Positions 1 to 64,000 of a stretch of DNA of 64,000 bases are shown piece by piece. The stretch covers positions 19,561 through 83,560 of the forward strand of contig JADJEH010000011.1 of the NCBI GenBank assembly GCA_016702305.1. The letters are read 5' to 3'. How positions within the stretch are numbered: position 1 is the first letter of the stretch; every line of letters begins with the position of its first letter. The stretch is from a bacterium (lineage in GTDB: Bacteria; Electryoneota; RPQS01). The position numbers and the translations under genes were made by a program. The notes below the pieces were generated by a model. The model was not told the origin of the DNA, ran no database searches, and saw only the letters and a program-made list of their open reading frames with translations.

Positions 1-2918
1 TGATATCTTGCTGTTTGCGAGCGCGCCGTTAAAGTACCTTGTATTTGACGAGGCCCATACATACGATGGCGCCGCTGGCGCGGAAGTCGCGTGTTTGATC
101 AGACGAATTCGAGGATTGGCCCGAAAGTCACCTGAAGAGGTTATCTGCATTGGCACATCGGCGACTTTGACCGATCCGCAGAAAGCAGATGATGACGGAG
201 CTGCCAAACGCTTTGCGTCACGCTTCTTCGGCGTTGATGAAGCCAACGTTAGCTTGGTAGGCGAGGCATACGTCCAACGGGAATGGCCGCAAGAAAGATA
301 TCGGCCGGAACCTCCGCAAGGCAACGGCATGGAAAGAGTGAATCGGCTCATGACTGCACTCGGTGAGGAAGCTGACATTGCCGTCATCAAGTCCGAAGTG
401 GAATGGCTGACAGGCAAAACGTTTGAACCGGGCAAAGATTGGAGAACCTCGCTCTTTGACCACCTCATTGGGAATGATTACGTCTATTGCGCCGAGAACG
501 CTCCAAGGCTCCGCAAGAACTTGTGGAAGGCGCGTGGATTGTCTCAAATCAGCTGAAACCCAATCGTCTTCCTCAGGAGCCTGGCTAACGCAGAACTGCT
601 GGCGTATCTTGCGCTCGGCGCTGCGGCCCGGAAAGATGATGAGTCATTGCTTCGACCCAAGGTTCACTTCTTCATCCGCGGCTTAGAGGAAATGGTTGTT
701 GGGATTGGAGGCGATGCTGATGCCACGAGAGTCGAGCTCTACCCCTCAATCAAACATGGCAAAGACGCAAGGCCGCTCGCACGAGATAGTGCGCTATTTC
801 CAGTGCTCGTCTGTCGTGAGTGCGGTCAGCACTACTTTGAACGGAAGTATGAGAACCTTGAGCTAAATCAGACAGGACGCCGAGTCGAATTGCTCAATGG
901 CAATGCACAAGGTGATTTACTCCGCGGTGGAAATGCGTGGTGGGGGCCGACATCAGCTGATTCAGGCACAAAGTTAGTCATGACCAATCGCCTATTGGAA
1001 GAAGGCGACGAAGATGAAGAAAGCGCGGCAGATAGGAAACTCACCAAGGCGTATCTCTGTCGAGATTGTGGAGCGTTGCATACAAATCCGGGAGAAAAGT
1101 GCTTAGCTGAAGGCTGTGGTCATCTGGCTGCACTGCTCCCGACTTATTTGATAGGCGAGAAGGTCTCGAGTTGCCCGACCTGTCGTGCATTGTCCCGGAA
1201 GATTGGGGGCAGAACGCTCGAGCCAGTGAGGTCGGTGCGCGCTGTTACTGTGTCAGACGTTCACATTCTTGCACAGGAAATGATCAATGCGGCCCCGGAA
1301 GGTCACAGGAAGTTGGTTGTTTTTGCGGATAGTCGTCAGGATGCGGCTTTTCGAGCGGGCTGGATTCAAGATCATGGCCGACGCATCCGGTTGCGTCATA
1401 TGATGTTGGAGGTGATACGCAAAGCTGATCAGCCACTTTCGTTTAATGATCTTACTGACAAGCTCCAAGGTAGCTTCCAACGTGACAAGAAACTCGCAGA
1501 AGCGCTGTTACCTGAAATGTTTGAGGAGGATGCAGCCATCATCTTCGAGCAACGAAACGAGTGGGTTCGCGTGGGCAAGGCACTTGGGTATATGGTGCTG
1601 CGTGAATTTACTTCCGGACTTCGTAAGCGAGAAGTATTGGAAGCTCTTGGCTTAGCGCGGCTCGAGTACAACGGCATCACGGCTGAAGATTCAGGTGTTT
1701 CCGCATGGGCAGCGATGGTGGGCATGGAACCCGAGGACGCTGTGCAAGGAATTTCGTCGTTGTTAGACAACTGGCGAAGAAGCCGAATGCTGTTCGTGCC
1801 GGATGACCCCATCTATTCGCGCTATCACCCGAAGGACAGTCCATATCTTCAAAGTGGAATTCTCCCATTGCGCGATTTTACGCCGACAGGGCTTGTCTTA
1901 AAACCCCTCGCGCAGAATCGAGCAAGGGCGAAGCGTTGGCGGAATCTCGTTAATGACAAAGGTTCCGGTGCGCTCCAAGTTCTTCTGCGAAAATGGACGC
2001 GAGGTCAAAGCAACATTGACGCCATGAAATGGGCAGAATTCCTTTGGGACATTCTTACAACGAATTTGAAGTTGCTTGAGAATGTCATTCTACTTGACTC
2101 CCGAGGTAAAACGCTCGCAGACGAAGTCTGGCAGCTCAACTCGGATTGCATTAAGGTAGTAGAACAGAGTGGGCGTTTCAGATGCAAGAAGTGTCAACGC
2201 GTTACATCACGACCATCTCCCCAAAACCTCTGCATGCAACGAAACTGTGATGGAACGGTCGTCCACGAAGAACCAAATTTTGAGGACTATAACGTCTCTA
2301 TTATGGACCGTGCCTTTACCATGGTCAATGCGGAAGAACACACCGCTCAGGTTCCCGGAACGGTCAGGGCAAAGGTTGAGCAAGACTTCAAATCGGCAAA
2401 GGGTAGAACAAACTGCTTGGTTGCAACTCCCACACTTGGAGTTGGGAGTTGATATAGGCGCGCTAGACATGGTCTTACTCCGGAACGTGCCCCCACAATC
2501 AAGCAATTACTGGCAACGTGCCGGTCGTGCCGGACGTCAGGAGCGCATGGCTGTAATCAGCACTTATTGCAGGAGAGCCAATCACGATCGGTTCTTCTTT
2601 GAGGATCCCTTAAGGTTGCTTAGTGGTTCAATCGCTGCGCCGGCGTTCAATTTGCGAAATCCGGTCATGCTTGAAAAGCATATAAGGGCAACGATACTTA
2701 CTGAATTGTTGCAATTGTCTCACGGCAATACCGAACAAGCAAGACACATTCAAACAGTGCTCAGTGTTTTGTTCCCGCCGTTCATTCGTGACTACTTGCT
2801 GGATTCCAACAACAGTTATAAGACAGATCCACAAACTACCGCGTCACTTGGTACTTTGCTTGACCAACAATGTACTACTTTGACGAAAAACGTTCTTTCC
2901 CACTTCGTGAAATTCTGA
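1..2918 (+). CDS. Superfamily-2 DEAH-box helicase, 5'-partial at the window edge, with Zn-ribbon inserts. The reading frame is broken by an in-frame TGA at 554-556 and a 1-nt indel near 2438
   Basis: Motif II 'VFDEAHTY' and motif III 'GTSATL' lie in ORF 8..556. A motif IV-like 'KLVVFADSRQDAAF' sits near nt 1310. Motifs V/VI 'VATPTL(E)LGVDIGALDMV...QRAGRAGRQ' span the frame switch at ~2440. Four Cys pairs fall between the RecA-like halves (CRECG, CRDCG, CLAEGC, CPTC). Pieces 8..556, 647..2452 and 2169..2918 join into one protein if one base is removed near 2438. Confidence 0.7.
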
Positions 2919-2986
2919 CCAGACGAAACAAATGGGGTTGGTAGATAGGGGCGGATTAAGGCCGTGATACAGACACTCCGGACGAA

Positions 2987-4473
2987 TTGTCATTAGTGAT
3001 ATCGAGGCTTCACAAGCGGCTAGACTGGGCGCTTGATACTCAGAAAGAGCTGCACCGCAAGAAAGAGACTAGGAAACTCGACCAAGAAGAGCGGCAGATG
3101 CTGCGGCGGTGCAACGACTTTATTGAGATATCACGAGTCGTGAACGATCGACTTATACGCTTGCCGTTCTGAGCACCGAAGGTTTCTTCCAGGGTATGGC
3201 ATGTACGAGGGCGGGATCACGGCTTCAGCAGCATCAGGATTTTCTCAGAGGTCTGGTCCAGTCACGTTTGAATTGTCGAGGTCACAAGCCGTTGCGTTGG
3301 GAGAGTTTGTGCCCGGGAATAGGCTGTATGCAAATCGAGGAACCTTCTACGTTTCACGCTACCATCTAGGTGCAGGAACTGAAGGTCAAATTGAATTACT
3401 GTCAGTTGACCCAGAGCAGGGGTTTGTTGCTCGCGAAGGCGTTGCCTCAGCATATGGTCAAACGGGTTTCCAAACACTTTATGCAATGCCAATTGTTGAC
3501 CTAGATATTGCGCATGAAGGTCGCATTACTGAGGACGAGGTCCTTCGCTTCTCAATGCCAGTTCTGATTGCGGGTCGTCTATTGAAACATCATCGAGGTG
3601 GCAAAGCATTCAAAATAGGTAAGTACGGAGACCCACATGTTGCGTGGCCAAGGAATACAGCTTGTGAATCTTGGCGAGGCAGGGCTTGCAAAGGCTAGTG
3701 GAGGCGCCACGAACTAGGGTTTCATATTTGTTCTGTATGTGGGGCAGCCAAAAGCCCTTACGTTGTACCTCTCGAGCGACAACATTTTGATGAACACCAC
3801 AGGGAGCGTTGCGGCCGGGATCCTGTTCAATTAGGTCTATCTGCAAAGACAGACGTTGACATGCTATTGTTCCACAAAATCAGTAGCCTGCCAGAAGGTG
3901 TGAACATTGAGAGATACTAAGAACTGCCGCAGCTCGAATATTAGACATGGGGCACGATGACCTCAACTGATGCCAATACCTGGTTCAGATGGCACTCTAG
4001 ACTACACTATTTATGACCCGATGCCAGGCGGTTCTGGGTTCTTGACCAAATGTTAAAACGTTGGCCGGAGTTAATAGAAGCAGCATATGATGTCGCCTCC
4101 TGCAAAGCCGCTTGCGAGCGTGCCTGTTACATTTGCCTTAAGACCTATCGAAACCAGTTTCAGCATGACCACCTTGATAGAAACTTAGCCCGTACCCTTC
4201 TTGTCGAACTGGGCCAAGCCCCAGAATTGCATCGCGACATTGAGCCGGTCCTTGATAAAGGAGACTCCGGAACTGGGTCACCAAGCAATCCCCCCTGGGA
4301 TGAGCAGATCTCTGCATGGCGACCCTCAGCAACAAGTTCGTGACAATATCATTCGCCAAGCATTAGAACTCGACGGTTTCGCCGTAATTGTAATCCAAAG
4401 CAGAGATCTCAATGATCCGGAAATAATGAGATCGCACATGGCAACTTTGTCGGCCGCATTGTCAAAAGCCTAA
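2987..4473 (+). CDS. Cys-rich Zn-binding region resembling the DUF1998/MrfA C-terminal domain. It is either the helicase C-terminus or a separate DrmB-like partner gene, and has several frame breaks
   Basis: Co-directional ORF pieces 2987..3172, 3201..3698, a frame at 3720-3900 and 4050..4343/4201..4473. Cys clusters 'ICSVCGAAK...HFDEHHRERC' and 'CKAACERACYICLKTY', plus a 'YDPMPGGSGF' motif. It sits directly 3' of a DEAH helicase, as in MrfA, DruE and DrmA/B architectures. The domain call is from memory of family signatures, not a search. Confidence 0.4.
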
Positions 4474-4581
4474 TGACAAGAACAGAGATTTTCGCGGATA
4501 TGGGCGCAGGCGCACCTTACCAAACCATTGTAAATCCCCTCCCGCCTACCCCAGCGTCGCGCATCCGGGTAAAGAACTTGA

Positions 4582-5214
4582 TTGATTATGATACTCGAGA
4601 ACCTTCTTGCATCAATCGTTGGTGGCGCAGTAGTCTGGGGGTTTAGCGAATTGACACATCGCCGACGTTCCTCAGACGAACATCGCGCCGCTATCGGCAG
4701 GGTCCTATTTGACCTCGCTGAAGTGCGGCATGGGTTGACGTATGTCAGCGTAATGGGGGAGTTGTTTGACTCTATGGACGTTAATTTCCTCGCATGACCG
4801 AATGGCTGCAAAGTGACCATTGGCAAGATACTGCCGCCGATGCCAGACCTTCATCAGAGGCTTGATGAGGCGTTGCGCTTCGTGGCAGGTACCGATCCGG
4901 ATCTTGCCTTTCGAATGCGGAGTAAGGACCAAGTCGAGTCAATACTTTCTCGCTGGCAAGCCGTGGTTGCTGAACACATAGATGACATTAGCGCATTACA
5001 AACGAATGAGCTACTCGAACCTCTAATTGTCAATTCAGCATGCGAGACGTTAGACGAAGCCATTCTTGAGCTCGCCAAGCGGCATGGCAAGTCCACGCTT
5101 TCCGACTTTGAAAAGCGTGTCAGCAAATGGAAGGATCGACCTGCACTGCTTGCAGAGGTAAAGAAGGAATTGGCTGAGAAGATCCCGCAGCTTGCTTATC
5201 TGCAGAATGAATAG
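4582..5214 (+). CDS. Hypothetical protein of ~210 aa. A single frame is interrupted by an in-frame TGA at 4798-4800
   Basis: ORFs 4582..4797 and 4813..5214 share frame 1 and are separated by one TGA. No recognisable motif. It lies between the helicase and the SIR2 gene. Confidence 0.3.
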
Positions 5215-5381
5215 GTGGATTCGAGGCGCTGGTTCGTTGATCTAACAGTAAGTAGTATGGCGCCGAGAACCTGACTTTCCAATCTCATTTGGTTATTTTC
5301 TTACTGTATTCGGGCCACAAGAAAGGTCCAATAAGGGTTATCTTGTGACAGGCGACCAACTATAAATCGGGAACATCACCC

Positions 5382-6710
5382 ATGTCTATTAATACATCAG
5401 ACGAGAAATGGAAGAACCACCTTTACAGGACTGGCTCACATATCGGTAGCTATGACGACGTTCCAGACAATCCCGATCAATTGCGTAAGCATATAGAGCC
5501 GTGGCTGTCTGCGGTTTTTCAAAGTGAGCATTTGTCACTACTTCTCGGAAATGGTTTTGGAATAGGGGTTTCCGGTGGCAAATTCATGGCTAGCATGGGT
5601 GTCTCCCGGGATTCGACGGGCCATTGGCCGAATTTGTCGAACAGGCCTCAAGTAGGTCAGCAAAATGCTCCGAACGTGGAGTGCCCAATTTTGAGGACAA
5701 CTTACGCGTTGCAAATGAACTACTAAGAGGACTGGAGATTCTCGCCGATCCTCGCTCAACCGACCTGCAAACGCAAATTGGCACGAAGCTCCAGGTCTTC
5801 CTAAAATCGGTCTTGGAGTCTGAGCGCGACCTCCTCGCTGTCTTTGATAAAGGTGATCCTGAAGCGAACCTTCGACAAAATCTCCTCATATCTTTTCTTG
5901 TTGAGTTTTTGCAAGTCGAACACCATCTCGAGAGAGGCTAAATCTATTTACAACAAATTACGACCGACTTATCGAGTATGGTTGTGACCAAGCTGGGCTA
6001 CGCATCATGGATCGATTTGTTGGGATGTTGTCACCAGTGTTTCGTGCCTCACGTATGAATCTAGACTTTCATTACAACCCTCCCGGCATTCGCGGCGAGC
6101 CACGGTATTTGGAAGGTGTGATAAGGCTGTTCAAATTGCATGGCTCAATTGATTGGCGCCAATTGCGGCGAGAAATAAGGCGTCAGTCACTGCCTTTTGG
6201 CGCGCCTGACAACCATCCTGCGATAACAATGGGTCCACCAGACGGGGTAATCATATATCCAAATGCTGCAAAGACATGGAGACATCCGAGTATCCATACG
6301 CTGAACTATTCCGCGACTTCGCGGCTGCTACGTGCCGACCTAACTCAGTGCTTGTCACTTATGGCTATGGTTTTGGCGATGACCACGTTAACCGCGTGAT
6401 TCGGGATATGCTCACGATTCCTTCAACGCATGTGGTAATTATTTCGTATGACAATCCGGGGAAACGAGTTGAGTCGTTCTGCGACAAAGTGGGCCACAAA
6501 GCTCAGATATCACTCCTCATTGGTTCACACTTTGGTGAATTTCAAAGCCTTGTCGTAAACTACCTACCCAAGCCAGCGATTGATCTCATTTCTTCACGAA
6601 AAACCGAATTGCTACAGCGGCGCGGTGATGAACTACTGAGTACTCCTGACGACGCAACTGTAAAGCAAGGAGCTGGAGTCGGAGGCAATACAAATGCAAA
6701 CACCAATTGA
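5382..6710 (+). CDS. SIR2-family NADase-like defence protein, the SIR2 partner of a SIR2-HerA system. It is split into four frame pieces
   Basis: Gly-rich NAD loop 'LLGNGFGIGVSGG'. 'LFTTNYDRLIEY' reads in frame 1 just upstream of ORF 6007. 'KLHGSIDW' follows. These are the classic SIR2_2 motifs GxG, TTNYD and KLHGS. Pieces 5382..5726, 5624..5941, 6007..6399 and 6276..6710 are co-linear. Confidence 0.65.
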
Positions 6711-8790
6711 AAGTGCTGCTGCACTAACTATCGGAACGGTTGAATCCGTATCGCCATCCGAGATTTGGGTTCTACTCGATACTGATGCACCCCAAGCAAC
6801 CGCTTTGAATGCGGGTACTCCAATCGGATTCCCACGGATCAATGGATACGTATTAATTCCAAACGAGACGGGTGCAGTTGTCGGAATGATTGTTTGGTTA
6901 GGCGTGGAGAGATCTGCTTTCCCAAAGCGACCTGGAATGAAAGACTTTGGTCTTATTGACTTGCCCTATCCGCCCGAAAACTGAAGCTCACACCACTTGG
7001 TACCTTGGTTCAAAGAATGGAGAAGGGAACCTACTCTTACAGGCTAGAGCGTGGTGTTTCTGCCTTTCCATCAGTTGGTGATCCTGCATCATTGCCTACC
7101 GAGACCCAACTTAGGAGCATTATTGAAGCACCCGATGTAGCTGATCAAAGAGTAACGATCGGAACTTCACCGTTGACCTCCAGCGCGCGGGTAACTGTTG
7201 ACCCTAACAAGGTCTTTGGAAGACACCTAGCGGTTCTGGGTAATACTGGAAGCGGTAAATCATGTACGGTTGCTGGCCTTATTCGCTGGTCGCTGGCTGA
7301 AGCTAAGGAAGCGTGTGTGAAGAGCCAAAAGAACAATCAGGTTAACGCTCGATTCATAGTCCTTGATCCAAATGGTGAATATGGCTCGGCCTTTGATGAT
7401 CTAACCTCTGTACGGCACTTCCGTGTACCTCCTTGTGAAGCCCCGTTCAAAGACCCAGTGCTACCTGCCTGGATGTGGAATAGCCATGAGTGGTGCGCTT
7501 TAACGCGTGCTGCGCCTGGAATTCAACGCCCGTTGTTACTGCAAGCACTTCGAGATATGCGAGCAGGAACGGAACTCAAAGAGAGTACTGAACGCCAATG
7601 TTGCCGATATCTTCGTTCTCACCAGTTTTCTCTCGAAAATCGAGTTGTTCGGGGACTTGATGGCTATGCGGCATTCCCAGAGAGCAACAATTGCGGCCTT
7701 CAGTTTGCAAATATTGCAGAAGACACCAAAGAGGTATGCAAGTGAATTCTCGGATGATCAGCACAAATCACTTCAAAACCTTGCTGAAACCGCCCAAAAG
7801 GTAGCGGACAGTCGACATTGGGAGAATCTGGCAAAGGGAACTGGAGGTTATAACGCCTTCAGCGAGTCTGATGTATTATCAGTCATTGAGTGCATTCGCA
7901 AGGCACTTGGAGGCATTCCCGTGAAATTGACAACTGAGCCGATAAGCGAGGATGCTCCTTTGCACTTCGATGTCAATCTCCTTCCCGACCACCTCGAACA
8001 AGTCGCGAATATCTCGCCGAGCTCGCAGGCCTCGCTGCTCATATCGACCCTTACTTTACGAATCCGCATGATGCTAGCAGATCGAGACTGGGACCAGTTG
8101 TTAACCCGGACGCTGCTGCAATTTGCTTCGAAGACTGGCTGAGGTGATTACATTGGGAATGATGGAGCATCAATGGGCAGCTGGTAGTTCTGGATCTATC
8201 GTTGCTGGTCTCAGCTGACGTGCTTCTGGGTTGTCGCCGTCATAGCACGTATCGTTTTTGAAGCAGTACAACGATATCGGCGAATTGAGCACATGGAACT
8301 ACCCACGGTCCTCGTTTTAGAAGAAGCACATTCGTTCATTCAGAGAGGCAGTGAACAAGATGATGGAACACCAAATCCTACGCAGATGTGCCGACAGACA
8401 TTCGAGCGCATTGCTCGTGAGGGACGCAAATTCGGCTTGGGTTTGGTCCTCTCGTCACAACGACCTTCAGAACTTTCTTCTACTGTACTCGCGCAATGCA
8501 ACACCTTTCTGCTTCATCGTATCGTCAATGATCGCGACCAGGAGCTAGTAGGAAAACTCGTTCCTGACAATCTAGGCGGATTGTTAAAGGAACTCCCGAA
8601 CCTGCCGTCCCGCCAAGCAATTCTCTTAGGTTGGGCAGCACAAGTGCCCGTACTCGTAGAGATCAATGAACTTCGAGAAGAGCATCGCCCAAAATCCGCC
8701 GATCCGAAATTCTGGGAAGTTTGGACAGGGAGTGAAGAGCGAACTATCGACTGGAAGAAAATCGTTAGTGACTGGACGGGAACAACGTAG
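6694..8790 (+). CDS. herA: HerA-like FtsK/HerA-family ATPase with an N-terminal HAS-barrel. It is the partner of the upstream SIR2 gene and is split by frame breaks
   Basis: The N-terminal HAS-barrel-like segment is 'IGTVESVSPSEIWVLLDTD...NGYVLIPNETGAVVGMIVW'. Walker A is 'LGNTGSGKSCTV'. The Walker B region is 'VLVLEEAHSFI'. Pieces 6694..6984, 7005..7745, 7507..8142 and 8293..8790 are co-linear. The break at ~6977 is an A-run length change. Confidence 0.65.
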
Positions 8791-9685
8791 TGTGCTAAAG
8801 AACGGAGTGACTGCCCTACTTCGGTTTTGGGCCACGCACTTGGCACAAAAGGTGAGGGGTTATTACAAGTAGAATGTTCGATAAGTCCAGTCAGACGGCC
8901 CGACAGCGTATCATGGTATCGATTCAATGTCGTTCCCCCCAATCTTGAAATTCCGATCCGAATCGTGTATATTGATTCGATTATCATCCGTTTTCCGCAC
9001 GCTCTCGCTTCGACAAATGACGTAAAATCGTCTCGTCGTCGCGCCTGCCTTCCGTCAGCGCATTTGGCACAAAAGGATCAGTATTATTACGGTGTACTGG
9101 AGGGTAAAGGCCCGCTTGCCTGGATTAAAGAGATGATTCACCTTTGAAAGCGCTAGCTTTGTTGTTTACTGAACATAGTTTAGCAGGCCTTCCATGCAAC
9201 TCAAAAGCCGCGAAGGCGACGAAGGCGTGAAGTATTGGTAAATCAATCGTATAACAGCGAATCAAGGTGCGACCCGCGATGACGACACACGTAATCCCGT
9301 TTTGTCACATTGCAAAATAGCGTAGGGCAGAAGTCTCTCCGACCCACGAATTCTGCATAATAAATTCCGACTTTGGCCATAATTGGCGGACTCATTTGTA
9401 CTGGTCGTCACGAAGTGAACGCGTTCTGAGCAAACAGTCGAATAATCGATAGCCTCTAAAATACTCCTAATTGGGTCAGAATTAAGAACTCTGACCCAAT
9501 TTTTTTATTCACTCATTGATAAACAATAACTTATAGATTCCAGCAATGTGGAGAAAATCGAGATATGCATCTGACATTCGTTGACCCACGGCAACGTTCG
9601 CGCTAAATTGTGGATGCGAAGCAGATTCCATCTAGCCGCACGTTTCCCTCCCAGTTCAAGAGTTATCAATTTTACAAGGAACGCC

Positions 9686-12600
9686 ATGAAGACCCTGGTT
9701 TTCGTCTTGCTCACTTTTTGCAAGCTCTGTCTTTGCAATTCCCCAAATTGTCAATACCAAGGTCAGTTAACATTGTCGTCAGGAAGTCCACTGACAATCA
9801 CAGTGGCAATGTCGTTCAGCATTTATACTGAATTTTCAGGTGGTGCTGCGGTATGGACCGAAGTCCATCCTGCGGTCGTGGTCACCGGTGGCCTATTCAA
9901 TGTCAGCCTTGGATCGCTAACATCGCTTAACGATCTATTCGCCAACAATCGTTGGCTTGGAATCACTATCGGGTCGGATGCAGAAATGTTGCCGCGAGAG
10001 CAAATTAAGTCGGTTGCTCATTCTTATCGTGTTGGAACAGTGGATGGGGCAACGGGCGGTGTTATCACTGGGGATGTTCGTGGAACTGCAAAGGGAACCT
10101 TTGGTTCAGGAAGCATCGCTTCTGGTGTCGCTGCAACAGTCTCCGGGTGGTTCGGGCAACACTGCAAGTGGAGAATTAAGCACTGTTGGCGGTGGAGATG
10201 CCAATACCGCTTCAGGAACCTGGAGCACGGTTGGTGGTGGATACGAGAACACAGCCTCCGGTGAAATGTCCACGGTTTCTGGCGGCAATGTCAACTTCGC
10301 GCCATCAGACTACTCAACTGTTGGTGGTGGCGTAGGCAACAATTCATCGGCAGCCTATTCGACTGTAAGCGGCGGCGGCAATAACGAGGCAAACGGCGTG
10401 CATTCAACGGTGGGTGGCGGTACCAGCAATTTGGCCAACGATTACATTACGACCGTGTCCGGAGGACTTAACAACACGGCCAATGATTCCGGTAGCTTTG
10501 TAGGAGGCGGACAAGACAACGTCGCTATGAATTCTTTCGGTACAATCGGAGGGGGACGTAGCAATGCAACAGCAAGCTCCTATTCTACAGTTGGCGGCGG
10601 GCAAAACAACTCGGCATCGGACGACTATGCTTTTGTCGGCGGCGGACAAAATAATACTGCCGAAGCCACAGGCGCGTCCATTGTCGGCGGCGACAGCAAC
10701 CAAGTCTGGTCCAGTCACGCTTTCATAGGCGGCGGACAAAAGAATTACGCCAATGCTTCTGGCGCTGTGATCGTTGGTGGCGCAAATAACATTGCGTTCG
10801 GTATTAACTCAACCGTGGGCGGTGGTAGCTTCAATAAAGTGCGCGGCGACTATTCCCTGATCGCAGGCGGCGGGGGAATACTGCATCCGACTCGAACAGC
10901 ATTGATGCAATTTCTTACAATAGCATGATCGGAAACGGATCTCGAAACAAAGTACAAAACGCGCCTTACGGAGTAATCTCTGGAGGTAACAGTAACACTG
11001 TTTCAAACATGTTTTCTACAATCGGCGGTGGACTTAACAACGTTGCTAGTGGCAATACGTCTACTGTTGGCGGGGGAAACCTTAATCGGGCACGCGGCGA
11101 CTATAGTGTCATCGCGGGAGGAGGAGGCGGCGGCAGGGCAGACTCAAATAGCGCCAGCAACACCAATTCCACTATCGGCGGCGGCAAAAGTAATGTAGCC
11201 AGCGCCATTGGTTCGACTGTTAGTGGCGGTACCCGAAACAGGTCCCGGGGTGACTACTCGGTTGTGAGTGGAGGTGGCGGTGCATCTTCAGCAGATTCCA
11301 ACAGTGCCATCGGTGATTGGTCAACAGTGAGCGGTGGTCACAAGAATTTCTCTGGCGATCAGTTTGCGTCGGTTAGTGGAGGCGAGAATAACGCCGCAAG
11401 CGCGCTCGGTTCAACTGTGAGCGGCGGACGATTCAACCGTGCGAGCGGCGCATATTCAGTAGTTGCAGGCGGCGGAACCTCCTTGCTTGCCGATTCCAGC
11501 AGCGCCTCTGGTCTAAACTCTACGATCAGCGGCGGCCGAAAGCACTCGGCAAGCGGTAGTTACTCGGCAATTAGCGGTGGAAACGAAAACAACGCCAGCG
11601 GTACCTATTCATCCATAGGGGGCGGCGCCAGCAACATAGCAGATGGGATCGGCTCAACAGTCAGTGGAGGTCGCTTCAATCGTGCAAGTGGCCTATACTC
11701 CGTGATCGGCGGCGGCGGCGGTGCTTCAGAAGCCGACTCCAATATCGCCAGCAGTTCTTATGGTACAATCGGTGGTGGTAATCGAAACATTGCCAGCGAT
11801 GTGGGCGGGACTGTAAGTGGCGGGGTTGGGAACATCACGCGTGGTGTCTACTCAACTATCGGGGGCGGCTACAGCAACGGCGCACACGATACAGCAAGTG
11901 TGGTTGGCGGTGGTTACAACAATTCCCTCTATGGAGATTATTCGGTGATCGCAGGCGGCCAGAATAATCACACAGTACACCATTATGCGACTATCGCGGG
12001 AGGCTACGGTAACGAGGTGATTGGCTACTACTGCACCATTTCGGGTGGCGGGGACAATACGGTCACTTACAGTTATGCCACAGTTTCTGGAGGGCGCTAC
12101 AATGGAGCACACGGCAACCATGCCACGATAGGTGGTGGAACCTATAATTTCGCTCGCGCGAGCGGAGCAGTAATCGCTGGAGGTGGAACTGGCTCTGCCG
12201 CAGACTCAAATAGTACGGAGGGTGGTCAATCAACCATCAGTGGTGGATCAAGAAACTATATAGATAATGGCGGATTTGACGGGACAATTGGCGGTGGATA
12301 TTTTAACCGTGTAAGCGGACAGAGGGGCACCGTAAGCGGTGGCTCGCAGAACATCGCAAGCGGAGAATTTGCTACCGTAGCTGGAGGAGTAGGCAATACG
12401 GCTTCAGGCAACTATTCAATATCAATCGGTGGCGCAAGCAACAGCGCAAGTGGAGACGCCGCTACCGTTTGCGGATTTACGAACTCTGTAAGCGGAGATT
12501 ACGCGTTTGCGGCTGGAAAGAATGTGGATGTGGCAGGAACAGGTTCTGTAGCCCTGGGCGCCAACATTAGCTGCAGCGCCGACAGCTCGTTTGTCTTTTC

Positions 12601-13083
12601 CGACGGAAGCGGTCCACTGTTTAGCATAGGTGCAGAAAACACATTCAACGTTAAGGCTAATGGAGGAGGTAGGTTTTGGACGACAGCAGATCACGCTAGC
12701 AACATCGGGACGCGGCTCGCAGCAGGGGATCGTCATGGGTTGCTCTAAGCGATTCAACGAAGAAAACAAATCGAATACCTGTAGATTCAAAAGCAATTTT
12801 ACAGAAGGTCGCCGCGCTTCCGATTGACCAGTGGAACTACAAGCATCAAGCGGATGGCCCTTTGCATATTGGGCCAATGGCTCAGGATTATTGGAACGCA
12901 TTCCATCTCGGTGAAGACAGTTTAGGCATCGAAACCATTGACGCAGACGGCGTGCTGTTCGCGGCGGTGCAGGAATTGGCAAAACAGAACGCGGAGCTGA
13001 AGCAAACAAATGACAAGCAAACATCAGAGATTGCTGAACTCAAGCAGTTGGTAGAACAAATGACTCAACTTGGAAATAAGTAA
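9686..13083 (+). CDS. Tail-fibre-like surface protein, paralog A of ~1,130 aa. It has a signal peptide, a conserved N-terminal domain, a long Gly-rich repeat core and a C-terminal intramolecular-chaperone (peptidase S74) domain. At least three frame breaks are present
   Basis: 'MKTLVFVLLTF...YQGQLT...VAMSF...VWTEVHPAVVVTGGLFNV...NRWLGI...EMLPREQ...HSYRVGTVDGATGG' matches the paralog N-termini. There are dozens of 'STVGGGxxNxASGxxS' repeats. The C-terminus 'IPVDSKAILQKVAALPIDQWNYKHQADGPLHIGPMAQDYW...GVLFAAVQELAKQNAELKQ' is the S74 chaperone signature. Frame switches fall at ~10145 (GGG run), ~12700 and ~12770. Confidence 0.7.
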
Positions 13084-13103
13084 CAGGACGATTCGGAATT
13101 CCC

Positions 13104-14327
13104 ATGAAAAGACTCTTACTCGTATTACTCCTTTCCGCGAACGCGATGGCGATCCCGAGGTTGGTGAACTATCAAGGTCAGTTGACCTCGCCGACCGGTA
13201 CGCCGCTCGACACGACAGTTGCGATGACGTTTAACATCTGGCCAACTCCCACAGGTGGAGTTTCAGTATGGACAGAGACGCATCCGGCTGTGTCTGTGAC
13301 TAACGGACTATTCAATGTTCAGCTTGGTTCCATCACCACTCTAACAGATCTTTTCTCAGTCAATCGTTGGCTCGGAATTGCAATACAAGATGACCCCGAA
13401 ATGACTCCTCGTGAGCAACTGTTATCAGTTGTTCATGCATATCGTGTCGGAACGGTGGACGGCGCGAGTGGCGGAACGATAAGCGGGAATGTGAATATTT
13501 CTGGCAAAGCCAATATCGGTAGTGGAAACGTCAACAGTGGCAGTTTCGCTTTCGTTGCCGGGCAGAATGATACGGCAAGCGGCCCTTTTTCTACGGTTAG
13601 CGGCGGTTTTGGCAATGTGACGAGTGCCAATTCTGCAACTGTCGGCGGCGGTTTTGGCAATTCGGCGAGTGGCACTGATGCGACTGTTGGCGGCGGTAGT
13701 GGCAATACGGCGAGTGCCAATTCTGCAACGGCGAGTGGAGGGAGTGGCAACAGTGCCAGCGGCGTCGCGAGTTGCATTCCCGGAGGAGCGAACAATATTT
13801 GCTCCGGAGTAGGCTCGTTTACTTGTGGGAATAACGCCCATTCCATCGGGGACAGCAGCTTTGTTTTTAATGATGGCAGATACGGCGGGAACATCGGCGG
13901 CCAAGCGCGACGGTTTATTGTGATCGCGTCCGACGGCTCCTTTATCCATACGAATAGTACCGCCACGTTGGGTGCCCAGCTTCCCGCCAACGCCACAGCG
14001 TGGGTTGCCATCTGTGACTCGACTAAGAAGAATCGGTATGGGCAAGTCAACACAAGTGAAGTGTTGTCCAAACTTTCTCACATTCCCATTGAAACATGGA
14101 GCTACAAAGACGACCCCAACCATGTGAAGCATATCGGCCCGATGGCGCAGGATTTTTACTCGGCGTTTCATGTAGGCGAGAGCGACACCACGATTTCAAC
14201 GCTTGATCCGGATGGCGTTGCGCTCGCCGCAATTCAGGAATTGGCGAAGCAGGTTAAGCAATTGCAAAGTGAGAACACTGAGCTAAGAAAACTGGTCGAG
14301 CAAACGATTAAATTGGGAAACAAATAG
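13104..14327 (+). CDS. Tail-fibre-like surface protein, paralog B of 407 aa, intact. Same N- and C-terminal domains as paralog A with a shorter Gly-rich core
   Basis: Signal peptide 'MKRLLLVLLLSANAMA'. N-domain '...NYQGQLTSPTGTPLDTTVAMTF...'. C-terminus 'CDSTKKNRYGQVNTSEVLSKLSHIPIETWSYKDDPNHVKHIGPMAQDFYSAFHV...GVALAAIQELAKQVKQL', matching the S74/endosialidase-chaperone pattern SD.R.K.N / IG..AQ / coiled-coil tail. Confidence 0.8.
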   Translation: MKRLLLVLLLSANAMAIPRLVNYQGQLTSPTGTPLDTTVAMTFNIWPTPTGGVSVWTETHPAVSVTNGLFNVQLGSITTLTDLFSVNRWLGIAIQDDPEMTPREQLLSVVHAYRVGTVDGASGGTISGNVNISGKANIGSGNVNSGSFAFVAGQNDTASGPFSTVSGGFGNVTSANSATVGGGFGNSASGTDATVGGGSGNTASANSATASGGSGNSASGVASCIPGGANNICSGVGSFTCGNNAHSIGDSSFVFNDGRYGGNIGGQARRFIVIASDGSFIHTNSTATLGAQLPANATAWVAICDSTKKNRYGQVNTSEVLSKLSHIPIETWSYKDDPNHVKHIGPMAQDFYSAFHVGESDTTISTLDPDGVALAAIQELAKQVKQLQSENTELRKLVEQTIKLGNK

Positions 14328-14330
14328 AGA

Positions 14331-16221
14331 GTGATAATGAAGATGATGAAATTCGCCATAGTGCTCTTCCTGTTTGCTGTGCAAGCCTTTGCAATCCCGC
14401 AAGTGATCAACTACCAAGGGCAGTTGACCTCGCAGACCGGAACACCTCTCGATACGACAGTGGCAATGACGTTCAATCTCTATCCGGTTGTATCCGGTGG
14501 AGCAGCGGGTTGGAGTGAGACACATCCGGCAGTTGTTGTAACAGACGGGCTTTTCAATGTGCGCTTAGGCTCCGTCATACCGTTACCGGATGTTTTCTCG
14601 GTGAACAGTTGGCTGAGTGTGACGATTGGCGCAGATACGGAAATGTCGCCGCGTGAGCAGATTGTGTCGGTCGGTCATGCCTACCGTGCGGGGACGGTGG
14701 ACGGAGCGACGGGCGGAACGATCACCGGAAAGTTGAATGTTGGAAGCGGCAACACAAACAGCGGAAGTTTCGCCAATGTGCTGGGCGAGTCCAATAGCGT
14801 CAGCGGCAACTGGGGAGCGATATCAGGCGGAAGTAATAACATTTCGACGGAAGGATTCTACAATGTTATTGGCGGTGGAGCTGGAAACATCGTAGAGGCG
14901 GGTATCGTGACGATCAGTGGCGGATCCCTTAATCATGCCTTTCCCAATGCCTATAACGCTGTCATAGCGGGCGGAGAAGGCAATTACGTCAATGGGATCT
15001 TTGGCGTCATCGGGGGCGGGAATTACAACAACGTCATAAGCGACAGTGCGGCAACGATCGCTGGTGGATTTTTTAATAGAGTGAGCGCGAACTATTCGGC
15101 CATCGGTGGAGACGCATACAATATTGCCAGTGGTCAAGGATCCGTCGTGAGTGGGGGTGTGCAGGATTCCGCGTCTGGTTCGTATAGTACTGTTGGCGGT
15201 GGTCAAGGCAATAGCGCAAACTTCGTTGCAAGTACTATTGGCGGAGGACGGTATAACACCGCAAGTTCGAACGCTACGGTCAGCGGCGGTGTAGGAAATG
15301 CGGCGAGTGGAAACACGTCAACAGTCGGAGGCGGAGGAGGGAATACCGCAAATGGCAATTCCGCAACTGCCAGTGGCGGTGAAGGGAACATGGCGAGTGG
15401 CGATTATGCAATTGTCGGCGGTGGTCATGACAATGTTGCTTCAGGCATCAGCACAACAATTGACGGCGGCGAATTTAATACTGCGAGTGGTAATTATGCT
15501 ACGGTCGGCGGCGGTGCAGGAAATTCGGCGAGTGGATACAATTCAACAATCGGAGGCGGTAGTATAAATTCAGCAAGTAACTTTTTTTGCAACTGTCGGC
15601 GGCGGAATTGGCAATAGCGCGAGCGGTATCGGGAGTTGCATTCCCGGAGGACGAAACAATTCCTGCTCCGGTGAGGGCTCATTTACCTGTGGGAATTATG
15701 CGCATTCCGTTGGTGACAGTAGCTTTGTTTTTAATGATGGCAGATATGGCGGCAATATTGGCGGCCAAGCACGGAGGTTTATCGTGGTTGCGTCCAACGG
15801 TACTTTTATTCACACGAACAGTACCGCTACTCTGGGAGCACAGCTTCCCGCCAATTCGACTGCATGGGAAGCCATCTGCGACTCGACTAAGAAGGAACGA
15901 TATGGACAAGTCAACACCAGGGATGTTTTGTCCAAACTAACGATGATTCCGATTGAAACATGGAGCTACAAAGATGACCCCAATCACATCAAGCATATCG
16001 GCCCGATGGCGCAGGACTTTTATGCAGCGTTTCATGTAGGCGAAAGTGACACCACGATCTCCACGCTTGATCCCGATGGCGTGGCACTGGCGGCGATTCA
16101 GGAATTGGCCAAGCAGAATGAACAGAAAGACACAAAGATCACCGAACTCGAAGCGCGAGTGAAACAGCTTGAGGCAGCGATCTTACAATTTGGGAATCTG
16201 ACACAAACAGATAAACAGTAA
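14331..16221 (+). CDS. Tail-fibre-like surface protein, paralog C of ~630 aa if read through. It is interrupted by a +1 frameshift at a T7 homopolymer at 15581-15590
   Basis: The N-terminus is 'MIMKMMKFAIVLFLFAVQAFAIPQVINYQGQLTSQTGTPLDTTVAMTF'. ORF 15784..16221 carries the S74-like C-terminus '...KKERYGQVNTRDVLSKLTMIPIETWSYKDDPNHIKHIGPMAQDFYAAFHV...'. With T6 instead of T7 the frame reads 'NFFATVGGGIGNSASG', which matches the repeat consensus of paralog B. Confidence 0.7.
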
Positions 16222-16232
16222 GGAGTCCACCC

Positions 16233-16697
16233 ATGAACAAAGCACTCGTCCTACTCTTCTTGCCCGCACTCTTGTGGGCACAGTCTCAGAGCGAGAATTT
16301 CACCCTAACAAAGTCCGTCATTGACGCAGGCGGCGGCGCGTCGAGTTCTACGAATTTCAACCTCGTTTCTGCGTTCGGTCAACCGACGCCAGTCGGTGTG
16401 CAGTCAAGCGAAAGTTTCACACTGTACGCGGGCTTCTTGACGCCGTTGCTTTCCGTTTCACCGCTGTCACCAATTCAACGCCTGGTAATTAAGGAAGCGC
16501 AACCGGACGCGGTACTTAACTGGGAAGCCATCGCCGGTGCGGGAAGCTACTCTGTATATCGTAATACTGCGATCAACTTCACGCCAGGACCCGGAAACCT
16601 AGTCGGCACAACAACGAATACTACATTTACGGACACAAACGTTTTGGCGGGTCCCGCTGTTCAGCAGTATTACATCGTCATCGTGAATAACCCATGA
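16233..16697 (+). CDS. Small secreted hypothetical protein of 154 aa with a signal peptide
   Basis: 'MNKALVLLFLPALLWAQSQ' is a signal peptide. The protein is Thr/Ser/Gly-rich and immediately follows the tail-fibre-like genes. No known motif. Confidence 0.5.
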   Translation: MNKALVLLFLPALLWAQSQSENFTLTKSVIDAGGGASSSTNFNLVSAFGQPTPVGVQSSESFTLYAGFLTPLLSVSPLSPIQRLVIKEAQPDAVLNWEAIAGAGSYSVYRNTAINFTPGPGNLVGTTTNTTFTDTNVLAGPAVQQYYIVIVNNP

Positions 16698-16864
16698 CAC
16701 GATCAATCAGACCCCTTGCGGCGTCGCAACCATTGTGGTCCTGTCCTTGGCATTCACTTGGTTTCATTTGGAAGCGCGTGAAATCGCAAATCAGGTTGCA
16801 CTTGACTTCATTCGATTTCGTTGGCGCGTTAAATCAATGATTTAACAGCAGATACATGTTGGGA

Positions 16865-16908
16865 CTGTCACGCCGGAGGTCGCGGGTTCGAGTCCCGTCG
16901 GCCCCGCT
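16865..16908 (+). other. 3' fragment of tRNA-Asp(GTC), running from the anticodon loop through the T-arm to the acceptor 3' strand, with no 5' half. It is a putative att core and island boundary
   Basis: 'CTGTCACGCcGGaGGTCGCGGGTTCGAGTCCCGTCgGccCCG' is near-identical to the 3' part of bacterial tRNA-Asp, whose 3' half is CTGTCACGCAGGGGGTCGCGGGTTCGAGTCCCGTCCGTTCCG. No D-arm or complementary 5' acceptor strand is present upstream. Confidence 0.7.
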
Positions 16909-16917
16909 AAAAAACAA

Positions 16918-16955
16918 GGGTTTACCAGAAATGGTAAACCCTTTTCGTTTTACCC
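16918..16955 (+). terminator. Rho-independent terminator, the native tRNA terminator, directly after the tRNA fragment
   Basis: The 9-bp stem is GGGTTTACC/GGTAAACCC with loop AGAAAT, followed by TTTTCGTTTT. Confidence 0.7.
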
Positions 16956-17049
16956 CTAAATCAGATCAATCTGATCATAAAATCATATAAAACAATTACT
17001 CGTAAAATTGTTCGAGATTTCGCTCGCTATTCTAACAGAAGCAACGTAT

Positions 17050-17098
17050 ATTAGTCATATGACTAATTCAATTGACCAATACAATTGACTAATTAGTC
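17050..17098. promoter_or_regulatory. Two palindromic operator-like sites upstream of the TetR gene, probably TetR autoregulatory operators
   Basis: A perfect 18-bp palindrome ATTAGTCATATGACTAAT lies at 17050-17067. A perfect 12-bp palindrome GACTAATTAGTC lies at 17087-17098. Both share the GACTAAT/ATTAGTC half-site, and there are direct repeats of CAATTGAC. They sit in an AT-rich region 50-100 bp upstream of the TetR start. Confidence 0.5.
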
Positions 17099-17146
17099 TC
17101 AAATACAAGCCAAGAATCAATTTCTACTCCCGGAGTCGCTTGAACC

Positions 17147-17959
17147 ATGACTGCAATGAAGAAAAAGCCCACGGTGGCCAAAGGTGCCCCGAAGACAAAA
17201 AGTTCTTTCGTTCTCGTAAACCGGACGCCCGGTGCCAGAATTCCGCAGCTTGAGACGATTTTGCCACCGGACCCAGCCACAACAAAGGGACAACTTTTCA
17301 TTGCGGCAACCCGTCTATTCTCGGAATTCGGATTCAAGGGAACAAACACGCGGGCGATCGCCAGCGCGGCGGGGGTCCGCCAAGTCATGCTGAACTACTA
17401 TTTCGGCAGCAAAGAACAGCTATACGAACAAGTCTTGCGCTATGAGGGCACAACGATGCTCAGTGTCATTTTTGGCTCGGCAACCAATAACAAGTCACCC
17501 GAAGAGATGTTGATCGACTCGCCGATTCGCCTAATGACCGTATTGCACGACAATCCGCAGTGGGCAGCGCTCTTAAGACGCGAAATCGCCGATGGTGCCG
17601 TGCACTTGCGCCGGGCATTGATCGGGGTTGCCGAACACGGACCGCTGGGTGCCAATCTGCACTTTCACGACGCCTATAAGGCCGCAGTCAGTAGCGGCAA
17701 AGCAGTCGATTTGCCCATCGAGGCTGTCCGCGAGTGCCTCTTGGCGATCGGTTACAGCGCAATCTACCTTGCCCCGCTAATCTCAATGATCAATGAACGC
17801 GACTTTCATGACGAAACGGTTTGGGAAGAATGGAAGCTGACGCTCAGCACCATCCTCAAACGCGGATTGCTCATTGTCGATGAGTCTCACGTCAAATCTC
17901 CGAACGTTGCGGGTGACAATAAGGATGGGACTCACATCAACCCGAAAATTCAGTCATGA
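17147..17959 (+). CDS. TetR/AcrR-family transcriptional regulator
   Basis: The N-terminal HTH is 'TKGQLFIAATRLFSEFGFKGTNTRAIASAAGVRQVMLNYYFGSKEQLYEQVL', a TetR_N signature. Length is 270 aa. Confidence 0.85.
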   Translation: MTAMKKKPTVAKGAPKTKSSFVLVNRTPGARIPQLETILPPDPATTKGQLFIAATRLFSEFGFKGTNTRAIASAAGVRQVMLNYYFGSKEQLYEQVLRYEGTTMLSVIFGSATNNKSPEEMLIDSPIRLMTVLHDNPQWAALLRREIADGAVHLRRALIGVAEHGPLGANLHFHDAYKAAVSSGKAVDLPIEAVRECLLAIGYSAIYLAPLISMINERDFHDETVWEEWKLTLSTILKRGLLIVDESHVKSPNVAGDNKDGTHINPKIQS

Positions 17960-18124
17960 CCGGCGGGGCAAGTATCATTGTTGTCGTCTTACTATTGGCC
18001 GCCGTTGTGCTTCTTTTGCTTTGGGTGTCGGGATCCAAGCGACCTTGTCCCCATTGCCGCGCGATGATGCCCAAGTTAAATGTACTATGCCCGCACTGCC
18101 GACGACAAGTGCCGATCGCGCACT
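17957..18124 (+). CDS. Membrane miniprotein of 55 aa with one TM helix and a CPHC...CPHC zinc ribbon, copy 1
   Basis: Translation 'MTGGASIIVVVLLLAAVVLLLLWVSGSKRPCPHCRAMMPKLNVLCPHCRRQVPIAH'. Its start overlaps the TetR stop as ATGA. A paralog lies at 22079..22248. Confidence 0.5.
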
Positions 18125-18202
18125 GAAAAATAGAGTCTCGGAAACGAGACAGTCACCCGCGGGTTCACCGCGACACGAGCGAAAGCTCACCAGGAGACAC
18201 CC

Positions 18203-18640
18203 ATGAAAAAGAAACTTTGGACACTGGTCCTGCTCACATTGTTCGCCGGCAATGCGTTTGCCGTTGGGACCGTGATGCAGCTACAGCAGACGATCCCGCG
18301 CAACTACTACGCGCAGTATGCGCCGGCGCAGGCACCAACGACGCCAGAATCCGTGCCTTCGGCCGAAGAACAGGCCGTCGCGCAACGCAAGGATTTTGTG
18401 GACCGGCTCACAGAACTGCGCGACCGGGAATCAAGCCTTGACAAACAGTCCATTCAGTTGATCCAGGACAATTCCGCGTTGGCGAGCCAACTGGAACAGA
18501 ACAACCTTGAACGCAAGCGAGTCAAAGTTGACCAGAAGGACGTCAAGCGCAACATCAAGGAGCTGGAGCGCGAGAAGAACATTTTCGACAAGAAAGATAA
18601 GCTGCGCAAGAAGATAGACAAACTCATGTATAGCAACTGA
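18203..18640 (+). CDS. Secreted coiled-coil protein of 145 aa
   Basis: Signal peptide 'MKKKLWTLVLLTLFAGNAFA'. The C-terminus is charged and heptad-rich. There is no counterpart in the second module copy. Confidence 0.55.
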   Translation: MKKKLWTLVLLTLFAGNAFAVGTVMQLQQTIPRNYYAQYAPAQAPTTPESVPSAEEQAVAQRKDFVDRLTELRDRESSLDKQSIQLIQDNSALASQLEQNNLERKRVKVDQKDVKRNIKELEREKNIFDKKDKLRKKIDKLMYSN

Positions 18641-18642
18641 TC

Positions 18643-19020
18643 ATGACAGCCCCTAATGTCACCGTTGTCGTTCCGCTTACGGTCGGCAAGCGAACGGAAG
18701 CAGCTCACCAGAAGCCCCGGGAATATGGATTCCTATTGGTGCTCGCCGCGATGGCCCTCGTCATGTGGCTTTTCAGTCGATTCTTCAGTTGGGGCCGGAC
18801 GACCAAACCCGTGCTTAGCAAGAAAGCTGAGAAACTTTTGAACGAAATTGAAACTCTCGAAATCCTGCAGGAACAAGCGAGACTTGACCTCCGGAGAGTT
18901 CGACTCGAACAAAAGACACTACAGGCCGAAGAAGAAAATGAACGGCAAGCCAACGCTGAGCCGCCCGCGGCAACCGAAAGCCCACGGTCAAACAACGGCC
19001 ACGTCCCAAGGCCACAATGA
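18643..19020 (+). CDS. Membrane protein with a coiled-coil tail of 125 aa, copy 1
   Basis: TM helix 'YGFLLVLAAMALVMWLFSRFF', then 'KPVLSKKAEKLLNEIETLEILQEQARLDLRRVRLEQKTLQAEEE'. It is ~65% identical to 22356..22733. Confidence 0.55.
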   Translation: MTAPNVTVVVPLTVGKRTEAAHQKPREYGFLLVLAAMALVMWLFSRFFSWGRTTKPVLSKKAEKLLNEIETLEILQEQARLDLRRVRLEQKTLQAEEENERQANAEPPAATESPRSNNGHVPRPQ

Positions 19021-19133
19021 TGACTGATTGGAGCTTACGCAGGATCGTGTTCGGCTGGCTAATTCGACCGGCGCGCTCGTACTGGCAGCTTGGCTCGTCA
19101 TTACCGCCGCGTCCCGGTATTGGAATAAGTAGA
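19017..19133 (+). CDS. TM miniprotein of ~38 aa, copy 1. Relative to copy 2 it has a 1-nt frame difference
   Basis: 'MMTDWSLRRIVFGWL...', and after a -1 shift '...LVLAAWLVITAASRYWNK'. Compare copy 2 'MMTDWSLRSIVLGWLVPTGLLVLAAWIVVTAASRYWNK'. The start overlaps the upstream stop as ATGATGA. Confidence 0.3.
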
Positions 19134-19186
19134 TAATCGTGTCGTCAGTTGCTCGCGATCTGGCCACACAAGCAAACGAGGATAAA

Positions 19187-19372
19187 ATGGAAAAACTCAC
19201 GTTCAGTGGGACATGGCTTGAAGTCACAGGAAAACTCAAGCAGAAGTTCGGCCACCTGACCGACAACGATCTGATGTTCATGGAAGGCAAGGAAGAGGAA
19301 CTCTTGGGGCGGCTCCAAACGAAACTCGGACGAACTAAGGCGCAATTGCGCGAAATCATTAAGAAGATTTAG
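19187..19372 (+). CDS. CsbD-family general stress protein
   Basis: 'MEKLTFSGTWLEVTGKLKQKFGHLTDNDLMFMEGKEEELLGRLQTKLGRTKAQLREIIKKI' matches the CsbD pattern (KxKWGxLTDDDL...GKxExL.GK.QE.YG). An AGGAT Shine-Dalgarno sequence lies 7 nt upstream. Confidence 0.7.
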   Translation: MEKLTFSGTWLEVTGKLKQKFGHLTDNDLMFMEGKEEELLGRLQTKLGRTKAQLREIIKKI

Positions 19373-19440
19373 CGACTCCACGGGACCCGGATGGACGGTC
19401 CATGGTAAGCAGATCGGGCAACTAGAAGAAAGACTCACAG

Positions 19441-19902
19441 ATGAAAAAGCACTTTAAGGTCGTAGTGTTAGCGGTTGCGGTGGCTTCAATAGCAACGATT
19501 GTCGGCTGTTCGCAGACGTCCGAGCAGAAGCTCGCCGACGCCAAGGCCGAAGTTGTGGACCTCAAGAAGGATGTGAAAGTCGCCGTCGCAGAACAGACAG
19601 AAGCTGCCAAGCAGGTTGAGTGGCTCAGCTTCAAGAGCAACGCGGAAGTGAAGATCATGGCGAACGACAAAGCCATCGCGGATTACAAAGCTCGCATGTC
19701 AGGTGCGAATGGCAAACGTCGCGCCGAATACGACAAGAAGATCGACGCGCTGGAACTCAAGAACAAGGAGTTGAAGGCGAGGCTCGTGAACTATCCCGAA
19801 ACCGGGAAAAGCTCATGGGAACAATTCAAGAACGAGTTCAGCCACGACATGGATGAACTGGGTTCGGCACTTAAGGACTTCGCAGTCAACAACGAGAAGT
19901 AA
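19441..19902 (+). CDS. Lipoprotein, coiled-coil, 153 aa
   Basis: Lipobox 'IATIVGCSQ' after the signal peptide. The remainder is Lys/Glu/Ala-rich. Confidence 0.6.
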   Translation: MKKHFKVVVLAVAVASIATIVGCSQTSEQKLADAKAEVVDLKKDVKVAVAEQTEAAKQVEWLSFKSNAEVKIMANDKAIADYKARMSGANGKRRAEYDKKIDALELKNKELKARLVNYPETGKSSWEQFKNEFSHDMDELGSALKDFAVNNEK

Positions 19903-20003
19903 CGCATTGCCGTGCGAGTCGTGAGTCGTGTGTTACCAAGCATACACTCACGGCGGCGCACCGGTGGATTGTCGGAGACACAAAGGAGAAGTCGGAGATT
20001 TCG

Positions 20004-21566
20004 ATGAACGACGAGCAACGGATAACTGACGCTGCAAATCAAGCACAAACGTCTGCCGCTCTGAAACTCGCGGCGCTTGCAGAGTCGACATCGGATGCCA
20101 TTATCGGTCTTGCCGTGGACGGCACAATCGATAGTTGGAATATCGGCGCAGAAGCACTCTACGGATACACTACTGCTGAAGCCATTGGCCGAAACATATC
20201 AATGCTGGCGCCCAAAGGCGCCGAGGACGAATTTCCTGCCAAGATACTGCGGATCAAAGCCGGCGAGCGACTTCTGAATTTTGAAACGACACAGATCCGG
20301 AAATACGGGCAGACCCAAGTAGTCGCGTTAACGATGTCGCCCCTGCTGGATGAGTATGGAACCATTTCAGGAGTTGCGACAATCGCACGAGACATCACGT
20401 CCCAGAAACGCACGGATGACGCACTGCGCGCCCTCTCCAATATGGAAGCTACAACCCTGCTAGCCGGCGGAGTGGCCCACGATCTGAATAACCTGATGGC
20501 CGCGGTGTTAGGGCATGCGGAGCTGCTCGCGATGGAATTCCGCGATCGTCCCGCGGCGATGGGCAGCGTTGATGTTATCCTTGGTTCCGCGCAGCTCGCG
20601 GGACGGTTGGCGCAAGAGCTGCTCGCCTTCGCCCAAGGAGGCCGTTACGAATCAGCCGTTGTCAACATGAATAACATTGTCCAACAGGTTCTCGGGCTCC
20701 AGATAGCGCACGTTCCTCAAGGCGTTACTATTAAACAGGAACTGGCGGCCGATCTGAACAGCGTAGTGGCGGATCCAACGCAGATGGCGCATGCCTTGCA
20801 CAATCTAATCAAGAACGCTATCGAAGCGGTCGACGGACAGGGGCGCATCTTAATCAAGACGTGCAACGCTGTTCTGACTGAGCAAACGGTCGCGGAACAT
20901 GGCGGACTTAGGCCAGGACAACATGTCGTGGTCACAGTATCCGATAGCGGTCATGGCATGTCCGAAGATGTGATCGCGAACGCCTTTAAGCCGTTTTACT
21001 CGACTAAGGGTCTAGGGCGCGGCCTCGGATTAGCTGCAGTTTACGGCATTTCGAAGAATCACGGCGGTCATGTCACGGCATCCAGTCCACCGGGCAAAGG
21101 CGCCGTTGTCACAATCTACTTGCCCTCGACTACTCGTGAATCCATCGAGATCCCTGTAGTACCAAGTGGTGAGTTGCGCGGAAGTGAGACAATTCTTGTC
21201 GTAGATGATGAGGCGCAGTTGCTGATGCTTAACCGCCGCATACTGGAGGCCAACGGCTATCATGTGTTGACGGCGCGAGACGGAGCGGAAGCCCTGCGCG
21301 TGTCCGAAGAGTTCGCTGGCGACATTCACCTTGTCGTACTGGACATGGCAATGCCGGTTATGGACGGCGCGAAGGCGTTTGCGCTGCTCAAGCAAGCCAG
21401 ACCGGATTGCAAAGTCATTATCAGCAGCGGGTACGACTTGAACGACAAAGTACGGTCCCTGCTCGTGGCCGGCGCAGACGCGTTCTTGCAGAAACCTTTT
21501 CGTCTTACAGACTTGACATCGGAAGTAAGGCGGCTGCTCAATAGCCAACAAGCGGATGAATCGTAA
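20004..21566 (+). CDS. PAS-domain hybrid sensor histidine kinase with a C-terminal receiver domain
   Basis: PAS-like N-terminus. H-box 'AGGVAHDLNNLMAAVLGHAELL'. HATPase_c region 'VSDSGHGM...GLGRGLGL'. REC domain 'ILVVDDEAQLLMLNRRILEANGYHVLTARDG...VVLDMAMPVMDG'. Confidence 0.85.
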   Translation: MNDEQRITDAANQAQTSAALKLAALAESTSDAIIGLAVDGTIDSWNIGAEALYGYTTAEAIGRNISMLAPKGAEDEFPAKILRIKAGERLLNFETTQIRKYGQTQVVALTMSPLLDEYGTISGVATIARDITSQKRTDDALRALSNMEATTLLAGGVAHDLNNLMAAVLGHAELLAMEFRDRPAAMGSVDVILGSAQLAGRLAQELLAFAQGGRYESAVVNMNNIVQQVLGLQIAHVPQGVTIKQELAADLNSVVADPTQMAHALHNLIKNAIEAVDGQGRILIKTCNAVLTEQTVAEHGGLRPGQHVVVTVSDSGHGMSEDVIANAFKPFYSTKGLGRGLGLAAVYGISKNHGGHVTASSPPGKGAVVTIYLPSTTRESIEIPVVPSGELRGSETILVVDDEAQLLMLNRRILEANGYHVLTARDGAEALRVSEEFAGDIHLVVLDMAMPVMDGAKAFALLKQARPDCKVIISSGYDLNDKVRSLLVAGADAFLQKPFRLTDLTSEVRRLLNSQQADES

Positions 21567-21819
21567 CCTGTCTTTGAACTGCGGCGAGTAGAGAACTTGT
21601 CAATTTCACTACACTGAGAGAAAGATGCACTGAAATCACATCCGTAATACTTGGAGTCCTTTTGAGTTGGGCGATCTTGCCTACATACGCCAAAAGGTCG
21701 CAAGTTGTGACAGCTGCACACCACGAGAACTCTGATCGGTTGGCTAGTGACCCATCAAACCTGGAACCATTGACCGCGACTCCGGTCGGCAATCCAAAGG
21801 GTGGCACCGTCGCCGGCAG

Positions 21820-22042
21820 GGCAGAGATCGACTCGCCTATCGAGCCCGTCCGCGAGTGCCTTTTGGCGGATGGCTAAAGCGCGATCTACCTTGCACCACT
21901 GATTTCGATGATCAACGAGCGTGACTGTCATGACGAAACTGTATGGGAGGAATGGAAGCTGACGCTCTCCACCATTCTCAAACGTGGACTGCTCATAAAC
22001 GAACCGTCGGCAGACAGCGTCAAACACAAAGCGCGCGATTAA
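21820..22042 (+). pseudogene. TetR C-terminal fragment, a duplicate of the 3' end of 17147..17959, with an in-frame TAA at 21874-21876
   Basis: 'IEPVRECLLADG*SAIYLAPLISMINERDCHDETVWEEWKLTLSTILKRGLLI' against TetR 'IEAVRECLLAIGYSAIYLAPLISMINERDFHDETVWEEWKLTLSTILKRGLLI'. There is no N-terminal HTH. Confidence 0.7.
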
Positions 22043-22078
22043 CGAGCCTCGTCGCACAACACACTGGAGTAGAAGCAA

Positions 22079-22248
22079 TGACCAGCGTAACGAATGTCCT
22101 TCTTATCGGCTTCATACTAGCCGGGATCGTGCTTCTTTTGCTGTGGGTGTCAGGATCCAAAAGACCGTGTCCTCATTGCCGCGCAATGATGCCCAAAGAG
22201 AAAATTCTCTGCCCGCATTGCCGACGAAAAGTGCCAATCGCGTACTGA
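22079..22248 (+). CDS. Membrane miniprotein with a CPHC...CPHC zinc ribbon, copy 2
   Basis: 'MTSVTNVLLIGFILAGIVLLLLWVSGSKRPCPHCRAMMPKEKILCPHCRRKVPIAY' is a paralog of 17957..18124. Confidence 0.5.
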
Positions 22249-22355
22249 ACACCAGGCGCTTGCAATTGCATCAACCACACCCGGCACTCGTCCTCAGCCT
22301 TTCGGACATGCAACAAATCAATAATGATGAACAATCTAATCCACAGAAACCTCAA

Positions 22356-22733
22356 ATGATAGCCACCAATGTCACCACAGTCATTCCCGGTACAATCAGC
22401 AAGCAAATTGATACCGCACAACGGAAGCCGCGGGACTACGGATTTCTGCTTATGCTGGCCGCGATGGCCCTTATAGTCTGGCTGTTGGACCGTTTCTTCA
22501 ACTGGGGACGGACGACCAAGCCCGTGCTCAGCAAGAAGGCCGAACGACTTCAGAATGAAATCAACACTCTCGAGATCCTGCAGGAGCAGGCGCGACTTGA
22601 TCTCCGCAGGGTGCGAATCGAACAAAAGACACTTCAGGCTGAAGAAGCGATCGAGAGTGGACCTGTTGTCATACCTGGTGTGGCGGCGAACAACGCCACG
22701 CTAACCGACGGACACATTGCGAGGCCACAATGA
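22356..22733 (+). CDS. Membrane protein with a coiled-coil tail, copy 2
   Basis: '...PRDYGFLLMLAAMALIVWLLDRFFNWGRTTKPVLSKKAERLQNEINTLEILQEQARLDLRRVRIEQKTLQAEE' is a paralog of 18643..19020. The start could be an upstream ATG at 22308. Confidence 0.5.
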   Translation: MIATNVTTVIPGTISKQIDTAQRKPRDYGFLLMLAAMALIVWLLDRFFNWGRTTKPVLSKKAERLQNEINTLEILQEQARLDLRRVRIEQKTLQAEEAIESGPVVIPGVAANNATLTDGHIARPQ

Positions 22734-22846
22734 TGACCGATTGGAGCTTACGCAGTATCGTTCTCGGCTGGCTCGTGCCAACCGGCCTGCTTGTCCTCGC
22801 AGCCTGGATTGTCGTGACCGCGGCATCCCGGTATTGGAACAAGTAG
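22730..22846 (+). CDS. TM miniprotein of 38 aa, copy 2
   Basis: 'MMTDWSLRSIVLGWLVPTGLLVLAAWIVVTAASRYWNK'. It has the same ATGATGA overlap with the upstream stop as copy 1. Confidence 0.4.
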   Translation: MMTDWSLRSIVLGWLVPTGLLVLAAWIVVTAASRYWNK

Positions 22847-23072
22847 CAAACCTTCGAACCACCGCTGGCGATCAGAAATTGAAAGAACGCAATGTCACCG
22901 CGAAAACGACTAGACACTGTATCGTCCGTCGAAAGTCGTTGGGATTTGCCAGTACAAGACCGAAAGTTGGGCCGCCGACAACTTTGACCGCAATAGCATA
23001 CATCCGATGGCAACCGATTCCCAATCCTATCCGTAAGCAGAATGCAAGCGCCTCACCACTCTTGGCCAACTA

Positions 23073-25358
23073 ATGACAGTAAATAACTCACCGCTAAAAC
23101 GCATCGCCTTCATCGGCAACTACGCGCCGCGTCAATGTGGAATTGCGACGTTTACGACCGACCTCTGCGAATCCGTGGCGAACACCTTTACAGATACAAC
23201 GTACATCGCCATTCCCGTCAATGATACTGAGGCCGGCTATGCGTACCCGCCTCGAGTGCGGTTCGAACTTACCGAAAAAGACATAGACTCCTATCGCCGT
23301 GCCGCGGACTTCTTGAATATTAACAATGTTGACTTAGTTTGCTTGCAGCACGAATACGGAATCTTCGGCGGACAAGTCGGCAGCCATATCCTGGCTTTGT
23401 TGCGCGAACTTCGCATGCCAATCGTCACGACGTTTCACACAATTCTGCAGCATCCCGACCCGGACCAGAAAAGAGTCTTGCAAGAAATTGCGACGCTGTC
23501 TGACAGGATTGTGGTCATGAGCGAACGCGGTCGGACCGACCTGCAGACGGTGTTTGGGGTTGCGCCGGAAGTGATTGACATGATCCCGCACGGCATACCG
23601 GACTTGCCATTTGTTGATCCGAGCTTCCATAAGGACGTGTTTGGAGTAGAAGGAAAAATCGTCCTGCTGAGCTTTGGTTTGCTTTCTGCGAACAAAGGAC
23701 TCGAGAACGTCATCGCGGCGCTACCGGCAATTCTTGATCGCTTTCCAAATGTGGTGTACCTGATTCTCGGTGCAACGCACCCGCATGTCAAGCGGCGCGA
23801 GGGGGAATCGTATCGTCTATCCCTGCAACTCATGGCAGAAGAGAAGGGCGTTGAAGCACACGTCATGTTCTACAATCGCTTTGTCAGCTTGGATGAACTG
23901 ATAGAATTCATTGGCGCCGCTGATATCTACATCACGCCCTACCTGAACGCCGCGCAGAGTACATCCGGTGTACTGGCCTATACGCTTGGCGCAGGCAAAG
24001 CCGTGGTTTCCACGCCGTATTGGTACGCTGAGGAGATGCTCGCCGACGAGCGCGGCGTGCTGATTCCGTTTCGCGACCCCGCCGCGCTGGCCGAACAGGT
24101 TATTGAACTCCTGGAGAATGAACCACGACGCCACTCCATGCGGAAGCGCGCGTACATGTTTGGGCGAGAGATGATCTGGCCCGTAGTGGCGCGCAGCTAT
24201 ATGGCGACGTTTAAACGCGCACACTCGGAACGCCGGCATTCCATGTCTCCGGCGTTTATCGCCCGATCAGCGGACAAGCGGCCGAGCGAATTACCGCCGC
24301 TTAAACTCGACCATTTGCGGCACATGACAGACGAAACCGGCATGCTGCAGCACGCTGTCTTCACGGTGCCCAACTACCACGAAGGTTACACCACCGATGA
24401 CAACGCGCGGGCGCTGATGGTTAGTACGTTGCTCGACGAAGTCGGCCGCGGTGAGGCTTTTGACCTTGCCTCACGCTATCTCTCGTTCGTGTGGTACGCG
24501 TTTAATCCTACGACCGGCCGCTTTCGGAATTTCATGAACTACCAGCGTACATGGCTGGAAGAGCATAGCGGGTCGGATGACAGTCACGGCCGCACGCTGC
24601 TTGCATTGGGGACGGTGTTAGGCCGTTTCAACACGCCGGCTCTGCATAGCATGGCAGGGTGGATGTTTGAGCAAGCACTGCCGGCGATCCACGAAACTTC
24701 AAGTCCGCGCGCCTGGGCGTTTGCAATCATCGGCATACACGAATATCTCCGCCGCTTTTCGGGCGACCGCAACGCAAGTCAGTTTCAAGATGAACTGGCG
24801 GCGCGGCTGCTGGAACTCTATCGCGCCAACTCAGGGGATGACTGGAAATGGTTTGAAGATGAGTTAACCTATTGCAACGCCGTTCTTCCGCACGCAATGC
24901 TGCTCTGCGGGCACACGATGGCAAACGACGAGCTCACTCGAATCGGAATTGAGTCATTGACGTGGTTGGCGGACTTGCAACGAGCCGAAGCCGGGACCGG
25001 TCACTTCGTGCCGATCGGGTCCAATGGTTTCTATCGGCGCGGCGGACATCGCGCCCGCTTTGATCAACAGCCTGTTGAAGCACAAGCCATGGTATCGGCA
25101 TGCCTCGAGGCGCACCGTACAACGGGAGACAAGCGCTGGCGCAACGAAGCGCGCCGTGCATTCGAATGGTTTCTGGGACGCAACGACTTAAACTTGCAGA
25201 TTTACGACCCGCTGACCGGCGGTTGTCGTGACGGTTTGCACGCAAATCGCCTGAACGAAAATCAAGGAGCCGAGTCATCGTTGGCGTTTCTGCAAGCGCT
25301 GCTCGAGCTCCGCCTTGAAGAACACAGCTTGGAATCTAAAGAGGCGCGCAAATCATGA
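23073..25358 (+). CDS. GT4-family glycosyltransferase, by its N-terminal half, fused to a C-terminal ~370-aa domain of uncertain type, possibly (alpha/alpha)6-barrel-like
   Basis: The N-terminus 'RIAFIGNYAPRQCGIATFTTDL' and 'VSTPYWYAEEMLADERGVLIPF' are GT4-like. The C-terminal half 'FTVPNYHEGYTTDDNARALMVS...' has no firm assignment. Length is 761 aa and it is translationally coupled to the GH130 gene. Confidence 0.7.
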   Translation: MTVNNSPLKRIAFIGNYAPRQCGIATFTTDLCESVANTFTDTTYIAIPVNDTEAGYAYPPRVRFELTEKDIDSYRRAADFLNINNVDLVCLQHEYGIFGGQVGSHILALLRELRMPIVTTFHTILQHPDPDQKRVLQEIATLSDRIVVMSERGRTDLQTVFGVAPEVIDMIPHGIPDLPFVDPSFHKDVFGVEGKIVLLSFGLLSANKGLENVIAALPAILDRFPNVVYLILGATHPHVKRREGESYRLSLQLMAEEKGVEAHVMFYNRFVSLDELIEFIGAADIYITPYLNAAQSTSGVLAYTLGAGKAVVSTPYWYAEEMLADERGVLIPFRDPAALAEQVIELLENEPRRHSMRKRAYMFGREMIWPVVARSYMATFKRAHSERRHSMSPAFIARSADKRPSELPPLKLDHLRHMTDETGMLQHAVFTVPNYHEGYTTDDNARALMVSTLLDEVGRGEAFDLASRYLSFVWYAFNPTTGRFRNFMNYQRTWLEEHSGSDDSHGRTLLALGTVLGRFNTPALHSMAGWMFEQALPAIHETSSPRAWAFAIIGIHEYLRRFSGDRNASQFQDELAARLLELYRANSGDDWKWFEDELTYCNAVLPHAMLLCGHTMANDELTRIGIESLTWLADLQRAEAGTGHFVPIGSNGFYRRGGHRARFDQQPVEAQAMVSACLEAHRTTGDKRWRNEARRAFEWFLGRNDLNLQIYDPLTGGCRDGLHANRLNENQGAESSLAFLQALLELRLEEHSLESKEARKS

Positions 25359-26317
25359 CGGAACGCTACTCGGATCTTTTTCAGCGAAGTAAGAGCAACC
25401 CGATCCTAACCGCGGACAATTGGCCATATCCTGTCAACAGCGTGTTCAATCCCGCCGCTGTCCTGTTGAAGGACGGAACGACGCTGCTCCTTTGTCGAGT
25501 GGAGGATCGGCGCGGTCATTCGCATTTCAGCGCGGCGCGCTCTGCGAACGGAGTGGACAACTGGGTCATTGACGCGACGCCGACGCTGGCAGCGGACCCG
25601 GAGCGATTTCCCGAGGAGCTATGGGGAATCGAAGATCCGCGCATTACGTATGTACCTGAGCTGAACAAATACGCCATTGTCTACACAGCCTATAGTCGCG
25701 ACGGGCCCGGCGTCGCGTTGGCGTTCACGGACGACTTTGTGACCTTTGAACGGTTGGGCGTAATCATGCCGCCCGAGGACAAAGACGCTGCACTCCTCCC
25801 ACGCCGCATAGACGGTCAATGGGCAGTCATCCACCGTCCGGTAAGCGCGCCGCGCGCCCACATGTGGATTTCATACTCGCCAGACCTGCAGAACTGGGGC
25901 GGACACAAGCTGATGATGGAAGCCCGGCGCGGCGCGTGGTGGGATGCTAACAAAATTGGCTTGTCGCCTCCACCGATTGAAACGCCACATGGCTGGCTCG
26001 TCATCTACCACGGTGTGCGACAGTCAGCGGCCGGTTGCATGTACCGCCTCGGGCTTGCGCTCTTTGACATCAACAAGCCGGAAGTGTGTCTGAGTCGCGG
26101 TGACGAGTGGATCTTTGGGCCGCAGGAACCATACGAACAGCACGGGGACGTGGGCAATGTGGTATTCCCGTGTGGCTACACCATCGCAGCGGACGGCGAT
26201 AGTCTCAATCTCTACTACGGCGCCGCCGACACCAGTATTGCACTTGCCACCGGCAGCGTGAAGACGATGCTGAAGTGGCTGGAACGACAGTCTCAAAACC
26301 AAACTAACATCACATAG
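25355..26317 (+). CDS. GH130-family glycoside phosphorylase/hydrolase, with a DUF377-like beta-propeller
   Basis: 'NPILTADNWPYPVNSVFNPAAVLLKDGTTLLLCRVEDRRG...GIEDPRITYV...YAIVYTAY' is the GH130 pattern. Confidence 0.75.
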   Translation: MTERYSDLFQRSKSNPILTADNWPYPVNSVFNPAAVLLKDGTTLLLCRVEDRRGHSHFSAARSANGVDNWVIDATPTLAADPERFPEELWGIEDPRITYVPELNKYAIVYTAYSRDGPGVALAFTDDFVTFERLGVIMPPEDKDAALLPRRIDGQWAVIHRPVSAPRAHMWISYSPDLQNWGGHKLMMEARRGAWWDANKIGLSPPPIETPHGWLVIYHGVRQSAAGCMYRLGLALFDINKPEVCLSRGDEWIFGPQEPYEQHGDVGNVVFPCGYTIAADGDSLNLYYGAADTSIALATGSVKTMLKWLERQSQNQTNIT

Positions 26318-26345
26318 TCCAATTGAAAGAAAAAGGGTAAAGACA

Positions 26346-26906
26346 ATGAGTAAGAACTTAGGCAAGAGTGTGGCTATTCTTGGGGTAAGCATCATGCTGC
26401 TTGCAATCGCTGCAACCGCTTCCGCCGAGAGCAACATCGGCTTCAAAGCAATTGGTCCACGTCTGGGCTTCGTTGATCCGGGCAACGACTTAGACGGTGC
26501 CGTAGAATTCGGCGCCGCAATGGAATTCGGCGAATTTGTTCGCCAACTGCATTGGAACGGCTCCTTGAGCTTCTGGTCCACTGGGCGCGAGTATCGTTAC
26601 TTCAACGACCGGTACGACTGGACATTGCGCGACATAATCGTGCGCACAGGCGTGGACTATCACTTCATTGAAGGTGATTGGGAGCCCTATGCGGGCGGTG
26701 GTCTTGGTCTGCACTTCTACTCGTGGGACTACAGCAACGCGCCCAACTATAGCAACTCTGATGACAACAAACTTGGACTCTACGTAGACGGCGGTGTTGA
26801 GCATCAAATCGCGGAGCGCTGGACCGGACAACTGCAAGTGCAGCTTGATTTCGCGGACCCGGATCAAACGGCGCTCATGTTTAATCTGCTCTACGTCTTG
26901 AAATAG
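26346..26906 (+). CDS. Outer-membrane beta-barrel protein, OmpW/OmpA-like, 186 aa
   Basis: Signal peptide 'MSKNLGKSVAILGVSIMLLAIAATASA'. Alternating aromatic/hydrophilic strands. C-terminus '...ALMFNLLYVLK'. Confidence 0.55.
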   Translation: MSKNLGKSVAILGVSIMLLAIAATASAESNIGFKAIGPRLGFVDPGNDLDGAVEFGAAMEFGEFVRQLHWNGSLSFWSTGREYRYFNDRYDWTLRDIIVRTGVDYHFIEGDWEPYAGGGLGLHFYSWDYSNAPNYSNSDDNKLGLYVDGGVEHQIAERWTGQLQVQLDFADPDQTALMFNLLYVLK

Positions 26907-26945
26907 ACCAGTGGAATCGCAATGCATACCCCAAAGGAATCCAAC

Positions 26946-27092
26946 ATGATTTGGACAATCGTCGTCGTGCTGCTGGTGCTTTGGCTGCTCGGGTTTGTAG
27001 TCTACCCGGTCGGCAGCTTGATCCACATTCTGCTGGTCATCGCCCTCATAGTATTCATCGTGCGGATGGTACAGGGCAAACGGCTAACCTGA
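26946..27092 (+). CDS. lmo0937-family small membrane protein of 48 aa
   Basis: 'MIWTIVVVLLVLWLLGFVVYPVGSLIHILLVIALIVFIVRMVQGKRLT'. An AAAGGAAT RBS lies upstream. It is not in the supplied ORF track because it is under 60 aa. Confidence 0.5.
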   Translation: MIWTIVVVLLVLWLLGFVVYPVGSLIHILLVIALIVFIVRMVQGKRLT

Positions 27093-27185
27093 TTTTCGCG
27101 CAGGCAGCCGCCGACACGCACAGCATGGAAACATTTTCGACCGTAACATATGGGTACCATACCCAAGTCCAGAAAGGATCTAACA

Positions 27186-27461
27186 ATGGTTAATATTTAT
27201 GCGGGTAACCTGTCATTTGACATGACGGAATCTGACCTGAGAAACATGTTTGAAGCGCATGGCAAGGTAGATCGCGCGAGCCTCGTCAAAGACCGCGCTA
27301 GCGGCGACAGCAAGGGCTTCGGTTTTGTCGAAATGCCCAATGACGCTGAAGCTAAGGTGGCCATCGCCGCTCTGAACGACATGAACACGCAAGGACGCAA
27401 GATGACGGTCAATGAAGCAAAGCCGAAGGGCGATCGCGGCTCAAGCCACGACCGCTACTAA
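27186..27461 (+). CDS. RRM-type RNA-binding protein
   Basis: RNP-2 'IYAGNL' and RNP-1 'KGFGFVEM'. The RBS AAAGGA is upstream. 91 aa. Confidence 0.8.
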   Translation: MVNIYAGNLSFDMTESDLRNMFEAHGKVDRASLVKDRASGDSKGFGFVEMPNDAEAKVAIAALNDMNTQGRKMTVNEAKPKGDRGSSHDRY

Positions 27462-27561
27462 AGCTTCGCAGACAGCATGGACATGGGGCGAACGCGTTGT
27501 TCGCCCCTTGCGTTACCGGCTTTCGTGTGGTGAGGGCAGGTCCAACATAACGGAGTGCAGA

Positions 27562-27864
27562 ATGGCAAATACAACGATGATAGAATTCACGGAAGCCAAG
27601 AGAATTGGTGACCTTCTCGGCGTGGACTGGAACATGTTCCCGGTCGAGGAATTTCGCATGGGTTTAGACGTCGAGCTTGAGCACGGTGCGCGCGATCCGC
27701 AGACGGATGTAACCCATGATGATCCGCTGCAGACTGGTCGTATCGCTTGGGCGCACTTGAAGGAGTTTCCGGACTACTACACGCGCCTGAAGAAAATGGA
27801 GAAGGAAGCCGAGAAATTCTGGGCGGCAGAAACTGACATGCGGCAGCGGCGGCCGATCCGGTAA
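27562..27864 (+). CDS. Hypothetical protein of 100 aa
   Basis: ORF with an RBS-like GGAGTG upstream. 'MANTTMIEFTEAKRIGDLLGVDWNMFPVEEFRMGLDVELEHG...'. No motif recognised. Confidence 0.45.
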   Translation: MANTTMIEFTEAKRIGDLLGVDWNMFPVEEFRMGLDVELEHGARDPQTDVTHDDPLQTGRIAWAHLKEFPDYYTRLKKMEKEAEKFWAAETDMRQRRPIR

Positions 27865-28259
27865 GCTGCCGGTCAGTATGGGTGCGCAGTCCACTGGTGT
27901 CACACAGATAAGAAGCAAGCACGTCGGAACAGTCCAATGGGCTTCATGTCTTCCTGAACCACCAACAATTCAAATCACCCTCTTTCTATTGCACATGATC
28001 CTGATCGGCCAACTATGCGTTGGGAAGGGCGATCATATCTTGCAAAGGTAACAGCACATCATCCGCTGTGATCGGTCAGGCGACAGGCAAGTCCAAGCAC
28101 TCCCGCGTATACTCATTCCAGTATGGTCAATACTCGCAACGGCCTGCCGTTGGCCTTTTGTCACGAACGTAGCGTCTGTGATTGACACACCAACAAGTCA
28201 ACCGGATCAGCGCGGTGACGATGCGATAGCCATCGGGCCATATTGACACGCTAATGAAC

Positions 28260-28500
28260 ATTCACCAGCAATGCCAGTTCGGTATCGTCGAATCGCCGCA
28301 CAGGTACCCATCGTCGATTGGTGCCGTGCGAATTCGTCGTCAACCCCAAGTGCTCCCGCCGCCAGTGGTAATACGTGTTTACCGAAACCCCAGCTTCCGG
28401 CACACTTCACGCACCGCCATCTCGTTCCCGATCTCGACCTCCGCTTCGCGAAGTATCGGCATCGTCTGCTTCGGACGGTACTTATCTCTGTCCATTCAGG
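28260..28500 (-). mobile_element. IS3-family transposase OrfA HTH remnant, truncated and frameshifted
   Basis: The minus-strand translation 'MDRDKYRPKQTMPILREAEVEIGNEMAVREVCRKLGFR', then after a shift 'VSVNTYYHWRREHLGL', matches IS3 OrfA 'ILKEAEAG..VAELCRKHGIS.ATFYNWRKKYGG'. No OrfB or inverted repeats are visible. Confidence 0.4.
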
Positions 28501-28580
28501 CCTTTGTACCTTCCGAATGTGCTGCCAATCACTAACTTCCAAAGTGGTACAGTCTTCAGGGCTAGCTCAACGATAGAAGC

Positions 28581-28604
28581 CCCCGCGAGAGAATCGCGGG
28601 GGCT
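28581..28604. terminator. GC-rich hairpin, a candidate bidirectional terminator downstream of the minus-strand MCP gene
   Basis: The 8-bp stem CCCCCGCG/CGCGGGGG has loop AGAGAAT. It is followed on the plus strand by CTTTCATTCTG. The T-tract is weak. Confidence 0.35.
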
Positions 28605-28627
28605 TTCATTCTGACAATCAAACTAGT

Positions 28628-30067
28628 TTAACGGCCGTGTATCAGATGGACCAGGTCGCGCACGCTTGTCCGCAGTGATTCTGATTGTGCCGATAACTCC
28701 TCTGCAGCAGCTGCAGTTCGTTCACTTGATGATGAGTTAGAGGAGGAAGCTGACTTGATCGTGGCCATTGAACTGTTGACTACATCAATGTCGCGATGCT
28801 GGGACTCAGCTGCTTCTGCGATATCGTTGACTAGGCTATTGATCTCCTCCGCAGACATCTTGACTTCAGACAGGGCGTCACGCAGCGCCAAGACAACTCC
28901 TGATCCCGCTTCCACGCTGGCTACGGTGCTCTGAATCAGATCAGCGGTATTCTTTGCGGATTCAGCGCTTCGTCGTGCCAAGTTGCGCACCTCTTCGGCG
29001 ACTACGGCGAAGCCTTTGCCTGCTTCGCCTGCTCGCGCTGCTTCCACCGCCGCGTTCAGGGCGAGCAAGTTCGTTTGAAACGCGATTTCGTCAATGGTCC
29101 GGACAATTGCGGAAGTCTGCCGTGACGCCTCACGAATTTGCTGCATGGATGTTTCCATGCTCTCGGCGCGCTCAGTGGCAAGCCGAGTCTTCGACATGGA
29201 CTTTTCAACCAATTCTCGAGCCATCTCGGCGTGCCGAGCATTTTCCGACGTTCTGTTGCTGAGCTGGGTCACGGCCTCTGAAGTCTCCTTAAGCCCAGTG
29301 TCTTCGTCATGTGATGCCGCTGCCAAAGATTGGCTCGCGCCCGAGAGTTCATTTGCTGCCGCTGTAATCTGATCCGACCCCTCGTTTAAGCTCATCGTGA
29401 TTAGTTCCGCCGGCCGATTGATGGAAACTGTCACAACCCTGAAGTACACGAGGCTCATCAGGCAGAGTGAAATAAATCCGATCCCACACAATGTAAGAAT
29501 ACCGTTCAGTCGCATTTTAGCCAATGCTGCTTGCTTAGGGTCCAATGACTGGCGGATCTCAATGGCACCGTGAATCGGTTTGCCGCCTACCTTTTGATTG
29601 GAAGTATGGCAGTCGAGACAGCTTTTTTCAAGATGAATCGGCCGAAAATAGCAGAGATGGCCGTCTTCATCATCGATTTCGACATGCTCGGCCAAGTTGT
29701 TCGCCACGATGCGCTGCAAAATTTCGCTTTGCTTGGCATTGGCTTTGTTTTCCTTGTTCTCCGGTTCCGCGACAGGAGTCATAAATTGATAACCTCCTTC
29801 GCTAGCCATTTTGCGTGCCATCGCCCAGTGATCATCCGCACTGGCGTTTTCGGCCAGCATGGCGTTGGCTGCTTCAGTCGCAACACAAATCGCCCGCGCT
29901 TTGTCCACATACATAGCGCGCAGTTGACTTGATGACTGAAAGTAATAGACTGAAAACAGTATTAACATCAAAGAACATGTCAACGTCAAACCGATGACGA
30001 CAATCTTGGTACGGTGTGACAATACTCCAAACCCCAGCATTGTGTACTCCTTTTCATGAACATTCAC
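28628..30067 (-). CDS. Methyl-accepting chemotaxis protein with a periplasmic sensor domain carrying a CxxCH haem-c binding motif
   Basis: TM1 '[22 protein letters not shown]'. Periplasmic '[20 protein letters not shown]'. TM2 '[21 protein letters not shown]'. The cytoplasmic MA domain is '[42 protein letters not shown]'. Confidence 0.8.
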
Positions 30068-30726
30068 GGCTTGTTCACTCCTTTGGCAACTCGCGTGCCG
30101 ACTATCGCATGAGTATCCGCCGAAGTTCTCGAATCTCGCTTTTGGAAAAAGTGTTCATAATTTGCCCAGAAACGTCGCGAAGTAAGCATGACCCGAGTGC
30201 TTCACCAGTAGTTGTTGTGGACATTCTTTCCCTTTCATGCTCCAAGGAAGACACAGTATTTTCCGCATTTCACAAACACAAATATCTGCTTGATCAGGCA
30301 GGCATTGGATTTGAATAGGGTCGTCAATGCTCAAGCGCGGTTAAAAAGAACCGCTGGCTAAAAGTATTTCCCTCGGTGTCATCGTGTGTTGGCGGCCATT
30401 TCGTGCCGCGCTAACCGTTGTTGCCGAAGAATCAGTCTGGGGCGATCAGGTCGTCATATGGCCGGGTCCGGGCATTCCACAATTGCTCCCCGTTGGCACC
30501 GCGCAGCACATTGCGCCCGAAGCGTTTTACAGCCTGGATTGCTGGCGAGTCAGCAAGGCGACGGGCGAGTGCGGGGCCGCCGAACTGCAATCCGCTAATA
30601 TACTGATTTCTATAGAGTTCGATATGGCCCGGCGGTGCCGCGCTCACCGGTGAGCAATAAATCCCAAGAAGCGATATATTCTATGTTAAACAAGCAGAGC
30701 GTCACGTCACGAACCACAAGAGAGTA

Positions 30727-32397
30727 ATGGCACCACAGTACATATTTGTCATGCAGAATCTCGTCAAACTGTATGGCAGTGAGAAAGTCCTTGACGACAT
30801 AAATTTGGCCTTCTATCCGGGCGCCAAGATCGGGTTAGTCGGCGACAATGGATCGGGCAAGTCCACACTCCTGCGCATCATGGCCGGGTTGGACAGAGAG
30901 TTTCAAGGCTCCGCTGAACCAGCCAAAGGAGTGCGCGCCGTTTTGGTTGCTCAGGAGCCTGTGCTGGACTTGGACAAGACTGTGCGGGAAAACGTCGAAA
31001 TGGCATTCGGTCCGACTTTGAACTTGATCGAGAAGTACAATAAACTCGCCGAGGACATGGCCAGCATGGACGGCGATGCCATGGAAAAGGCGCTCGATCG
31101 CATGCAGAAGCTGCAAGACGAAATTGACAAAGTGGATGGTTGGAATCTTGAACACCAGGTGGAAGTGGCATCAGACGCCTTGTTCCTGCCGGACGGTGAT
31201 CTACTGGTATCACAGATTTCCGGCGGGGAACGTCGGCGCGTGGCGCTTTGCAAAGCGCTAATCGAAAAGCCGGATATTCTCCTTCTTGACGAACCGACCA
31301 ACCATCTCGACGCAGAAACGGTGTTATGGCTCGAAAAGCAACTGCGTGAATTCGAAGGTACGGTGATAATATCCACCCACGATCGCTATTTCCTCGACAA
31401 TATCACCAAGTGGATTCTGGAGCTGGACGCGGGCAAGGGTATACCATGGGAAGGTAACTACTCGTCATGGCTCGAACAGAAGATCGCGCAGATGGACGTC
31501 GGCGACAAGAAGCCGTCGGCGAAATTGGCGTCATTGAAGCGCGAACTGGCGTGGATCAAACTTAGTCAGCGCGATCGCCTCGCGGAGAGCCACAAGCACG
31601 TTGCGGAGTACGAGAAGCGCTCCAAAGAAGTGTTTGAAGTCAGCAATCAGAACATGGACATTCAAATTGCGCCGGGACCACACCTGGGAGATGTGGTCCT
31701 CGAAATCGAGAAAGTCACCAAGAGCTTTGGCGACAACCTCCTGATTGACCGCATGAATCTGTTCATTCCGCCGGGCAGCATTACGGGCGTGATCGGACCC
31801 AATGGTGCGGGTAAATCAACGCTGTTTCGCATGATTACCGGGGAGCAGCAGCCTGATTCGGGCACCATACGCTTAGGTCCGTCTGTCGTGCTTTCGTACG
31901 TGGATCAGATGCGGGACAATCTTGACGACAAGAAAACGGTGTTTGAGGAGATTACTGACGGCAGCGACACAATCATGATGGGCACCAAGGAAATCTCGTC
32001 GCGTGCTTACGTGTCGAAGTTCAATTTTCGCGGAGGTGATCAGCAGAAGCTCGTCGGAAATCTCTCCGGCGGCGAACGCAATCGCGTGCACTTGGCGAGG
32101 CTTCTACGCAAGGGGGGCAATTTCCTGATTCTTGACGAACCGAGCAATGATCTTGATATCACGACGCTGCGTATGCTGGAGAACGCGCTGTTGGACTTCA
32201 GCGGCTGCGTCATGGTGATTAGTCATGACCGGTTCTTCCTGGACCGCATTTGCACGCATATTCTGGCGTTCGAAGGCAACGGAGTGGCACGTTGGTTTGA
32301 AGGCAATTTTGAAGCGTACGAACAGCAGCGCCGGACTGAATTGGGGGCGAACTACGATCGCCCGCGCCGTTCACTCTATCGTAAGCTTACGGCATAG
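30727..32397 (+). CDS. ettA: ABC-F translational throttle ATPase EttA
   Basis: 556 aa with two ABC cassettes. 'FYPGAKIGLVGDNGSGKSTLLRIMAG', 'LSGGERRRVALCKAL', 'GPNGAGKSTLFRMITGEQQPDSGTI' and 'LSGGERNRVHLARLL'. It is co-linear with E. coli EttA/YjjK. Confidence 0.9.
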   Translation: MAPQYIFVMQNLVKLYGSEKVLDDINLAFYPGAKIGLVGDNGSGKSTLLRIMAGLDREFQGSAEPAKGVRAVLVAQEPVLDLDKTVRENVEMAFGPTLNLIEKYNKLAEDMASMDGDAMEKALDRMQKLQDEIDKVDGWNLEHQVEVASDALFLPDGDLLVSQISGGERRRVALCKALIEKPDILLLDEPTNHLDAETVLWLEKQLREFEGTVIISTHDRYFLDNITKWILELDAGKGIPWEGNYSSWLEQKIAQMDVGDKKPSAKLASLKRELAWIKLSQRDRLAESHKHVAEYEKRSKEVFEVSNQNMDIQIAPGPHLGDVVLEIEKVTKSFGDNLLIDRMNLFIPPGSITGVIGPNGAGKSTLFRMITGEQQPDSGTIRLGPSVVLSYVDQMRDNLDDKKTVFEEITDGSDTIMMGTKEISSRAYVSKFNFRGGDQQKLVGNLSGGERNRVHLARLLRKGGNFLILDEPSNDLDITTLRMLENALLDFSGCVMVISHDRFFLDRICTHILAFEGNGVARWFEGNFEAYEQQRRTELGANYDRPRRSLYRKLTA

Positions 32398-32431
32398 CTT
32401 CCCGTCGCATGGAGTAAAAGAGGTAAATGCA

Positions 32432-33976
32432 ATGAACGCTTTAGGGAATCATCGCGGAACAGGCATGCATTGGAACATCACGCTTCTGTGGCTGGCGGTG
32501 CTGATTCCGCTAACCGCCGCAACGACAGCTTCGCTGCATCCGGTGCTCAATCAGGTGTTGAACCACTACTCGGAAGCGGATGATTCGCTCAAAAGGAAGG
32601 CCGCGACGTTTCTGTTTGAGAATATGGAAGGACATAGCTACATGACCTTCGATTTAGCGGACACAGCCGGGACCGTTGTGGCTTTTGATGTGCTCGACTA
32701 TGCGACGTTTGCGGATCTGGAATCTTCCTTCAAGACTCTCGAAAATACACGCGGAACGCTTGATTTCCAGAAGCGCGCCGTGACCATGGATGACTCCGTG
32801 ATTACCGCGGAATTCGTAATAGACCATGTGGACCGCGCCATGGCAGCGTGGCGGTCGCGGCCTTGGGCGCGGGATTTCAGCTTCGCGGAGTTCTGTGAAT
32901 ACATTCTGCCCTATCGCGGGAGCAATGAGCCGCTCGAGTTGTGGCGCGAGTTCTTTGCAAGTCGCTATGACAGCGCTTTCAATCTCATGGCGGATCCGGC
33001 CGATCCGATTGAGGCCGCGAGTCTGATCAATCGTGATCTGATGTCGTGGTTTCATTTTGACCCGCGCTTCTATTACCATCCTACGGATCAAGGATTAGCC
33101 GACATGCGTTCGACGACGTTGGGCCGCTGCGAGGACATGACTAATCTCACGATCTATGCGATGCGTGCGAATGGCTTGGCGGTGACCAGCGACTATACGC
33201 CCTACTGGGCCAACTCAGGGAACAACCATGCTTGGAACGCAATAGTAACAGCGGACGGCAAGGTGATACCGTTTATGGGCGCGGAAGCCAATCCGGGTTC
33301 TTACCAGCTTGCCAACAAGCTCGCCAAAGTCTATCGCAAGACATATTCGGTGCAGCGTGACAATCTGGCCTTCCAGGTGGCGATCCCGGAAGACTTGCCC
33401 AAGTATCTCTCTTCCAAGAGCTACACGGATGTAACGCGCGATTACACGACCGTTCGTGATGTGACATTAGACTTTGCGGCGCCGGACTCGATCACGATCG
33501 GCTACTTGTGCGTATTCAACTCCGGAGAATGGAAAGCGATTCACTGGAGTCGTTTGCAAAATGGTGCGGCGGTCTTTTCTGACATGGGAGTCGGTATTGC
33601 CTATCTTCCGGCCTGCTTCAGCGACGGAAAAATCGTGCCCGTCGGCGCGCCGTTTATTCTGGCTGAAGACGGATCAGTGCATCCGACCATCGCGGACACA
33701 ACCAATCTGATACGCATGGAGTTGACCGCGACTACGAAAACGACTCTCGAAATGTCCACGGATGGCATCCGAAAAACCAACTTCTTGCCGGATGTCGTTT
33801 ACGAGTTGAAGTTCTGGCGCGACGGTTGGCAAACGCTGGGAACCGTCGCCGCCGACGACAAACCGATCGTATTCGACAATGTGCCCAGCGCCGCGATCTA
33901 TTGGCTGACGGCCGCGGATTCAGATCGCGAAGAACGCATCTTCACTTACGAAAATAATCAGCAGGTCTGGTGGTAA
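32432..33976 (+). CDS. Transglutaminase-like cysteine-protease-superfamily protein, secreted or membrane-anchored
   Basis: Signal/TM 'HWNITLLWLAVLIPLTAATTASL'. Cys core 'GRCEDMTNLTIYAMRANGLAV'. His motif 'NNHAWNAIV'. Good RBS AAGAGG. Confidence 0.7.
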   Translation: MNALGNHRGTGMHWNITLLWLAVLIPLTAATTASLHPVLNQVLNHYSEADDSLKRKAATFLFENMEGHSYMTFDLADTAGTVVAFDVLDYATFADLESSFKTLENTRGTLDFQKRAVTMDDSVITAEFVIDHVDRAMAAWRSRPWARDFSFAEFCEYILPYRGSNEPLELWREFFASRYDSAFNLMADPADPIEAASLINRDLMSWFHFDPRFYYHPTDQGLADMRSTTLGRCEDMTNLTIYAMRANGLAVTSDYTPYWANSGNNHAWNAIVTADGKVIPFMGAEANPGSYQLANKLAKVYRKTYSVQRDNLAFQVAIPEDLPKYLSSKSYTDVTRDYTTVRDVTLDFAAPDSITIGYLCVFNSGEWKAIHWSRLQNGAAVFSDMGVGIAYLPACFSDGKIVPVGAPFILAEDGSVHPTIADTTNLIRMELTATTKTTLEMSTDGIRKTNFLPDVVYELKFWRDGWQTLGTVAADDKPIVFDNVPSAAIYWLTAADSDREERIFTYENNQQVWW

Positions 33977-34009
33977 TCCCACAAGATCAGGTCATTACCG
34001 GGTACAAAC

Positions 34010-34372
34010 ATGACAGAACAGCGTTGGGCCGCCGAATTGCCGATTTCAATCACGGTCTGTGATAGCAATGGAATGATACTGGAGATGAATGAGAAGTCCA
34101 AGGCGACATTTGCTGCCGACGGCGGCGGCGCGTTGATCGGCACAAACGTGCTGGATTGCCACCCGGAGCCATCCAGGTCTCAACTGGCGGACATGCTCGT
34201 TGAACGGACGACGAACATTTATACGATCGAGAAGAACGGTGTGAAGAAATTGATCTACCAGATGCCGTGGTACGAAAACGCGGAGTATCGTGGCTATGTC
34301 GAACTCTCATTGGAAATCCCGTTTGACATGCCGCATTTTGTGCGTGCCAATAGCAAACCGGCGCAGGGATGA
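34010..34372 (+). CDS. Small PAS-like domain protein of 120 aa
   Basis: 'ISITVCDSNGMILEMNEKSKATFAADGGGALIGTNVLDCHPE...' is a PAS-fold-like pattern. Weak. Confidence 0.45.
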   Translation: MTEQRWAAELPISITVCDSNGMILEMNEKSKATFAADGGGALIGTNVLDCHPEPSRSQLADMLVERTTNIYTIEKNGVKKLIYQMPWYENAEYRGYVELSLEIPFDMPHFVRANSKPAQG

Positions 34373-34755
34373 TTACATCGTCTTCGCCGCAATCCAAGGC
34401 CTGAAAATCGCGCTCGCAACCTTGGACCGCTTGTTTCATAGTTGATAAAATCAATCAAGTTATAAATGCAATATTGTCATTGTGTCCGGAGAGGTGCAAC
34501 TTTCTATTTAGACTGGCTAATCTGCATTGCTTATCTGTGCGCGATTGTGTAGCTTATTGGACAAGGTGAGTACTACCCCGCCGCATCGGATGCAAACGGT
34601 GCGAAGTAACTCCTCAAATTGTGCGGCACCTGTGCACAGGACCGGTTCGGCATTGGCGATGGAGGATGGAAGAGGATATGTCGCTAGCGATGCTCGGCAA
34701 GTACCTGATTTAGGCCGTGGACTTGCCAGAAGGAACATACAAGAAGGAACGTGAC

Positions 34756-37617
34756 ATGAAGAATCGAATGAGACTATTTGTGGGACTCGCCGCGCTGCTT
34801 AGCGTCGTGGCGGTATTCGCTGCCTCGACCGTCATAAGTCAAACGACACATGGCAAATCGGCGACTGTAACCTACGTGCGCGATGCCGAGCCAAATAGTG
34901 CCTCGGCAACGTCAACTGACCCGGCCATCACCAAGGTGATCGCTGAGCAGCGGGAGCTTCAGGGATTGTACCACGAGTTCCAAGCGGCCAAGACTGCGGG
35001 CGCGGCACCTGCGCCAGCGCTGCTCAGTCGAGTCGCACAGCTACGTCCGCCCGCGGTTCGCCGCGGCAGCCTGGATCAGGGTGGTGAAGATTGCACGACC
35101 TCGACACCGATTGACTTCGTGCCATACACGGATTTTGGCAGCACATTCGGTTATCAGGATGAAATCCCTGAATGCGACGGCAGCGGCGCGGGACCTGATG
35201 TTGTCTACTCCTATACGCCTGCGACCACCGGCGACTATTACGTCAGCATGTGTGGATCGTCGTATGACACAAAGCTGTCGGTCTATGCGGATAATTGCGG
35301 CGGCGTACCCATTGCCTGCAACGACGACGGGCCCTGCTGGCCGTCATCGGTGATCGCCCGCGTGACTCTTGTGGGCGGAACAACGCATTACTTCGTAATC
35401 GACGGCTGGAACGGTGACTTCGGCGACTATGCGTTCTACATTGAAGAACTGGCGCCGGCACCCCAAGGCGATAACTGTGACAACCCGATCGTCGTCGCGG
35501 ATCTTCCATTCAGTGTCGTAAATGAAACGAACTGCGTCTACTCGAACAACTACTCCGGATCCACGTGCCTGAGCAATCAGGATGAAGGCCCGGACGTTAT
35601 CTACTCGTTCACGCTAACGACGCAGACGTCCGTCGAGATTATCCTCAACGCGCATCTGTCCGACACTCCGCCGCAGGAATGGGTTATGCCCGGAATCCTA
35701 CTCAGCGACCATTGTCCGCCGGATTGGACATGCATTGCATCGGCCAGCAGTTGGACGATCGTCGAGTCAATTCCGCTTGTGCTGGACTGCAACTCGCTTG
35801 CCGCAGGTACGTACTATGTCATGATTGACAATGGAACTTGGCTCCACCCTTGCTACTCCTACGATCTGTTGATTCAGACCTGTGGGCCGTGCGACCTGGT
35901 CAGTCAGCCGGGTGATGTTGAAGAAGTGGCCGAGGCGTTCCCGCTGCCCGGTACGTTCTCGATCAACGATCCCGATGGCGGCTGCAACAACGACACTCCG
36001 TTTGCGCCGCAGTTTCACGATGTCGCGGGCGGCCAGACGGTTCACGGCCGGACATTTGCCTATACGGACTCGATTTCAGGTTCATTGCGCGCCGACACGG
36101 ACTGGTACCGCTTGTCACTCGCGATGCCGGCTGAGCTGACGGTTACCTACGTCGGTGAGACGTCGCTGCAAGCTGCCTTGCTCGAAGCACCGTGCGGAAC
36201 GATCCCCCTGCAAAATGGCATTCAGACGACGCCTTGCGGCTCGCGGTCAATGACGACCACATGCCTTGCGCCCGGCGACTATTACATTCGTATCACGCGC
36301 GGCGGCGCTCTGTCGTCTCCGGACACTGAGCCGTTTGAATATCGCGTATCATTCGATCTGGTTACCTGTGAACTACCCACGGGCCGCTGCTGCTACGCCG
36401 GCATTTGTTCGATGTACACGGAGCCCGAGTGCGATATTCTGGGTGGTTATTGGGATGCGCTGCTGACCTGCGCTGATCCCTGTCCGATCTATCCGCCGAA
36501 TGACCATTGTGAAAATGCCGGTGTGCCGGCGACGCTGCCTGCGACATTCACGGGCACCAACGTCAATGCCACGAACGACTGCCCGCAGGAGGGCGACCCG
36601 CAGGTGTGGCACGTCTTCACAACCACGGAAACGCAGGACATTCAGATTGACTATTGCGGCACCCAGAATTTTCACAGCTTCAATCCGTGGATTTATGACG
36701 GCTGTCCGTGTGGCGACCGCATCATGCTGGAGGCCGTGGACTGGGGCTTCTGTTCACCGATCACAGCGATGACAGGTCTCTGGCGCAGCGTACCGGCCGG
36801 GACATGGTACATCTCAGTTACGATGTACGACCCCAATAGCATCGGCGAATACACCATTCATGTCAATGCCGTTTCCAGTCTTCCGCCTGACAATGATGAG
36901 TGTGCGGCGGCTGCGCCTCTAACACTTGTTCCCAATGGATCCGTTACCGTATCCGGAACCACGATGAATGCCGCAGCAAGTTGCACGGACGCGTGTGACG
37001 AGGGTGGCTTCACTTACAGTTCTTCGGGCGGCGACGTGTTCTATTCGCTGGACTTAAGCGAAACTCGAAAGATCGCGCTGGCGCTCGGCACGAGCGACAT
37101 GCACATTTCCGTCTATGAGGGCCAGGGCCAGTGTTGCGTGAGTCCTGCGCTCCTGTGCAACGACGATGATGCCAACTTTGTACCGCTGCCTTCGTGGGAC
37201 GTTCCCGAACAGCATCCTGGCGAATCAAGGTCCTATGTTGCCGCGAATATGGGGCCGGGGCTGTTCTTGATTCGGGTGGCCAAGTATGGCGCGCAAGTTG
37301 GCGCCTACACGCTCACGGTTTACGACAACGGTCCCTTGCACTGCACGCCGCCTGACGCTCCGGACGATCTCACCGCGATGGTCGAGGGTGACAATATAGA
37401 ACTCCGGTGGTCAACCGACGCCGCGTCCGCTGCGCGCGGCACCTATCGGATCTGGGCCAACACCAACTGGATGCCGTTCGATGACCTAAGTTGGACGATT
37501 GTCGCCGATAATATCGTGCCGGTGGTCGCTGACGACCATCTGTACTACAGTGAGCCTGCCGCTGGCAACAGTATGATGTTCTACATCGTTACCGGTCACT
37601 GCACGGATACGCCATAG
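34756..37617 (+). CDS. Large secreted Cys-rich protein of ~950 aa with repeated PPC-like (pre-peptidase C-terminal-like) beta-sandwich modules
   Basis: Signal 'MKNRMRLFVGLAALLSVVAVFA' with an AAGAAGGAA RBS. Recurring 'D(V)VYSYT...GDYYVSMCGSSYDTKLSVYADNCGG' / 'DVIYSFTL...' / 'GGDVFYSLDL...HISVY' modules. Many Cys. Confidence 0.65.
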   Translation: MKNRMRLFVGLAALLSVVAVFAASTVISQTTHGKSATVTYVRDAEPNSASATSTDPAITKVIAEQRELQGLYHEFQAAKTAGAAPAPALLSRVAQLRPPAVRRGSLDQGGEDCTTSTPIDFVPYTDFGSTFGYQDEIPECDGSGAGPDVVYSYTPATTGDYYVSMCGSSYDTKLSVYADNCGGVPIACNDDGPCWPSSVIARVTLVGGTTHYFVIDGWNGDFGDYAFYIEELAPAPQGDNCDNPIVVADLPFSVVNETNCVYSNNYSGSTCLSNQDEGPDVIYSFTLTTQTSVEIILNAHLSDTPPQEWVMPGILLSDHCPPDWTCIASASSWTIVESIPLVLDCNSLAAGTYYVMIDNGTWLHPCYSYDLLIQTCGPCDLVSQPGDVEEVAEAFPLPGTFSINDPDGGCNNDTPFAPQFHDVAGGQTVHGRTFAYTDSISGSLRADTDWYRLSLAMPAELTVTYVGETSLQAALLEAPCGTIPLQNGIQTTPCGSRSMTTTCLAPGDYYIRITRGGALSSPDTEPFEYRVSFDLVTCELPTGRCCYAGICSMYTEPECDILGGYWDALLTCADPCPIYPPNDHCENAGVPATLPATFTGTNVNATNDCPQEGDPQVWHVFTTTETQDIQIDYCGTQNFHSFNPWIYDGCPCGDRIMLEAVDWGFCSPITAMTGLWRSVPAGTWYISVTMYDPNSIGEYTIHVNAVSSLPPDNDECAAAAPLTLVPNGSVTVSGTTMNAAASCTDACDEGGFTYSSSGGDVFYSLDLSETRKIALALGTSDMHISVYEGQGQCCVSPALLCNDDDANFVPLPSWDVPEQHPGESRSYVAANMGPGLFLIRVAKYGAQVGAYTLTVYDNGPLHCTPPDAPDDLTAMVEGDNIELRWSTDAASAARGTYRIWANTNWMPFDDLSWTIVADNIVPVVADDHLYYSEPAAGNSMMFYIVTGHCTDTP

Positions 37618-37834
37618 TTGCAATTATCGGTCGCGAGCAGTTTGCCTGGCGTCGTTCCAAGGCCTTGGCAAGAGGGCCTGGACGACGCAGGAATAGTCCT
37701 GCTGGCGATGTTAGCGCTCCTGTACTACGCGCTGCTCTGAGAGCAGCATGCATTGGTGAAATGAGCGGCGGTCAGAGCGCAAGACTCTGGCCGCCGCCTC
37801 ATGAGTATATACCACGGATCATCTACCGCCGCGA

Positions 37835-39853
37835 GTGCGGTGCAGAGTGATTCACCACGGACTCGTTACGAGGACTATTGTGCGTTGGCTTAGGCCTGCA
37901 ACACTTTTCGTACTTCTGAGTATTTCGGCGATCTCGGCCTTCGCGGTGCCGGACACGTTGTGGTCCGCCAGGATCACTACCGTCGGCAATCCCGCGATCT
38001 ACGACGCAATGACGCATTCCAGCGCCGATTTTATCGTCGTGGGCGAAACGAATCCCGGCCTGACGAATTCACGACTACTCATTGCTCGGATCAGTAGCGG
38101 TGGCGATGTGCAGTGGACACGCACGTTTCGCGGTTCTGCGCGCATGATCGCCAATTCGTGTGTTGAACTGCCAAACGGAGATGTCGTGGCCGCGGGCAGC
38201 AGCGGCAATGACCTGCTGCTCATGGCTATCAGCTCAGAAGGCGACAGCCTTTGGAGCCGCGTGTATGGTACAGGCGGTGCAACCGTTGCTAATGATGTAG
38301 CTCTCCTGCGCAACGGCAATCTTGCCGTCGTCGGCGCGGGACTCGGCACCGGAGGGATACACTCCGATCTGTTGTTACTCTTCTGCGACACCGGTCTTGA
38401 CACCTTGTGGACGAGGAGTATTGGCGGCAGCAATGTGGATATCGGGTACCGCATCACGGAACGGCATGATCGAACTCTGATCGTCGGCGGGTCATCCAAA
38501 AGCAATGGTGCAGGGGACTTCGATCTCTGGCTCGTGCACACAGACTCCGTGGGCACTCTGTTGTCGTCCGCGTTCGACGGCACTGCTGGGCCGGACAACT
38601 GTTACGATCTGTCTGACGGTGACAGTGTCATTTATTGGGGTGGAAAAACAACTTCCGGCAGTAACAACCTCGCCTATTTGGCGAAGGCCGGCGAATTCGG
38701 TGATTCACTGTTCGTGCGTAGCTACTCGCATGGCGGAGCTGAAGATCAGATTCGTGGAATACTCGCCCGGCGTACTGGCGGCGCCATTCTAACGGGCTGG
38801 TCGGGAATCAGTTGGAACAGCCGCCTCTGTTGGGTTTTTGCAATTGACTCCCGCGGCGATGTTGTTTGGGAGTGGGCGCATGGTCCGGCCGCGAGTGGGC
38901 TTTATGGCGCAATCGAGGTACCGAGCGGTGGTCTACTGGCGTATGGACAAGTCAGCGAGTCCAATACCCGCAAGGGATATGTTCTGCGCCTGATCTTCTC
39001 TGAGATCTCCGGATTCGTCATGGACGCCGCAAGCGGTGGCCCTGTGATGGGTGCGATTGTTTCAATCATCGGCGCAAATCAGCATGCCGTGACGGACTCG
39101 AATGGTGCGTACAAGATTCGCGTCGCCAATGGCACATATGATGTCGGGGTGTCAGGCGCATGTTTTTCGCGGGATACTTTGCACGGTGTTGTCGTTGAAC
39201 CGGATTCCATCGCACATGCGGATTTCGACGTTCTCCGCCCGCAGTATTTCAATGAAATGACGTCACTCAATGCGATGGTCCAAAACGAAGCGGTGACGTC
39301 AATACCACTCGTCATCGCGAATTCCGGCGCAGGCGCCATGGAAGTGGGTATCACCGCTCAGGCAATCAACCCTCCGGGAACATGGTTGAGTGTGGTGCCG
39401 GACACGGCATTGATCGCGGCGGGCGACTCAACGGTCTTTCAAGTTCTTGTCGCGCCGGATACGACCAACGATAGCCGTTATGAGTTCGATGGACAACTCG
39501 TCGTGCGAACGAACTCATGTCCGGGCGAATCAGATATTATACCGGTCATGGTGCAAGTGCTCAATGCCCATAATGCTCCGGCCATCTTGCCCGCGAGTTT
39601 TTCGCTTACGGCTTATCCCAATCCATTCAACGCTACTACGGTGCTGGAGTTCACAGTCCCGTCCACGGCGTGGGTGACACTCTCTGTATTCGACATTGCC
39701 GGGCGGATCGTCACGGTCTTGACAGAGAAATCCTATGCGCCCGGTTTGCACAAATTAGACTTTGCGGCCGGAGATTTACCTTCCGGCATCTACTTTGCGC
39801 ACATTGCAGTCGGCGATTTCAAAGCGACGCAGAAGATTATGCTCATCAAGTAA
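37835..39853 (+). CDS. Secreted beta-propeller-repeat protein with a T9SS C-terminal sorting domain
   Basis: Repeats 'GGDVQWTRTFRGS', 'EGDSLWSRVYGTGG', 'GLDTLWTRSIGGS', 'RGDVVWEWAHG'. The C-terminus 'AYPNPFNATTVLEFTVPSTAWVTLSVFDIAGRIVTVL...GIYFAHIAVGDFKATQKIMLIK' is the type-A T9SS CTD pattern. Confidence 0.75.
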   Translation: MRCRVIHHGLVTRTIVRWLRPATLFVLLSISAISAFAVPDTLWSARITTVGNPAIYDAMTHSSADFIVVGETNPGLTNSRLLIARISSGGDVQWTRTFRGSARMIANSCVELPNGDVVAAGSSGNDLLLMAISSEGDSLWSRVYGTGGATVANDVALLRNGNLAVVGAGLGTGGIHSDLLLLFCDTGLDTLWTRSIGGSNVDIGYRITERHDRTLIVGGSSKSNGAGDFDLWLVHTDSVGTLLSSAFDGTAGPDNCYDLSDGDSVIYWGGKTTSGSNNLAYLAKAGEFGDSLFVRSYSHGGAEDQIRGILARRTGGAILTGWSGISWNSRLCWVFAIDSRGDVVWEWAHGPAASGLYGAIEVPSGGLLAYGQVSESNTRKGYVLRLIFSEISGFVMDAASGGPVMGAIVSIIGANQHAVTDSNGAYKIRVANGTYDVGVSGACFSRDTLHGVVVEPDSIAHADFDVLRPQYFNEMTSLNAMVQNEAVTSIPLVIANSGAGAMEVGITAQAINPPGTWLSVVPDTALIAAGDSTVFQVLVAPDTTNDSRYEFDGQLVVRTNSCPGESDIIPVMVQVLNAHNAPAILPASFSLTAYPNPFNATTVLEFTVPSTAWVTLSVFDIAGRIVTVLTEKSYAPGLHKLDFAAGDLPSGIYFAHIAVGDFKATQKIMLIK

Positions 39854-39997
39854 TAGTCCTCAGTTTCCGCATCGTCGCTCCGCGCCGGATAAACGTCAAA
39901 GGGCTTACCACATTCTGGTAAGCCCTTTGTCTTGCCGTCAACGCTACGGGCGCGCCAAATGGCGCGCCCGTAGTCTTCCCAGTCAGTTCGTGGTCAA

Positions 39998-42900
39998 TTA
40001 GCGAACGGCAACAATGTGATACACGGACTCACTGGCCGTCGCTGCGGCGTTCGCGTCAATGTACTCAAGCGTCGGCGCCGGCACCGTGGCCAGAAGCGTA
40101 TACACGCCATCTACCGCGGCGGCCTTTTCAACGCGATACGATGTTGCGTTCTCCGCGGCCGTCCAGAACAGATGCATGTCCAGACCTTCCGCCAATACAA
40201 CCAAGGAGTCCACAGGCCCCACGGTTTGCGGGCTCAGGGCGAACAGGCAGATGTCATCAACCGCAGCTTCAATCGTTGAACCGCCGCCAAGGTCGGCCAC
40301 GCTGATGCGCACCTTTACCTGCGATGTCAACGCGACGTAGTTTTCGAGTTGGAACTGATCTTCTTTCCAGAATTCCCAGTCGTCGTTCGTGTAAAGCAGG
40401 GTCGTCCACGTCGTACCATTGTCCGACGATGCCCAGATATGAATCGAGTCGGTCCCGGGATTGTTGCCGAGATCGTTCGAGTACCACGACCAGATGTCCA
40501 GAGCTGCCGATTCATAGCCCGATAGATCCCAAGTGGGCGACACAATCGTCGTGCGGCCGCCGTCTACATCGTAGGTGTTATGCGTTGAGCCTTGACGACC
40601 GTCTGTGCACAGGCAGTAGATGCCCGGCGCAGACGTATGGTCGTCGCCCGTCTGCACGATGTTCGCGCCGTTGAAAGTCGCCACCGGATCCGAGCGTTCC
40701 CACAGTCCTACAGTAGCGTTGTCGCCCGTGTAGGATAGTGTCCAACCCTGCGTGCTCGCTTCAAAGTCATAGCACTGCTGGTAGTCCCACACGGTCGGGA
40801 TATTCAGCACGCCGGTTTCCGGCACGCGCACGGACGTTGTCGGGCCCGTAAACTCGAAGTAGCAGTCATGAGCGCCGGTCACAAGCGTCGTGTCAAACGA
40901 AAACACCGAACCATCGCTGTAGCTGAAATCGAGCGTCGTTAGCGCGTAGGGCAAGCCGTCCACCACCACATTTGCCGAGAGCGGCGCGACATTGGTGGCG
41001 CTGGTGTAGAGAATCGAATACGTGAACAGAGTAGCCTCGCTGCCGCTAACGGGCGAAACTCCCGCGCCGGACAAGACAAATTCCGCTGGCGGCTGCAAGG
41101 TCGGGAAGACGATGTCGTCAACCCACGCGGCGTCGCTGCCGGACACGAGTGAAACGTCCTTCGTGTACTTCCACATGAATGTGTGGACGCCAGCCGTTAC
41201 GTTGTAGCTTGCCTGGGCCCAGCCAACTTCACCCGACCAGGATGCCTGTTCGACGCCGTCAATCAGAAATCGCAGGAAGTCATAGGTGGCTTCCGACGAA
41301 ACCTTGTAATAGAACGAAATCGGACCGCTGACCAATACGGTTTGGGTCACGGACAGATTGGATTCCTGACTGTTTGAAATCACCCCTGACTTCGCGCAAT
41401 ATAGGCCGGCATGCTGCCCCGTGCTAACGATGGTCCACGGTGCAGTGCCGCTTTGCGTCCAGGGGAAGCGCGTGAAGTTGCCAGTTTCCCAATCTTCGTT
41501 GGACAAAACGGCCAGGTTAAAATCATGCGACATAGCGCCGCCAAACACGATTACATCCTGATCGCCGCCATATCCAGTGGCATCCGCGCGGACCGTGTAG
41601 GTCGTGCCGATAGGAAGGCTAAGTGTGTAAGCACCCAAGCCATTTGTGGTCGCCGGAGTCACCGGAAAGCCAACTACACTAACCTGCGCGCCCGGAACAG
41701 GTGCGGCCGCCGGATTGTACACGAAACCCGTGAGGTCGGCACTGGGGACAGAGACCAATGACTTGTTTAGCGTCACCGTACTTCCGTCTATAACGGTAGT
41801 ACCCTCGTTCGAGGTCGTGTAGCCAAACTTGCTGAACTCGAGCGTCACCGCGCCGACCGGCAACAGCAGATCGTAAGCGCCGCTGGCGTTCGTGGTGTCC
41901 ACTTGTGCGCCGGCCAAATTACGGATGATCACTCCGGCGAGCGGAGCCAACGTGTTTTGGTCCGTTACGACGCCGGCTACGTGGCCATAACCACCTAAGA
42001 TGCTCTCGGAGCAAGCCAGTGAGTAGGACTGCGGGCCGCTCGGCAACGTCGTCGAATTCACCGTGATCGTCCACGTTCCCGCAGCCGGGCTCGCCACCAC
42101 GATCTGCTCGCTGTTGTTGATGTGGTCAACACCTGTTCCCGCGGGAGTTGCGGGGCTGGCCGGAGTCAGCGTGAACGGTAGGTACACCGTCGCGCTCGGC
42201 GAGGTCAGTGTCACATTCAGGTCATTGATCAGAGTGGGGTTTGCCAGCGGAGTTGCCGCCGGGTCCATCCACGACAGCGATACCCGCAGGGACGGCGTAC
42301 CTGCCGGCACCGTGAACGTATGCGTCATCGTCTGACCGGTGGACAAACTGCCCTCCAGGAATCCGCCTTCCATCGTCGCATCCACCGCCGCTTGCACGTT
42401 GATGCGGCCGAAACCGTAGACGTAGTCGGGGCCAACATTGCCAAGATCCTGCGCGGTATTGATGAGCAGCGCCTTGATCGTGGACGGTAGCGGTGTGAGA
42501 CCGGGATAGGAGATACCCATCTGTTGCAGAATCAGCGCCACACAGCCCGACGTAATCGGCGTGGCCATCGAAGTGCCGCTCATGTCACCGTACGTATTGC
42601 CCGGTAGTGTTGAGTGAATATTGAGGCCGGGTGCGCAGACATCGGGCTTGATCCGCCCGTCGTCCGTCGGACCCCACGACGAGAAGGTCGTCATGCCGTC
42701 CGCATCCGTGGAAGCACCAACCGAAATGATGTTCTTTGCATTCGCGGGAACACCCATCGTATTGTAGGTGCTGCCGCATGCGCCGCCGCGCTCGTTGCCG
42801 GCCGCGAACAGCACGATAAACGGACTGCCCAAACTGCCGCGCACGATATTGTCCAACAACTGCGACACGCTCTCGTAATCGCCTTCCCACGTGCACGAGT

Positions 42901-43933
42901 AGCCATTCCACGCGATATTCGCGCCGATGGAGTTCGTGGCAAGGTCAGCCGAGTAGCTGTTGCGCGCCGTGGTGTAGTTTGCCTGAATATCCTGCGGACT
43001 ATTGTAGAGGCAGTTCGGCGTGCACGACTCATACTGCATCGAGATAATATTGCAGGCAGGTGCCATCCCGCGATACAGGCCGCCGGATAATGCGCCGCTG
43101 CCGCCTACCGAACCGGCCACGTGCGTCGGGTGGTCTACCGTTGATCCGGCTTCACCCAAGGTCAAACGCCCCGAAAAATCGGTATGTGCCGCGTCCACCA
43201 TGCCTGCGTCATAGACGAGTACGCTGATGCCGCTGCCGTTCAAATTGTAAGGTGCCGCCTGCACGGTTTCGGCGCCAACGCGCGTCCGCGCCGCATCATT
43301 TACACCCGTCATCGGTGGTGACATCAAGTCCATCCAGGCCACTTCGTCTTCGCTTGCCATGGCTTCAAACTGATCCGGATGAACCGCCATTACCCACGTG
43401 TTGATGATTTCAATATAGTCACCCATTTCCGCGCCATAGCGCGCCGCGATCTCCTTGGCGGCGTTGCCCGCGACATCCGCGTGCAGGCGCACGAACACCA
43501 ATTCCATCTCGTTCTCGAAATGTGTCCAGGGTTCAAACTCGCGGTTAACGACACGGCTGTGCATCTTGTCAGCCACGGTCAATTCGCCTGCCCAACGTAA
43601 ACCCAAAGACGACGCCGAGGCTGTCGTGATGTCATTCGAAAGGCTCGCCAGCCAGGCATTTCCGCCCAACGGTTCGAGCAGCTTGATGCCGGCGCCTTGC
43701 AGCGAATTGCGCGTCGCATCATCAGGATCGGTGTAAAGCTGCAATAGGCAGTGGACAGGGCTTTCGACGCTTGCCTCGACGGACAGCGTGGAAAGTGCGC
43801 TAAGGTCTTCCGCGGGATTGAATTCGCGTGACCACAGCCTGACGGTGTACTCACCGGATGCGAACGCGGTTTGCATACACAACAGGCACAGCAGGGCGAG
43901 GGTAAGCCCTCGGCCCGAGATTCCAAATTTCAT
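39998..43933 (-). CDS. Secreted subtilisin-like serine peptidase of family S8, with large C-terminal beta-rich extensions
   Basis: Signal 'MKFGISGRGLTLALLCLLCMQTAFA'. Asp region 'VLVYDAGMVDAAHTDF'. His 'DHPTHVAGSVGG'. Ser 'GTSMATP'. A GGAG RBS is upstream on the minus strand. Confidence 0.85.
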   Translation of the reverse strand: MKFGISGRGLTLALLCLLCMQTAFASGEYTVRLWSREFNPAEDLSALSTLSVEASVESPVHCLLQLYTDPDDATRNSLQGAGIKLLEPLGGNAWLASLSNDITTASASSLGLRWAGELTVADKMHSRVVNREFEPWTHFENEMELVFVRLHADVAGNAAKEIAARYGAEMGDYIEIINTWVMAVHPDQFEAMASEDEVAWMDLMSPPMTGVNDAARTRVGAETVQAAPYNLNGSGISVLVYDAGMVDAAHTDFSGRLTLGEAGSTVDHPTHVAGSVGGSGALSGGLYRGMAPACNIISMQYESCTPNCLYNSPQDIQANYTTARNSYSADLATNSIGANIAWNGYSCTWEGDYESVSQLLDNIVRGSLGSPFIVLFAAGNERGGACGSTYNTMGVPANAKNIISVGASTDADGMTTFSSWGPTDDGRIKPDVCAPGLNIHSTLPGNTYGDMSGTSMATPITSGCVALILQQMGISYPGLTPLPSTIKALLINTAQDLGNVGPDYVYGFGRINVQAAVDATMEGGFLEGSLSTGQTMTHTFTVPAGTPSLRVSLSWMDPAATPLANPTLINDLNVTLTSPSATVYLPFTLTPASPATPAGTGVDHINNSEQIVVASPAAGTWTITVNSTTLPSGPQSYSLACSESILGGYGHVAGVVTDQNTLAPLAGVIIRNLAGAQVDTTNASGAYDLLLPVGAVTLEFSKFGYTTSNEGTTVIDGSTVTLNKSLVSVPSADLTGFVYNPAAAPVPGAQVSVVGFPVTPATTNGLGAYTLSLPIGTTYTVRADATGYGGDQDVIVFGGAMSHDFNLAVLSNEDWETGNFTRFPWTQSGTAPWTIVSTGQHAGLYCAKSGVISNSQESNLSVTQTVLVSGPISFYYKVSSEATYDFLRFLIDGVEQASWSGEVGWAQASYNVTAGVHTFMWKYTKDVSLVSGSDAAWVDDIVFPTLQPPAEFVLSGAGVSPVSGSEATLFTYSILYTSATNVAPLSANVVVDGLPYALTTLDFSYSDGSVFSFDTTLVTGAHDCYFEFTGPTTSVRVPETGVLNIPTVWDYQQCYDFEASTQGWTLSYTGDNATVGLWERSDPVATFNGANIVQTGDDHTSAPGIYCLCTDGRQGSTHNTYDVDGGRTTIVSPTWDLSGYESAALDIWSWYSNDLGNNPGTDSIHIWASSDNGTTWTTLLYTNDDWEFWKEDQFQLENYVALTSQVKVRISVADLGGGSTIEAAVDDICLFALSPQTVGPVDSLVVLAEGLDMHLFWTAAENATSYRVEKAAAVDGVYTLLATVPAPTLEYIDANAAATASESVYHIVAVR

Positions 43934-44305
43934 GTTAAACTCCGGGTGTATCGAGAAATCACTGAGAATTATCGGTTGGAAGATTGCCGGCACTCCAGGC
44001 TGCTCCTGGGTCTGTAAAGCAGTACAAATCACACTGTCTGGAAAGGGAAGGGACCCACCTTAGCACGACAGGGTTTTGGCCCCCAATAAGATAGCAAGTT
44101 CCGCGCCTTGCCTTAGTGGTGTATGGACATGCAGTTGGATACCTGGGTATCCATGAAAATGCGCCAGTCATTCACACGACTGCGAACGCTATGCGCACAG
44201 TGCGCCAAGCAGGCAAGATCGAAACCCGTGAGGGTGCCCTTAGTATACGCAACGAGCCTGTGAAAAACCACAGGCTCGTATCGGCACCCGGCCCAACCCA
44301 CTCCT

Positions 44306-47300
44306 CTACAGCCGCTCTGCCGCGTCTCCCGCAACAGGCCCGGGTTCCTTCTCTGCCCGGCCGATCGATCGCCGCACCGCAGACAGCCACCCTTCCAGTT
44401 TCACATAGAAAGAAGGGACAACATACAGGCTCAAAGCCGTCGAGACGAGCACACCGCCGATCACAGCGATCGCCATCGGCGTGCGTATTTCCGTGCCTGC
44501 CCCTAAGCCCAGTGCAGGCGGCACTGCCGCCATCATCGTAGCAATTGACGTCATTAGAATCGGCCGCAGTCGTATTGGCCCCGCCTGTTTCATCGCTTCG
44601 GCCGCGCTCGCTCCGTCTCCGCGCCGCTGATTGGCGTAATCCACAAGAATGATCGAGTTCTTCTTCACGATGCCCATCAGCAAGAGTAGACCGATCATGC
44701 TGAAGATGTTCAAAGTCTTGCCCGTAATCAGCAATGCCGCCGCCGCGCCGACTACAGAGAGCGGAAGGATCGTCAGAATCGTGATTGGGTGAGAAAACGA
44801 ATTGAATTGCGACGCCAATACCATGTAGGCAACCAGAATGCCCATCGCGAGAGCGAACAATAGTCCGGCAAACGACTCTTTAAAGGCCACACTTGAGCCG
44901 CTGAGACTCGTGCGATAGCCCGTTGGCAAATCGTTTGACAGCGCTTCGACGTATTGAATCGCCTCCTGCTGCGAATGTCCGGGTGCCACGTTGGCAAATA
45001 CGGTGATCGCCCGCTCGCGGTCTTTGCGCGTGATCGCTTGCAGCGCGGGCAATTCTTCAAACTTTGTCAACGACGACAGCGGCACCAGCTCGCCATTGCG
45101 GCTCCGCACCCGCAGGCGCGAGATATCCTGCATGCTTCGGCGCTGCTCGGCCATCAAGCGCATGCGCACGTCAATGCGGCGTCCACCCGCGCTGTATTTC
45201 CCGACCCGTTCGCCGCCAACCAGAGAATTGATTGCTGTCGCCACATCCTCGACGGAAATCCCGAGGTCTGCGCAGCGCGCTCGATCCGGCTCGACGCGAA
45301 GTTCCGGTACGCCGATACGATAGTCGGTGTCCACGTCTACAACAAGTCCGCTCTCGGACAGCTTCTTGGTAACATCGCCGCTCAAGGACTCCAGCGACTT
45401 CCAGTCCGGCCCTAACAGTGAAAACTCAACGGGAAAGCCGCGTTGCGCCGTGAATCCCGATTGCGACAAGTCTTGTACGACGGCCCGCACGCCGGGTATG
45501 CCGTTCAGGTCTTTTCTTAGTACCGCAGCGATCTCCGCTTGGGATTTACCGCGCTCCCCTGGCGGCAACAAGGTTACGAACAGAATTCCGCCGCTTTGAC
45601 CACCGCCACCAAATCCTCCGACCAGCACGAATGAACGCGTAATTTCCGGATAAGTCTCAATCTTTGCTTCAACCTGTCGAAAGAGATTGTCCGTTTCCGT
45701 TACGCTCGAACTCACCGCCGTCTGCACGCGGATCATCAGGCGGCTTTGGTCCTGCGACGGCACGAACTCGCTCGGCAGGAGCTTGAGCACGATCATTGAT
45801 CCGAGGAAAATGACCAGCGCGCTCGACAAAATCAACCCCGGTCGCTTCAGGGCCTTCCCCAGCCAGCGCGCGTATGTGCGTTCTGACATTCCAAACACGC
45901 GATCAGCCCATGCGCCGATCCGACTGCGATTTTCGCGCGAGATATCCAGAATCTGCGCGCACCGCGCCGGCGCTAACGTCACGGCTTCAACGTACGACAA
46001 CAAGATTGCTACGCACAATGTCACGCCGAATTGGAGGAAGAACCGTCCCACAACGCCATCCATGAACACCACGGGAACAAAGATCGCGACCACGGCCAGC
46101 GTCGCGGCAAACGCCGGGAAGGTAATCTCTTTCGTTCCCTCAAGTGCCGCCGTCACGCGGTCTTTGCCCATCTCCGCGTGCCGCACAATATTCTCAAGCA
46201 CCATGATGGCGTCGTCAACCACAATGCCTACCGCCAGCGCAAGCCCCAGCAGGGTGAATGTGTTGAGCGTGAATCCGAGAAAATAGATGACCGCAATTGT
46301 TCCCAACAAGGACATTGGGATTGCGAGAATCACGTTGATCGCGTTAGAGAACGAGCCAAGAAACAGCCAACAGACCAACGCAGTCAGCAAGATAGATAGC
46401 ACCAGTTCAAGCTCGATTTCGTGTACCGATTCTTCGATAAACACGGTCGAGTCAAAATTGATGCCCAGTTCCATGCCCTCGGGCAACGTCTTGCTGATAT
46501 CCGCCATGGCAGCCTTGACCGCCGCCGCCACAGCCACGGCGTTCGAGCCGCGCTGCTTGCGGATACCCATGCCCATCGCCGGGCTGCCGTTCACGCGGGT
46601 AATGCGCCGCACATCTTCAAACCCGTCTTCCACCACGGCCACATCGCTCAAATGCACTTCGGCCTGCGGCGTATCACGCACGACGATGTTCTTGAATGTC
46701 TCGAGGTCAATCGCTTCCCCCATAATGCGAACGCTGACTTCGCGTCCGCTGTTTTCGAGGCGTCCGGCCGGAAGTTCGACATGTTCTCGGCGCAAGGCGT
46801 TCACCAGATCCGAAACGGTCAGTCCATACGCGTCAAGCTTCGCTGCATCCACCCAAATGCGAATATTGCGATCAAGCCAACCGCCAAGAGTGATCTCGCC
46901 CACGCCCGGGATTGTTTGCAGCTTGTCCCGAATCTGATAGCGTGCGATGTCCGACAACACCTGTTTCGGATACGGTCCGGACAATCCGATCCACATGATC
47001 GGATTGTCTTCGGGATTTGACTTGGATACTGTCGGAGGATCAATATCTACGGGTAGTCGCCGTGCGGCCTGCGCGACTTTCGTCTGTACGTCCTGCAAAG
47101 CCAGATCCACATCCCGCGAGAGATCCATTTCCACCGTTACATTGGCGCTGCCTTGCCGCGCACTCGACGTGATCCCGCGCACACCTTCAACCTGGGCAAC
47201 GGCCTCCTCAATAATCTCGACGACGTCATGCTCCATCACCTCGGGTGCTGCGCCCTCCCATGTGGCGTTGACGGTAATCGTCGGGAAATCCACGTCCGGG

Positions 47301-47410
47301 AATTGACTAATGCCAATGCGCGTCAACGCAATCAGGCCAAACAGCACAGTGCCCGCCATGAGCATCCATGCGAAGACCGGCTTGCGAACGCAGACTTCAG
47401 TGATGTTCAT
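44306..47410 (-). CDS. RND-family efflux permease, HAE1/AcrB-like
   Basis: 1,034 aa and 12 TM. 'MNITEVCVRKPVFAWMLMAGTVLFGLIALTRIGISQFPDVDFPTITV' is a canonical AcrB N-terminus. Confidence 0.9.
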   Translation of the reverse strand: MNITEVCVRKPVFAWMLMAGTVLFGLIALTRIGISQFPDVDFPTITVNATWEGAAPEVMEHDVVEIIEEAVAQVEGVRGITSSARQGSANVTVEMDLSRDVDLALQDVQTKVAQAARRLPVDIDPPTVSKSNPEDNPIMWIGLSGPYPKQVLSDIARYQIRDKLQTIPGVGEITLGGWLDRNIRIWVDAAKLDAYGLTVSDLVNALRREHVELPAGRLENSGREVSVRIMGEAIDLETFKNIVVRDTPQAEVHLSDVAVVEDGFEDVRRITRVNGSPAMGMGIRKQRGSNAVAVAAAVKAAMADISKTLPEGMELGINFDSTVFIEESVHEIELELVLSILLTALVCWLFLGSFSNAINVILAIPMSLLGTIAVIYFLGFTLNTFTLLGLALAVGIVVDDAIMVLENIVRHAEMGKDRVTAALEGTKEITFPAFAATLAVVAIFVPVVFMDGVVGRFFLQFGVTLCVAILLSYVEAVTLAPARCAQILDISRENRSRIGAWADRVFGMSERTYARWLGKALKRPGLILSSALVIFLGSMIVLKLLPSEFVPSQDQSRLMIRVQTAVSSSVTETDNLFRQVEAKIETYPEITRSFVLVGGFGGGGQSGGILFVTLLPPGERGKSQAEIAAVLRKDLNGIPGVRAVVQDLSQSGFTAQRGFPVEFSLLGPDWKSLESLSGDVTKKLSESGLVVDVDTDYRIGVPELRVEPDRARCADLGISVEDVATAINSLVGGERVGKYSAGGRRIDVRMRLMAEQRRSMQDISRLRVRSRNGELVPLSSLTKFEELPALQAITRKDRERAITVFANVAPGHSQQEAIQYVEALSNDLPTGYRTSLSGSSVAFKESFAGLLFALAMGILVAYMVLASQFNSFSHPITILTILPLSVVGAAAALLITGKTLNIFSMIGLLLLMGIVKKNSIILVDYANQRRGDGASAAEAMKQAGPIRLRPILMTSIATMMAAVPPALGLGAGTEIRTPMAIAVIGGVLVSTALSLYVVPSFYVKLEGWLSAVRRSIGRAEKEPGPVAGDAAERL

Positions 47411-48555
47411 CGGCTTGCGCTCCCGCTGTCGCCGGGCGCGGGCTTCGCGGCACTGACAATGCGCACGCGCGCGCCTTGACTAAGCGCTTCCGCGCCGCGC
47501 ACCACGAGCTGCTCGCCGGCGCGCAATCCCTCTTGTACTTCAACTCGCCCGTCAAATGTCTGCAAACCGAGTTTTAGGACGCGCTCGTGTGCCACTGTGT
47601 CTTCGACAACAAATCCCAAGAACCCGCGTTCGCTCGGTCGAATGCTCACCTGCGGAATCACCGGCAGGTCATTCGACTCTCCCAATAGAACAGTTACTTC
47701 CGCGAACACTCCCGGTTGTAACTCGGCCGCCGATTCGACGGTCACTTCGGCCGTCACTTCGACCATGCGCGTTTGTGGATCGGCCGATTCTGACACGGCC
47801 ATGATCGTCGCGCGCAGTGAATCTGATGCGCCAGCCACCGCAAACGACACGCTCAGACCGCGAGTCAGCTTCGTGGCGTCTTGCACCGGAACGGAGAACC
47901 TGAGCAGCAATGGATCACGGCGCACCATCGTCGCGACCGTCGCACCGATTTGCATGTACTGTCCCGTCCGTGCGACCCGCGATTGTATTGTGCCGGCCGT
48001 CGGCGCCGGAACGTGTGCGTCGCGGAAATTCAGCTTTGCTAAATCAAGCGCGGCGGCCGCTTGGGCGGAATCCGCCCTCGCGCTTTGCGCTCGTGTCTGC
48101 CAACTGTCGAGCTCTTCGGGACTCACAAATCCTGGATTGTTACCCTGAATATCCACGCGCCGCCGCAATCCGGTTTCGATTTCGCGCAACGTTGCTTTCG
48201 CTTTTTCGTACGCGGCTTCCGCTGACCGCAAGGCCAGTTCGTAGCGTTCGAGCTCGATGTCAACTAACGGTTCTCCGGCACGCACAGCTTCTCCTTCGCG
48301 AAACCGCACCGCTTGTACCGTTCCTGAAACACGCGTTGTCACAGGCAGGATTTCAAATGCGACAACCGATCCCACGGCATGCACGACAAGATCCGCCTTG
48401 CGCGTGGTCACTGTTTCCACTTCAACCGGAAACGCCTGTGGAGGTTTGCGCTGCGGAGCGGTGTTCCCGCCCGAGCAGCCTACCGCTGCCATGACAGCCA
48501 GAAAGTGTAAACAGAGAAGTAAACGGAAACGCATAAGGAGAAAACGGTTCGTCAA
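47407..48555 (-). CDS. RND efflux periplasmic adaptor (membrane fusion protein) lipoprotein
   Basis: Lipobox 'AVMAAVGCSG'. HlyD/AcrA-like coiled-coil and beta-barrel segments. The stop overlaps the downstream RND permease start. Confidence 0.85.
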   Translation of the reverse strand: MTNRFLLMRFRLLLCLHFLAVMAAVGCSGGNTAPQRKPPQAFPVEVETVTTRKADLVVHAVGSVVAFEILPVTTRVSGTVQAVRFREGEAVRAGEPLVDIELERYELALRSAEAAYEKAKATLREIETGLRRRVDIQGNNPGFVSPEELDSWQTRAQSARADSAQAAAALDLAKLNFRDAHVPAPTAGTIQSRVARTGQYMQIGATVATMVRRDPLLLRFSVPVQDATKLTRGLSVSFAVAGASDSLRATIMAVSESADPQTRMVEVTAEVTVESAAELQPGVFAEVTVLLGESNDLPVIPQVSIRPSERGFLGFVVEDTVAHERVLKLGLQTFDGRVEVQEGLRAGEQLVVRGAEALSQGARVRIVSAAKPAPGDSGSASR

Positions 48556-48687
48556 AGGAGGGGAGCAATTATCTTAAGTTATCTTATAGAATTATACCGT
48601 GATTATCAATCGGATTCTCCCCGGCCTCTCGTGAGGGGAGGGAGCATAAACTTCTGATTGTAAAAGGCTAAGCCTATCACGACCCGA

Positions 48688-48725
48688 ACACATATGCCAA
48701 AGAAAAAGGGCCAACCCCGCGGGTC
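48688..48725 (-). terminator. Rho-independent terminator downstream of the M14 gene on the minus strand
   Basis: On the minus strand the hairpin GGGCTGACCCGCGGGGTTGGCCC is followed by TTTTTCTTTGG. Confidence 0.4.
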
Positions 48726-48763
48726 AGCCCTCTTCCTCATCTCGTAATTTCCTGTTCCGCCCG

Positions 48764-51700
48764 TTACGGCGTGGCGTTCATACTGCCGACGACCACGAAG
48801 AACTTCATATCTTCAGCAGGTGCAGCAATCGTCAACGTTGTTCCAGTCGTCGTCCCAACGTACAGGCTGTATGGTCCGTCGGGCGCGAGCGCAGCGTACA
48901 CATGGTAGAATGGAGCGTCAGCCGCGCGCCAGGCCAAGCGGTACTCGTGCGTCGCCTCGAGATAGTGAATTGTCAAGCTGTCCGGTGCCGTCAGCGTACC
49001 GACATCAAACGTTACGGGAATCAGTAGCGGATTCTCGTCGGCGTCGTTGCTCGTCAAATGGATTTCCGCCGTGTATTCGCCCATCGGCAACGCGCCGGCG
49101 GTGAAAGACAATGGCAGATGCGTGCACGATCCCGCCGACACGCTGCCCGCCGTCGCGCCGCCAAACGTCATCCACGGCGGCGCCGGTACTTCAAGTGCAA
49201 TCGCCAAATTGTTGGCGACATAACCCGCGTTATAGGTCATCTGCAATCCCACGGTTCCCGCTCCGTCTTCAATACCGATACTGCCGGAAGTCAGCAGTCC
49301 CGTCATGGATTGGTATTGGTAGACGATCCGGCCGTTGCTGTACAGAATCACTTCAAACGTATAGTTGCCTGTGTTGTTGAAGTGCGGAACATTGTCCCAC
49401 TGCACAATGTAACGGTCCAGCGGGGAATCGTAGTAATAATAAACGGCGCCGGACAATTGCGGACTCAGATCATCCCAGAACACAGCCATTAGGGCGTTCG
49501 GTACGGTATTGGTGGGAAGCGGTCGATTGGAGTACGTGTTCGATGCCGTGCCGAAATGCACATTGCCGTTGCCGCACACGTTCATCGCCGTATACGCCGT
49601 GCCATAGAAGCTGAAGGCCCACGGCAGCGTGACTGGGAGCACTTCGTCGTCGGCCGTGAACGTCAACTGTGTTCCCACGCCAGCCAACTCGACCCAGTCA
49701 TAAACCGGACCGTCCGGCTCGTTCGAGTCTTTCCATACGTAGCCGAACGCATCCGGGCCGCCGCCGTTGTCAAGCTGTGCCGGTCCGCGGCCGCGATTCG
49801 TTTCGTCACCTTTGACCTCCGGTTCGCTCACTGGAACGTCTGCTAATGCGGAGATTTGCGGCAGTTCGGCGCGAACCGGCGCGAGCTGATTGTAGGTGAC
49901 GCTCCATTGCAGATCGCATTCACCGACATTGCAGATATGCAAAGTGTCCTGGTCCGTACCCGCCAACGCGGCCCACGCGTTTATCGTTGTCGGTGTGACG
50001 TCAATTTCCGTCGGCACCGGACAGCCCGTGCCGATATTGTCCACGTACCAGCCTTCGGAATTCGTATTCGTGTCGGATGTAAATCTGAACCTGATTTGCA
50101 CCGCTGTTCCCGGGCATGCAATCGTCAACGGATAAACCTGGTGAAGCCACCCGCCCGACGCTCCTTCGCGCGGCGAACCCAATGCCGTCCAACCGGCGCC
50201 AAGATTAACCTCGACATAGCCGAAATCCCAGCCGGCTTCGGTCGAATACCATTCATCGAAACTGATTTCAGCGCCAGGCCCCAAGAAGAGCGTGTCGCTG
50301 AGCAGGTAACACGAGAGATTATCAGCGTAGTTGCCGGTTTCATTGCCCATAAACCATGCATGCGTCGGCGATGAGGCGCGCCGCGTCGAGATGTGCCACT
50401 GATTCAACGCTCCGCCCGTGACCCAACCGCCTGCGCCCGTTTCAACGCTGTCGGCTAACGACGATGAGCCTATGGTCGCCACGAACGTGATAGTTGTGTC
50501 GAGATTGGCATTCGACAACGCCAGCGAGAAAGTGAACGAATGCAGCGCCGGACATCCCGCCGCGATGGACATTGTGAAGTCAGAGCCATTGACCGCCGAT
50601 TGGTTGACCGGAATATTCGGCCAGCTTGCTGCACCGTTCAGAATGGTCACGTACGGATCGCTTGTCGTGAGGCTGCCCGTCAATCCATCCAACGATTGCG
50701 TACCGGCATTGCGCAACGTAAGCGCCAAGCTGCCGTCTTCGCCGGGCTGGAGAACGCCATTGCCGCCGATTTGACTGAAGCACGCCGCGCCAAGCGCCGT
50801 CTTGTACGGCTGCGGCATCAACAGTCCGGCGATTCGCGCCAGAAACATATTTGCAGGCAGATTTTCCTGCGCCAATGGGAGAATGCGAGCCTGCGCGGGC
50901 CAGAAGCCGTCGGTGGCGCCGCCGACTTCCGTTGTCACCGCGAAGATCTTAGGATGATTCAGCGAGTCGCCATATTCCCAATCAAACGAGCCGCCGTTCG
51001 TGTTGTACAGAGTTTGCCACGGCGTGCCGGTCGTATACCACACGTTATTCACCGTATGAATCCAATACGCCATCGAGTCGGCCAGCATCTGGAATATCGC
51101 GTTGTCCGCGCACAATCCGTCGCCATCATAGTAACTCGTTCCCCACGGGTAAAGCACGAGATTCGAGTACGTGTGAAAATCTTCCTGCGTTACGAACTGC
51201 CGGCTGTTGATGAAGTCGCGCAGGTGCTGTGTTTCGAGTTCCGAAAACGGTGCCGGACCGCGATAGGTCAGGTCGGACGGAAACGGCGATGAACCGTTAT
51301 CGTCAATGCCCCACGCTGCGTCGAAGTTGCGGTTCAAGTCAATGCCAAAACTGCCGTCGCCGTTAGGCTTGCGGTTTTTGCGCCACTGACCGCCGCCGCT
51401 GGGATTCGTTGCGCGGTTGTATTCGTAGCCGTCCGGATTCACGCATGGCAGGAAGTACAATTCACGGTTGTTCACCATGTCCGTGGCATCCGCGTTCGTG
51501 CCGTAGTTGTCCGTCAGGTAGTTCATGAAATGCAGGACGGCTTCCATCGCGGCCGGCTCACGGGCGTGAATCAACGAGTTGTAGAAGACTTCAGGCTCGT
51601 TTTCATCCACTGCCGGGTTGTCCGAGATCTTGAGTGCCCACATGTCACGGCCTTCATAGGTCTGGCCGATCGAGAATTTCGCCGACGTGATCGTGGGATG

Positions 51701-52075
51701 CTGTGCATGGATCGTGTCCAGCATCGCGACAATTTCCGCGTACGTGTGGTAGCCACCCATCAACTCAAGCGGTGTGTCGTTCAGCCGCTGTGCGTAATAC
51801 GTTTCAACATCGGCTTGTAAGATGTCGTAACGGTACCCTAATTCGGTCAGCCGCGCCAGATGCTCGGGAAGCGCATTCATACGGACTTCGCCGACCGTCT
51901 CGCCTTCTACAATGTCGAAGCCTTCGCCATTCATGCGATAAAGCTGTTTCAAATGCGCCGGTGAATCACCGTGCACGCGAATCAGCGCGTGGTGCCGATA
52001 AATCTCTTGGCCAATCGCCACCTGCGCGGCCAGCGCCACCAGCATAAGCATCACCAATCCATTTCGAATCCGCAT
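48764..52075 (-). CDS. Secreted M14-family zinc carboxypeptidase with a ~750-aa C-terminal extension
   Basis: Signal 'MRIRNGLVMLMLVALAAQVAIGQ'. 'FYNSLIHAREPAAMEAV' is the H-x-x-E zinc site and 'YFLPCVNPDGYEY' follows. 1,103 aa. Confidence 0.8.
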   Translation of the reverse strand: MRIRNGLVMLMLVALAAQVAIGQEIYRHHALIRVHGDSPAHLKQLYRMNGEGFDIVEGETVGEVRMNALPEHLARLTELGYRYDILQADVETYYAQRLNDTPLELMGGYHTYAEIVAMLDTIHAQHPTITSAKFSIGQTYEGRDMWALKISDNPAVDENEPEVFYNSLIHAREPAAMEAVLHFMNYLTDNYGTNADATDMVNNRELYFLPCVNPDGYEYNRATNPSGGGQWRKNRKPNGDGSFGIDLNRNFDAAWGIDDNGSSPFPSDLTYRGPAPFSELETQHLRDFINSRQFVTQEDFHTYSNLVLYPWGTSYYDGDGLCADNAIFQMLADSMAYWIHTVNNVWYTTGTPWQTLYNTNGGSFDWEYGDSLNHPKIFAVTTEVGGATDGFWPAQARILPLAQENLPANMFLARIAGLLMPQPYKTALGAACFSQIGGNGVLQPGEDGSLALTLRNAGTQSLDGLTGSLTTSDPYVTILNGAASWPNIPVNQSAVNGSDFTMSIAAGCPALHSFTFSLALSNANLDTTITFVATIGSSSLADSVETGAGGWVTGGALNQWHISTRRASSPTHAWFMGNETGNYADNLSCYLLSDTLFLGPGAEISFDEWYSTEAGWDFGYVEVNLGAGWTALGSPREGASGGWLHQVYPLTIACPGTAVQIRFRFTSDTNTNSEGWYVDNIGTGCPVPTEIDVTPTTINAWAALAGTDQDTLHICNVGECDLQWSVTYNQLAPVRAELPQISALADVPVSEPEVKGDETNRGRGPAQLDNGGGPDAFGYVWKDSNEPDGPVYDWVELAGVGTQLTFTADDEVLPVTLPWAFSFYGTAYTAMNVCGNGNVHFGTASNTYSNRPLPTNTVPNALMAVFWDDLSPQLSGAVYYYYDSPLDRYIVQWDNVPHFNNTGNYTFEVILYSNGRIVYQYQSMTGLLTSGSIGIEDGAGTVGLQMTYNAGYVANNLAIALEVPAPPWMTFGGATAGSVSAGSCTHLPLSFTAGALPMGEYTAEIHLTSNDADENPLLIPVTFDVGTLTAPDSLTIHYLEATHEYRLAWRAADAPFYHVYAALAPDGPYSLYVGTTTGTTLTIAAPAEDMKFFVVVGSMNATP

Positions 52076-52396
52076 ACATACACCTCAATCCAAAGTAGTC
52101 GCCAAGTTCTTTGGGCGGGTTGTGTTACGGCCGACCTGACTGCGCCAGTACGGCGAAAGCAGATGACCCCGTAACGGCCCACCTAAACGTCTCCAATGTA
52201 GCAAATTTCGTGAAGAAATGGAACCCATAGCGCGAATTCTCGCTCGCACCCAGGCGCGCACAGTGTGCGCTCGTTGCCCGGACCCAACGCAACCATACGA
52301 AAAACCCTCGGGATTTCGTACCCGAGGGCCTATCATCTGTCGTACTACAGGCCCAATCCTGCCAAGGATCAGGCGTCAAATCACTTGCCAACCCTG

Positions 52397-53134
52397 CTAC
52401 GGCGTCTTGGCGTCAATAAAATACTCGCTCTGATTGGCCGTTGCCGCCGTGTCAAGGTAGATCAAGGAGAAGGTAGAATCCACAAGCGTGTACGGCATGG
52501 GCACCGGATCAAGCTCGGTCCGCCAAATCCGGTAGTACGGCGCGGCAAACAGGGTCCGTCCCAGCGTGTCCAGCGTACTCGCCTTCCAGCGGAGTTCGGC
52601 ACCGGTTGGCAACCAGAAAATTGTCAGACTGTCCGGCGATTGCGGCACTCGGTCACAAACCAGAAAAACAGGCGGATTGAAGTCAGCCGGTAAGAAAGTC
52701 CCGTCGGGCCGCCTGAGTCCGAAGTCACCCGTCATCGGCACATCCCCGCAACCGCGGAAGACCATTTTTAGGCGGAACAGTTCGCCCGGTCCCGCCCAGA
52801 ACGAGCTTCCGAAGACCGTTGCCCCAACCTCCAACCGGTGCGGCGCGGCCACCGTATGATCCTGATAACGAAAGTCCAAACCGGTCAGGCCCGCGATCAA
52901 CGTGCCGACCGTAGGTGCCGCGGCCAAGTCAACCAGATTGGTGTCGTAGTACATGTAGACGGTAAAACCGCGCACCGTGTCCGTGGGCGTGACAAAAGCT
53001 GCCACCTCCACCGTGTCGCCGACGTTGCCGAAGGACGAATCCGGCTGAAAATAAAGCTCAATCGCGGCAGCGCAATTGAGCGTTCCTGCCACCACCAGCG
53101 TCCCGAGAAGGCCGACGATGTTGCGCAAAAGCAA
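52397..53134 (-). CDS. Secreted hypothetical protein of 245 aa
   Basis: Signal 'MLLRNIVGLLGTLVVAGTLNCAAA'. No motif recognised. Confidence 0.5.
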   Translation of the reverse strand: MLLRNIVGLLGTLVVAGTLNCAAAIELYFQPDSSFGNVGDTVEVAAFVTPTDTVRGFTVYMYYDTNLVDLAAAPTVGTLIAGLTGLDFRYQDHTVAAPHRLEVGATVFGSSFWAGPGELFRLKMVFRGCGDVPMTGDFGLRRPDGTFLPADFNPPVFLVCDRVPQSPDSLTIFWLPTGAELRWKASTLDTLGRTLFAAPYYRIWRTELDPVPMPYTLVDSTFSLIYLDTAATANQSEYFIDAKTP

Positions 53135-53212
53135 CCTCCAGTAAGAGGAATGACCCCCGCCGCCACAGGCGTGACGGCGGGGGCTGATAGCAAACGATGC
53201 CCTGAGTCGTAA

Positions 53213-56200
53213 TTAACGAATCAGAACCATCTTCTTCAAGTCGGTGAAGCCATTCACCTCGATCGTATAGATATACAGACCCGAGGACAGCGCCGCCGCG
53301 TCGAACGTCATCTGATGGCGACCGGCCCTCCATCGTGTTGTCAACGAGAGTCGCGACGACTTGGCCCAGCGTGTTATACACAAGAACCGTGACATGTCCG
53401 GATTCCTTCAGGTCGAACTGGATGTTCGTCGTCGGGTTAAACGGATTCGGGTAGTTCTGGTACAACGCGTAATTGTCAGGAATCGCGCTTCCGCTCATGA
53501 CCGATACGCCGCGGCCTTCAGTTTCACGAACCTCGCCCGTATTGTCGAGCATCTGAACTGAAGTCAGGGCAATTTCGCACGGGGATTCGATTTCGCGCGT
53601 TACGCGGAACGTCACGGTTCCCAGCACCGCATTGTCATCCAGTGTAGCCAAGCCACCGCAGGCCGCTGCCACGAAACCAACCTTGCCCGCTTCGTTGTTC
53701 ACGAGCGCCGTCTTCGAGAACAGTGTGCCTTCAGTCGGCATGTCCGTAACGATCGTCGAACCGACATATTCAAGGCGCGAGTCGTCGTATTCAAGAATGG
53801 CCTCCACGGCCTTGACGACACGGCCTTCGTTGCCGGACAGCGCCACCGTAACGCTGAATTCCGTGCCCATATCAAATGTCACGTCTTCACTCGTCGCCAG
53901 TGCCACTTCCGGCGCCGCGTCAAGCGATCCGAACGGACGGTACTGCGAGATATCAGGCTGAACAACAAACTCAGTGGCGATAATGCCCACCGGGGAAACC
54001 ACGCCGAAGTTAAAGCTGAACGGCACGAGATCTTGGAAGTTGATCGCGCCCGAGCCTTCCGGATTCGGAATGCCCTTGCCGATATTCCCATTTTCCACCA
54101 CGACGGGGCCGATGTTGCGATAGCCGCCCGTATTGGTGAAGTAAACCGGCGACAGCAGGCCAAGGTCTTCCGTGTCAACGTAGCCGCGCGAACCGAACAA
54201 ACCAGCGGCATCCGCCGTGCTGAAGTCACCCAGCCAGTAGTTGGTGGAACGGTCGGCGTTGGTCAGCATAACGACCGGTTCGCCAACCGACCAGTTGCCA
54301 CCGGCATCCTTGACAAACGTCACATAGCGGTAGATGTCGCGGAACGCCGGTGCATTGCCCGTACCTTCCACCCAACCCAGCTGCGCATCGAGCCAATACG
54401 TGTCGCCGCCGCTGACGTGGGTCGTCAGGATATCGCCACGGTTGTTCGGTCCCGTATAGGATGCCGAAGCGACCGGTCCGGGAACGAACGAGGTCTGCGT
54501 CGCGACCAGCGTCCAGCCGGACGGCGGAACGGTTGTTACGTCGTAGTTGCCCAGCGAGTTCCACAAGTCACCCGGATAGCCCGGATACTGGCCGGACAGC
54601 GGGCTGCGGTAGATGCGCATTTCCTGAGCATCCGCCCCGGCCGTCCACTCCCAATTCAGCCACACACCCAAATGCGCCGGCCGCGCGTCGAAAGCGGTCA
54701 CGGCGTTATCCGGATTCTGCGTATCAATGCAAATGCTGAATTGCAGCGTGCCGGTCATGTTGCCTGCGCAATCTTCGGCCTTCACGTCAAACGTAAAATT
54801 GCCTCCGTTGGCATTCAGGATCGCCGGCAAATCATTCATCCAATCCCACAGAGCGAGCGCCTCCGCGTCGTTGCTCGGGTAGTCCGTTTGATTCAAGGCC
54901 ACCACGAAGTCCGGCAAACCGGCATAGCTGATAATCAGCGAGCCGGTCGCGGCCATGCACCCGTTAGCGCCCAGCGAGGACGTGATGTTGATGTAATCAT
55001 CCAGATAGGCTCCGGCGTAGTTCACTGTCGCCGGATTGTTGTTGAAACAGTAGTTGGCGGGCACCGTCGTGACCACGGACAGCGACGGGTCGGTGATGTC
55101 CACGCCAACGTTTGCGAGGGCAAACGTCGCCGCCGTGTTGCATTCCGTGTCCGTTAGATGCAGGGTCAGCGTGTTGCAGCCTTCCTGCAGCAATCCGTAG
55201 AACGTACCGGCATCCAGCGCCGACGGGAACGTCGCATTATACGGCGAAGTCTGATTGGCGCCGAACAGCGCAAACGAACCGCCGCCCGGTGTAAACGTGA
55301 TCCACGCCGAGTCCAGCGTCGAACCGGCGTCAGTCAGCGATACGCTGAACTGATTCACCAGTTGCGCCGCATCGCCAAATGCGCACGTCGCGAGATTCGT
55401 GAAAGCCGCCACCGCAGGAGCCGTGCAGTCCACTTCAAGATTCATCGAGCCAAACACCAGCGCGTTGTAGTAGTCATTGCCCAGCATGTCCGTCCACAGC
55501 GTGCTCACGCCATTGACCGGATAGAGACCCGTCATGGCGCTCACGTTCAGGACCGGAATGCAGGCGATGTACAGTGCGCCGTTACCGCTGCTGTACGGTG
55601 CCTCGAAGCCCATATCCACCTGCACCAGGCCGCCGCCCAGCGGAATCGCGTACGCCTGCACGATATTCGGATCTGCATTCGTCAACGGCGTCACGATCGA
55701 GCCCATCGGCGAGAGCAGGGGAATGAAGCCCGCTGGGATCTGGAACACGACTGACAGGTTCGGGATGCCAGCGTTGTTCAAGGTCACGTAAAGCAGTGTC
55801 GCGTCGCAGTCCGAACCGGCGCAGCCAACCGACGGATCTTCCATCGCGAAGCCCACATCGGCCGAGCAGCCGCCGGGGTTCGGATTGACATCCAAGTTCA
55901 CCGGAGTCGCGCCCGGGATTGTGTACGGAGCCGAAACGAAGTCCGAGTAGCAGTTGCTGTCCCAATTATGTCCAGCCGTGTTGTCAAACGTATTCACCGT
56001 ATTGGTGAAGCTGTTGTTGGTCACGTCGGCGTCACTGATCGTGCCGGTTCCCGTGACGGTCAAATCCACGCCGTAGTTCCAGTTCTCGACTGTGCTGTTG
56101 GTCAGCGAAATGTCGAGGTCATCGCTGGTAACGTAGGCGCCAACGCCAAGGCCATCAAGCGAACCGTCGCCGATCACCGACACGCCGTTGATGTCGAGCA

Positions 56201-59126
56201 CGTCGTTGGCGTCAAGGCTGCGGTCGCGCTCGCCGTTCATCACTTCATCCATGTACATCGCAGGCTGCACGCGCGGGGCATTCAGCGCGACGCTTGTGTT
56301 GTAGGAGAAGATGCCATACTTATTGACTGCCGTCACGGCATTGTTCGACGAAAAAACGCCGCCATTAACCGTGCCGCCCGCATCTACGAAGTACGCGCCG
56401 ACCTGAGCGTTCGTGGCGCTCATGTTCGTCACGGTGAAATCCATGTCGTATAGCAGCGCGCTGCAACCGACATAGCTTGCACCCGTGTAGCAGATATCTG
56501 CTACTGAGCAATCGGTCATCGAGCCCATGGCGCCAAACGCATATTGGAAGCCGTTCTGCGCGGTAATTCCGGTGGCGCCGTGCCCTTGGATATGCACGTT
56601 ATCACAATTAACCACCGTGCCGACGCCCGAGAACGACGTTCCGTTCTTCATGAAGTCGGTGATGATCACGTTGGTCAGGTTGACGGTCTTGCCAACTGAG
56701 TTGTGACCGACCCACACGGCGACGCCGTGCTGATTGCCGTTGAACGGCGTTTCACGGATTTCGGTGACATTCACATTGGTCAGTGAGCCGCCGGAGTTGC
56801 GGAACGCCACGCCGATCATGCGATAGTTGTTGTTGCCGAATCCGTCGCCGTCAATCGTCAGGTTCGAGAGGTCAGCCGAGGCGCAGCCTTCCAACCAGAG
56901 AATCGGGCGATTGTGATTCGGCACGGTGTTAAAGGTGTCCGGCATCGTCGTCGCCGTCGCCTTGATGAACGTGCTCGCCACGCCGGCACCGATGATATTC
57001 AGATCGGCAAATCCGGTCGCCTTAACTTGGCCGACATAATTACCCGCCGACAGGTAGATCGTGCTGCCCGAAACGAGATTCACGGCTTCCTGCAGGATGT
57101 TCGTCGCACCGCTGATCGCGCTATTCGGACCGGCGTGCAAAAGTGAGAAATCACCTTGGAAACCGACCGTTCCGCGACCGAATGCCGTTTCGACATTTGT
57201 ATCGGTGCCGGTCTCAAACCACGGCGAATAGTCCATATCCGCCAGGCCAACGCCGCGGATATTCACGCCCGTGCCCGGGTTCGTGGCCAAACCACCGTAG
57301 GCCACGGGAATCAGCGCCGCGTATCCCGGTTCCGCGCCGTTAGCGTTGCTGGTCGTCGGATTGTTCGTGCCGTACCAGTTCGCTGAGAAGTTCTTAACGC
57401 CGCCCGTCAAGCTGCGGTTCTCTATGTCGGCGTACCAGTTGCCCGAGATATTGTTGTTGAAGAACTCAGTTCCGGTTGCAGTCTCCGTGCTGGCATTCAG
57501 CCACAAGATGCCGACCGCCCAGTTGTTCGTGACGGCGTTCTCTTCGATCATGTTATTCAAGCACGCATTCCGGAGGATCATGCCCGTGCGGTTGAAGTCA
57601 ATGACGTTATTGAGAATCTGGTTGTCGTTCGAGTTGTTGATGTCAATGCCCGTGCGATTGCCGACGAACTTGTTGTTCCGTACGATCGCGCCGCCCGAGC
57701 TTTGAACCGCGAGACCGGCCGTCTTGACGTTGGTCGCCCAGTCGGTCACGTTATTGCCGTCGCGTGTGATCGTGAAGCCTTCCACGGCTGCACCGGGAGT
57801 GGACACGCGCACCGTCGCCGAATTGGGGCCTGTCTTCAAGCCCAGGATCGTGGATACGTCAATGCCCGCGCCGCGAACGGTCACGAGTTTGTTGACCGCC
57901 ACGTCTTCGAGGTACGTTCCCGCGCCAGCCAGCACCGTATGACCCGCCGTCGCCCAGTCAATCTCACGCTGAATGCTCACGCCGATTTCCTTAACGTTAT
58001 TGAACGTGTATGAACCGGACGTGTAGCTATAGCTTCCTTGATCCGCCGGAGGATTCGTACCGAATATCACTTTCTTGTCAAAAGTGTTCTCGTTCCAATA
58101 TGAGACCCAATCGAAATCGTCGTAGTCTAGGAAATCGCCGCGATGACGAACGTAGATAGTCTCTCCGTTCGTGAACGTGTTGTCCTCGATCACAGCAGCG
58201 CCCGTCGAATAGATAAACCACGGCACGCCGCTGCCCGACCCATTAAAGCTGATGGCCGCCCAATTATTACCGGGCCAGTCCATGTCAAAGACGTTGTTGA
58301 TAATCTGGCGACCGCTGACCGATCCGGTGTAACCGGCACCGTTTGTCAGGTCAACGCTTGTACCGTAGTCAAAGAGGTTGCCTTCGATGTGGTAGCTCTG
58401 GATCCACGAAATGTTGTTCATACTGTCGTAACGGAAGTCGCCGAAATAGAGCGACATACCGTCCGAAATGATGTTGAAGTTAAACGTGAAGTCATCACCG
58501 ACAACTTCCACGGACTTGTTGTAGCCGGCATCGCCGGTCTGCCACAACTCAAGGCCGGTCACGGTGATCCCGTCAGCTTCAACCCACATACCACTCGGGC
58601 CGAAGTTATTGGTCGCGTTCAGGCCGACACTGGCCTCCACGCTGCCGTAGGACGTGATCGGCGCTCCGCCGGCATCCACGCCTTGCAGGGTAATGTTGTC
58701 TTTGCCGACTCCGAAATACAGACCAAATTGATACAAGCCGCCGATGCCGACCACCGTGCGGTCCACAGCCACTTCAATGTAACTGCCCGGATAGACGTTC
58801 ACCGTGCCGTTTTCGTCCACGGCGTCAATACCGGCTTGAATCGTGTTGAACTTCGTCACGCCGTAACCGGATTCACTGCCGGTATAGCTGTCATCCACCC
58901 ACACGACCGGTTCGAGGTCAAGCGGATTGTTCTCGTTGCGCGGCGCCACCCATGGCCCCGCCTGTCCATGCAGCGCAGTCGGCACCACACTTGTGAAACC
59001 TACCGAGCGCTCGTGACTCTGGAAAGTCGGCCTGTTCGCCGTGTCCGCCATTGCCACCAGGCACATCGCCAGGATCAGCACAACAGACCAGCCAAAACGA
59101 TCTTTGATTCTCATCTTCTTCCCCAA
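53213..59126 (-). CDS. Giant secreted right-handed beta-helix (pectate-lyase/NosD-like) repeat protein of ~1,970 aa with a T9SS C-terminal sorting domain. A 1-nt frame break lies at 53326-53328
   Basis: Signal 'MRIKDRFGWSVVLILAMCLVAMA'. Many 'NNxIxxNxxGI' beta-helix repeats. The CTD 'YPNPFNPTTNIQFDLKESGHVTVLVYNTLGQVVATLVDNTME' continues, after removing one G of a GGG run, as 'AGRHQMTFDAAALSSGLYIYTIEVNGFTDLKKMVLIR', which is ORF 53213..53395. Confidence 0.75.
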
Positions 59127-59161
59127 TTTCTCTTTTGCTTAAGGACTATGCTAACTAAAGT

Positions 59162-60001
59162 CTATTCTTGACATTTCAACGCTCGGATGCGGTACACTCC
59201 GGCATTCACGGTTCCCGAATCGCCGGGGTTAAACTCGTACAGGATATAATCGTCGTAAAAAAACGTGTCCATCGTCGTGCCCACGGTCGTGTACACGCCC
59301 GTGTTGTTCCACGTGTCTTCAAACTCTACAAAGTAAGTTGGATTGACCACCGGATCGCCGTCAAGGTCAAACCGCACCGGATTCCAGTGCAGACAGATCG
59401 AGTCGTCCTGCATCGGGACGATAATCAGCGATTCCGGAGGTAAAGTCGCCGACCCGTCGAGCACGACGCCCGTACTGTCCCCCATGATAATCATCGGTTC
59501 CGGATGTTCGCCGGTGCCGCTGAAACCCTGGCCATCCAGAAAACCCACCATAGTCGTCTGATTCCCGACAAGATTCACCGGCGTAAAATGCAGCGTCGCG
59601 ACCACGGTGGATCCCGTGAAATTGGGATGAAAAAAGGCGTCCACCCACAGGGTGTCGCCTTCGATATAGAATGGGAGGACGTGCAGATTCGGGTGGAGTC
59701 CCGCCGAAATGCTTGTGGGCGTATAATTGGCGGCGTCGAACACAAACCGCAGTTCAAACACCCTGACGTTCGTTCCGGTCAACTGGATATTTATATCAAA
59801 ATCTTCGCACGTGAACGCCGTGACCGGATTGGGAGCCAGGTGGATGAAGGCAGCAGTATCATCCAACGGATTCCGCTGCGAAAAAACTTGCGCAGTGCCG
59901 AAAACAATTACTGCGCAGACCGTTACCGGAACGCGCAGTAAATTGATCAGACTTCTTGCCCTATGGCCGAACTTGGCCAATTCCCTGCCACGGTATATCA
60001 T
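59162..60001 (-). CDS. Secreted hypothetical protein of ~280 aa, beta-sandwich-like
   Basis: An internal-Met start gives the signal 'MIYRGRELAKFGHRARSLINLLRVPVTVCAVIVFGTAQVFS'. The ORF extends further 5' to 60106. Confidence 0.55.
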   Translation of the reverse strand: MIYRGRELAKFGHRARSLINLLRVPVTVCAVIVFGTAQVFSQRNPLDDTAAFIHLAPNPVTAFTCEDFDINIQLTGTNVRVFELRFVFDAANYTPTSISAGLHPNLHVLPFYIEGDTLWVDAFFHPNFTGSTVVATLHFTPVNLVGNQTTMVGFLDGQGFSGTGEHPEPMIIMGDSTGVVLDGSATLPPESLIIVPMQDDSICLHWNPVRFDLDGDPVVNPTYFVEFEDTWNNTGVYTTVGTTMDTFFYDDYILYEFNPGDSGTVNAGVYRIRALKCQE

Positions 60002-60297
60002 GAATATTCCCCATCCAACCTGTCCGTCGGGCAAACAATCGAAGTACGATAATGACCACTTCTTTTCAATATAAAGTAATGTAGCGACACGGTAACGATA
60101 TGTCAAGCGCTTTTGAACTCTGGTGACCTCGCAGAACAGCGAAAAACGTTTCGCAGGCTTAGCCGTAGAATCTCAGGCTCTTAGCCTAAGCAATCGTGTG
60201 CTGTGGCTAACAATGACGTCCAAAGAACTCCGCGAATCCCCGGCGCGCCCGCCTCTCATTTGCGCTCCATTCTTTTTTATCCATCGCCATTGCTGGG

Positions 60298-60558
60298 TCA
60301 CTTCCCGTTCCGCAACGGTCCGAGGTCAATGTCCAGCCGGGCTACCTGCAACTGTAACGCACGCCGGGTCAGACCCAACTGCCGAGCCGTTTCCGACAGG
60401 TTCCCTCTGAATCTGCGCAGCGCTTTTATGAGCCATAGCCGATGAAACTGTGCCGTCGCTTCACGGTAATCCAGTGGATAGGCTGCTCCGCTCAGGATCA
60501 CTCGACTGGCGGGGCGGTTCGAATGGCGTCCATTCATCTGAATACTGCCTCCCTGCAA
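60298..60558 (-). pseudogene. Fis-type HTH (HTH_8), the C-terminal fragment of a sigma-54-dependent/NtrC-family activator with no AAA+ domain
   Basis: 'FHRLWLIKALRRFRGNLSETARQLGLTRRALQLQVARL' matches the HTH_8 consensus. It is only 86 aa with a non-native N-terminus. Confidence 0.4.
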
Positions 60559-60576
60559 TAAAATGGAAAAGGAGCT

Positions 60577-60849
60577 TTAATCGTTTTTCCGACGCATTGG
60601 CGCATCACCAGTGCTACTCCCTGCCGAATGGAACTTCTTCCGTGGGCGTCCCGTCCGACATGGTGCGGTCACTGCATCCAGATGAACACGCCTGAATCGC
60701 CGATCGCCGCGGCCGTTAATGCGAATGTGTTCTAAAATCCCCGCGTTGCACCATCGGCGCAATGTTGACTTCGAGACTCGAAGATAGTCGGCGGCTTCTT
60801 GGATATTTAGGAGGTTTCCAGCCTCGCTTGGCTTGTGCTGCTCGTGCAT
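60577..60849 (-). CDS. Excisionase/AlpA-type HTH DNA-binding protein
   Basis: 'LLNIQEAADYLRVSKSTLRRWCNAGILEHIRINGRGDRRFRR' is the excisionase-family HTH pattern. Confidence 0.5.
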   Translation of the reverse strand: MHEQHKPSEAGNLLNIQEAADYLRVSKSTLRRWCNAGILEHIRINGRGDRRFRRVHLDAVTAPCRTGRPRKKFHSAGSSTGDAPMRRKND

Positions 60850-61427
60850 ACGGTCGTAAGAATTTTCCCCAGTGTAACGAACGTGGTTCAAATTACGTGA
60901 GCAGACCGAGCTTTGCAATAGCATTATCCAACGTTTTGAACTTGGTTATTTCCATAGAAGTCTATACCGAACATTAGCTTCGAGCAAAACCCCAATAAGT
61001 ATGGATAAGTTCGCACAAGTTGGTGGAGGAGGCATCTTTCATAGACTAGAGACAATGATCCATACAGCAACTGCGAAAGTTGTTTCACGGTCTGTGAAAG
61101 ATATTTCACACCTCTGCGGATTATCGCGATGATTGTGAGCCGAGCCTGTTCGCAGCAAGGTATGCCGACAACGACTCGTCTCCGAGTCCATGCTAACGCA
61201 CCACGTCAGAACCTGTTCAATTCGCTCCGAATCGGGGGGACTGGTCGATGGGAGCGGCGTCGGTCGGCAAGAACCGCCGCTCCACCTGACCTCTGAACCA
61301 AAGCGTGTTGGATTAAATCGTTGATTTTGAGAGATTTAACAAGTTGGAATCCTCAGGAAATCTCATTATCTTATTAGATTCACGGCCTTTCCCAACCCAT
61401 TGGACGATTCCCAGAGGTTCACCCCAC

Positions 61428-62975
61428 ATGTTGACACCATTCAAGAACGAACCCTTCACAAATTTCTCCGATCCTGCCAACAAAGCCGCCTTCGAGCAGG
61501 CACTCGCTCGAGTCGAGAGCCGCTTCGGCGAGAAGATTCCGCTGCTGGTCGGCGGTGAACGAATCTTCACGGACGACACGATCAAATCCACCAATCCTGC
61601 CAATCCTGAACAGGTCTTGGCTTATGTATCCAAAGGCTCGCAAGAACTCGCATTGCGCGCTCTCGAGAGTGCTCATAAGAACTTCCAGTGGTGGAAAGAT
61701 GTGGATCCTGATGCTCGCGCGCGTATTCTGCTGCGCGCCGCCGCGATTCTGCGCCGGCGCAAACACGAATTCAGCGCGACGATGGTCATGGAGATTGGGA
61801 AGAACTGGGGGGAAGCTGACGGCGACACGGCCGAGGCGATTGATTTCCTCGAGTTCTATGCCCGTGAAATGATGCGGCTGAACGAGCGCCAGCCGGTGAC
61901 CGAATTCCCCGGTGAAGAGAACAATCTCTATTACATTCCGCTCGGAGTTGGCGCGGTCATTCCGCCGTGGAATTTCCCCGGGGCGATTATGGCCGGTATG
62001 ACCACGGCATCGGTCGTCACCGGCAACACCGTTATCCTGAAACCGGCCTCGATTACTCCGGTCATTGCTTATCGTTTCATGGAGATACTTGAAGAAGCCG
62101 GCCTACCCGCCGGAATCGTAAACTTCCTGCCCGGACCCGGCGGCGCTATTGGCGACACCATCGTTGATCACAAACTCACACGGTACATCGCATTCACCGG
62201 CTCCATGGAGATTGGCCAGCGCATCTTCCAACGTGCCGCCGTGGTGCATCCCGGTCAGCTCTGGCTCAAGCGCACTATTCTTGAAATGGGCGGCAAGGAC
62301 GCGATCTTGATTGACGACGATGCCGAGCTCGAACTGGCGGCCGAACAGATTGTTGCCGCCGCCTTCGGCTTCCAAGGCCAGAAGTGCAGCGCCTGCTCGC
62401 GCCTGATCGTTCACGAAAAAGTCTACGAAAAATTGCTGGAGCTGGTCGTCGCGCGCACCAAGCAAATCAAGTGCGGCCCAACGAAAGACCTCGCGAACTG
62501 GCACGGTCCCGTGAGCGAAGAAGGCGCTTACAAGAAGATTCTGGAGTACATTGAGATTGGGAAGCAGGAAGGCCGCCTCGTCGCTGGTGGCGGGAAAGCC
62601 GGATCGCCGGGCTGGTTCATCGAGCCGACGATCATTGCAGACGTGGCACCGACTGCGCGTATCATGCAGGAAGAAATCTTCGGCCCGGTGCTCGCTGTTT
62701 GCAAAGTGAAGTCGTTTGACGAGGGTCTGGCCGTTTTCAACAACACGCAGTTCGGACTGACCGGCGGCTATTTCGGCAAGCGCCGTGAACATCTTGAAAA
62801 GGTGCGCGTGCAGGCCCACTGCGGCAATCTCTATTTGAACCGCAAGTGCACTGGCGCGCTGGTCGGGGTACAGCCCTTCGGCGGATTCAATCAGAGCGGA
62901 ACCGACAGCAAGGCGGGTGGCCGCGATTACTTGCAGCTCTTCCTGCAAGGCAAGAGCGTGACCGAACGCTTCTAA
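61428..62975 (+). CDS. pruA: L-glutamate gamma-semialdehyde (1-pyrroline-5-carboxylate) dehydrogenase, RocA/PruA type
   Basis: 'MLTPFKNEPFTNFSDPANKAAFEQALARV...AAAILRRRKHEFSATMVMEIGKNWGEADGDTAEAIDFLEFYAREM' is co-linear with Bacillus RocA. ALDH catalytic region 'ILEMGGKDAILIDDDAEL...FQGQKCSACSRLIVHE'. An AGAGG RBS is upstream. Confidence 0.9.
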   Translation: MLTPFKNEPFTNFSDPANKAAFEQALARVESRFGEKIPLLVGGERIFTDDTIKSTNPANPEQVLAYVSKGSQELALRALESAHKNFQWWKDVDPDARARILLRAAAILRRRKHEFSATMVMEIGKNWGEADGDTAEAIDFLEFYAREMMRLNERQPVTEFPGEENNLYYIPLGVGAVIPPWNFPGAIMAGMTTASVVTGNTVILKPASITPVIAYRFMEILEEAGLPAGIVNFLPGPGGAIGDTIVDHKLTRYIAFTGSMEIGQRIFQRAAVVHPGQLWLKRTILEMGGKDAILIDDDAELELAAEQIVAAAFGFQGQKCSACSRLIVHEKVYEKLLELVVARTKQIKCGPTKDLANWHGPVSEEGAYKKILEYIEIGKQEGRLVAGGGKAGSPGWFIEPTIIADVAPTARIMQEEIFGPVLAVCKVKSFDEGLAVFNNTQFGLTGGYFGKRREHLEKVRVQAHCGNLYLNRKCTGALVGVQPFGGFNQSGTDSKAGGRDYLQLFLQGKSVTERF

Positions 62976-63073
62976 ATAAAGCCAACCCGCGTGCAGCGGG
63001 TTGCCTTCAAATGAGCAACGAGGGCTTACCGATTCCGGTAAGCCCTCGCTGCTATTAGTAATGTACGACTCCG

Positions 63074-64000
63074 CTATCCTCTGGCCTCGGACTCGACAGC
63101 GGCATAATCCAGTGCATCCCGCACGGTCTGCCCGAGCTCCCGCAAGACAAGCGGCTTCATCAAATACCCGTTGAATCCCATCTCGCGGTAGTTGCGCGCC
63201 GTGACCGTTTCAGAAAAACCGGTCACGAGCACGATTGGCAACTCCGGACGAATGAAACGAACGGCGTTCAACAGCTCCTGGCCGGTCATCTGCGGCATGG
63301 TTTGATCCGTGATCAACAGATCAAACTGGTCATGGCGGGCGGTGAACAGCTCAAGCGCTTCAAGGCTGCTCGTACGCGTTGTGATTTCATATCCCAGCCG
63401 CGACAGTAGCTGCTTGGCGATCATCGTGTTAGGCAGCTCGTCATCCACGAATAGAATGCGCTCCGTTCCGGTGGGTATTTCCGCCTCGTACTCTTCGTCA
63501 GACACGGATCCCCGCTCCACGCACGGCAGATAAACTTGAAACGTCGTGCCTTCACCCGGTTCGCTGTAGACGCTGATGCCGCCGCCGTGTGCGGTAACGA
63601 TGCCGTGTACAACCGACAATCCGAGCCCGGTGCCTTCGCCCGCTTCCTTGGTAGTGAAAAACGGTTCAAAAATGCGTTCAGTCGTCGCCCGATCCATGCC
63701 GCAGCCAGTGTCGCTGACGGTCATGCGGATGTAGCGGCCTTCACTCAGGTTCACATGCAAGCATGAAAATGCCGCATCCACGTAGAATGGCGACAGCTTA
63801 ATCTCGAGCGTTCCACCCGATTCCTTCATGGCATGCCCCGCATTTGTGCAGAGATTCATCACGACTTGATGGATCTGAGTCGGGTCACACAGCACCTGCT
63901 GGACTTCGCCATCGGTGGCGAATCTGATTTCTATGGTCGTCGGCAACGATGACCGCATCAGCTTCACAGCTTCCTTGATGACGAGTTTCACGTCCACAGG
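63074..64000 (-). CDS. Hybrid sensor histidine kinase, 3' part only. It has the HATPase_c domain and a C-terminal receiver, and its N-terminus lies beyond the window
   Basis: 'QVVMNLCTNAGHAM', 'GTGLGLSVVHGIV' and the REC domain 'ILFVDDELPNTMIAKQLLSRLGYEI...DLLITDQTMPQMTG'. Confidence 0.8.
   Translation of the reverse strand, partial: PVDVKLVIKEAVKLMRSSLPTTIEIRFATDGEVQQVLCDPTQIHQVVMNLCTNAGHAMKESGGTLEIKLSPFYVDAAFSCLHVNLSEGRYIRMTVSDTGCGMDRATTERIFEPFFTTKEAGEGTGLGLSVVHGIVTAHGGGISVYSEPGEGTTFQVYLPCVERGSVSDEEYEAEIPTGTERILFVDDELPNTMIAKQLLSRLGYEITTRTSSLEALELFTARHDQFDLLITDQTMPQMTGQELLNAVRFIRPELPIVLVTGFSETVTARNYREMGFNGYLMKPLVLRELGQTVRDALDYAAVESEARG

Follow-up and report, generated by a model that had tools for sequence, protein, structure and literature searches.

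A probable ARMADA-type helicase gene beside a SIR2-HerA pair in a low-GC island of an Electryoneota genome

The first 8,790 nucleotides of the window, a stretch of 64,000 nucleotides of contig JADJEH010000011.1 from a metagenome-assembled genome (MAG) of the Electryoneota, carry a large helicase gene, a small gene, and a SIR2 gene followed directly by a HerA gene. The locus raises the question of whether the helicase and SIR2-HerA form a distinct or composite defence module, as a preliminary description had suggested, to which named system the helicase belongs, and whether the many breaks in the reading frames stem from decay or from assembly. Positions 1-8790 probably represent the right part of a low-GC, horizontally acquired island holding two independent, previously described systems and a small gene; that the indels are mostly assembly errors is somewhat less certain, though still likely. 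The contents of the region would then be ordinary and already known, namely a described ARMADA-type helicase and a standard SIR2-HerA pair. The motifs that the preliminary description had named for the helicase, SIR2, HerA and the DUF1998 Cys cluster were all found in place on the + strand, as was the open reading frame of ~210 amino acids (Table 1).

Table 1. Features of positions 1-8790 of the window
Feature	Position	Strand	Details
ArmC-like YprA-family defence helicase gene, 3' 86% (codons ~254-1796)	1..4473	+	Start lies left of the window; RecA1 end, CxxC zinc modules, RecA2, fused OB-CON-DUF1998, truncated Vsr-like C-terminal nuclease; DEAH 47-58, SAT 158-166, QRAGRAGR 2514-2537; as assembled, 13 frameshifts, TGG to TGA (2916-2918) and 152-bp deletion at 4295
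Cys-pair insert between RecA halves ('Zn-ribbon' of the preliminary description)	812..2248	+	From motif coordinates: CRECG 812, CRDCG 1058, CLAEGCG 1100, CPTC 1172, CKKC 2183, CMQRNC 2231
DUF1998/MZB zinc-binding region of helicase gene	3729..4136	+	CSVCG 3729; CKAACERACYIC 4101-4136
Junction of 152-bp deletion relative to intact allele	4295..4296	+	Residues 1688-1738 lost, frame shifted
PglX/DrmMI-like methyltransferase gene, 3'-end remnant	4515..4580	+	...PYQTIVNPLPPTP...; tblastn
Small protein gene, ~209 aa	4588..5214	+	In-frame TGA at 4795-4797
SIR2 NADase gene of SIR2-HerA	5382..6710	+	GNGFG 5547, TTNYD 5950, KLHGS 6133; four one-base frame breaks, near 5610, 5894, 5907, 6265
HerA ATPase gene	6694..8790	+	Walker A GNTGSGKS 7239-7262, Walker B LVLEEAH 8311-8331, SSQRPSE 8452; six one-base frame breaks, near 6973, 7734, 8083, 8145, 8170, 8229

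The helicase gene and its assignment

An intact allele of the helicase gene is found at locus L001, where the DNA of a 1796-aa gene (protein P0037) shares 92.9% identity with the window gene, and the frame-corrected window helicase shares 1357 of 1440 residues with P0037. Pfam matches in this protein comprise DEAD, Helicase_C and MZB (PF09369, residues 1559-1635), while NCBI annotates fragments of the gene in the MAG (P0036, P0001). The DUF1998 region thought to follow the helicase is present, although it is not separate: in the intact relative one reading frame of 1796 aa encodes both. Six Cys pairs were counted in the insert between the RecA halves, where four had been reported. The position of the insert matches that of the beta-barrel and MarR-associated zinc-binding modules of ARMADA and Druantia helicases, a clade of which zinc inserts are a published hallmark (PMC12458937). 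An AF2 model of the insert is rich in beta at its N-terminus, and fold searches returned only weak RecA-like and winged-helix matches. The 152-bp deletion takes away half of the Vsr-like nuclease on its N-terminal side, and with it the EPDW and VYLNG strands.

ARMADA was described by Bell et al. (2025), with ArmC helicases that carry CxxC zinc modules inserted in RecA2, and its definition includes these modules, a Vsr C-terminus and the order ArmA-ArmB-ArmC (PMC12458937). The genes of L001 run from a DrmD-like SNF2 helicase through a DrmMI/PglX-like methyltransferase, a 326-aa gene and a REase-ARP PD-(D/E)xK gene to the 1796-aa helicase. In profile searches the SNF2 gene was DrmD-like (6e-174) and the methyltransferase DrmMI/type IIG-like (1e-124 / 7e-264). 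The two also matched ArmA (2e-27) and ArmB (2e-16), respectively. Because the window helicase and the layout of L001 fit the definition of ARMADA (PMC12458937), the helicase, a YprA-family and DruE-related protein with a fused DUF1998, is by its sequence features probably of the ArmC type, and positions 1-4473 would hold the final gene of a system like ARMADA, an already described kind. Operon partners in L001 and pairwise scores allowed an assignment that had earlier seemed out of reach.

The resemblance to the armABCD systems of E. coli ATCC 8739 and EDL933 (PMC12458937) extends to the DExH helicase, OB-CON-DUF1998, the CxxC modules between the RecA halves and the Vsr-like end, and in L001 to the BrxHII/DrmD-like SNF2 helicase and PglX/DrmMI-like methyltransferase in the order ArmA-ArmB-...-ArmC, which is known from ARMADA type II and, in many archaea and cyanobacteria, from type I (PMC12458937). 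In contrast, the helicase is only 23-33% identical to E. coli ArmC and shorter (1796 versus 2113 aa), has one Vsr-like domain without EEP or a second Vsr, and is not followed by a GajB-like ArmD; in L001 the methyltransferase and helicase genes are also set apart by two further genes, one of 326 aa and one of 338 aa (REase-ARP/PD-(D/E)xK). In the window itself, half of the nuclease domain is deleted and the partner genes fall beyond the left edge. As judged from its gene content, the L001 operon, with two extra genes and without ArmD, is an exact fit to neither published ARMADA type. The ArmA- and ArmB-like partners are known from the 93%-identical intact relative alone and are expected left of the window; 90% clusters of the L001 proteins held no member from the MAG, and a search with the REase for a partner in the MAG found no IPH10 protein.

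Assignment of the helicase to Druantia, as DruE, is unlikely. The top PADLOC models for the protein are DruE1 and DruE3 (2e-113 and 2e-111), its best PDB sequence match is 9tu7_Y, a 2108-aa DEAD/DEAH helicase (7e-58), and DruE of Druantia types I-III is likewise a large protein built on the YprA plan, with DUF1998 and zinc modules; the helicases of Druantia form, moreover, the sister clade of those of ARMADA (PMC12458937). However, the PADLOC release (2023) predates the 2025 description of ARMADA, and ARMADA-named models were absent from the search results. Pairwise comparison of P0037 gave higher scores to E. coli ArmC (177+140 bits) than to E. coli DruE (129+123 bits), it ends in a Vsr-like domain where Druantia III has a double PLD, and the four genes upstream in L001 gave no match to DruH, DruA-D or DruM/F/G models, two being DrmD-like and DrmMI-like instead. 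Such partners, with their strong profile matches, and a common core of helicase and DUF1998 chemistry also recall class 1 DISARM (DrmD, DrmMI, DrmA, DrmB, DrmC), in which, however, the helicase and DUF1998 that are joined here are divided between DrmA and DrmB; the operon also lacks the PLD protein DrmC, and DrmA models score far under those of DruE.

A plain repair role for the helicase, as MrfA/YprA, Lhr or RecQ among housekeeping genes, the finding that would have undone the defence reading, has a practically negligible probability. The YprA-family core of the protein is common to MrfA (6znp_A, 1.4e-23), Lhr-type helicases being more distant, but the length of 1796 aa, the inserts of the defence clade and the match to DruE models at ~1e-113 speak against it. 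So do the surroundings, a low-GC island with a SNF2 helicase, a methyltransferase, a 326-aa unknown and a nuclease upstream in L001 and SIR2-HerA downstream in the window. The repair candidate was rejected on the DruE profile scores, the domains of the intact relative and the adjoining SIR2-HerA.

The SIR2-HerA pair and the genes between

Frame correction yielded a SIR2 protein matching the PADLOC model PDLC04079 at E=5.8e-169 (positions 7-415 of 430) and a HerA protein matching PDLC04098 at E=7.6e-287 (positions 1-685 of 686). The two genes overlap by 17 nt at the end of SIR2, and a central HerA fragment matched Pfam DUF87 (6e-18). These end-to-end matches, the overlapping co-directional genes and the catalytic motifs identify positions 5382-8790, at the level of sequence, as a canonical and already known two-gene SIR2-HerA system, as first proposed. 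The profile check suggested at the outset bore this out, with raw fragments colinear on the DruE, SIR2 and HerA models and corrected proteins matching end to end. The N-terminal segment of HerA carries the label of a putative HAS barrel, taken from the preliminary description.

Characterized SIR2-HerA systems, also known as Nezha (8j4u, 8su9, 8xau, 9c1m, 8yhx; PMC11472057, PMC11514289, PMC13434337), have the same two-gene operon of overlapping genes, the same SIR2 GxG, TxNxD and KLHGS motifs and the same HerA Walker A and B. PDB relatives include 8j4u_A and 8yhx_G for SIR2 and 8xau, 9c1m, 8j4u_M and 8wiv for HerA. The window pair differs in the length of its HerA, ~698 aa versus 562-617 aa for most solved ones (8wiv_A has 696 aa), in sharing only 55-69% identity with its nearest relatives on plasmids (Methylocella, Bradyrhizobium), and in ten one-base frame breaks as assembled. 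SIR2 is 55% identical to its counterpart on a Methylocella tundrae plasmid, and HerA is identical to the Methylocella protein at 383 of 705 positions.

Between the helicase and SIR2 lies the remnant of a methyltransferase gene, recognized by its match to the methyltransferase C-terminus of locus L007 (tblastn E=6e-05), and window positions 4515-4937 share 66% DNA identity with positions 3295-3718 of L007. The remnant is taken to be a recombination scar. The small gene that follows belongs to a conserved but uncharacterized family (88 representative homologues of ~200-220 aa; best P0158, 61% identity, or 55% when aligned across 209 aa), and searches gave no Pfam match and no significant PADLOC match. 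Its product is read as a putative membrane protein from a hydrophobic N-terminal segment. In L007 the homologue stands after a PglX-like methyltransferase gene and before McrBC, and in L016 it follows a gene whose C-terminal 63 aa resemble, by eye, a type I HsdS tail.

A single defence module uniting the zinc-decorated helicase with SIR2-HerA is very improbable. The two are co-directional and less than 1 kb apart, and no terminator-like site was found between them on the + strand, yet the methyltransferase remnant and an unrelated small gene separate them. In the intact 93%-identical relative the contigs stop 89 nt past the helicase stop and are silent on the genes downstream, but in both more distant relatives that extend further (~50% identity) the adjacency is missing: the helicase is followed in L005 by a UvrD/ArmD-like gene and in L006 by AAA, REase-ARP and AIPR genes. 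These different successors leave the composite module unsupported. Each system is also complete and functional alone elsewhere (PMC12458937, PMC11472057, PMC11514289), SIR2-HerA occurs on plasmids by itself, and the ARMADA paper makes no mention of SIR2 or HerA (PMC12458937). The helicase system and SIR2-HerA are therefore regarded as adjacent by defence-island clustering, without a functional link.

The picture proposed for the two systems is as follows. The island would be horizontally acquired and strain-variable, with assembly errors confined to it. The partners expected beyond the left edge of the window are a SNF2 helicase resembling BrxHII/DrmD and an N6-adenine methyltransferase resembling PglX/DrmMI. 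If they act like the E. coli ARMADA II that has been tested, the methyltransferase may mark self DNA, while the helicases may translocate on phage DNA and directly block replication without cell killing; in the ArmC-type helicase, OB-CON-DUF1998 would constitute the 'canopy' and the C-terminus a Vsr-like nuclease. Relatives of the putative membrane protein are found beside a PglX-like methyltransferase in one case and, it seems, beside a type I specificity gene in another. As in characterized homologues, hexameric HerA and dodecameric SIR2 would assemble into one complex, which on sensing infection would deplete NAD+ and attack DNA, leading to cell arrest.

Origin of the frame breaks

As assembled, all four genes are broken: 23 one-base indels (13 in the helicase, four in SIR2 and six in HerA), two in-frame TGA codons, one of them in the small gene, and the 152-bp deletion amount to ~26 lesions in 8.8 kb. 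The breaks suspected earlier are real features of the given sequence. With two further apparent breaks in the next gene, which encodes a repeat protein, the damage reaches ~10.9 kb. Downstream of this point no frame breaks were apparent in the large open reading frames that were checked, one of which spans 2026 aa, and AcrB (1057 aa) and an aldehyde dehydrogenase match Pfam end to end.

Most of the 23 indels probably arose as consensus errors when a metagenome was assembled from long reads. Of the mismatches to the intact allele, 39, 30 and 216 are at first, second and third codon positions (76% third positions), and 191 codons are changed synonymously and 64 non-synonymously. In window positions 3501-4600, which are ~99% identical to L001 with 10 substitutions (0.6% and 1.5% divergence in two scored blocks, 3501-4500), there are five one-base indels inside the helicase gene and one just beyond its stop, plus the deletion. 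The resulting indel:substitution ratio of ~0.6 is far above that of bacterial mutation, which is roughly 0.1. Seven of 11 indels lay no more than 3 nt from GAG, where the background expectation is 10.5% (p=3e-5), and only one of the 11 lay in a homopolymer of at least three. The third-position bias, the excess of indels in the ~99% stretch and the GAG clustering together favour consensus error. Against it stand the strictly local distribution of the breaks, and the deletion and two TGA substitutions, which are atypical of consensus errors.

Genuine decay, in which all four genes are true pseudogenes whose frameshifts, nonsense codons and deletion followed lost selection for defence, is the more doubtful account. 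It would explain the density of lesions up to 10.9 kb beside large reading frames that look intact, the loss of half of the helicase nuclease domain, and the TGA codons at 2916 and 4795, which are substitutions and not indels; the annotation of the pieces by NCBI as separate proteins and the methyltransferase remnant, a sign of past rearrangement at the locus, point the same way. The substitution pattern, however, is that of purifying selection, the indels are nearly all of 1 bp, outside homopolymers and GAG-biased, and their ratio to substitutions exceeds what mutation would give. Corrected SIR2 and HerA contain no stop codons over full-length profile matches, and the two apparent breaks in the next gene are confined to its 5' third, in the same low-GC stretch. 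Also in favour of an artefact, similar fragmentation was seen in two more distant relatives, whose contig names suggest a long-read assembler. The lesions most likely to be genuine are both TGA codons and the 152-bp loss from the nuclease domain.

The helicase gene and its fused DUF1998 region

No long ORF is open on the + strand across window 1-8790 as assembled; a succession of short reading frames that overlap one another takes its place, and Pfam searches of the uncorrected fragments returned weak matches only. With PADLOC, all pieces between 2 and 4343 fell colinearly on the DruE profiles, from about profile position 250 to 1675. The DEAH, SAT and QRAGRAGR motifs named in the preliminary description were found (see the table), as were the Zn-ribbon Cys pairs between the RecA halves, although these number six and not four. 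The 601-aa ORF at 647-2452 matches NCBI protein MBK6911325.1 (IPH10_10430) exactly, a protein encoded on a 101,414-bp contig of a metagenome-assembled genome (MAG). Its 90% cluster also contains the neighbouring fragments IPH10_10425 and IPH10_10435 (with IPH10_10430, MBK6911324-6) and an intact protein of 1796 aa, P0037, encoded on three Logan assembly contigs of public sequencing runs (L001-L003).

P0037 carries DEAD, Helicase_C and MZB/DUF1998 Pfam domains within a single ORF, with a weak C-terminal match to DUF2726 (PD-(D/E)xK; 0.004). The window begins at codon ~254 of the P0037 gene and shares 92.9% DNA identity with it; the frame-corrected window helicase is colinear with P0037, with 1357 of 1440 residues identical (94%). 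The DUF1998 module, first described as following the helicase, belongs to the same gene, as it lies in the same ORF in P0037. Along this gene, the identity between the window and L001 is a mosaic ranging from 87% to 99.4%. A Vsr-like motif of P0037 (EPDW...VYLNG...H...D..R) aligns by eye with the Vsr region of Escherichia coli ArmC, and a 152-bp deletion in the window takes out the first half of this domain. An ordinary repair helicase (MrfA, Lhr or RecQ) in a housekeeping context is rejected in view of the 1796-aa length, the defence-clade inserts, the defence-gene neighbours and the low-GC island in which the gene resides.

Features of the defence region, its flank and the relative contig L001 (window positions, + strand, unless a contig is named)
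Feature	Position	Detail
DEAH motif, helicase	47-58	
SAT motif, helicase	158-166	
Zn-ribbon Cys pairs, helicase	812-1183 and 2183-2248	
QRAGRAGR motif, helicase	2514-2537	
DUF1998 4-Cys cluster	4101-4136	
Helicase one-base indels	near 503, 583, 2435, 2934, 2950, 2973, 3128, 3187, 3627, 3703, 3909, 3962, 4039	
Helicase lesions, all	TGG->TGA at 2916; deletion at 4295	13 frameshifts, one TGG->TGA, 152-bp deletion
Methyltransferase remnant	4515-4580	PYQTIVNPLPPTP
Small ORF	4588-5214	~209 aa; one in-frame TGA (4795-4797)
SIR2 motifs	GNGFG 5547; TTNYD 5950; KLHGS 6133	
SIR2 frameshifts	near 5610, 5894, 5907, 6265	4
HerA motifs	Walker A 7239; Walker B 8311	
HerA frameshifts	near 6973, 7734, 8083, 8145, 8170, 8229	6
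Gly/Asn-rich repeat protein	9575-12748	three overlapping frames; weak LbR_Ice_bind match
SNF2 helicase	L001, gene 1 of co-directional cluster	PADLOC DrmD 6.4e-174; SNF2-rel_dom + Helicase_C
N6-adenine methyltransferase, 1668 aa	L001, gene 2	DrmMI 1.1e-124; type IIG 7e-264; Eco57I + N6_Mtase
326-aa protein	L001, gene 3	no match
REase-ARP/PDDEXK_13 protein, 338 aa	L001, gene 4	
Helicase P0037	L001, gene 5	

Relationship of the helicase to ARMADA

The ARMADA system, described in 2025, has three components: ArmA is an SNF2 helicase of the BrxHII-like kind, ArmB a methyltransferase resembling PglX, and ArmC a YprA helicase resembling that of Druantia. ArmC contains a BrxA-like insert and a MarR-like domain, followed in its description by OB-CON-DUF1998 and, at the C-terminus, a nuclease of Vsr type (PMC12458937). 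Representative helicases are WP_108720193.1 for ARMADA I and WP_000937974.1 for ARMADA II. Since ArmC is also described with a beta-barrel that bears CxxC zinc-binding modules, an insertion at the start of RecA2 (PMC12458937), the 'Zn-ribbon inserts' are a published hallmark of the ARMADA/Druantia helicase clade. The window helicase had initially been considered not assignable to a named system from sequence alone; it can be named as an ArmC-like member of this clade, with DUF1998 fused.

P0037 matched the PADLOC DruE models strongly (DruE1, 2.1e-113; DruE3, 1.7e-111) and the DrmA models with 8.6e-23 at best. Pairwise protein scores, for which the experimentally tested ARMADA locus of E. coli ATCC 8739 served as the comparison set, gave P0037 177+140 bits against E. 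coli ArmC versus 129+123 bits against DruE, and linked the L001 SNF2 helicase to E. coli ArmA (2e-27) and the L001 methyltransferase to E. coli ArmB (2e-16). None of the Druantia partner models (DruH; DruABCD; DruMFG) matched among the four genes upstream of the helicase in L001. In class 1 DISARM, DrmA and DrmB are separate proteins accompanied by the PLD protein DrmC, whereas in L001 the helicase and DUF1998 are fused and the cluster contains no PLD nuclease gene.

The L001 cluster resembles ARMADA in its SNF2 helicase, PglX-like methyltransferase and YprA helicase with fused OB-CON-DUF1998. Its gene order is that of ARMADA type II, or of the type I systems of many archaea and cyanobacteria, and the single nuclease domain of its helicase is nearer type I. 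ArmD of type II, a GajB-like UvrD helicase with a RelE domain, is absent directly 3' of the window helicase, where a small membrane-protein gene and then SIR2-HerA are found, and two extra genes are interposed in L001; the fit to ARMADA is imperfect. The interposed pair, the 326-aa gene and the REase-ARP gene (L001 7912-9984), lies between the ArmB-like and ArmC-like genes. In L005, a contig with a more distant (~50% identity) helicase relative, a UvrD gene does come after the helicase homologue. The REase-ARP protein was considered and rejected as an ARMADA-specific part: its homologue on contig L015, the one context read, is solitary beside an integrase and a TrwC fragment, and the family is widespread (718 matches). 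The operon variant ArmA-ArmB-326 aa-REase-ARP-ArmC without ArmD in the relative is mildly new.

The ArmA- and ArmB-like partners of the window helicase would lie beyond the left edge of the window and are known from the 93%-identical L001 only; for the MAG they are putative, since no MAG member occurs in the 90% clusters to which three upstream proteins of L001 belong, and a search for REase homologues returned no IPH10 protein. More widely, those DEAH helicases with Zn modules and a fused DUF1998 region to which older tools give the name 'DruE', or none, can now be classed as ARMADA where SNF2 and PglX-like partners are found. Current DefenseFinder is reported in a 2026 paper to recognise ARMADA II.

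The SIR2-HerA pair and its neighbours

The SIR2 and HerA motifs were present as first described, among them the catalytic Asn/Asp (TTNYD) and His (KLHGS) motifs of SIR2, and uncorrected pieces already matched the paired PADLOC models (6007-6710 on SIR2 model PDLC04079; 7005-8790 on HerA model PDLC04098), with a central HerA fragment matching Pfam DUF87 (6e-18). The reading frames as assembled are not intact, containing four and six one-base breaks, respectively. Frameshift-aware alignment to the SIR2 and HerA proteins of a Methylocella tundrae plasmid (L011) restored a SIR2 of 415 aa and a HerA of 698 aa, both free of in-frame stops and each sharing ~55% identity with its plasmid counterpart. 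In profile searches on the corrected frames, SIR2 covered 7-415 of the 430 positions of PDLC04079 (E=5.8e-169) and HerA 1-685 of the 686 positions of PDLC04098 (E=7.6e-287); this end-to-end match to paired models establishes the identity proposed for the pair. The genes are co-directional on the same strand and overlap by 17 nt (SIR2 frame end, 6710; HerA start, 6694). Solved relatives include the SIR2-HerA complexes 8j4u, 8su9, 8xau, 9c1m and 8yhx. In characterised systems, a HerA hexamer and a SIR2 dodecamer build one complex, in which infection unleashes NADase, ATPase and nuclease or nickase activities that lead to growth arrest (PMC11472057, PMC11514289, PMC13434337). By analogy, the window pair would act by the same route, with the NADase of the complex unleashed on infection and growth arrested.

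The preliminary description had also suggested that the helicase and SIR2-HerA could form a distinct or composite module. Neighbourhood evidence came from five helicase-bearing contigs, L001-L003 (three runs, one close variant) and the distant relatives L005 and L006; the close relatives stop 89 nt beyond the helicase stop and are silent on downstream neighbours. Downstream genes differ in the distant relatives, with a UvrD/ArmD-like gene in L005 and AAA, REase-ARP and AIPR genes in L006, which argues against the composite. SIR2-HerA is also found alone on plasmids, and the ARMADA paper makes no mention of SIR2 or HerA (PMC12458937). For these reasons, the adjacency is treated as defence-island clustering. 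A scan of a genome-contig collection with P0037 found no relatives. The island has a GC content of 0.48-0.50, versus 0.52-0.60 elsewhere, and no tRNA, tmRNA or Rfam element marks an integration site or boundary within the window.

The helicase and SIR2-HerA are parted by a recombination scar and an unrelated gene, as indicated by a remnant just past the helicase stop, where ~20 codons from the 3' end of a PglX/DrmMI-like methyltransferase gene survive (tblastn E=6e-05). On contig L007, a homologue of the ~209-aa small protein lies directly 3' of such a methyltransferase, the stop of the one and the start of the other having a base in common, and 5' of McrBC (L007 3366-7431); the 66% DNA identity of the remnant to L007 runs on into the small gene. 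The Logan contigs have this junction too, at 98% identity up to window 4561.

The hydrophobic N-terminal segment of the small protein reads as a putative membrane helix. Its family comprises 88 representative homologues of ~200-220 aa (best identity, 61%), with no Pfam match and no significant PADLOC match. On contig L016 (2-811), the last 63 aa of the homologue's 5' neighbour look by eye like a type I HsdS tail. This family is possibly an unannotated accessory associated with restriction-modification, and its position beside restriction-modification-type genes makes it a minor, mildly new lead. A role as helicase partner was rejected: the gene after the L005 helicase is a split-off Vsr end only, and the L007 small gene comes after a methyltransferase, not a helicase. 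The region contains nothing beyond known systems, both of which are described and experimentally characterised; its biological weight is small, being that of known systems in ordinary island clustering.

Origin of the frame breaks

The suspected frame breaks are present as assembled in the helicase, small ORF, SIR2 and HerA genes. The affected zone appears to extend beyond these genes as far as ~10.9 kb, a point at which GC rises too: the repeat protein apparently contains two more breaks, near 10.19 and 10.87 kb, because its repeat motif carries on in another frame. Beyond 10.9 kb, no breaks were seen in the large ORFs checked (up to 2026 aa); AcrB covers 2-1020 of the 1021 positions of its profile, and an aldehyde dehydrogenase and an ABC-F protein gave full-length matches. 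A different genetic code as the explanation of the two TGA codons was rejected, as table 11 gives clean frames both in the intact relative and over the remainder of the window.

Most of the one-base indels are probably long-read consensus errors. Of the mismatches to the intact allele, 39, 30 and 216 occur at the first, second and third codon positions, respectively, and the codon changes are synonymous in 191 cases and non-synonymous in 64; this is a pattern that, on the sequences compared, indicates purifying selection rather than drift and therefore counts for consensus error in most indels. Within window 3501-4600, which is about 99% identical to L001 with 10 substitutions (divergence up to 4500, scored in two blocks of 500 nt, is 0.6% and 1.5%), there are five one-base indels in the gene, one just beyond its stop, and the deletion. 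The resulting indel:substitution ratio, ~0.6, greatly exceeds the ~0.1 of bacterial mutation and also counts for consensus error, as does the restoration of SIR2 and HerA without stops or loss of profile coverage. Of 11 unambiguous indels (window 2435-4040 versus L001 13198-14806), seven are no more than 3 nt away from a + strand GAG, versus 10.5% as background (binomial p=3e-5), and only one is in a homopolymer of 3 or more. This bias resembles what systematic errors in base calling or consensus building leave behind; the alternative is an unusual mutational context. The MBK69... accessions are presumably from a long-read activated-sludge MAG set.

Genuine decay of the island is a less likely rival, favoured by the strictly local distribution of the errors and by the 152-bp deletion and two TGA substitutions, which are atypical of consensus errors; the selection pattern, indel ratio and restorable frames that point to consensus error weigh against it. 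Far less probable is a reading in which the indels are genuine products of a GAG-specific, + strand mutational process limited to the ~11-kb low-GC island; a costly set of defence genes would then have been silenced in a targeted or hypermutational way. A milder and likewise improbable reading takes the L001-type operon as a third ARMADA subtype, and the small protein would then be an unrecognised defence accessory.

The six frame events of HerA (6973-8229) strictly alternate -1/+1 and the four of SIR2 cancel out, which leaves both genes with an unchanged net frame; this may reflect chance (for HerA, about 1/32) or the way in which the consensus was polished. In L005 and L006, ENA contigs with names that suggest a long-read assembler, the ArmC-like loci likewise lie in many short ORFs, and the SNF2/methyltransferase region of L006 consists throughout of pieces of 99-267 aa. 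As circumstantial evidence, the mosaic identity and these fragmented loci fit a poorly resolved, strain-variable island. Such islands in long-read metagenome assemblies can bear dense, context-biased one-base indels beside a clean-looking chromosome, and 'pseudogenised defence islands' in MAGs of this kind should be given a biological reading only with read support.

In the flanking chromosome, 34714-59138 carries genes for large secreted proteins, including one that has a Por_Secre_tail sorting domain of the T9SS (37805-39850). CarboxypepD_reg domains, peptidases of the S8 and M14 families, the AcrB pump and a beta-helix/cohesin protein of 2026 aa are also encoded there. The sorting domain and the other large secreted proteins suggest that the host comes from a lineage using type IX secretion.

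Follow-up and report, generated by a model that had tools for sequence, protein, structure and literature searches.

A candidate operon of secreted, MAT-like chimeric fibre proteins with a small conserved partner in an uncultured bacterium

The window, the whole stretch of 64,000 nucleotides that was analysed, carries three consecutive genes for paralogous fibre proteins (A, B and C), followed by a gene for a small partner protein, acc154 (Table 1). A preliminary description had reported three tandem paralogs here, and we recovered them at the same positions and on the plus strand. The gaps between the genes are only 9-20 nt and the array ends in a hairpin; for these reasons we read the region as a probable four-gene operon, as part of the main interpretation given below. 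Gene C most likely begins at the ATG that results from mapping the L002 gene call onto the window; in the ORF list it starts at a GTG at 14331. The conserved region upstream of gene A contains a hairpin and a T-run (around 9473-9510, by reading the sequence), as well as a sigma-70-like site at 9581-9609 that is a match to the consensus only, such sites being no commoner there than in shuffled sequence. Downstream, the tRNA remnant begins at the anticodon loop, which reads GTC, and continues over the T-arm to the 3' strand of the acceptor; ARAGORN found no full tRNA in the window. The element bearing this remnant occurs twice in the related locus L003, each copy 3' of a copy of acc154.

Table 1 Features of the fibre locus, in positions of the window
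Feature	Position	Strand	Basis or remark
Putative fibre operon with conserved borders	9397-16943	+	Four genes: fibre paralogs A, B and C and the 154-aa partner gene
Upstream conserved region	9397-9685	+	Homology to relatives L001 and L003 starts at 9397
Fibre gene A	9686-13083	+	S74 profile; alignment; intact orthologs in L001 and L002
Fibre gene B	13104-14327	+	Intact ORF, 407 aa; S74 profile; structure model
Fibre gene C	14337-16221	+	About 627 aa once a T-run is repaired; S74 profile
Partner gene acc154	16233-16697	+	154 aa; conserved synteny
Non-coding conserved element	16698-16912	+	tRNA 3'-half remnant (16866-16912) at its end
Predicted 12-bp hairpin terminator, operon end	16916-16943	+	Sequence differs in L003, pairing still forms

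Homology to close relatives is limited to 9397-16918, and the flanking regions are not syntenic. Defence genes, namely a DruE-like helicase and a SIR2-HerA pair, adjoin the operon, with a TetR regulator and a two-component-system kinase as further neighbours. Together with the tRNA remnant, this arrangement agrees with the earlier suggestion of an island beside defence genes. The possibility that the array is a mis-assembled collapse of a single repeat gene was also considered, and is excluded: the paralogs share 67-80% DNA identity, three independent assemblies repeat the A-B gene order, and an Illumina contig contains the B-C junction with 99-100% identity. The last ~630 nt of gene C are 80% identical to gene B.

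Each fibre protein starts with a signal peptide, judged by eye from a positive n-region, a hydrophobic core and an AxA site. A domain of about 115 aa (the N-domain) follows directly, and the common N-terminal motifs previously described are present in the alignment of A, B and C. In the structure model of gene B, the strands of the N-domain span residues 21-106 with a pLDDT of 91-95. Pfam yielded no match over the N-domain of the window's fibre proteins, and the sole significant NCBIfam match (E<0.01) was Bdello_MAT_N (NF053851). This match had E=4e-9 with the signal peptide included (36.3 bits for full-length B) and E from 1e-9 to 6e-5 across the mature N-domains of all three paralogs, which score 33.8 (B), 25.6 (A) and 22.8 bits (C) and do not reach the curated cut-off of 60. 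The same profile matches 79 of 83 and 88 of 90 members of the wider family (167/173 in all; best E=5e-20). Judged from these sequence matches, the N-domain is a distant homolog of the Bdellovibrio MAT N-domain. Because the match is the only significant one, yet remains below the 60-bit cut-off, we assign the window fibres to the MAT superfamily as homologs at that level, and not to the Bdellovibrio subfamily.

The core of each protein is built of Gly-rich repeats, TVGGGxxNxASGxxS, with a period of 15 aa (45 nt). By our own reading there are about 50 units in A, 7 in B and 22 in C, some units of A being 21 aa long. The preliminary counts of roughly 60, 8 and 25 units of 13-14 aa were thus right in that the cores differ greatly in size, but not in the period. 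The likeness to a trimeric autotransporter head proved well founded: the core matches the head of Moraxella catarrhalis UspA1 (PDB 3pr7, E=1.4e-37; Foldseek match 3ntn), some homologs match Pfam UspA1_rep, and the "GGG" repeats are homologous to that head in both sequence and fold. Unlike UspA1, the window proteins lack a neck, a stalk and a beta-barrel anchor; their trimerisation is presumably driven by the S74 domain.

Comparison of gene A with its orthologs gave a dN/dS of ~0.11 along the whole gene, core included, and a constant ortholog length of 1132 aa. These values point to purifying selection on gene A and speak against the "hypervariable" core that had been proposed. At the DNA level, the repeat units are mostly 60-75% alike, those of B 77-80%, and only the latter were similar enough to be detected by Tandem Repeats Finder. 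Gene B also contains a 45-nt, one-unit insertion (13600-13644) that is specific to the window. Recombination at the locus, as read from these comparisons, consists of mosaicism between strains and a single one-unit gain in B; the notion of a recombining core survives in this form, but not as frequent slippage, given the low likeness of most units. The broader picture of constant ends around variable cores is supported.

The C-terminus had been likened to the phage-type S74 chaperone, and both profile and fold agree. Pfam Peptidase_S74 (PF13884) scores 32.3 (A), 30.3 (B) and 29.2 bits (C), all above the gathering cut-off of 22, and Foldseek aligned the S74 part with the ICA domain of MyRF (7dc3; probability 0.99-1.0, target-normalised TM-score 0.48). 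The underlying model of gene B, a monomer with a pLDDT of 83, is confident in the beta-rich N-domain and the beta-roll, and has a pLDDT of ~73-77 in the S74 part. Known S74 domains drive the folding of the trimer and then cleave themselves at a Ser/Lys dyad, leaving the distal tip exposed. An SD nucleophile motif, earlier ascribed to all three proteins, holds for A (SDSTKK), but B (C304) and C (C516) read CDSTKK, with the Cys at profile position 1. Among the 95 homologs with a recognisable motif, this position is Ser in 76 and Cys in 19, and nothing else occurs. The window proteins share the Pfam family, and in A the SDxxxK motif, with phage S74 chaperones (K1F endosialidase, T5 pb1) and eukaryotic MyRF, and differ from them in carrying the domain on a secreted cellular protein and in the CDxxxK of B, C and the 19 homologs.

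MAT (mosaic adhesive trimer) fibres were described in 2024, in Bdellovibrio only, where they function in prey recognition (Caulton et al. 2024, PMC10769870). The S74 subgroup of Bdellovibrio bacteriovorus MAT proteins, for example Bd3182, resembles the window fibres in its signal peptide, conserved ~130-aa beta-rich N-domain, long repeat shaft and C-terminal S74 chaperone, and the family as a whole in its many copies per genome and its S74 or non-S74 tips (PMC10769870). In contrast, the window family belongs to another phylum, in uncultured bacteria that are not known to live as predators; with Bdello_MAT_N, the window genes reach 23-36 bits where the cut-off is 60, and Cys takes the nucleophile position in B and C. 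The genes are also tightly tandem, in an array closed by the conserved 154-aa gene; neither "tandem" nor "operon" appears in the main text of the paper on MAT fibres (PMC10769870).

The N-domain family comprises 59,295 representatives at 50% identity (E<=1e-3). Its loci hold one to seven tandem copies, with several loci per genome, in line with the adhesin-like multi-copy family suggested before; one related MAG (L015/L027) falls in the GTDB phylum AABM5-125-24. An S74 tip was found in 38 of 90 representatives, and the rest end in Dockerin_1, CTHRC1_C, Beta_helix or no recognised domain. Interchangeable tips on a constant N-domain, in many copies per genome, are a trait of the MAT superfamily and are present here. 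Overall, the window fibres are a distant variant of a known, MAT-like kind.

The partner protein acc154 is composed of a signal peptide, a highly conserved, PamT-like module of three SxNFxL strands, and an FN3-like domain; the protein was modelled, and an Fn3-like PDB match was found. It is 100% identical to IPH10_10485. Of 39 array ends in related loci, 22 have acc154 directly 3' of their final fibre gene. The N-terminal ~65 residues match CPR_pilus_PamT (NCBIfam NF058579) in 49 of 51 acc154 homologs (best E=1.5e-9); the window protein scores 24.2 bits over profile positions 14-80 of 241 and does not reach the cut-off of 240. The resemblance is thus to the tip pilin PamT of the CPR Pam pilus (bioRxiv 10.64898/2026.03.03.709456), from which acc154 differs in its length of only 154 aa, its FN3-like C-terminal half and its score of 24 bits against 240. 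No Pam pilins or chaperones were seen near acc154. Synteny, the only link between the two, suggests that the constant N-domains of the fibres have in acc154 a common partner for assembly or anchoring. It may be a cell-surface docking element for MAT-type N-domains, or a strand-complementing assembly factor.

Taken together, the locus is best explained as encoding secreted, MAT-like chimeric fibres and a partner protein, with frame breaks (discussed below) that are most likely errors; we give this interpretation a probability of about 0.7. Under it, the three paralogous fibre proteins and the small conserved partner would be exported by Sec, and cleavage of the signal peptide at the AxA-type site would leave a mature fibre starting at IPxxxNYQG. 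The constant N-domain, a ~115-aa beta-sandwich, would form the presumed cell-proximal docking end, and the 15-residue repeats would form a shaft, a beta-roll of the UspA1 type. The predicted S74 chaperone would fold the trimer and then remove itself, by analogy with known relatives. A single cell of this uncultured diderm bacterium would accordingly bear three kinds of fibre, which share their base, differ in length and surface, and would serve in adhesion or recognition. Neither a T9SS C-terminal domain nor an autotransporter barrel is present in the fibre proteins.

Only gene B is intact among the three fibre genes, a fact that had escaped the preliminary description. Gene A carries five 1-nt indels, repaired by adding a T to the T-run at 9711-9715, removing a T after 9754, adding a G within 10143-10145, removing a T after 10876 and removing a G from the G-run downstream of 12724; gene C has one surplus T in the T7 run at 15582-15588. 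The repaired gene A encodes 1132 aa with zero stop codons and is exactly as long as its intact counterparts in L001 and L002. Since the indels of gene A are private to the window and absent from the intact 1132-aa orthologs elsewhere, they are most likely uncorrected indel errors of the Nanopore consensus, and we regard the break in C in the same way. Four of the five lengthen or shorten a run of one base, and the fifth lies directly beside a G5 run. The sister genomes are activated-sludge MAGs assembled from Nanopore reads with CANU, followed by one Illumina round of Racon (--include-unpolished), and they have separate breaks of their own: L003 carries a deletion of 2 nt, and genes on a contig of 857 kb are called in fragments. 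Because the breaks are most likely Nanopore errors, all three fibre genes are probably functional in the organism.

If the breaks were real, A and C could be true pseudogenes in a decaying acquired island, with only B and the 154-aa gene still working. Every frame break lies within 1-16.2 kb, the part of the window that lacks synteny to relatives and is bounded by the tRNA-half remnant, and 17-64 kb is clean; this confinement also fits a decaying island. However, all lesions of gene A that can be checked against orthologs are 1-nt indels, and the repaired gene has no nonsense codon or larger deletion, a dN/dS of ~0.11 and the exact ortholog length. Nor does neutral decay fit indels at about one per 100-700 nt alongside very high fragment scores: the upstream HerA gene has a paired frame shift within 150 nt, and one 165-aa fragment nonetheless scores 324 bits, while a SIR2 fragment scores 198. 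With the sister Nanopore MAGs showing breaks as well, we consider such decay unlikely. The breaks might otherwise be real on/off switches for A and C in a phase-variable contingency locus, as five of the six indels, including that in the T7 run of C, alter the length of a single-base run. Yet the runs, of only 2-7 nt, are spread along the genes and do not make up a single long tract at the 5' end, a switch cannot consist of five breaks in one gene, and like breaks fill the unrelated upstream defence genes, so that this idea is scarcely credible.

Two further readings concern the kind of fibre. The preliminary description had allowed for a phage or tailocin origin, in which the genes would encode receptor-binding tail fibres of a virus-derived particle. 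The pairing of S74 with a YadA-like beta-roll is indeed known in phage and giant-virus proteins, and phrog_1980 (tail fiber) matches at E=1e-9 over the shaft and S74 domain. Such proteins, among them the Pithovirus LCPAC404/406 and Solivirus entries in BFVD, align with the shaft and S74 domain at a query-normalised TM-score of 0.44-0.53; at ~300 of 407 residues, these alignments are too short for the N-domain, which also has no PHROG match. Moreover, all three genes have a Sec signal peptide; a scan of 2.9 million viral contigs with two peptide patterns drawn from the window's subfamily returned zero relatives, compared with 270 in bacterial genomes; and no structural, baseplate or sheath genes occur among the window ORFs of 1-40 kb or the L001 and L002 gene calls. 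These observations argue for a cellular origin, and a phage one is very improbable. Classical trimeric autotransporter adhesins (type Vc secretion) are suggested by the clear homology of the core to the UspA1 head and by the name "trimeric autotransporter adhesin" that JGI gives to some homologs. Against this, Pfam finds no C-terminal YadA-type beta-barrel anchor, the C-terminus being S74 followed by a long helix, and the polarity is reversed, the constant and presumably anchoring end being N-terminal; we see next to no likelihood of type Vc fibres.

The MAT-like interpretation can be extended to a joint reading in which the CDxxxK S74 domains are a natural Cys-Lys self-cleaving chaperone and acc154 is the MAT docking element or assembly factor; taken as a whole, we consider this rather unlikely. 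The natural alternation of Ser and Cys at the S74 nucleophile invites a simple biochemical test. Where MAGs derive from Nanopore reads, apparent pseudogenes or homopolymer breaks that look "phase-variable" call for caution in strain-variable islands, as they may be polishing artefacts. More broadly, MAT-type N-domains head a very large and barely studied family, found in uncultured phyla without a known predatory lifestyle. The partner of the MAT N-domain is described as unknown by the MAT authors (PMC10769870), and acc154 is a concrete, testable candidate for this missing component. If this is true, one or more fibres plus a partner would constitute a self-contained surface-fibre system across many uncultured phyla.

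The fibre locus is a four-gene operon whose fibre genes represent a distant variant, outside Bdellovibrio, of the mosaic adhesive trimer (MAT) fibre family. The four genes, the fibre paralogs A, B and C and the small partner gene acc154, lie closely spaced on the + strand between 9.6 and 16.7 kb of the window, with gaps of 9-20 nt. The preliminary description had the coordinates and common motifs of the three paralogs correct. ORF listing and three-frame translation found an intact frame in B and frame changes within A and C, which that description had missed.

Features of the fibre locus and neighboring genes (window coordinates)
Feature	Position	Strand	Description
Defence genes	8-8790		DruE-like (Druantia-type) helicase and SIR2-HerA pair; all fragmented by frame shifts
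A	9686-13083	+	fibre gene
A indel 1	T-run 9711-9715	+	+T
A indel 2	after 9754	+	-T
A indel 3	10143-10145	+	+G
A indel 4	after G5 run ending at 10876	+	-T
A indel 5	G-run after 12724	+	-G
B	13104-14327	+	fibre gene, 407 aa, frame intact
C	14337-16221	+	fibre gene
C indel	T7 run 15582-15588	+	removal of one T restores the frame
acc154	16233-16697	+	secreted, 154 aa; PamT-like N-terminal module and FN3-like domain
Conserved non-coding element	starts 16698	+	~215 nt; last 47 nt are a tRNA 3' half
tRNA 3'-half remnant	16866-16912	+	from the anticodon loop, reading GTC, onward
Terminator hairpin	16916-16943	+	12 bp

The kinship with MAT fibres was revealed by the N-domain. It matched no Pfam family, and its sole significant NCBIfam match (E<0.01) was Bdello_MAT_N, a model built for the N-domain of the MAT fibres that Bdellovibrio uses for prey recognition (PMC10769870). 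The match persisted in all three paralogs when the signal peptide was left out, and the model was matched by 79/83 and 88/90 family members, with a best E=5e-20. Since A, B and C score under its 60-bit curated cut-off, we treat the window fibres as superfamily-level MAT homologs, not as members of the Bdellovibrio subfamily. Their architecture is that of the S74 type of MAT, which comprises a signal peptide, a constant ~130-aa beta-rich domain, a long shaft and an S74 domain (PMC10769870). The split of MAT fibres into S74 and non-S74 tips is likewise found in the window's family: among 90 representatives, 38 carry S74, and others carry dockerin, CTHRC1_C, a beta-helix or nothing recognized. 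Overall, the N-domain profile retrieved 59,295 representatives (50% identity, E<=1e-3). Those carriers that have names are MAGs labelled Calditrichaeota, Zixibacteria, KSB1, Ignavibacteria and others; loci L015 and L027 come from one related MAG, Aved_18-Q3-R54-62_BATAC.765, assigned to GTDB phylum AABM5-125-24. The number of tandem fibre genes per locus ranges from 1 to 7. Three family members of 1289-1542 aa (P0132, P0135 and P0240) each contain three separate N-domain matches, which may reflect fusion of tandem fibre genes or gene calls that read through.

The proposed S74 C-terminus was borne out, as Peptidase_S74 scored above the Pfam cut-off in A, B and C, and Foldseek related the C-terminal region of an AlphaFold model of B (pLDDT 83) to the intramolecular chaperone (ICA) domain of MyRF. 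The assignment rests on these Pfam and Foldseek results; single-sequence phmmer searches with the C-termini of A and of B returned no significant match in the PDB. In B (Cys304, 14013-14015) and C (Cys516, ~15877-15879), a cysteine within the motif CDSTKK takes the place of the S74 nucleophile serine. Across 95 homologs this position holds Ser in 76 and Cys in 19, and no other residue, which argues for a conserved putative nucleophile rather than loss of function. The repeats of the core, which have a period of 45 nt (15 aa), are adhesin-head-like, as had been suggested: a family profile matches the trimeric adhesin UspA1 over its head (E=1.4e-37), UspA1 is also the best PDB match by Foldseek, and Pfam UspA1_rep is present in some homologs. 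An ice-binding or antifreeze identity was rejected, with Pfam LbR_Ice_bind scoring just 18-21 bits (cut-off 30), a generic beta-roll resemblance.

A phage or tailocin derivation, raised in the preliminary description, was not supported. The half of the protein formed by shaft and S74 domain resembles phage and giant-virus fibres. The N-domain and the genomic setting speak for a cellular origin and against a viral one. The N-domain has no PHROG match, and a scan with two peptide patterns from this subfamily detected no relative among 2.9 million viral contigs; in bacterial species genomes, a scan of this kind yielded 270. Similarly, no phage structural gene was detected among the window ORFs scanned (1-40 kb). 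The proteins are not autotransporters either, because Pfam detected no barrel anchor. The window also encodes type IX secretion system (T9SS)-type cargo and an outer-membrane beta-barrel protein, making the host a diderm. Large secreted proteins are encoded at 34717-39853, one with Por_Secre_tail (the T9SS C-terminal sorting domain) and another with a galactose-binding-like domain associated with T9SS, indicating a host with a type IX secretion system. The fibre proteins themselves carry no T9SS sorting signal.

The seeming pseudogenes A and C are probably sequencing artefacts, that is, consensus errors. Compared with orthologs in three other assemblies, A contains five indels, all of single bases and all private to the window. 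Four of the five, as well as the indel in C, alter the length of a single-base run, and the other indel in A lies next to a G5 run. The first two offset each other and limit the damage to part of the signal peptide. Once repaired, A encodes 1132 aa without a stop, the same length as the intact genes of related loci L001 (GCA_964269295.1) and L002 (an Illumina megahit contig), and its dN/dS is ~0.11 against both, alike in N-domain, core and C-terminus, with no nonsense codon. For the T7 run of C, no close full-length ortholog was found, the best match being 51% identical. The defence genes upstream are broken up in like manner: HerA changes frame from f1 to f0 and back to f1 within ~150 nt, and PADLOC models score 324 bits for one HerA fragment (165 aa) and 198 bits for one SIR2 fragment. 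Sister loci are CANU 'tig' contigs from the Danish activated-sludge MAG set, which was produced by Nanopore assembly with one Illumina Racon pass using --include-unpolished (PMC8012365). The acc154 protein is 100% identical to IPH10_10485, a 'MAG: bacterium' record; the sister MAG that yielded L003 has a separate 2-nt deletion of its own in A, and another related contig, of 857 kb, has fragmentary gene calls only.

The main rival is that the island is truly decaying. It can point to the distribution of the breaks, every one of which lies within 1-16.2 kb, while 17-64 kb is clean, with unbroken ORFs reaching 2022 aa. We consider decay unlikely: the 1-nt run-length indels, the dN/dS of the repaired gene, the high-scoring fragments and the Nanopore-derived sister loci all favor consensus error. 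Our reading of the break distribution is that short-read polishing was locally missing over a strain-variable island.

The view of the fibres as constant ends with variable cores was largely well interpreted, and the idea of a hypervariable, recombining core held only in part. Hypervariability was not supported, as A orthologs are identical in length and the core is conserved (91% amino acid identity to L001, dN/dS 0.107). At the DNA level, most repeat units resemble one another at 60-75%, making them poor slippage substrates. Recombination was evident from a clear mosaic of the locus: against L002, identity climbs along A from ~60% (5' end) to 97% (3' end) and reaches 99-100% over B and the first part of C, and identity to L001 and L003 falls from ~97% to ~65% at ~14184. 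Paralog sets also differ among relatives: L001 has five, and a 20-kb stretch of L003 has six N-domain matches. B gained exactly one 45-nt unit, specific to the window (13600-13644), where its units are most alike; three close relatives without it encode 392 aa vs 407 aa. Within the distal core of A, 12084-12530 is ~70% identical to L001 and L002 and 79-93% to L003, probably a recombination tract. Recent gene conversion among A, B and C was rejected, the best DNA identity between paralogs being only 80%. Taken together, the mosaic, the differing paralog sets and the conserved core indicate that the fibres diversify chiefly when gene segments or entire paralogs are exchanged, and that neither fast turnover of the repeats nor positive selection on the core is how they do so.

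Close relatives share homology with the window over 9397-16918 only, and have different flanks. Together with the tRNA remnant, this bounded homology fits an att-like island boundary; no integrase was found within the window. The element carrying the remnant is duplicated in L003, one copy after each acc154 copy, and partial copies lie 5' of gene A in L001 (4003-4150) and L003 (4071-4153). A tmRNA match at 16757-16899 scored 13.9 bits (gathering score 47), and comparison with a real tRNA-Glu and terminator (locus L018) and a real tmRNA (L015) led us to reject it for the tRNA 3' half. The L015 tmRNA gene is complete (11918-12275) and lies 72 nt after the acc154 homolog, at the position of the window's element.

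Related loci repeat the arrangement of acc154 directly 3' of the last fibre gene at 22/39 array ends; downstream of their S74-type fibre genes lay another fibre gene in 67 cases, acc154 in 22 and neither in 17. The most conserved part of the protein, three SxNFxL strands at residues 17-68, matches the model of PamT, a CPR pilus tip pilin, in 49/51 homologs. In a monomer structure model, the FN3-like half exceeds pLDDT 90 and residues 17-68 fall below 50; such low values in its most conserved part suggest that this segment would fold only in a complex. RVGTVDGAxGG, the most conserved motif of the fibre, is also poorly modelled. We infer that acc154 is a candidate docking or assembly partner common to the constant N-domains. 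The interest of the locus would be higher if acc154 were the missing partner of the N-domain.

Follow-up and report, generated by a model that had tools for sequence, protein, structure and literature searches.

Replacement-type flexible genomic islands are regions in which genes for cell-surface structures are swapped by homologous recombination at conserved flanks, and the ICESt1-related elements of Streptococcus thermophilus exemplify both tandem accretion and integrase-less, att-flanked elements that can be mobilized in cis. Site-specific integration into tRNA genes is recognized by the Islander signature, which combines an intact tRNA gene, a displaced 3' fragment and a tyrosine integrase, and which includes a class of att sites centred on the anticodon (PMC4383910). 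In Pyrococcus yayanosii, the 44-bp Gln-TTG repeats of PYG1 are likewise partial tRNA genes that resulted from integration (PMC9897764).

We identified an instance of this well-known kind of feature, a 3' fragment of tRNA-Asp(GTC) at 16865..16907 on the + strand, in the window, by which we mean the whole 64-kb stretch of DNA that was analysed. As in Islander islands, a 3' tDNA segment of about 43 nt that begins at the anticodon loop has variable, defence-rich DNA upstream of it and a terminator behind it. Unlike the window, these islands have an intact tDNA and an integrase, neither of which was found in the sequence examined, including the ORFs scanned for integrases; no empty site was found either, and the fragment of the window lies off the point at which strains diverge. 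The duplicated segment also agrees with that of PYG1 in length, in position and in being passed over by tRNA finders; PYG1, however, shows both repeats with a 21-kb element between them, whereas the window shows one repeat. With moderate confidence, we read the fragment as the displaced 3' end of a tRNA-Asp gene, an attR-type integration scar that later came to travel with the 3' ends of fibre operons. The initial annotation of this DNA had taken the same segment for an att core left by integration into a tRNA 3' end and for the free-standing edge of an island; the anatomy of a displaced fragment agrees with the first half of that proposal, and the second half did not hold.

The tRNA-Asp(GTC) fragment and its terminator

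The fragment (CTGTCACGCCGGAGGTCGCGGGTTCGAGTCCCGTCGGCCCCGC) corresponds to positions 33-75 of 77-nt tRNA-Asp(GTC) genes and matches intact genes of this type at 43 of 43 positions, so that the tRNA identity proposed earlier stands while the length is 43 nt instead of 44. It runs from the first base of the anticodon loop (C32) through the 3' anticodon stem, the variable loop and the whole T arm to the acceptor 3' strand, the discriminator G and the first C of CCA, with CTA and not CCA at its 3' end after the discriminator. Immediately 5' of the match stand six bases (TTGGGA) that are incompatible with the anticodon stem. In 100 shuffles of the window, no match to the 43-mer appeared at three or fewer mismatches, and the 64-kb window contains no second copy at that threshold. 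Because ARAGORN called no tRNA gene in the window, Rfam gave no match at the gathering score and blastn-short with the whole tRNA as query returned no match to the 5' half longer than 10 nt, the sequence is to be regarded as a fragment and not as a gene. This agrees with the earlier view that a 5' half is missing, and leaves no complete tRNA-Asp whose unusual 5' half might have been overlooked. A weak Rfam match to tmRNA (13.9 bits) was discarded as an artefact of the T arm.

The exact 43-mer occurs in at least 120 genomes in a scan of one genome per species. Among the matches listed, ARAGORN-called tRNA-Asp(GTC) genes contain 114 of the 121 occurrences, and the carriers are mostly Acidobacteriota (Thermoanaerobaculia and Vicinamibacteria) and NC10/Methylomirabilota, together with LCP-89 and a few others. 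Scans of viral contigs found none with the 43-mer or with the left arm that precedes it in the window. The matches listed also include six genomes (L054, L066, L072, L091, L096, and L120) with 43-mer fragments of the same type, unrelated to the window, in which the 3' end is retained, the 5' limit falls in the anticodon stem or loop and a hairpin follows. L072 also has an intact tRNA-Asp, oriented like its fragment and 0.7 kb upstream of it. These matches suggest that tRNA-Asp is a frequent integration target in Acidobacteriota and NC10. In L054, two fragments (2130-2172 and 4060-4109) are separated by 1.9 kb, and the 8 kb examined contain no intact gene.

Behind the fragment, an A-rich spacer, a hairpin and a T-rich tail (16908..16955, no strand assigned) were delimited by a terminator scan and by folding, and close the fibre/p154 operon. 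The sequence 3' of the fragment in the window reads TAAAAAACAAG and then the hairpin, the A-rich spacer between fragment and hairpin being TAAAAAAC. The hairpin itself (16916-16943) starts eight bases past the fragment and has a 12-bp stem and a 4-nt loop, followed by TTCGTTTT. A terminator was called on both strands at this position, as for a bidirectional intrinsic terminator, and the features by which intrinsic terminators are recognized (a GC-containing hairpin, a T run, and a conserved structure) were all found. Fragment and hairpin together fold at -42.6 kcal/mol (z = -3.9). Moreover, six stem pairs are altered on both sides with pairing kept across five copies of the module to which the hairpin belongs; outside the terminator, the consensus fold of the whole module gave no covariation support (covariation term +0.8).

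The stem-loop terminator that had been reported 3' of the fragment is thus supported by the predicted hairpin and its TTCGTTTT tail, scored on both strands. It had also been described as the original terminator of the tRNA gene, which conflicts with the joint recurrence of arm, fragment and hairpin in two other genomes, L177 (GCA_016721565.1) and L174 (GCA_964269295.1), both of which were reached via the conserved N-terminal domain of the fibre proteins. Since the hairpin recurs with the module and the DNA beyond it is unrelated, the terminator would not be a fixed piece of the native chromosome; judged from the copies aligned, it is not demonstrably native and appears to travel with the module, co-varying with it.

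A module at the ends of fibre operons

The fragment forms part of a module of approximately 0.25-0.6 kb that runs from the C-terminal half of the p154 gene through a palindrome-containing arm of 167 nt and the tRNA fragment to the A-run and the hairpin. The p154 gene (16233..16697, + strand) encodes a 154-aa secreted protein and is the last gene in each fibre cassette. We refer to the haplotype of the window as H1, pieces of which are present in metagenome Ga0154020 (L123 and L161), and to that of three other assemblies of the same species as H2, the accessions given being GCA_963853605.1 (L001 and L165) and GCA_016712825.1 (L166 and L173). The left arm (16698..16864, + strand) is conserved across copies and carries the palindrome GTTAAATCAATGATTTAAC at 16828-16846; we infer that it is a candidate element-side att arm.

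Five copies of the module were compared, namely those of the window, H2, and L174 and two from L177 (L177-A and L177-B), and in four of the five (window, H2, L177-A, and L177-B) p154 directly precedes the module. The fragment is identical to that of the window in L001, L165, L166, L173, L123, and L177-B. In the H2 copy, fragment and terminator are as in the window and the left arm is 97% identical, and in L177-B the fragment (43/43) and the spacer (8/8) are exact, with an arm at 76% (127/167) and a hairpin at 64% identity. The remaining two copies have decayed tRNA-like sequences: L177-A retains 34/41 positions of the fragment beside an arm at 87%, and L174, at an unrelated locus, retains 24/42 beside an arm at 64% (84% over its proximal 56 nt) and has a different hairpin. 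Taken across these copies, the junction at 16864/16865 appears to be internal to a conserved unit. No conserved second arm was found to the right of the module copies, the DNA past the hairpin being unrelated in every copy, and when the window and the DNA upstream of the other cassettes were searched for a second or decayed module, no score exceeded those of shuffled sequence. As regards p154 itself, its C-terminal half (16495-16697) is nearly invariant in nucleotides, at 100% between H1 and H2 and, for the last 58 nt, 97% between the window and L177-B, while the N-terminal halves and the fibre genes differ strongly.

The L177-B copy is a mosaic, with 51 of 51 positions identical over fragment and spacer against 76% over the arm (P ~8e-7 at 0.76 per site), and is hard to explain by neutral descent. 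Such a mosaic would be expected if the fragment had been copied from a tRNA gene held by selection while the element-side arm diverged. The much better conservation of the fragment than of the arm could also speak for a functional, tRNA-derived element of the 3' UTR (a processing or stability signal, or a recombination anchor) that is under selection and has spread by duplication of cassettes, with no part for an integrase. The module does end four of the five operon copies straight after p154, its hairpin is maintained by compensatory changes, and the fragment can fold into an extended T-arm hairpin just 5' of the terminator. We nevertheless consider such a role very unlikely. L177-A and L174 have lost the tRNA-like sequence and kept arm and terminator, which argues that this sequence is dispensable where it is now placed; selection for a function other than that of a tRNA would not hold 43/43 identity to the tRNA-Asp of other phyla, and neither covariation beyond the terminator nor a match to an Rfam family lends support to a structured element.

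L177 contains two direct copies of the module 6 kb apart, each ending one fibre-gene cassette, and a third fibre cassette begins right behind the second copy. In their likeness to accretion of the ICESt1 type, the successive cassettes end in an arm and a tRNA-like core, one exact and one decayed, with no integrase inside; the difference lies in the lack of a conserved second arm, an integrase or an intact target gene in L177. Nor does the region read as a tandem array of integrated elements, the cassette between the module copies encoding only two S74 fibre proteins and p154. Since the copies share no second arm, the tandem arrangement is explained as well by an operon having been duplicated along with its 3' end as by accretion. 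We also considered that the module might be a functioning att site of tRNA origin, through which integrase-less fibre cassettes have accreted at a tRNA-Asp locus by means of an integrase encoded elsewhere; this is in our estimation decidedly improbable.

In L174, the module copy is preceded by a gene for an Ig-like surface protein and followed by an AbiEi/AbiEii-like pair and an H1-like fibre cluster, which is 86% identical to that of H1 in nucleotides. The AbiEi/AbiEii-like pair (1496-3249 of L174) stands between the decayed module copy and the fibre cluster, with its first gene frame-shifted and a weak AbiEii match (E = 0.0012), and places defence-type genes beside fibre cassettes in a second genome too.

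Genes and strain variation on either side

The defence and tail-fibre-like genes that had been noted to the left of the fragment were recovered with PADLOC and Pfam models, and all genes from 1 to 28 kb lie on the + strand. A DruE-like (Druantia) DEAD/Helicase_C helicase gene, truncated by the window edge (1..4343, + strand; PADLOC DruE models), has an in-frame stop at 554-556, which is a substitution, and at least three frame changes, as judged from tblastn frames against homologues and from the translation; further Druantia genes would fall outside the window. It is followed by a SIR2-HerA defence pair (5382..8790, + strand), identified by the PADLOC models PDLC04079 for SIR2 (4e-59) and PDLC04098 for HerA (4e-97 and 5e-87), in which each gene is split into 3-4 ORFs. 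Although the PADLOC matches are strong, frame changes or a stop interrupt every one of these defence genes. Three genes for tail-fibre-like surface proteins, also with frame breaks, occupy 9581..16221 (+ strand; Pfam Peptidase_S74 and LbR_Ice_bind); they are characterized by GGxxN-type repeats and by C-termini of the S74 intramolecular chaperone type, and are hypervariable between strains. When a repetitive fibre fragment of 1011 aa was the query of a protein search, the protein of the sister genome was not among the results.

Two accounts fit these broken genes: the defence genes may be decaying, or the assembly may be locally wrong where strains vary. On the right, by contrast, long genes of up to 2022 aa are intact. 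As regards assembly error, the related IPK53 MAG (L166, GCA_016712825.1) also has indels in fibre genes that a third assembly shows intact. We also considered and rejected a prophage as the source of the tail-fibre genes, S74 proteins being common on chromosomes in many phyla and no phage genes lying alongside. No integrase or transposase domain was found in the scanned ORFs of the window.

Two intergenic features accompany these genes. The gap that separates HerA from the first fibre gene contains two occurrences of the motif TTGGCACAAAAGG-N7-TTATTAC (8840-8866 and 9064-9090), with none expected by chance in the window; the motif is also intergenic in two related genomes (L173 at 5985 and L175 at 2911) and may serve as a promoter or regulator site particular to this lineage. 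Just 5' of the first fibre gene, a conserved hairpin GGGTCAGAATTAAGAACTCTGACCC with a T run and a promoter-like stretch (9440-9500 in the window and ~6780-6840 in L173) constitutes the only similarity between H1 and H2 on that side, and is likely the left anchor for cassette exchange.

The left side is truly variable between strains. The fibre proteins of H1 and H2 share 35-70% amino acid identity, and the fibre genes of H2 are preceded by three unrelated genes (527, 490, and 503 aa); the 15.3 kb of H2 upstream of the fragment contain no DruE, SIR2, HerA, tRNA or integrase. The haplotypes are approximately 99% identical over 16495-17877 and again from 21814 on, and just left of 16495, inside the p154 gene, identity in the H1/H2 alignment falls to 75-85%. 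The island boundary that had been placed at 16864 is contradicted by this switch from variable to conserved sequence, which lies ~370 bp farther left. A switch inside a gene, at that distance from the fragment, is as expected for homologous exchange, and current strain differences would arise mainly in this way, at p154 and the module. The pattern resembles that of replacement islands, with fibre genes at 35-70% identity between flanks at 99% and switches inside conserved genes or promoter segments; the replacement model, however, needs no tRNA fragment, and accounts for the variability of the region while leaving the fragment's origin unexplained.

The first gene to the right of the fragment encodes a TetR-family regulator (17147..17959, + strand; Pfam TetR_N) and is preceded by operator-like palindromes at 17051-17066 and 17087-17098. 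Beyond it are genes for small coiled-coil proteins, a hybrid histidine kinase, a GT4 glycosyltransferase and a GH130 enzyme, followed farther right by ordinary chromosomal genes for T9SS substrates, an RND pump, and peptidases. Within this region, a segment of ~4 kb (17878-21813) is present in H1 and absent in H2, and encodes three coiled-coil proteins (145, 125, and 153 aa) and a PAS-HK-receiver kinase. Its flanks are a direct repeat of the 3' part of TetR (17697-17877 = 21820-22000, with a TetR remnant at 21827-22018), and relatives carry tandem TetR genes, which bears on this segment; it looks as if homologous recombination between TetR paralogues in tandem had deleted or duplicated it.

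The GC content is 50.8% over 1-16864, 53.8% over 16956-35000, and 57.3% over 35001-64000; the best single change point lies at 34.8 kb, and within the first 35 kb at ~10.1 kb, on the border between defence and fibre genes. Estimates made by eye in the initial annotation (48-52% on the left against >55% on the right) differ from these computed values, which show no step at 16.9 kb. Tetranucleotide usage is distinct on the left: the defence part correlates with the 35-64 kb region at 0.41 and the fibre part at 0.63, against 0.78-0.87 for 17-35 kb, a contrast that is partly inflated by the repeats of the fibre genes.

Relatives, att partners, and the origin of the fragment

Distant relatives give no sign of a native tRNA-Asp at this position. 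Among 42 metagenome loci with TetR homologues (65-83% amino acid identity), a tRNA was found in none and the fragment only in the near-identical L123. Upstream of TetR, the loci L145, L140, and L128 read as a giant Big_5/ice-binding protein, an OmpA-family protein, and tandem TetR genes, with no tRNA-Asp; L146 shares the downstream gene order, and its contig begins 685 nt before TetR. DNA similarity to the distant relatives starts at ~17047, at the TetR operators, and intergenic blastn against L146, L125, L148, L140, and others matched only query positions 350-407. Comparison with related genomes, which had been suggested as a way to find the empty site, thus yielded none among the 42 TetR loci, and the distance of these relatives makes this weak evidence.

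Neither an intact tRNA-Asp nor a direct repeat or integrase was found in the 64-kb window or in the 15.3 kb upstream in H2; the 7.5 kb upstream of the L174 module copy contain no attL, intact tRNA-Asp or integrase, and the scanned ORFs of L173, L174, and L177 contain no integrase domains. An intact tRNA-Asp (attL) and a tyrosine integrase might nonetheless lie farther upstream, in which case the left side would be a bounded and possibly excisable island that ends at 16864, with the terminator and the TetR side native. The orientation of the fragment, from which inserted DNA had been placed to the left, agrees with such an island, as do its anatomy and the defence and fibre cargo. Moreover, H1 and H2 differ in cargo behind a common right end, in the manner of alternative islands at one att site (PMC4383910), the DruE gene crosses the left edge of the window so that the variable DNA goes on upstream, and the source contig offers up to 37 kb beyond the window. 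We regard this arrangement as possible but unlikely, because the module, including its terminator, recurs in tandem and at another locus, the strain switch falls at 16495 and GC content has no step at 16.9 kb. The lack of tRNA-Asp in syntenic relatives also tells against it, and the many broken genes on the left suggest decay (or assembly error).

The same failure to find an att partner or integrase in the sequence examined would fit an ordinary tRNA-Asp pseudogene, the 5' half of which was lost by deletion, or when the fibre cluster inserted illegitimately, and to which site-specific recombination contributed nothing. Tandem duplicates of tRNA-Asp do exist elsewhere (JAXDGL010000002.1, L040/L059), and L072 has an intact gene beside a fragment. 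The break, however, coincides exactly with the 5' boundary of the anticodon loop, where integrases commonly act (PMC4383910). A one-off deletion, moreover, does not explain why the junction of arm and fragment is repeated in L177-A, L177-B, and L174, and relatives have no tRNA-Asp at the locus; such a pseudogene is, to our minds, very improbable.

We accordingly keep to the reading of a displaced integration scar on account of its start at the anticodon loop, the absence of a gene and the variable, defence-rich DNA on its 5' side. Counted against it are the lack of an attL or integrase in the sequence examined, the unrelated right flanks, the terminator that is linked to the module, the relatives with no tRNA-Asp, and the lack of a viral carrier among the contigs scanned. 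Under the preferred reading, site-specific integration of the tyrosine-integrase type, with a crossover at or near the anticodon loop, would have left the 3' fragment of tRNA-Asp, and exact copies of the fragment may have been drawn from a genuine tRNA-Asp gene. The fragment would then have become embedded in a module that closes the operons for tail-fibre-like surface proteins in this lineage. Present-day exchange between strains would be homologous, anchored by the segment of p154 and module at whose left end (~16495) the haplotypes switch, and not by the fragment itself.

Fragments of tRNA genes are the most precise markers of island ends, and a confirmed one would map the defence and fibre island to the base. 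In this locus, however, caution is warranted, as taking the fragment for the island edge would misplace the boundary by ~370 bp on one side and would mislabel the terminator as native DNA. More generally, the tandem copies in L177 hint at a cassette-wise growth of fibre-gene arrays, and if the module were a working att site, it would represent a cassette platform that diversifies surface fibres beside defence genes in uncultured bacteria.

Follow-up and report, generated by a model that had tools for sequence, protein, structure and literature searches.

The module lies within a stretch of 64,000 nucleotides (the window) and opens with a gene for a TetR-family repressor of 270 aa (TetR1, 17147–17959, forward strand, as are all genes and repeat blocks below; Pfam TetR_N, 50.5 bits, cut-off 24), whose closest solved relatives RutR, YttP and HlyIIR match mainly its N-terminal half (query residues ~45–160). 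An ATGA overlap with the TetR1 stop leads into ZnR1 (17956–18126), which joins an N-terminal transmembrane (TM) helix to a C-terminal CPHC-x9-CPHC; an earlier sequence-only reading had recognised this zinc-ribbon TM miniprotein and the overlap, but its length is 56 aa and not 55. There follow CC145 (18203–18640), an exported coiled-coil protein of 145 aa whose signal peptide ends in AFA, TMCC1 (18643–19020), a bitopic protein of 125 aa with a TM segment at residues ~30–48 that continues as a single long helix as far as residue 104, and mini1 (19017–19134), an ORF that begins MMTDWSLR in an ATGATGA overlap with TMCC1. This is the gene order that the sequence-only reading gave.

As it had also stated, csbD, lipoprotein and PAS hybrid kinase genes separate this copy from a second one. 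They encode a CsbD-like general stress protein of 61 aa, which is not duplicated (19187–19372; Pfam CsbD, 51.4 bits, cut-off 40), a lipoprotein of 153 aa belonging to the sll1863 stress-response family (19441–19902; NCBIfam NF052504, 44.9 bits, cut-off 35) and a cytoplasmic hybrid histidine kinase with the Pfam architecture PAS-HisKA-HATPase-REC (20004–21566). A unique spacer (21567–21819), similar only to contig L004 of the same strain and standing where relatives have genes for a 111-aa protein and a C39-like peptidase, precedes copy 2, which comprises a truncated TetR tail (21820–22042), ZnR2 (22078–22248, intact, 56 aa, likewise a TM zinc-ribbon protein), TMCC2 (22356–22733, 125 aa) and mini2 (22730–22846), a TM peptide of 38 aa in an ATGA overlap with the TMCC2 stop. 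The secreted 145-aa protein has no gene in copy 2, as the sequence-only reading had noticed. Translation of TMCC2 might possibly start at the in-frame upstream ATG at 22308; a 196-aa ORF with a GTG start runs into ZnR2 and is probably spurious.

Blastn of the two segments against each other delimits two repeat blocks, A (17696–18127 versus 21820–22249, 74.7% identity, E 5e-48), which in copy 1 holds the TetR 3′ end and ZnR1, and B (18643–19132 versus 22356–22846, 74.5% identity, E 4e-54), which there holds TMCC1 and mini1; blastn found no third copy within the window. The duplication proposed from the letters alone is thereby borne out, at an identity below the 80–85% that had been estimated. 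It is no assembly artefact of a single locus, since an independent assembly has both copies: Logan contig L004 aligns to 18538–21868 at 98.6% identity, free of gaps and across the junction between kinase and copy 2, and other independent contigs show the same two-copy arrangement.

The duplication is genuine and old. TetR tail, ZnR and TMCC differ between the copies with dS of 0.7–1.2 and dN/dS of 0.18–0.25 (0.25 for the ZnR pair, 0.19 for the TMCC pair), and the changes fall mostly at third codon positions; the ORFs common to both copies evolve as coding sequence with dN/dS ~0.2. Copies 1 and 2 form sister groups with 98.8% bootstrap relative to L001, L003, L009, L010 and L011, a grouping that earlier gene conversion could have inflated. 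The miniprotein ORFs are genuine genes, given this dN/dS and strain variants that are mostly synonymous, and they are also conserved outside this genome: a GWL.P...AAW motif and the four cysteines are kept in the other genomes with these ORFs.

One of these genes has died in copy 1. Its 38-aa TM peptide was correctly placed by its start codon and overlap, but the peptide is no longer made intact: alignment with copy 2 reveals the loss of one C at 19065/66, which shifts the frame past codon 16 and gives a current reading of 39 aa lacking a hydrophobic segment in place of the ancestral product, MMTDWSLRRIVFGWLIPTGALVLAAWLVITAASRYWNK. With the base restored, mini1 differs from mini2 by 5, 1 and 15 changes at the three codon positions and agrees with it at 32 of 38 residues. 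Four independent sequencing runs (L004, L020, L022 and L023) share both the deletion and, in the original frame, a TGG>TAG change, and mini1 is a fixed pseudogene. The sole intact copy in the genome is therefore mini2, and four further assemblies have a gene call for exactly this protein.

Copy 2 has lost a different part. Its TetR tail retains the last ~73 codons and, as had been read, carries an in-frame TAA (21875–21877). It is nevertheless the remnant of a formerly complete second TetR, because just five residue changes across 58 codons have accumulated despite a pS of 0.59 and because contig L019 holds an intact TetR of the copy-2 type. This TetR is copy-2-like from about window position 17392 onward, which takes the copy-2-type sequence ~300 nt further 5′ than the tail in the window, and it has the consensus L, A, I, Y and F where the tail has S, P, D, a stop and C.

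Upstream of TetR1 lies a perfect 18-bp palindrome, ATTAGTCATATGACTAAT (17050–17067), which we regard as the main candidate operator. Its core, TTAGTCAnnTGACTAA, has no other exact match within the window, recurs exactly 5′ of tetR in L001, L002, L003 and L011 and with one mismatch in L010, and stands 84–110 nt from the tetR ATG in these relatives; altogether the candidate operator is conserved in six loci. A shorter palindrome, GACTAATTAGTC (17087–17098), is a possible auxiliary operator and is less conserved among relatives than the main one. The proposed wiring to a TetR with palindromic operators thus holds for copy 1, but neither an operator-like palindrome 5′ of copy 2 nor any promoter or operator recognisable for it was found in the window, so that its expression is putative.

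The truncated tetR with its stop codon, the missing operator and the missing CC145 could mark copy 2 as a non-functional relic, a duplicate set of hypothetical genes in ordinary decay. TMCC2 also fits such decay, its branch being about five times as long as that of TMCC1 (11 versus 2 residue changes) and its variant codons among strains comprising five non-synonymous and seven synonymous ones, although the variable C-terminal tail accounts for four of the five non-synonymous changes. We nonetheless rate a relic as very unlikely: selection among strains is purifying for ZnR2 (seven synonymous, one non-synonymous) and mini2 (one synonymous, none non-synonymous), mini2 has no intact counterpart, and strains that have collapsed the locus to one operon retained the copy-2 genes under an intact TetR. 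Judged by these codon counts, copy 2 appears to be still functional.

Where sister strains have collapsed the locus, one chimeric operon remains, TetR-ZnR2-TMCC2-mini2. In L002 and L016 the TetR sequence follows copy 1 up to ~17793 and copy 2 from ~21917, with a mosaic switch zone, and everything between the switch points is absent. Single-copy haplotypes occur in three assemblies, one of them a 3.37-Mb contig, with two different breakpoints. The sequences indicate that this operon arose when the two TetR genes recombined, at one or the other of these breakpoints; given the chimeric operon, the locus is a tandem duplication under resolution, which related strains are now deleting in different ways. 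The description of a module kept in two copies is therefore half right, because each copy lacks complementary parts and sister strains have returned to one.

The same chimeric pattern would equally be expected from the reverse reaction, an insertion, and it is possible that each operon diverged in a strain of its own before the two came together. The copies would then be diverged haplotypes of one locus, type 1 with CC145, CsbD, lipoprotein and kinase and type 2 reduced, brought together recently by between-strain recombination, for example by a Campbell-type or homology-facilitated illegitimate insertion within tetR, and the single-copy state in the three assemblies, with its two breakpoints, would be the older one. 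A copy-2 TetR tail that was clearly functional until recently and a region just upstream that is hypervariable between strains agree with such a joining. We consider it unlikely all the same. The two copies are each other's closest relatives and yet have diverged about as much as different genera elsewhere in the locus; no genome was found with a pure type-2 tetR 5′ end or divergent flanks, the flanks of all haplotypes being 98.6–100% identical; the gene order here is of type 1 in all outgroups; and decay of the copy-2 tail 5′ of the crossover (4 of 29 codons, stop included) goes beyond what a very recent insertion would allow.

The small proteins are orphans. The sequence-only reading had proposed a Pfam/InterPro search of the miniproteins and the TM coiled-coil protein; none of the small proteins has an above-threshold match in Pfam or NCBIfam, a PDB match at E<=0.09 or a PADLOC match. 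Thirteen homologues of TMCC1 were found, and an exhaustive profile search of 1.84 billion cluster representatives returned only three TMCC clusters; CC145, whose C-terminal 85 residues are highly conserved, has only 10 homologues among 5.8 billion proteins. All four small proteins are confined to a single clade of uncultivated bacteria.

Small TM proteins, a TM coiled-coil protein and a nearby lipoprotein recall phage cassettes, and the module might have come from a phage, either as a lysis-type cassette (holin-like plus spanin-like) or as a TetR-silenced membrane toxin. Between 1 and 7 kb upstream are tail-fibre-like genes (Peptidase_S74 domain, PHROG tail fibre), and a tRNA-like fragment lies at ~16870–16905. 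Such an origin is already disfavoured, and we hold it to be highly improbable: in PHROG, TMCC and mini match nothing, ZnR finds just an unannotated family (E 1e-4 to 2e-3) and CC145 gets no lower than E ~0.08; PADLOC is silent; TMCC and CC145 lack relatives in 2.9 million viral contigs; an endolysin is absent; and the locus is chromosomal and syntenic across diverged genomes, beside CsbD, the kinase and GT4/GH130 genes.

Charges flanking the TM segments predict an N-out/C-in topology for ZnR (no K/R on the N side and three to four on the C side of ZnR1; AF2 places a helix at residues 2–28) and favour the same for the 38-aa peptide. TMCC (AF2 helix 28–104 in TMCC1) has four K/R on each flank, which leaves its topology ambiguous, so that its coil could lie either in the cytoplasm, where it would meet the zinc ribbon, or in the periplasm, where it would meet CC145. 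A likeness between the coils of TMCC and CC145 is only suggestive (hhalign probability 57%).

A cytoplasmic zinc ribbon would also suit a partner of the repressor. Some TetR proteins have protein ligands, as in AmtR-GlnK and SlmA-FtsZ, and by analogy with these or with anti-sigma factors, membrane-anchored ZnR together with TMCC might be an anti-repressor or tether sensing an envelope signal, the small proteins regulating the response rather than executing it. Where present, ZnR always directly follows tetR, to which it is ATGA-coupled in the window; its four cysteines are invariant across six orthologues and the SGSKRPCP motif around them nearly so. L011, however, retains the same TetR and operator in the absence of ZnR, the start–stop overlap is missing in other genomes, where gaps of 25–70 nt are found, and there is no evidence that TetR and ZnR co-vary; we therefore look on such a partnership as distinctly doubtful.

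The surroundings point towards stress. The check for conserved neighbourhoods was productive: four relatives (L001, L003/L008, L010 and L011) share a conserved locus of the form TetR-(ZnR)-CC145-TMCC-mini-CsbD-sll1863-like lipoprotein-PAS kinase, and a 2.4-kb contig (L012) joins CC145, a TM-only TMCC-like remnant, CsbD and the lipoprotein, with no TetR in view. In L011 the ORF that overlaps the TMCC stop by the same ATGA encodes a mini-like TM peptide as an in-frame fusion with CsbD; gene adjacency and this one fusion, in one contig, make up the link to CsbD. Synechocystis Sll1863 belongs to the top group of salt-induced and general stress proteins, and inactivation of sll1862 plus sll1863 gave no salt-sensitive phenotype (PMC8670252). 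The envelope-stress function suggested by the sequence-only reading fits CsbD, the sll1863-family lipoprotein and the fusion, whereas its signalling alternative is conjectural.

On balance we think it somewhat probable that the locus is an old tandem duplication encoding a TetR-repressed, stress-linked complex of small inner-membrane proteins, a function read from sequence and context. The ancestral operon would have comprised tetR, the 56-aa ZnR, optionally CC145, the 125-aa TMCC and the 38-aa peptide. Once duplicated in tandem as a whole, both operons would have diverged to ~75% identity under purifying selection, until copy 2, also devoid of CC145, recently had its tetR truncated from the 5′ side and copy 1 lost its 38-aa gene by frameshift; through these complementary losses an intact gene of each kind remains, distributed between two half-operons. 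In sister strains, homologous recombination of tetR with tetR would have removed the intervening 4.1 kb, leaving one chimeric tetR to drive the copy-2 genes.

A TetR dimer on the conserved palindrome 5′ of its own gene would repress the operon until a ligand releases it, and overlapping start and stop codons suggest that the small proteins are then produced in coupled amounts. They may assemble in the inner membrane, with a cytoplasmic zinc ribbon, a cytoplasmic C-terminus on the 38-aa peptide and CC145 in the periplasm, into a complex that would have no fixed composition, since ZnR is missing in L011 and CC145 in copy 2 and in single-copy strains. Such a complex would act with the adjacent general-stress proteins, most likely by holding or organising CsbD at the membrane in a stress or osmotic response.

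The window carries the small-protein operon in two colinear copies. A blastn comparison of the window with itself aligned positions 17696-18127 to 21820-22249 (74.7% identity, E 5e-48) and 18643-19132 to 22356-22846 (74.5% identity, E 4e-54), and an alignment of copy 1 to copy 2 placed both blocks in the same order and orientation; the self-comparison of the whole window revealed no third copy. Copy 1 begins with tetR1 (17147-17959), whose stop forms an ATGA overlap with the start of ZnR1 (17956-18126), encoding a 56-aa protein that consists of a TM helix followed by CPHC-x9-CPHC. CC145 (18203-18640), coding for a 145-aa exported protein with signal peptide and coiled coil, TMCC1 (18643-19020), coding for a 125-aa TM coiled-coil protein, and an MMTDWSLR ORF (mini1, start 19017, again with an ATGA overlap) complete the copy. 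On its 3' side follow csbD (19187-19372), a lipoprotein gene (19441-19902), the gene of a PAS hybrid histidine kinase (20004-21566) and a unique spacer of 253 nt that leads to copy 2, which comprises a TetR tail with an in-frame TAA (21875-21877), ZnR2 (22078-22248), TMCC2 (22356-22733) and mini2 (22730-22846). The sequence-only reading had drawn this layout correctly in outline, although its estimate of 80-85% nucleotide identity has to be lowered to an aligned value of about 75%. It was also right that copy 2 lacks the secreted coiled-coil gene: a 107-nt spacer (22249-22355) stands at the CC145 position, and alignment of this spacer yielded no CC145 remnant, the scores being at the level of shuffled sequence. 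CC145 matches placed in the spacer by MAFFT were no better than those of shuffled sequence and were discarded. A 196-aa form of TMCC2 with a GTG start had no database record on look-up. Between ZnR1 and CC145, two small GC-rich hairpins (GTCTCGGAAACGAGAC and CGCGGGTTCACCGCG, 18135-18172) are without equivalent in copy 2 and could serve in processing or attenuation.

An assembly artefact as the source of the duplication is ruled out by agreeing independent contigs. L004, an independent Logan contig of the same strain, runs from TMCC1 to the copy-2 TetR tail with zero gaps and thus places both copies on one molecule, and six other runs supply further contigs of the duplicated arrangement. Several Logan contigs start or end exactly at the TMCC/mini junction (19013-19041 versus 22726-22754), where copies 1 and 2 of that strain share an identical stretch of about 30 nt; this stretch would account for the breaks if the assembly k-mers were of about that length, and the breaks indirectly confirm that both copies are present in those samples.

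The ORFs shared by the copies are real genes. Differences between the copies fall mainly on third codon positions, with 14, 14 and 31 differences at positions 1, 2 and 3 of the TetR tail (dN/dS 0.18), 14, 5 and 19 in ZnR (dN/dS 0.25) and 31, 22 and 59 in TMCC (dN/dS 0.19). Variation among strains in copy 2 amounts to seven synonymous codons and one non-synonymous codon in ZnR2, one synonymous and no non-synonymous codon in mini2, and seven synonymous and five non-synonymous codons in TMCC2, four of the latter five lying in the variable C-terminal tail. Judged by these substitutions, copy 2 remains constrained among strains, and the zinc-ribbon ORF is clearly under selection despite zero matches among 5.8 billion proteins. 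In L002, one of the single-copy sister strains, an unrelated G-rich stretch (…CCGACCCGGGGGGGGCGGGACCC…) at about 6915-6968 stands in for the N-terminal TM-coding part of ZnR2, a part that is intact in L016, L017 and L019; the stretch reflects either an error of assembly or polishing local to that MAG or a disruption specific to the strain.

The 38-aa TM peptide had been read as present in both copies, which applies to copy 2 only. While mini2 is intact, and is the only intact 38-aa gene in this genome, mini1 has lost one C (ATTC[C]GACC, at 19065/66), and its present reading frame encodes a 39-aa product with no hydrophobic segment. With the base restored, mini1 differs from mini2 at 5, 1 and 15 sites of codon positions 1, 2 and 3, and 32 of the 38 residues are identical. 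A sequencing error as the cause of the frameshift is ruled out because independent contigs agree: the deletion and a TGG>TAG change in the old frame are common to contigs of four independent runs (L004, L020, L022, L023), and mini1 is therefore a recently fixed pseudogene.

The miniproteins are conserved outside this genome, as ZnR, TMCC and mini are all present in related loci, yet their distribution is narrow. Among 5.8 billion proteins TMCC has 13 relatives, and an HMM search run exhaustively over 1.84 billion cluster representatives recovered only three clusters, all of them in-family; CC145 has 10 relatives in a protein homologue search. ZnR2 had no match at E<=1 among the 5.8 billion proteins, probably because the ORF is absent from gene calls: it is missing from those of every fetched locus, and tblastn detected it at the DNA level in related loci. 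One further locus came from a scan of one genome per species and one from a scan of JGI metagenomes. The genomes with the locus look like activated-sludge MAGs, an assignment that we presume from isolate names, and the clade carrying the miniproteins is narrow and uncultivated.

The duplicated small proteins are members of no described family, and searches of all four against Pfam, NCBIfam, PHROGs and PADLOC returned nothing above threshold. In ZnR the pattern is CP[HSF]C-x9-CP[HR]C, with the four cysteines invariant in six sequences. ZnR thus resembles the double-knuckle zinc ribbons (DZR PF12773, DZR_2 PF18912, UPF0547) in having two CPxC knuckles nine residues apart, but it is sub-threshold to all of them (best DZR_2 at 19.7 bits versus 27; all 22 weak matches below their cut-offs) and joins the knuckles to an N-terminal TM helix. 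An AF2 model built from two sequences is of low confidence in the ribbon, with a pLDDT of 59-65 over the C-terminal half and isolated bridge residues only. From the flanking charges, ZnR and mini are predicted to be N-out/C-in, an orientation that would put the putative zinc ribbon into the reducing environment of the cytoplasm and the C-terminus of mini on the CsbD side. For TMCC, with its TM segment at residues 30-48 of 125, topology is ambiguous; the AF2 model is one continuous helix over residues 28-104 at low confidence. Its coil weakly resembles that of CC145 (hhalign probability 57%). This similarity, if real, would argue for periplasmic pairing of the two proteins, and the faster evolution of TMCC2 next to no CC145 partner would fit such pairing, both of which are speculative. 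PDB profile searches with TMCC and CC145 returned chance-level matches only (best E 0.1 or worse).

A phage origin was considered in the form of a lysis cassette of holin and spanin and is disfavoured; the locus contains no endolysin. In PHROGs, ZnR has only weak matches (best E 1e-4, for ZnR2), to families of unknown function, and TMCC and mini have none; viral contigs contained no relatives of TMCC or CC145, and PADLOC (anti-phage defence) gave no match for TetR, ZnR, CC145, TMCC or mini.

Four diverged relatives (L001, L003/L008, L010 and L011) have a common gene order, in which TetR, (ZnR), CC145, TMCC, mini and CsbD are followed by a 153-aa lipoprotein, a PAS hybrid kinase, a 111-aa protein, a C39-like peptidase, a GT4 glycosyltransferase and GH130. 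The relatives keep the GWL.P...L.AAWL motif of mini and the near-invariant TMCC stretch YGFLLVLAALAL..W...RFF.WGR.TKPVLSKKA.KL..EIETLEILQEQAKLDLRRVR. L011 lacks the ZnR gene, and its ORF overlapping the TMCC stop (7333-7698) encodes a 121-aa protein in which a TM segment is joined in frame to CsbD; this fusion agrees with the predicted placement of the C-terminus of mini on the CsbD side. A second, separate CsbD gene follows the fusion in L011 (7867-8103). In the more distant L012, CC145, a TM-only TMCC-like remnant, CsbD and the lipoprotein are still together; the remnant, between CC145 and CsbD at 1140-1290, is a short TM peptide like the TMCC membrane segment (RYAFIIVLAVLALVVWIIVRF), and the coiled coil is absent. 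Between the kinase and the glycosyltransferase, the relatives encode the 111-aa protein, which is a Thr/Asn-rich membrane protein, and the C39-like peptidase (L003 9949-10862); these two genes occur nowhere in the window, where copy 2 occupies their site (21567-22077).

Both families encoded directly 3' of copy 1 are stress-linked, and in all relatives for which enough sequence is available their genes keep synteny with the module, while the duplicated small proteins belong to neither family. The CsbD neighbour matches PF05532 (CsbD/YjbJ) at 51.4 bits versus a cut-off of 40, and the lipoprotein matches NCBIfam NF052504 (sll1863 stress-response family) at 44.9 bits versus 35. To our knowledge, neither CsbD nor Sll1863 has a known molecular function. 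In Synechocystis, Sll1863 is one of the top salt-induced proteins and a general stress protein, and inactivation of sll1863 caused no salt-sensitive phenotype (PMC8670252). Further 3', at 23073-26906 of the window and beyond the module in every relative, lie genes for a GT4 glycosyltransferase of 761 aa that is extended far at its C-terminus, a GH130 enzyme that is beta-1,2-mannobiose phosphorylase-like, and an outer-membrane beta-barrel protein. This set may make or recycle a mannoside, and mannoside metabolism could be relevant to an osmotic-stress reading.

TetR1 contains the TetR_N helix-turn-helix (PF00440, 50.5 bits versus a cut-off of 24), and the palindrome TTAGTCAnnTGACTAA is found exactly 5' of tetR in L001, L002, L003 and L011 and with one mismatch in L010. 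It sits 84-110 nt upstream of tetR in six loci and has a single exact match in the window. The candidate TetR1 operator reads ATTAGTCATATGACTAAT. Of the proposed wiring of both copies to a TetR with palindromic operators, the part concerning copy 1 is strengthened by this conservation of the predicted operator; the part concerning copy 2 falls, with no operator found there in the window. As far as the sequence allows a judgement, expression of copy 2 must come from read-through from the kinase gene or from a promoter of its own. Autoregulated operons of the TetR/TetA type (the nearest sequence relatives being RutR, YttP and HlyIIR) share with this locus the helix-turn-helix domain TetR_N, a conserved palindrome of 16-18 bp on the 5' side of the repressor gene, and the first position of that gene in the operon, which the repressor here presumably controls. 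They differ in that the cargo here consists of three or four tiny envelope proteins and not of an efflux pump or catabolic enzyme, and that the repressor carries a 45-aa N-terminal extension.

Upstream of tetR1, a non-coding stretch of about 210 nt (16710-16950, plus strand; L002 5665-5905; L010 2700-2960) is conserved even with the distant L010, in which the last 85 nt or so are identical although the two genomes are about 70% identical elsewhere. The stretch ends in a tRNA/tmRNA-like T-arm and 3' acceptor strand (GCGGG TTCGAGT CCCGT CGGCCCC G), with a 12-bp terminator hairpin (16916-16943) directly 3' of it. A genuine tRNA or tmRNA at about 16870 was rejected: ARAGORN reported nothing, the Rfam tmRNA scores were 13.9-14.8 bits versus a gathering score of 47, and the upstream sequence contains no 5' acceptor strand. 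Possible identities of the stretch are a tRNA-like small RNA and the remnant of an integration site. Positions 9950-16700 hold a run of mutually similar tail-fibre-like genes, with a Peptidase_S74 intramolecular chaperone domain, an ice-binding-like beta roll and PHROG tail-fibre matches; because L002 and L016, 99% identical otherwise, are not colinear with the window over this run, it represents a hypervariable cassette shortly before the TetR locus.

In a neighbour-joining tree of the concatenated TetR tail, ZnR, TMCC and mini, the two copies are sisters with 98.8% bootstrap, a value that gene conversion could inflate, and the duplication is thus confined to the present lineage. Of the two branches, that of copy 2 is longer. 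Outgroup-based assignment of residue changes gave 11 on the copy-2 and two on the copy-1 branch for TMCC, five and four for ZnR, and five (including the stop) and one for the 58 codons of the TetR tail. Five changes in 58 codons are far below the neutral-decay level at pS 0.59, indicating that the TetR2 tail was inside a working gene for most of its history. In the single-copy sister strain L019, an intact TetR is of the copy-2 type beyond about window position 17392, with 77-85% identity to TetR1 and 98.6% to the window's copy-2 tail. At the sites that read S/P/D/stop/C in the window tail, it retains the consensus residues L/A/I/Y/F. Copy 2 must therefore have been a full operon in the past, including a TetR2 of its own.

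The other single-copy sister strains, L002 and L016 (the latter from a 3.37-Mb contig), match the window at 98.6-99% identity on the 3' side of copy 2 and contain one operon, TetR-ZnR2-TMCC2-mini2-GT. Up to about 17793 the tetR of these strains is identical to TetR1, and from about 21917 to the copy-2 tail, with a short mosaic zone between, and they are without 4.1 kb comprising ZnR1, CC145, TMCC1, the mini1 pseudogene, CsbD, the lipoprotein and the kinase. L019 has the same single-operon layout with a breakpoint near 17392, so that at least three haplotypes exist within one species. The simplest history would consist of one old tandem duplication, a non-homologous deletion of the 5' part of tetR2 in the window lineage, and two independent homologous tetR1-tetR2 deletions in the sister strains. 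The reverse history, in which two diverged haplotypes were joined by insertion, is kept as a rival to this duplication followed by deletions.

We propose that TetR represses its own operon by binding to the conserved palindrome, that the small proteins are translationally coupled through their overlapping stop and start codons, and that the module would be a TetR-repressed, stress-linked inner-membrane small-protein complex working with CsbD and the sll1863-like lipoprotein. A stress-related function of the miniproteins is plausible from their gene neighbourhood. The nearest architectural analogy is the YqjD/ElaB/YgaM (DUF883) family, with which the small membrane partners YqjE and YqjK are syntenic (10.1101/2024.08.16.608256). 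Both systems comprise small, mostly helical proteins with a single TM anchor, adjoining genes for very small membrane proteins of unknown function, a link to stationary phase or general stress, and repeated duplication and loss. Yet the anchor is C-terminal there and near the N-terminus here, with no detectable sequence relationship (TMCC has no DUF883 match in Pfam even at E<=1); there is no sign of ribosome binding here, and the present module is under a TetR and adds a zinc-ribbon protein and an exported coiled-coil protein. Bitopic coiled-coil transducers of the PspB/PspC type are likewise small and single-pass, with a juxtamembrane coiled coil, genes encoded together and a tie to membrane stress, but here there is no Pfam match, no sequence similarity and no PspA/PspF partner. 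A more far-reaching idea, to which we give little credence, is that the three or four orphan miniproteins constitute an undescribed inner-membrane scaffold docking CsbD, and perhaps TetR via the cytoplasmic zinc ribbon. If it were true, the in-frame mini-CsbD fusion of L011 would be the ‘Rosetta stone’ of that interaction, and the CsbD family would gain its first defined physical partner and site of action.

The locus is a real, well-behaved operon duplication and resolution with clade-specific orphan miniproteins. It illustrates cleanly, in nature, the end of a tandem operon duplication, namely complementary gene loss from the copies and subsequent collapse of the locus through homologous recombination between diverged repressor genes. 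It also demonstrates that sequence alone, in this case the comparison of paralogues and strains, can suffice to validate ORFs of 38-56 aa, which gene callers and protein databases mostly overlook. If the functional inference holds, the mini-CsbD fusion would be a concrete lead on CsbD-type general stress proteins.
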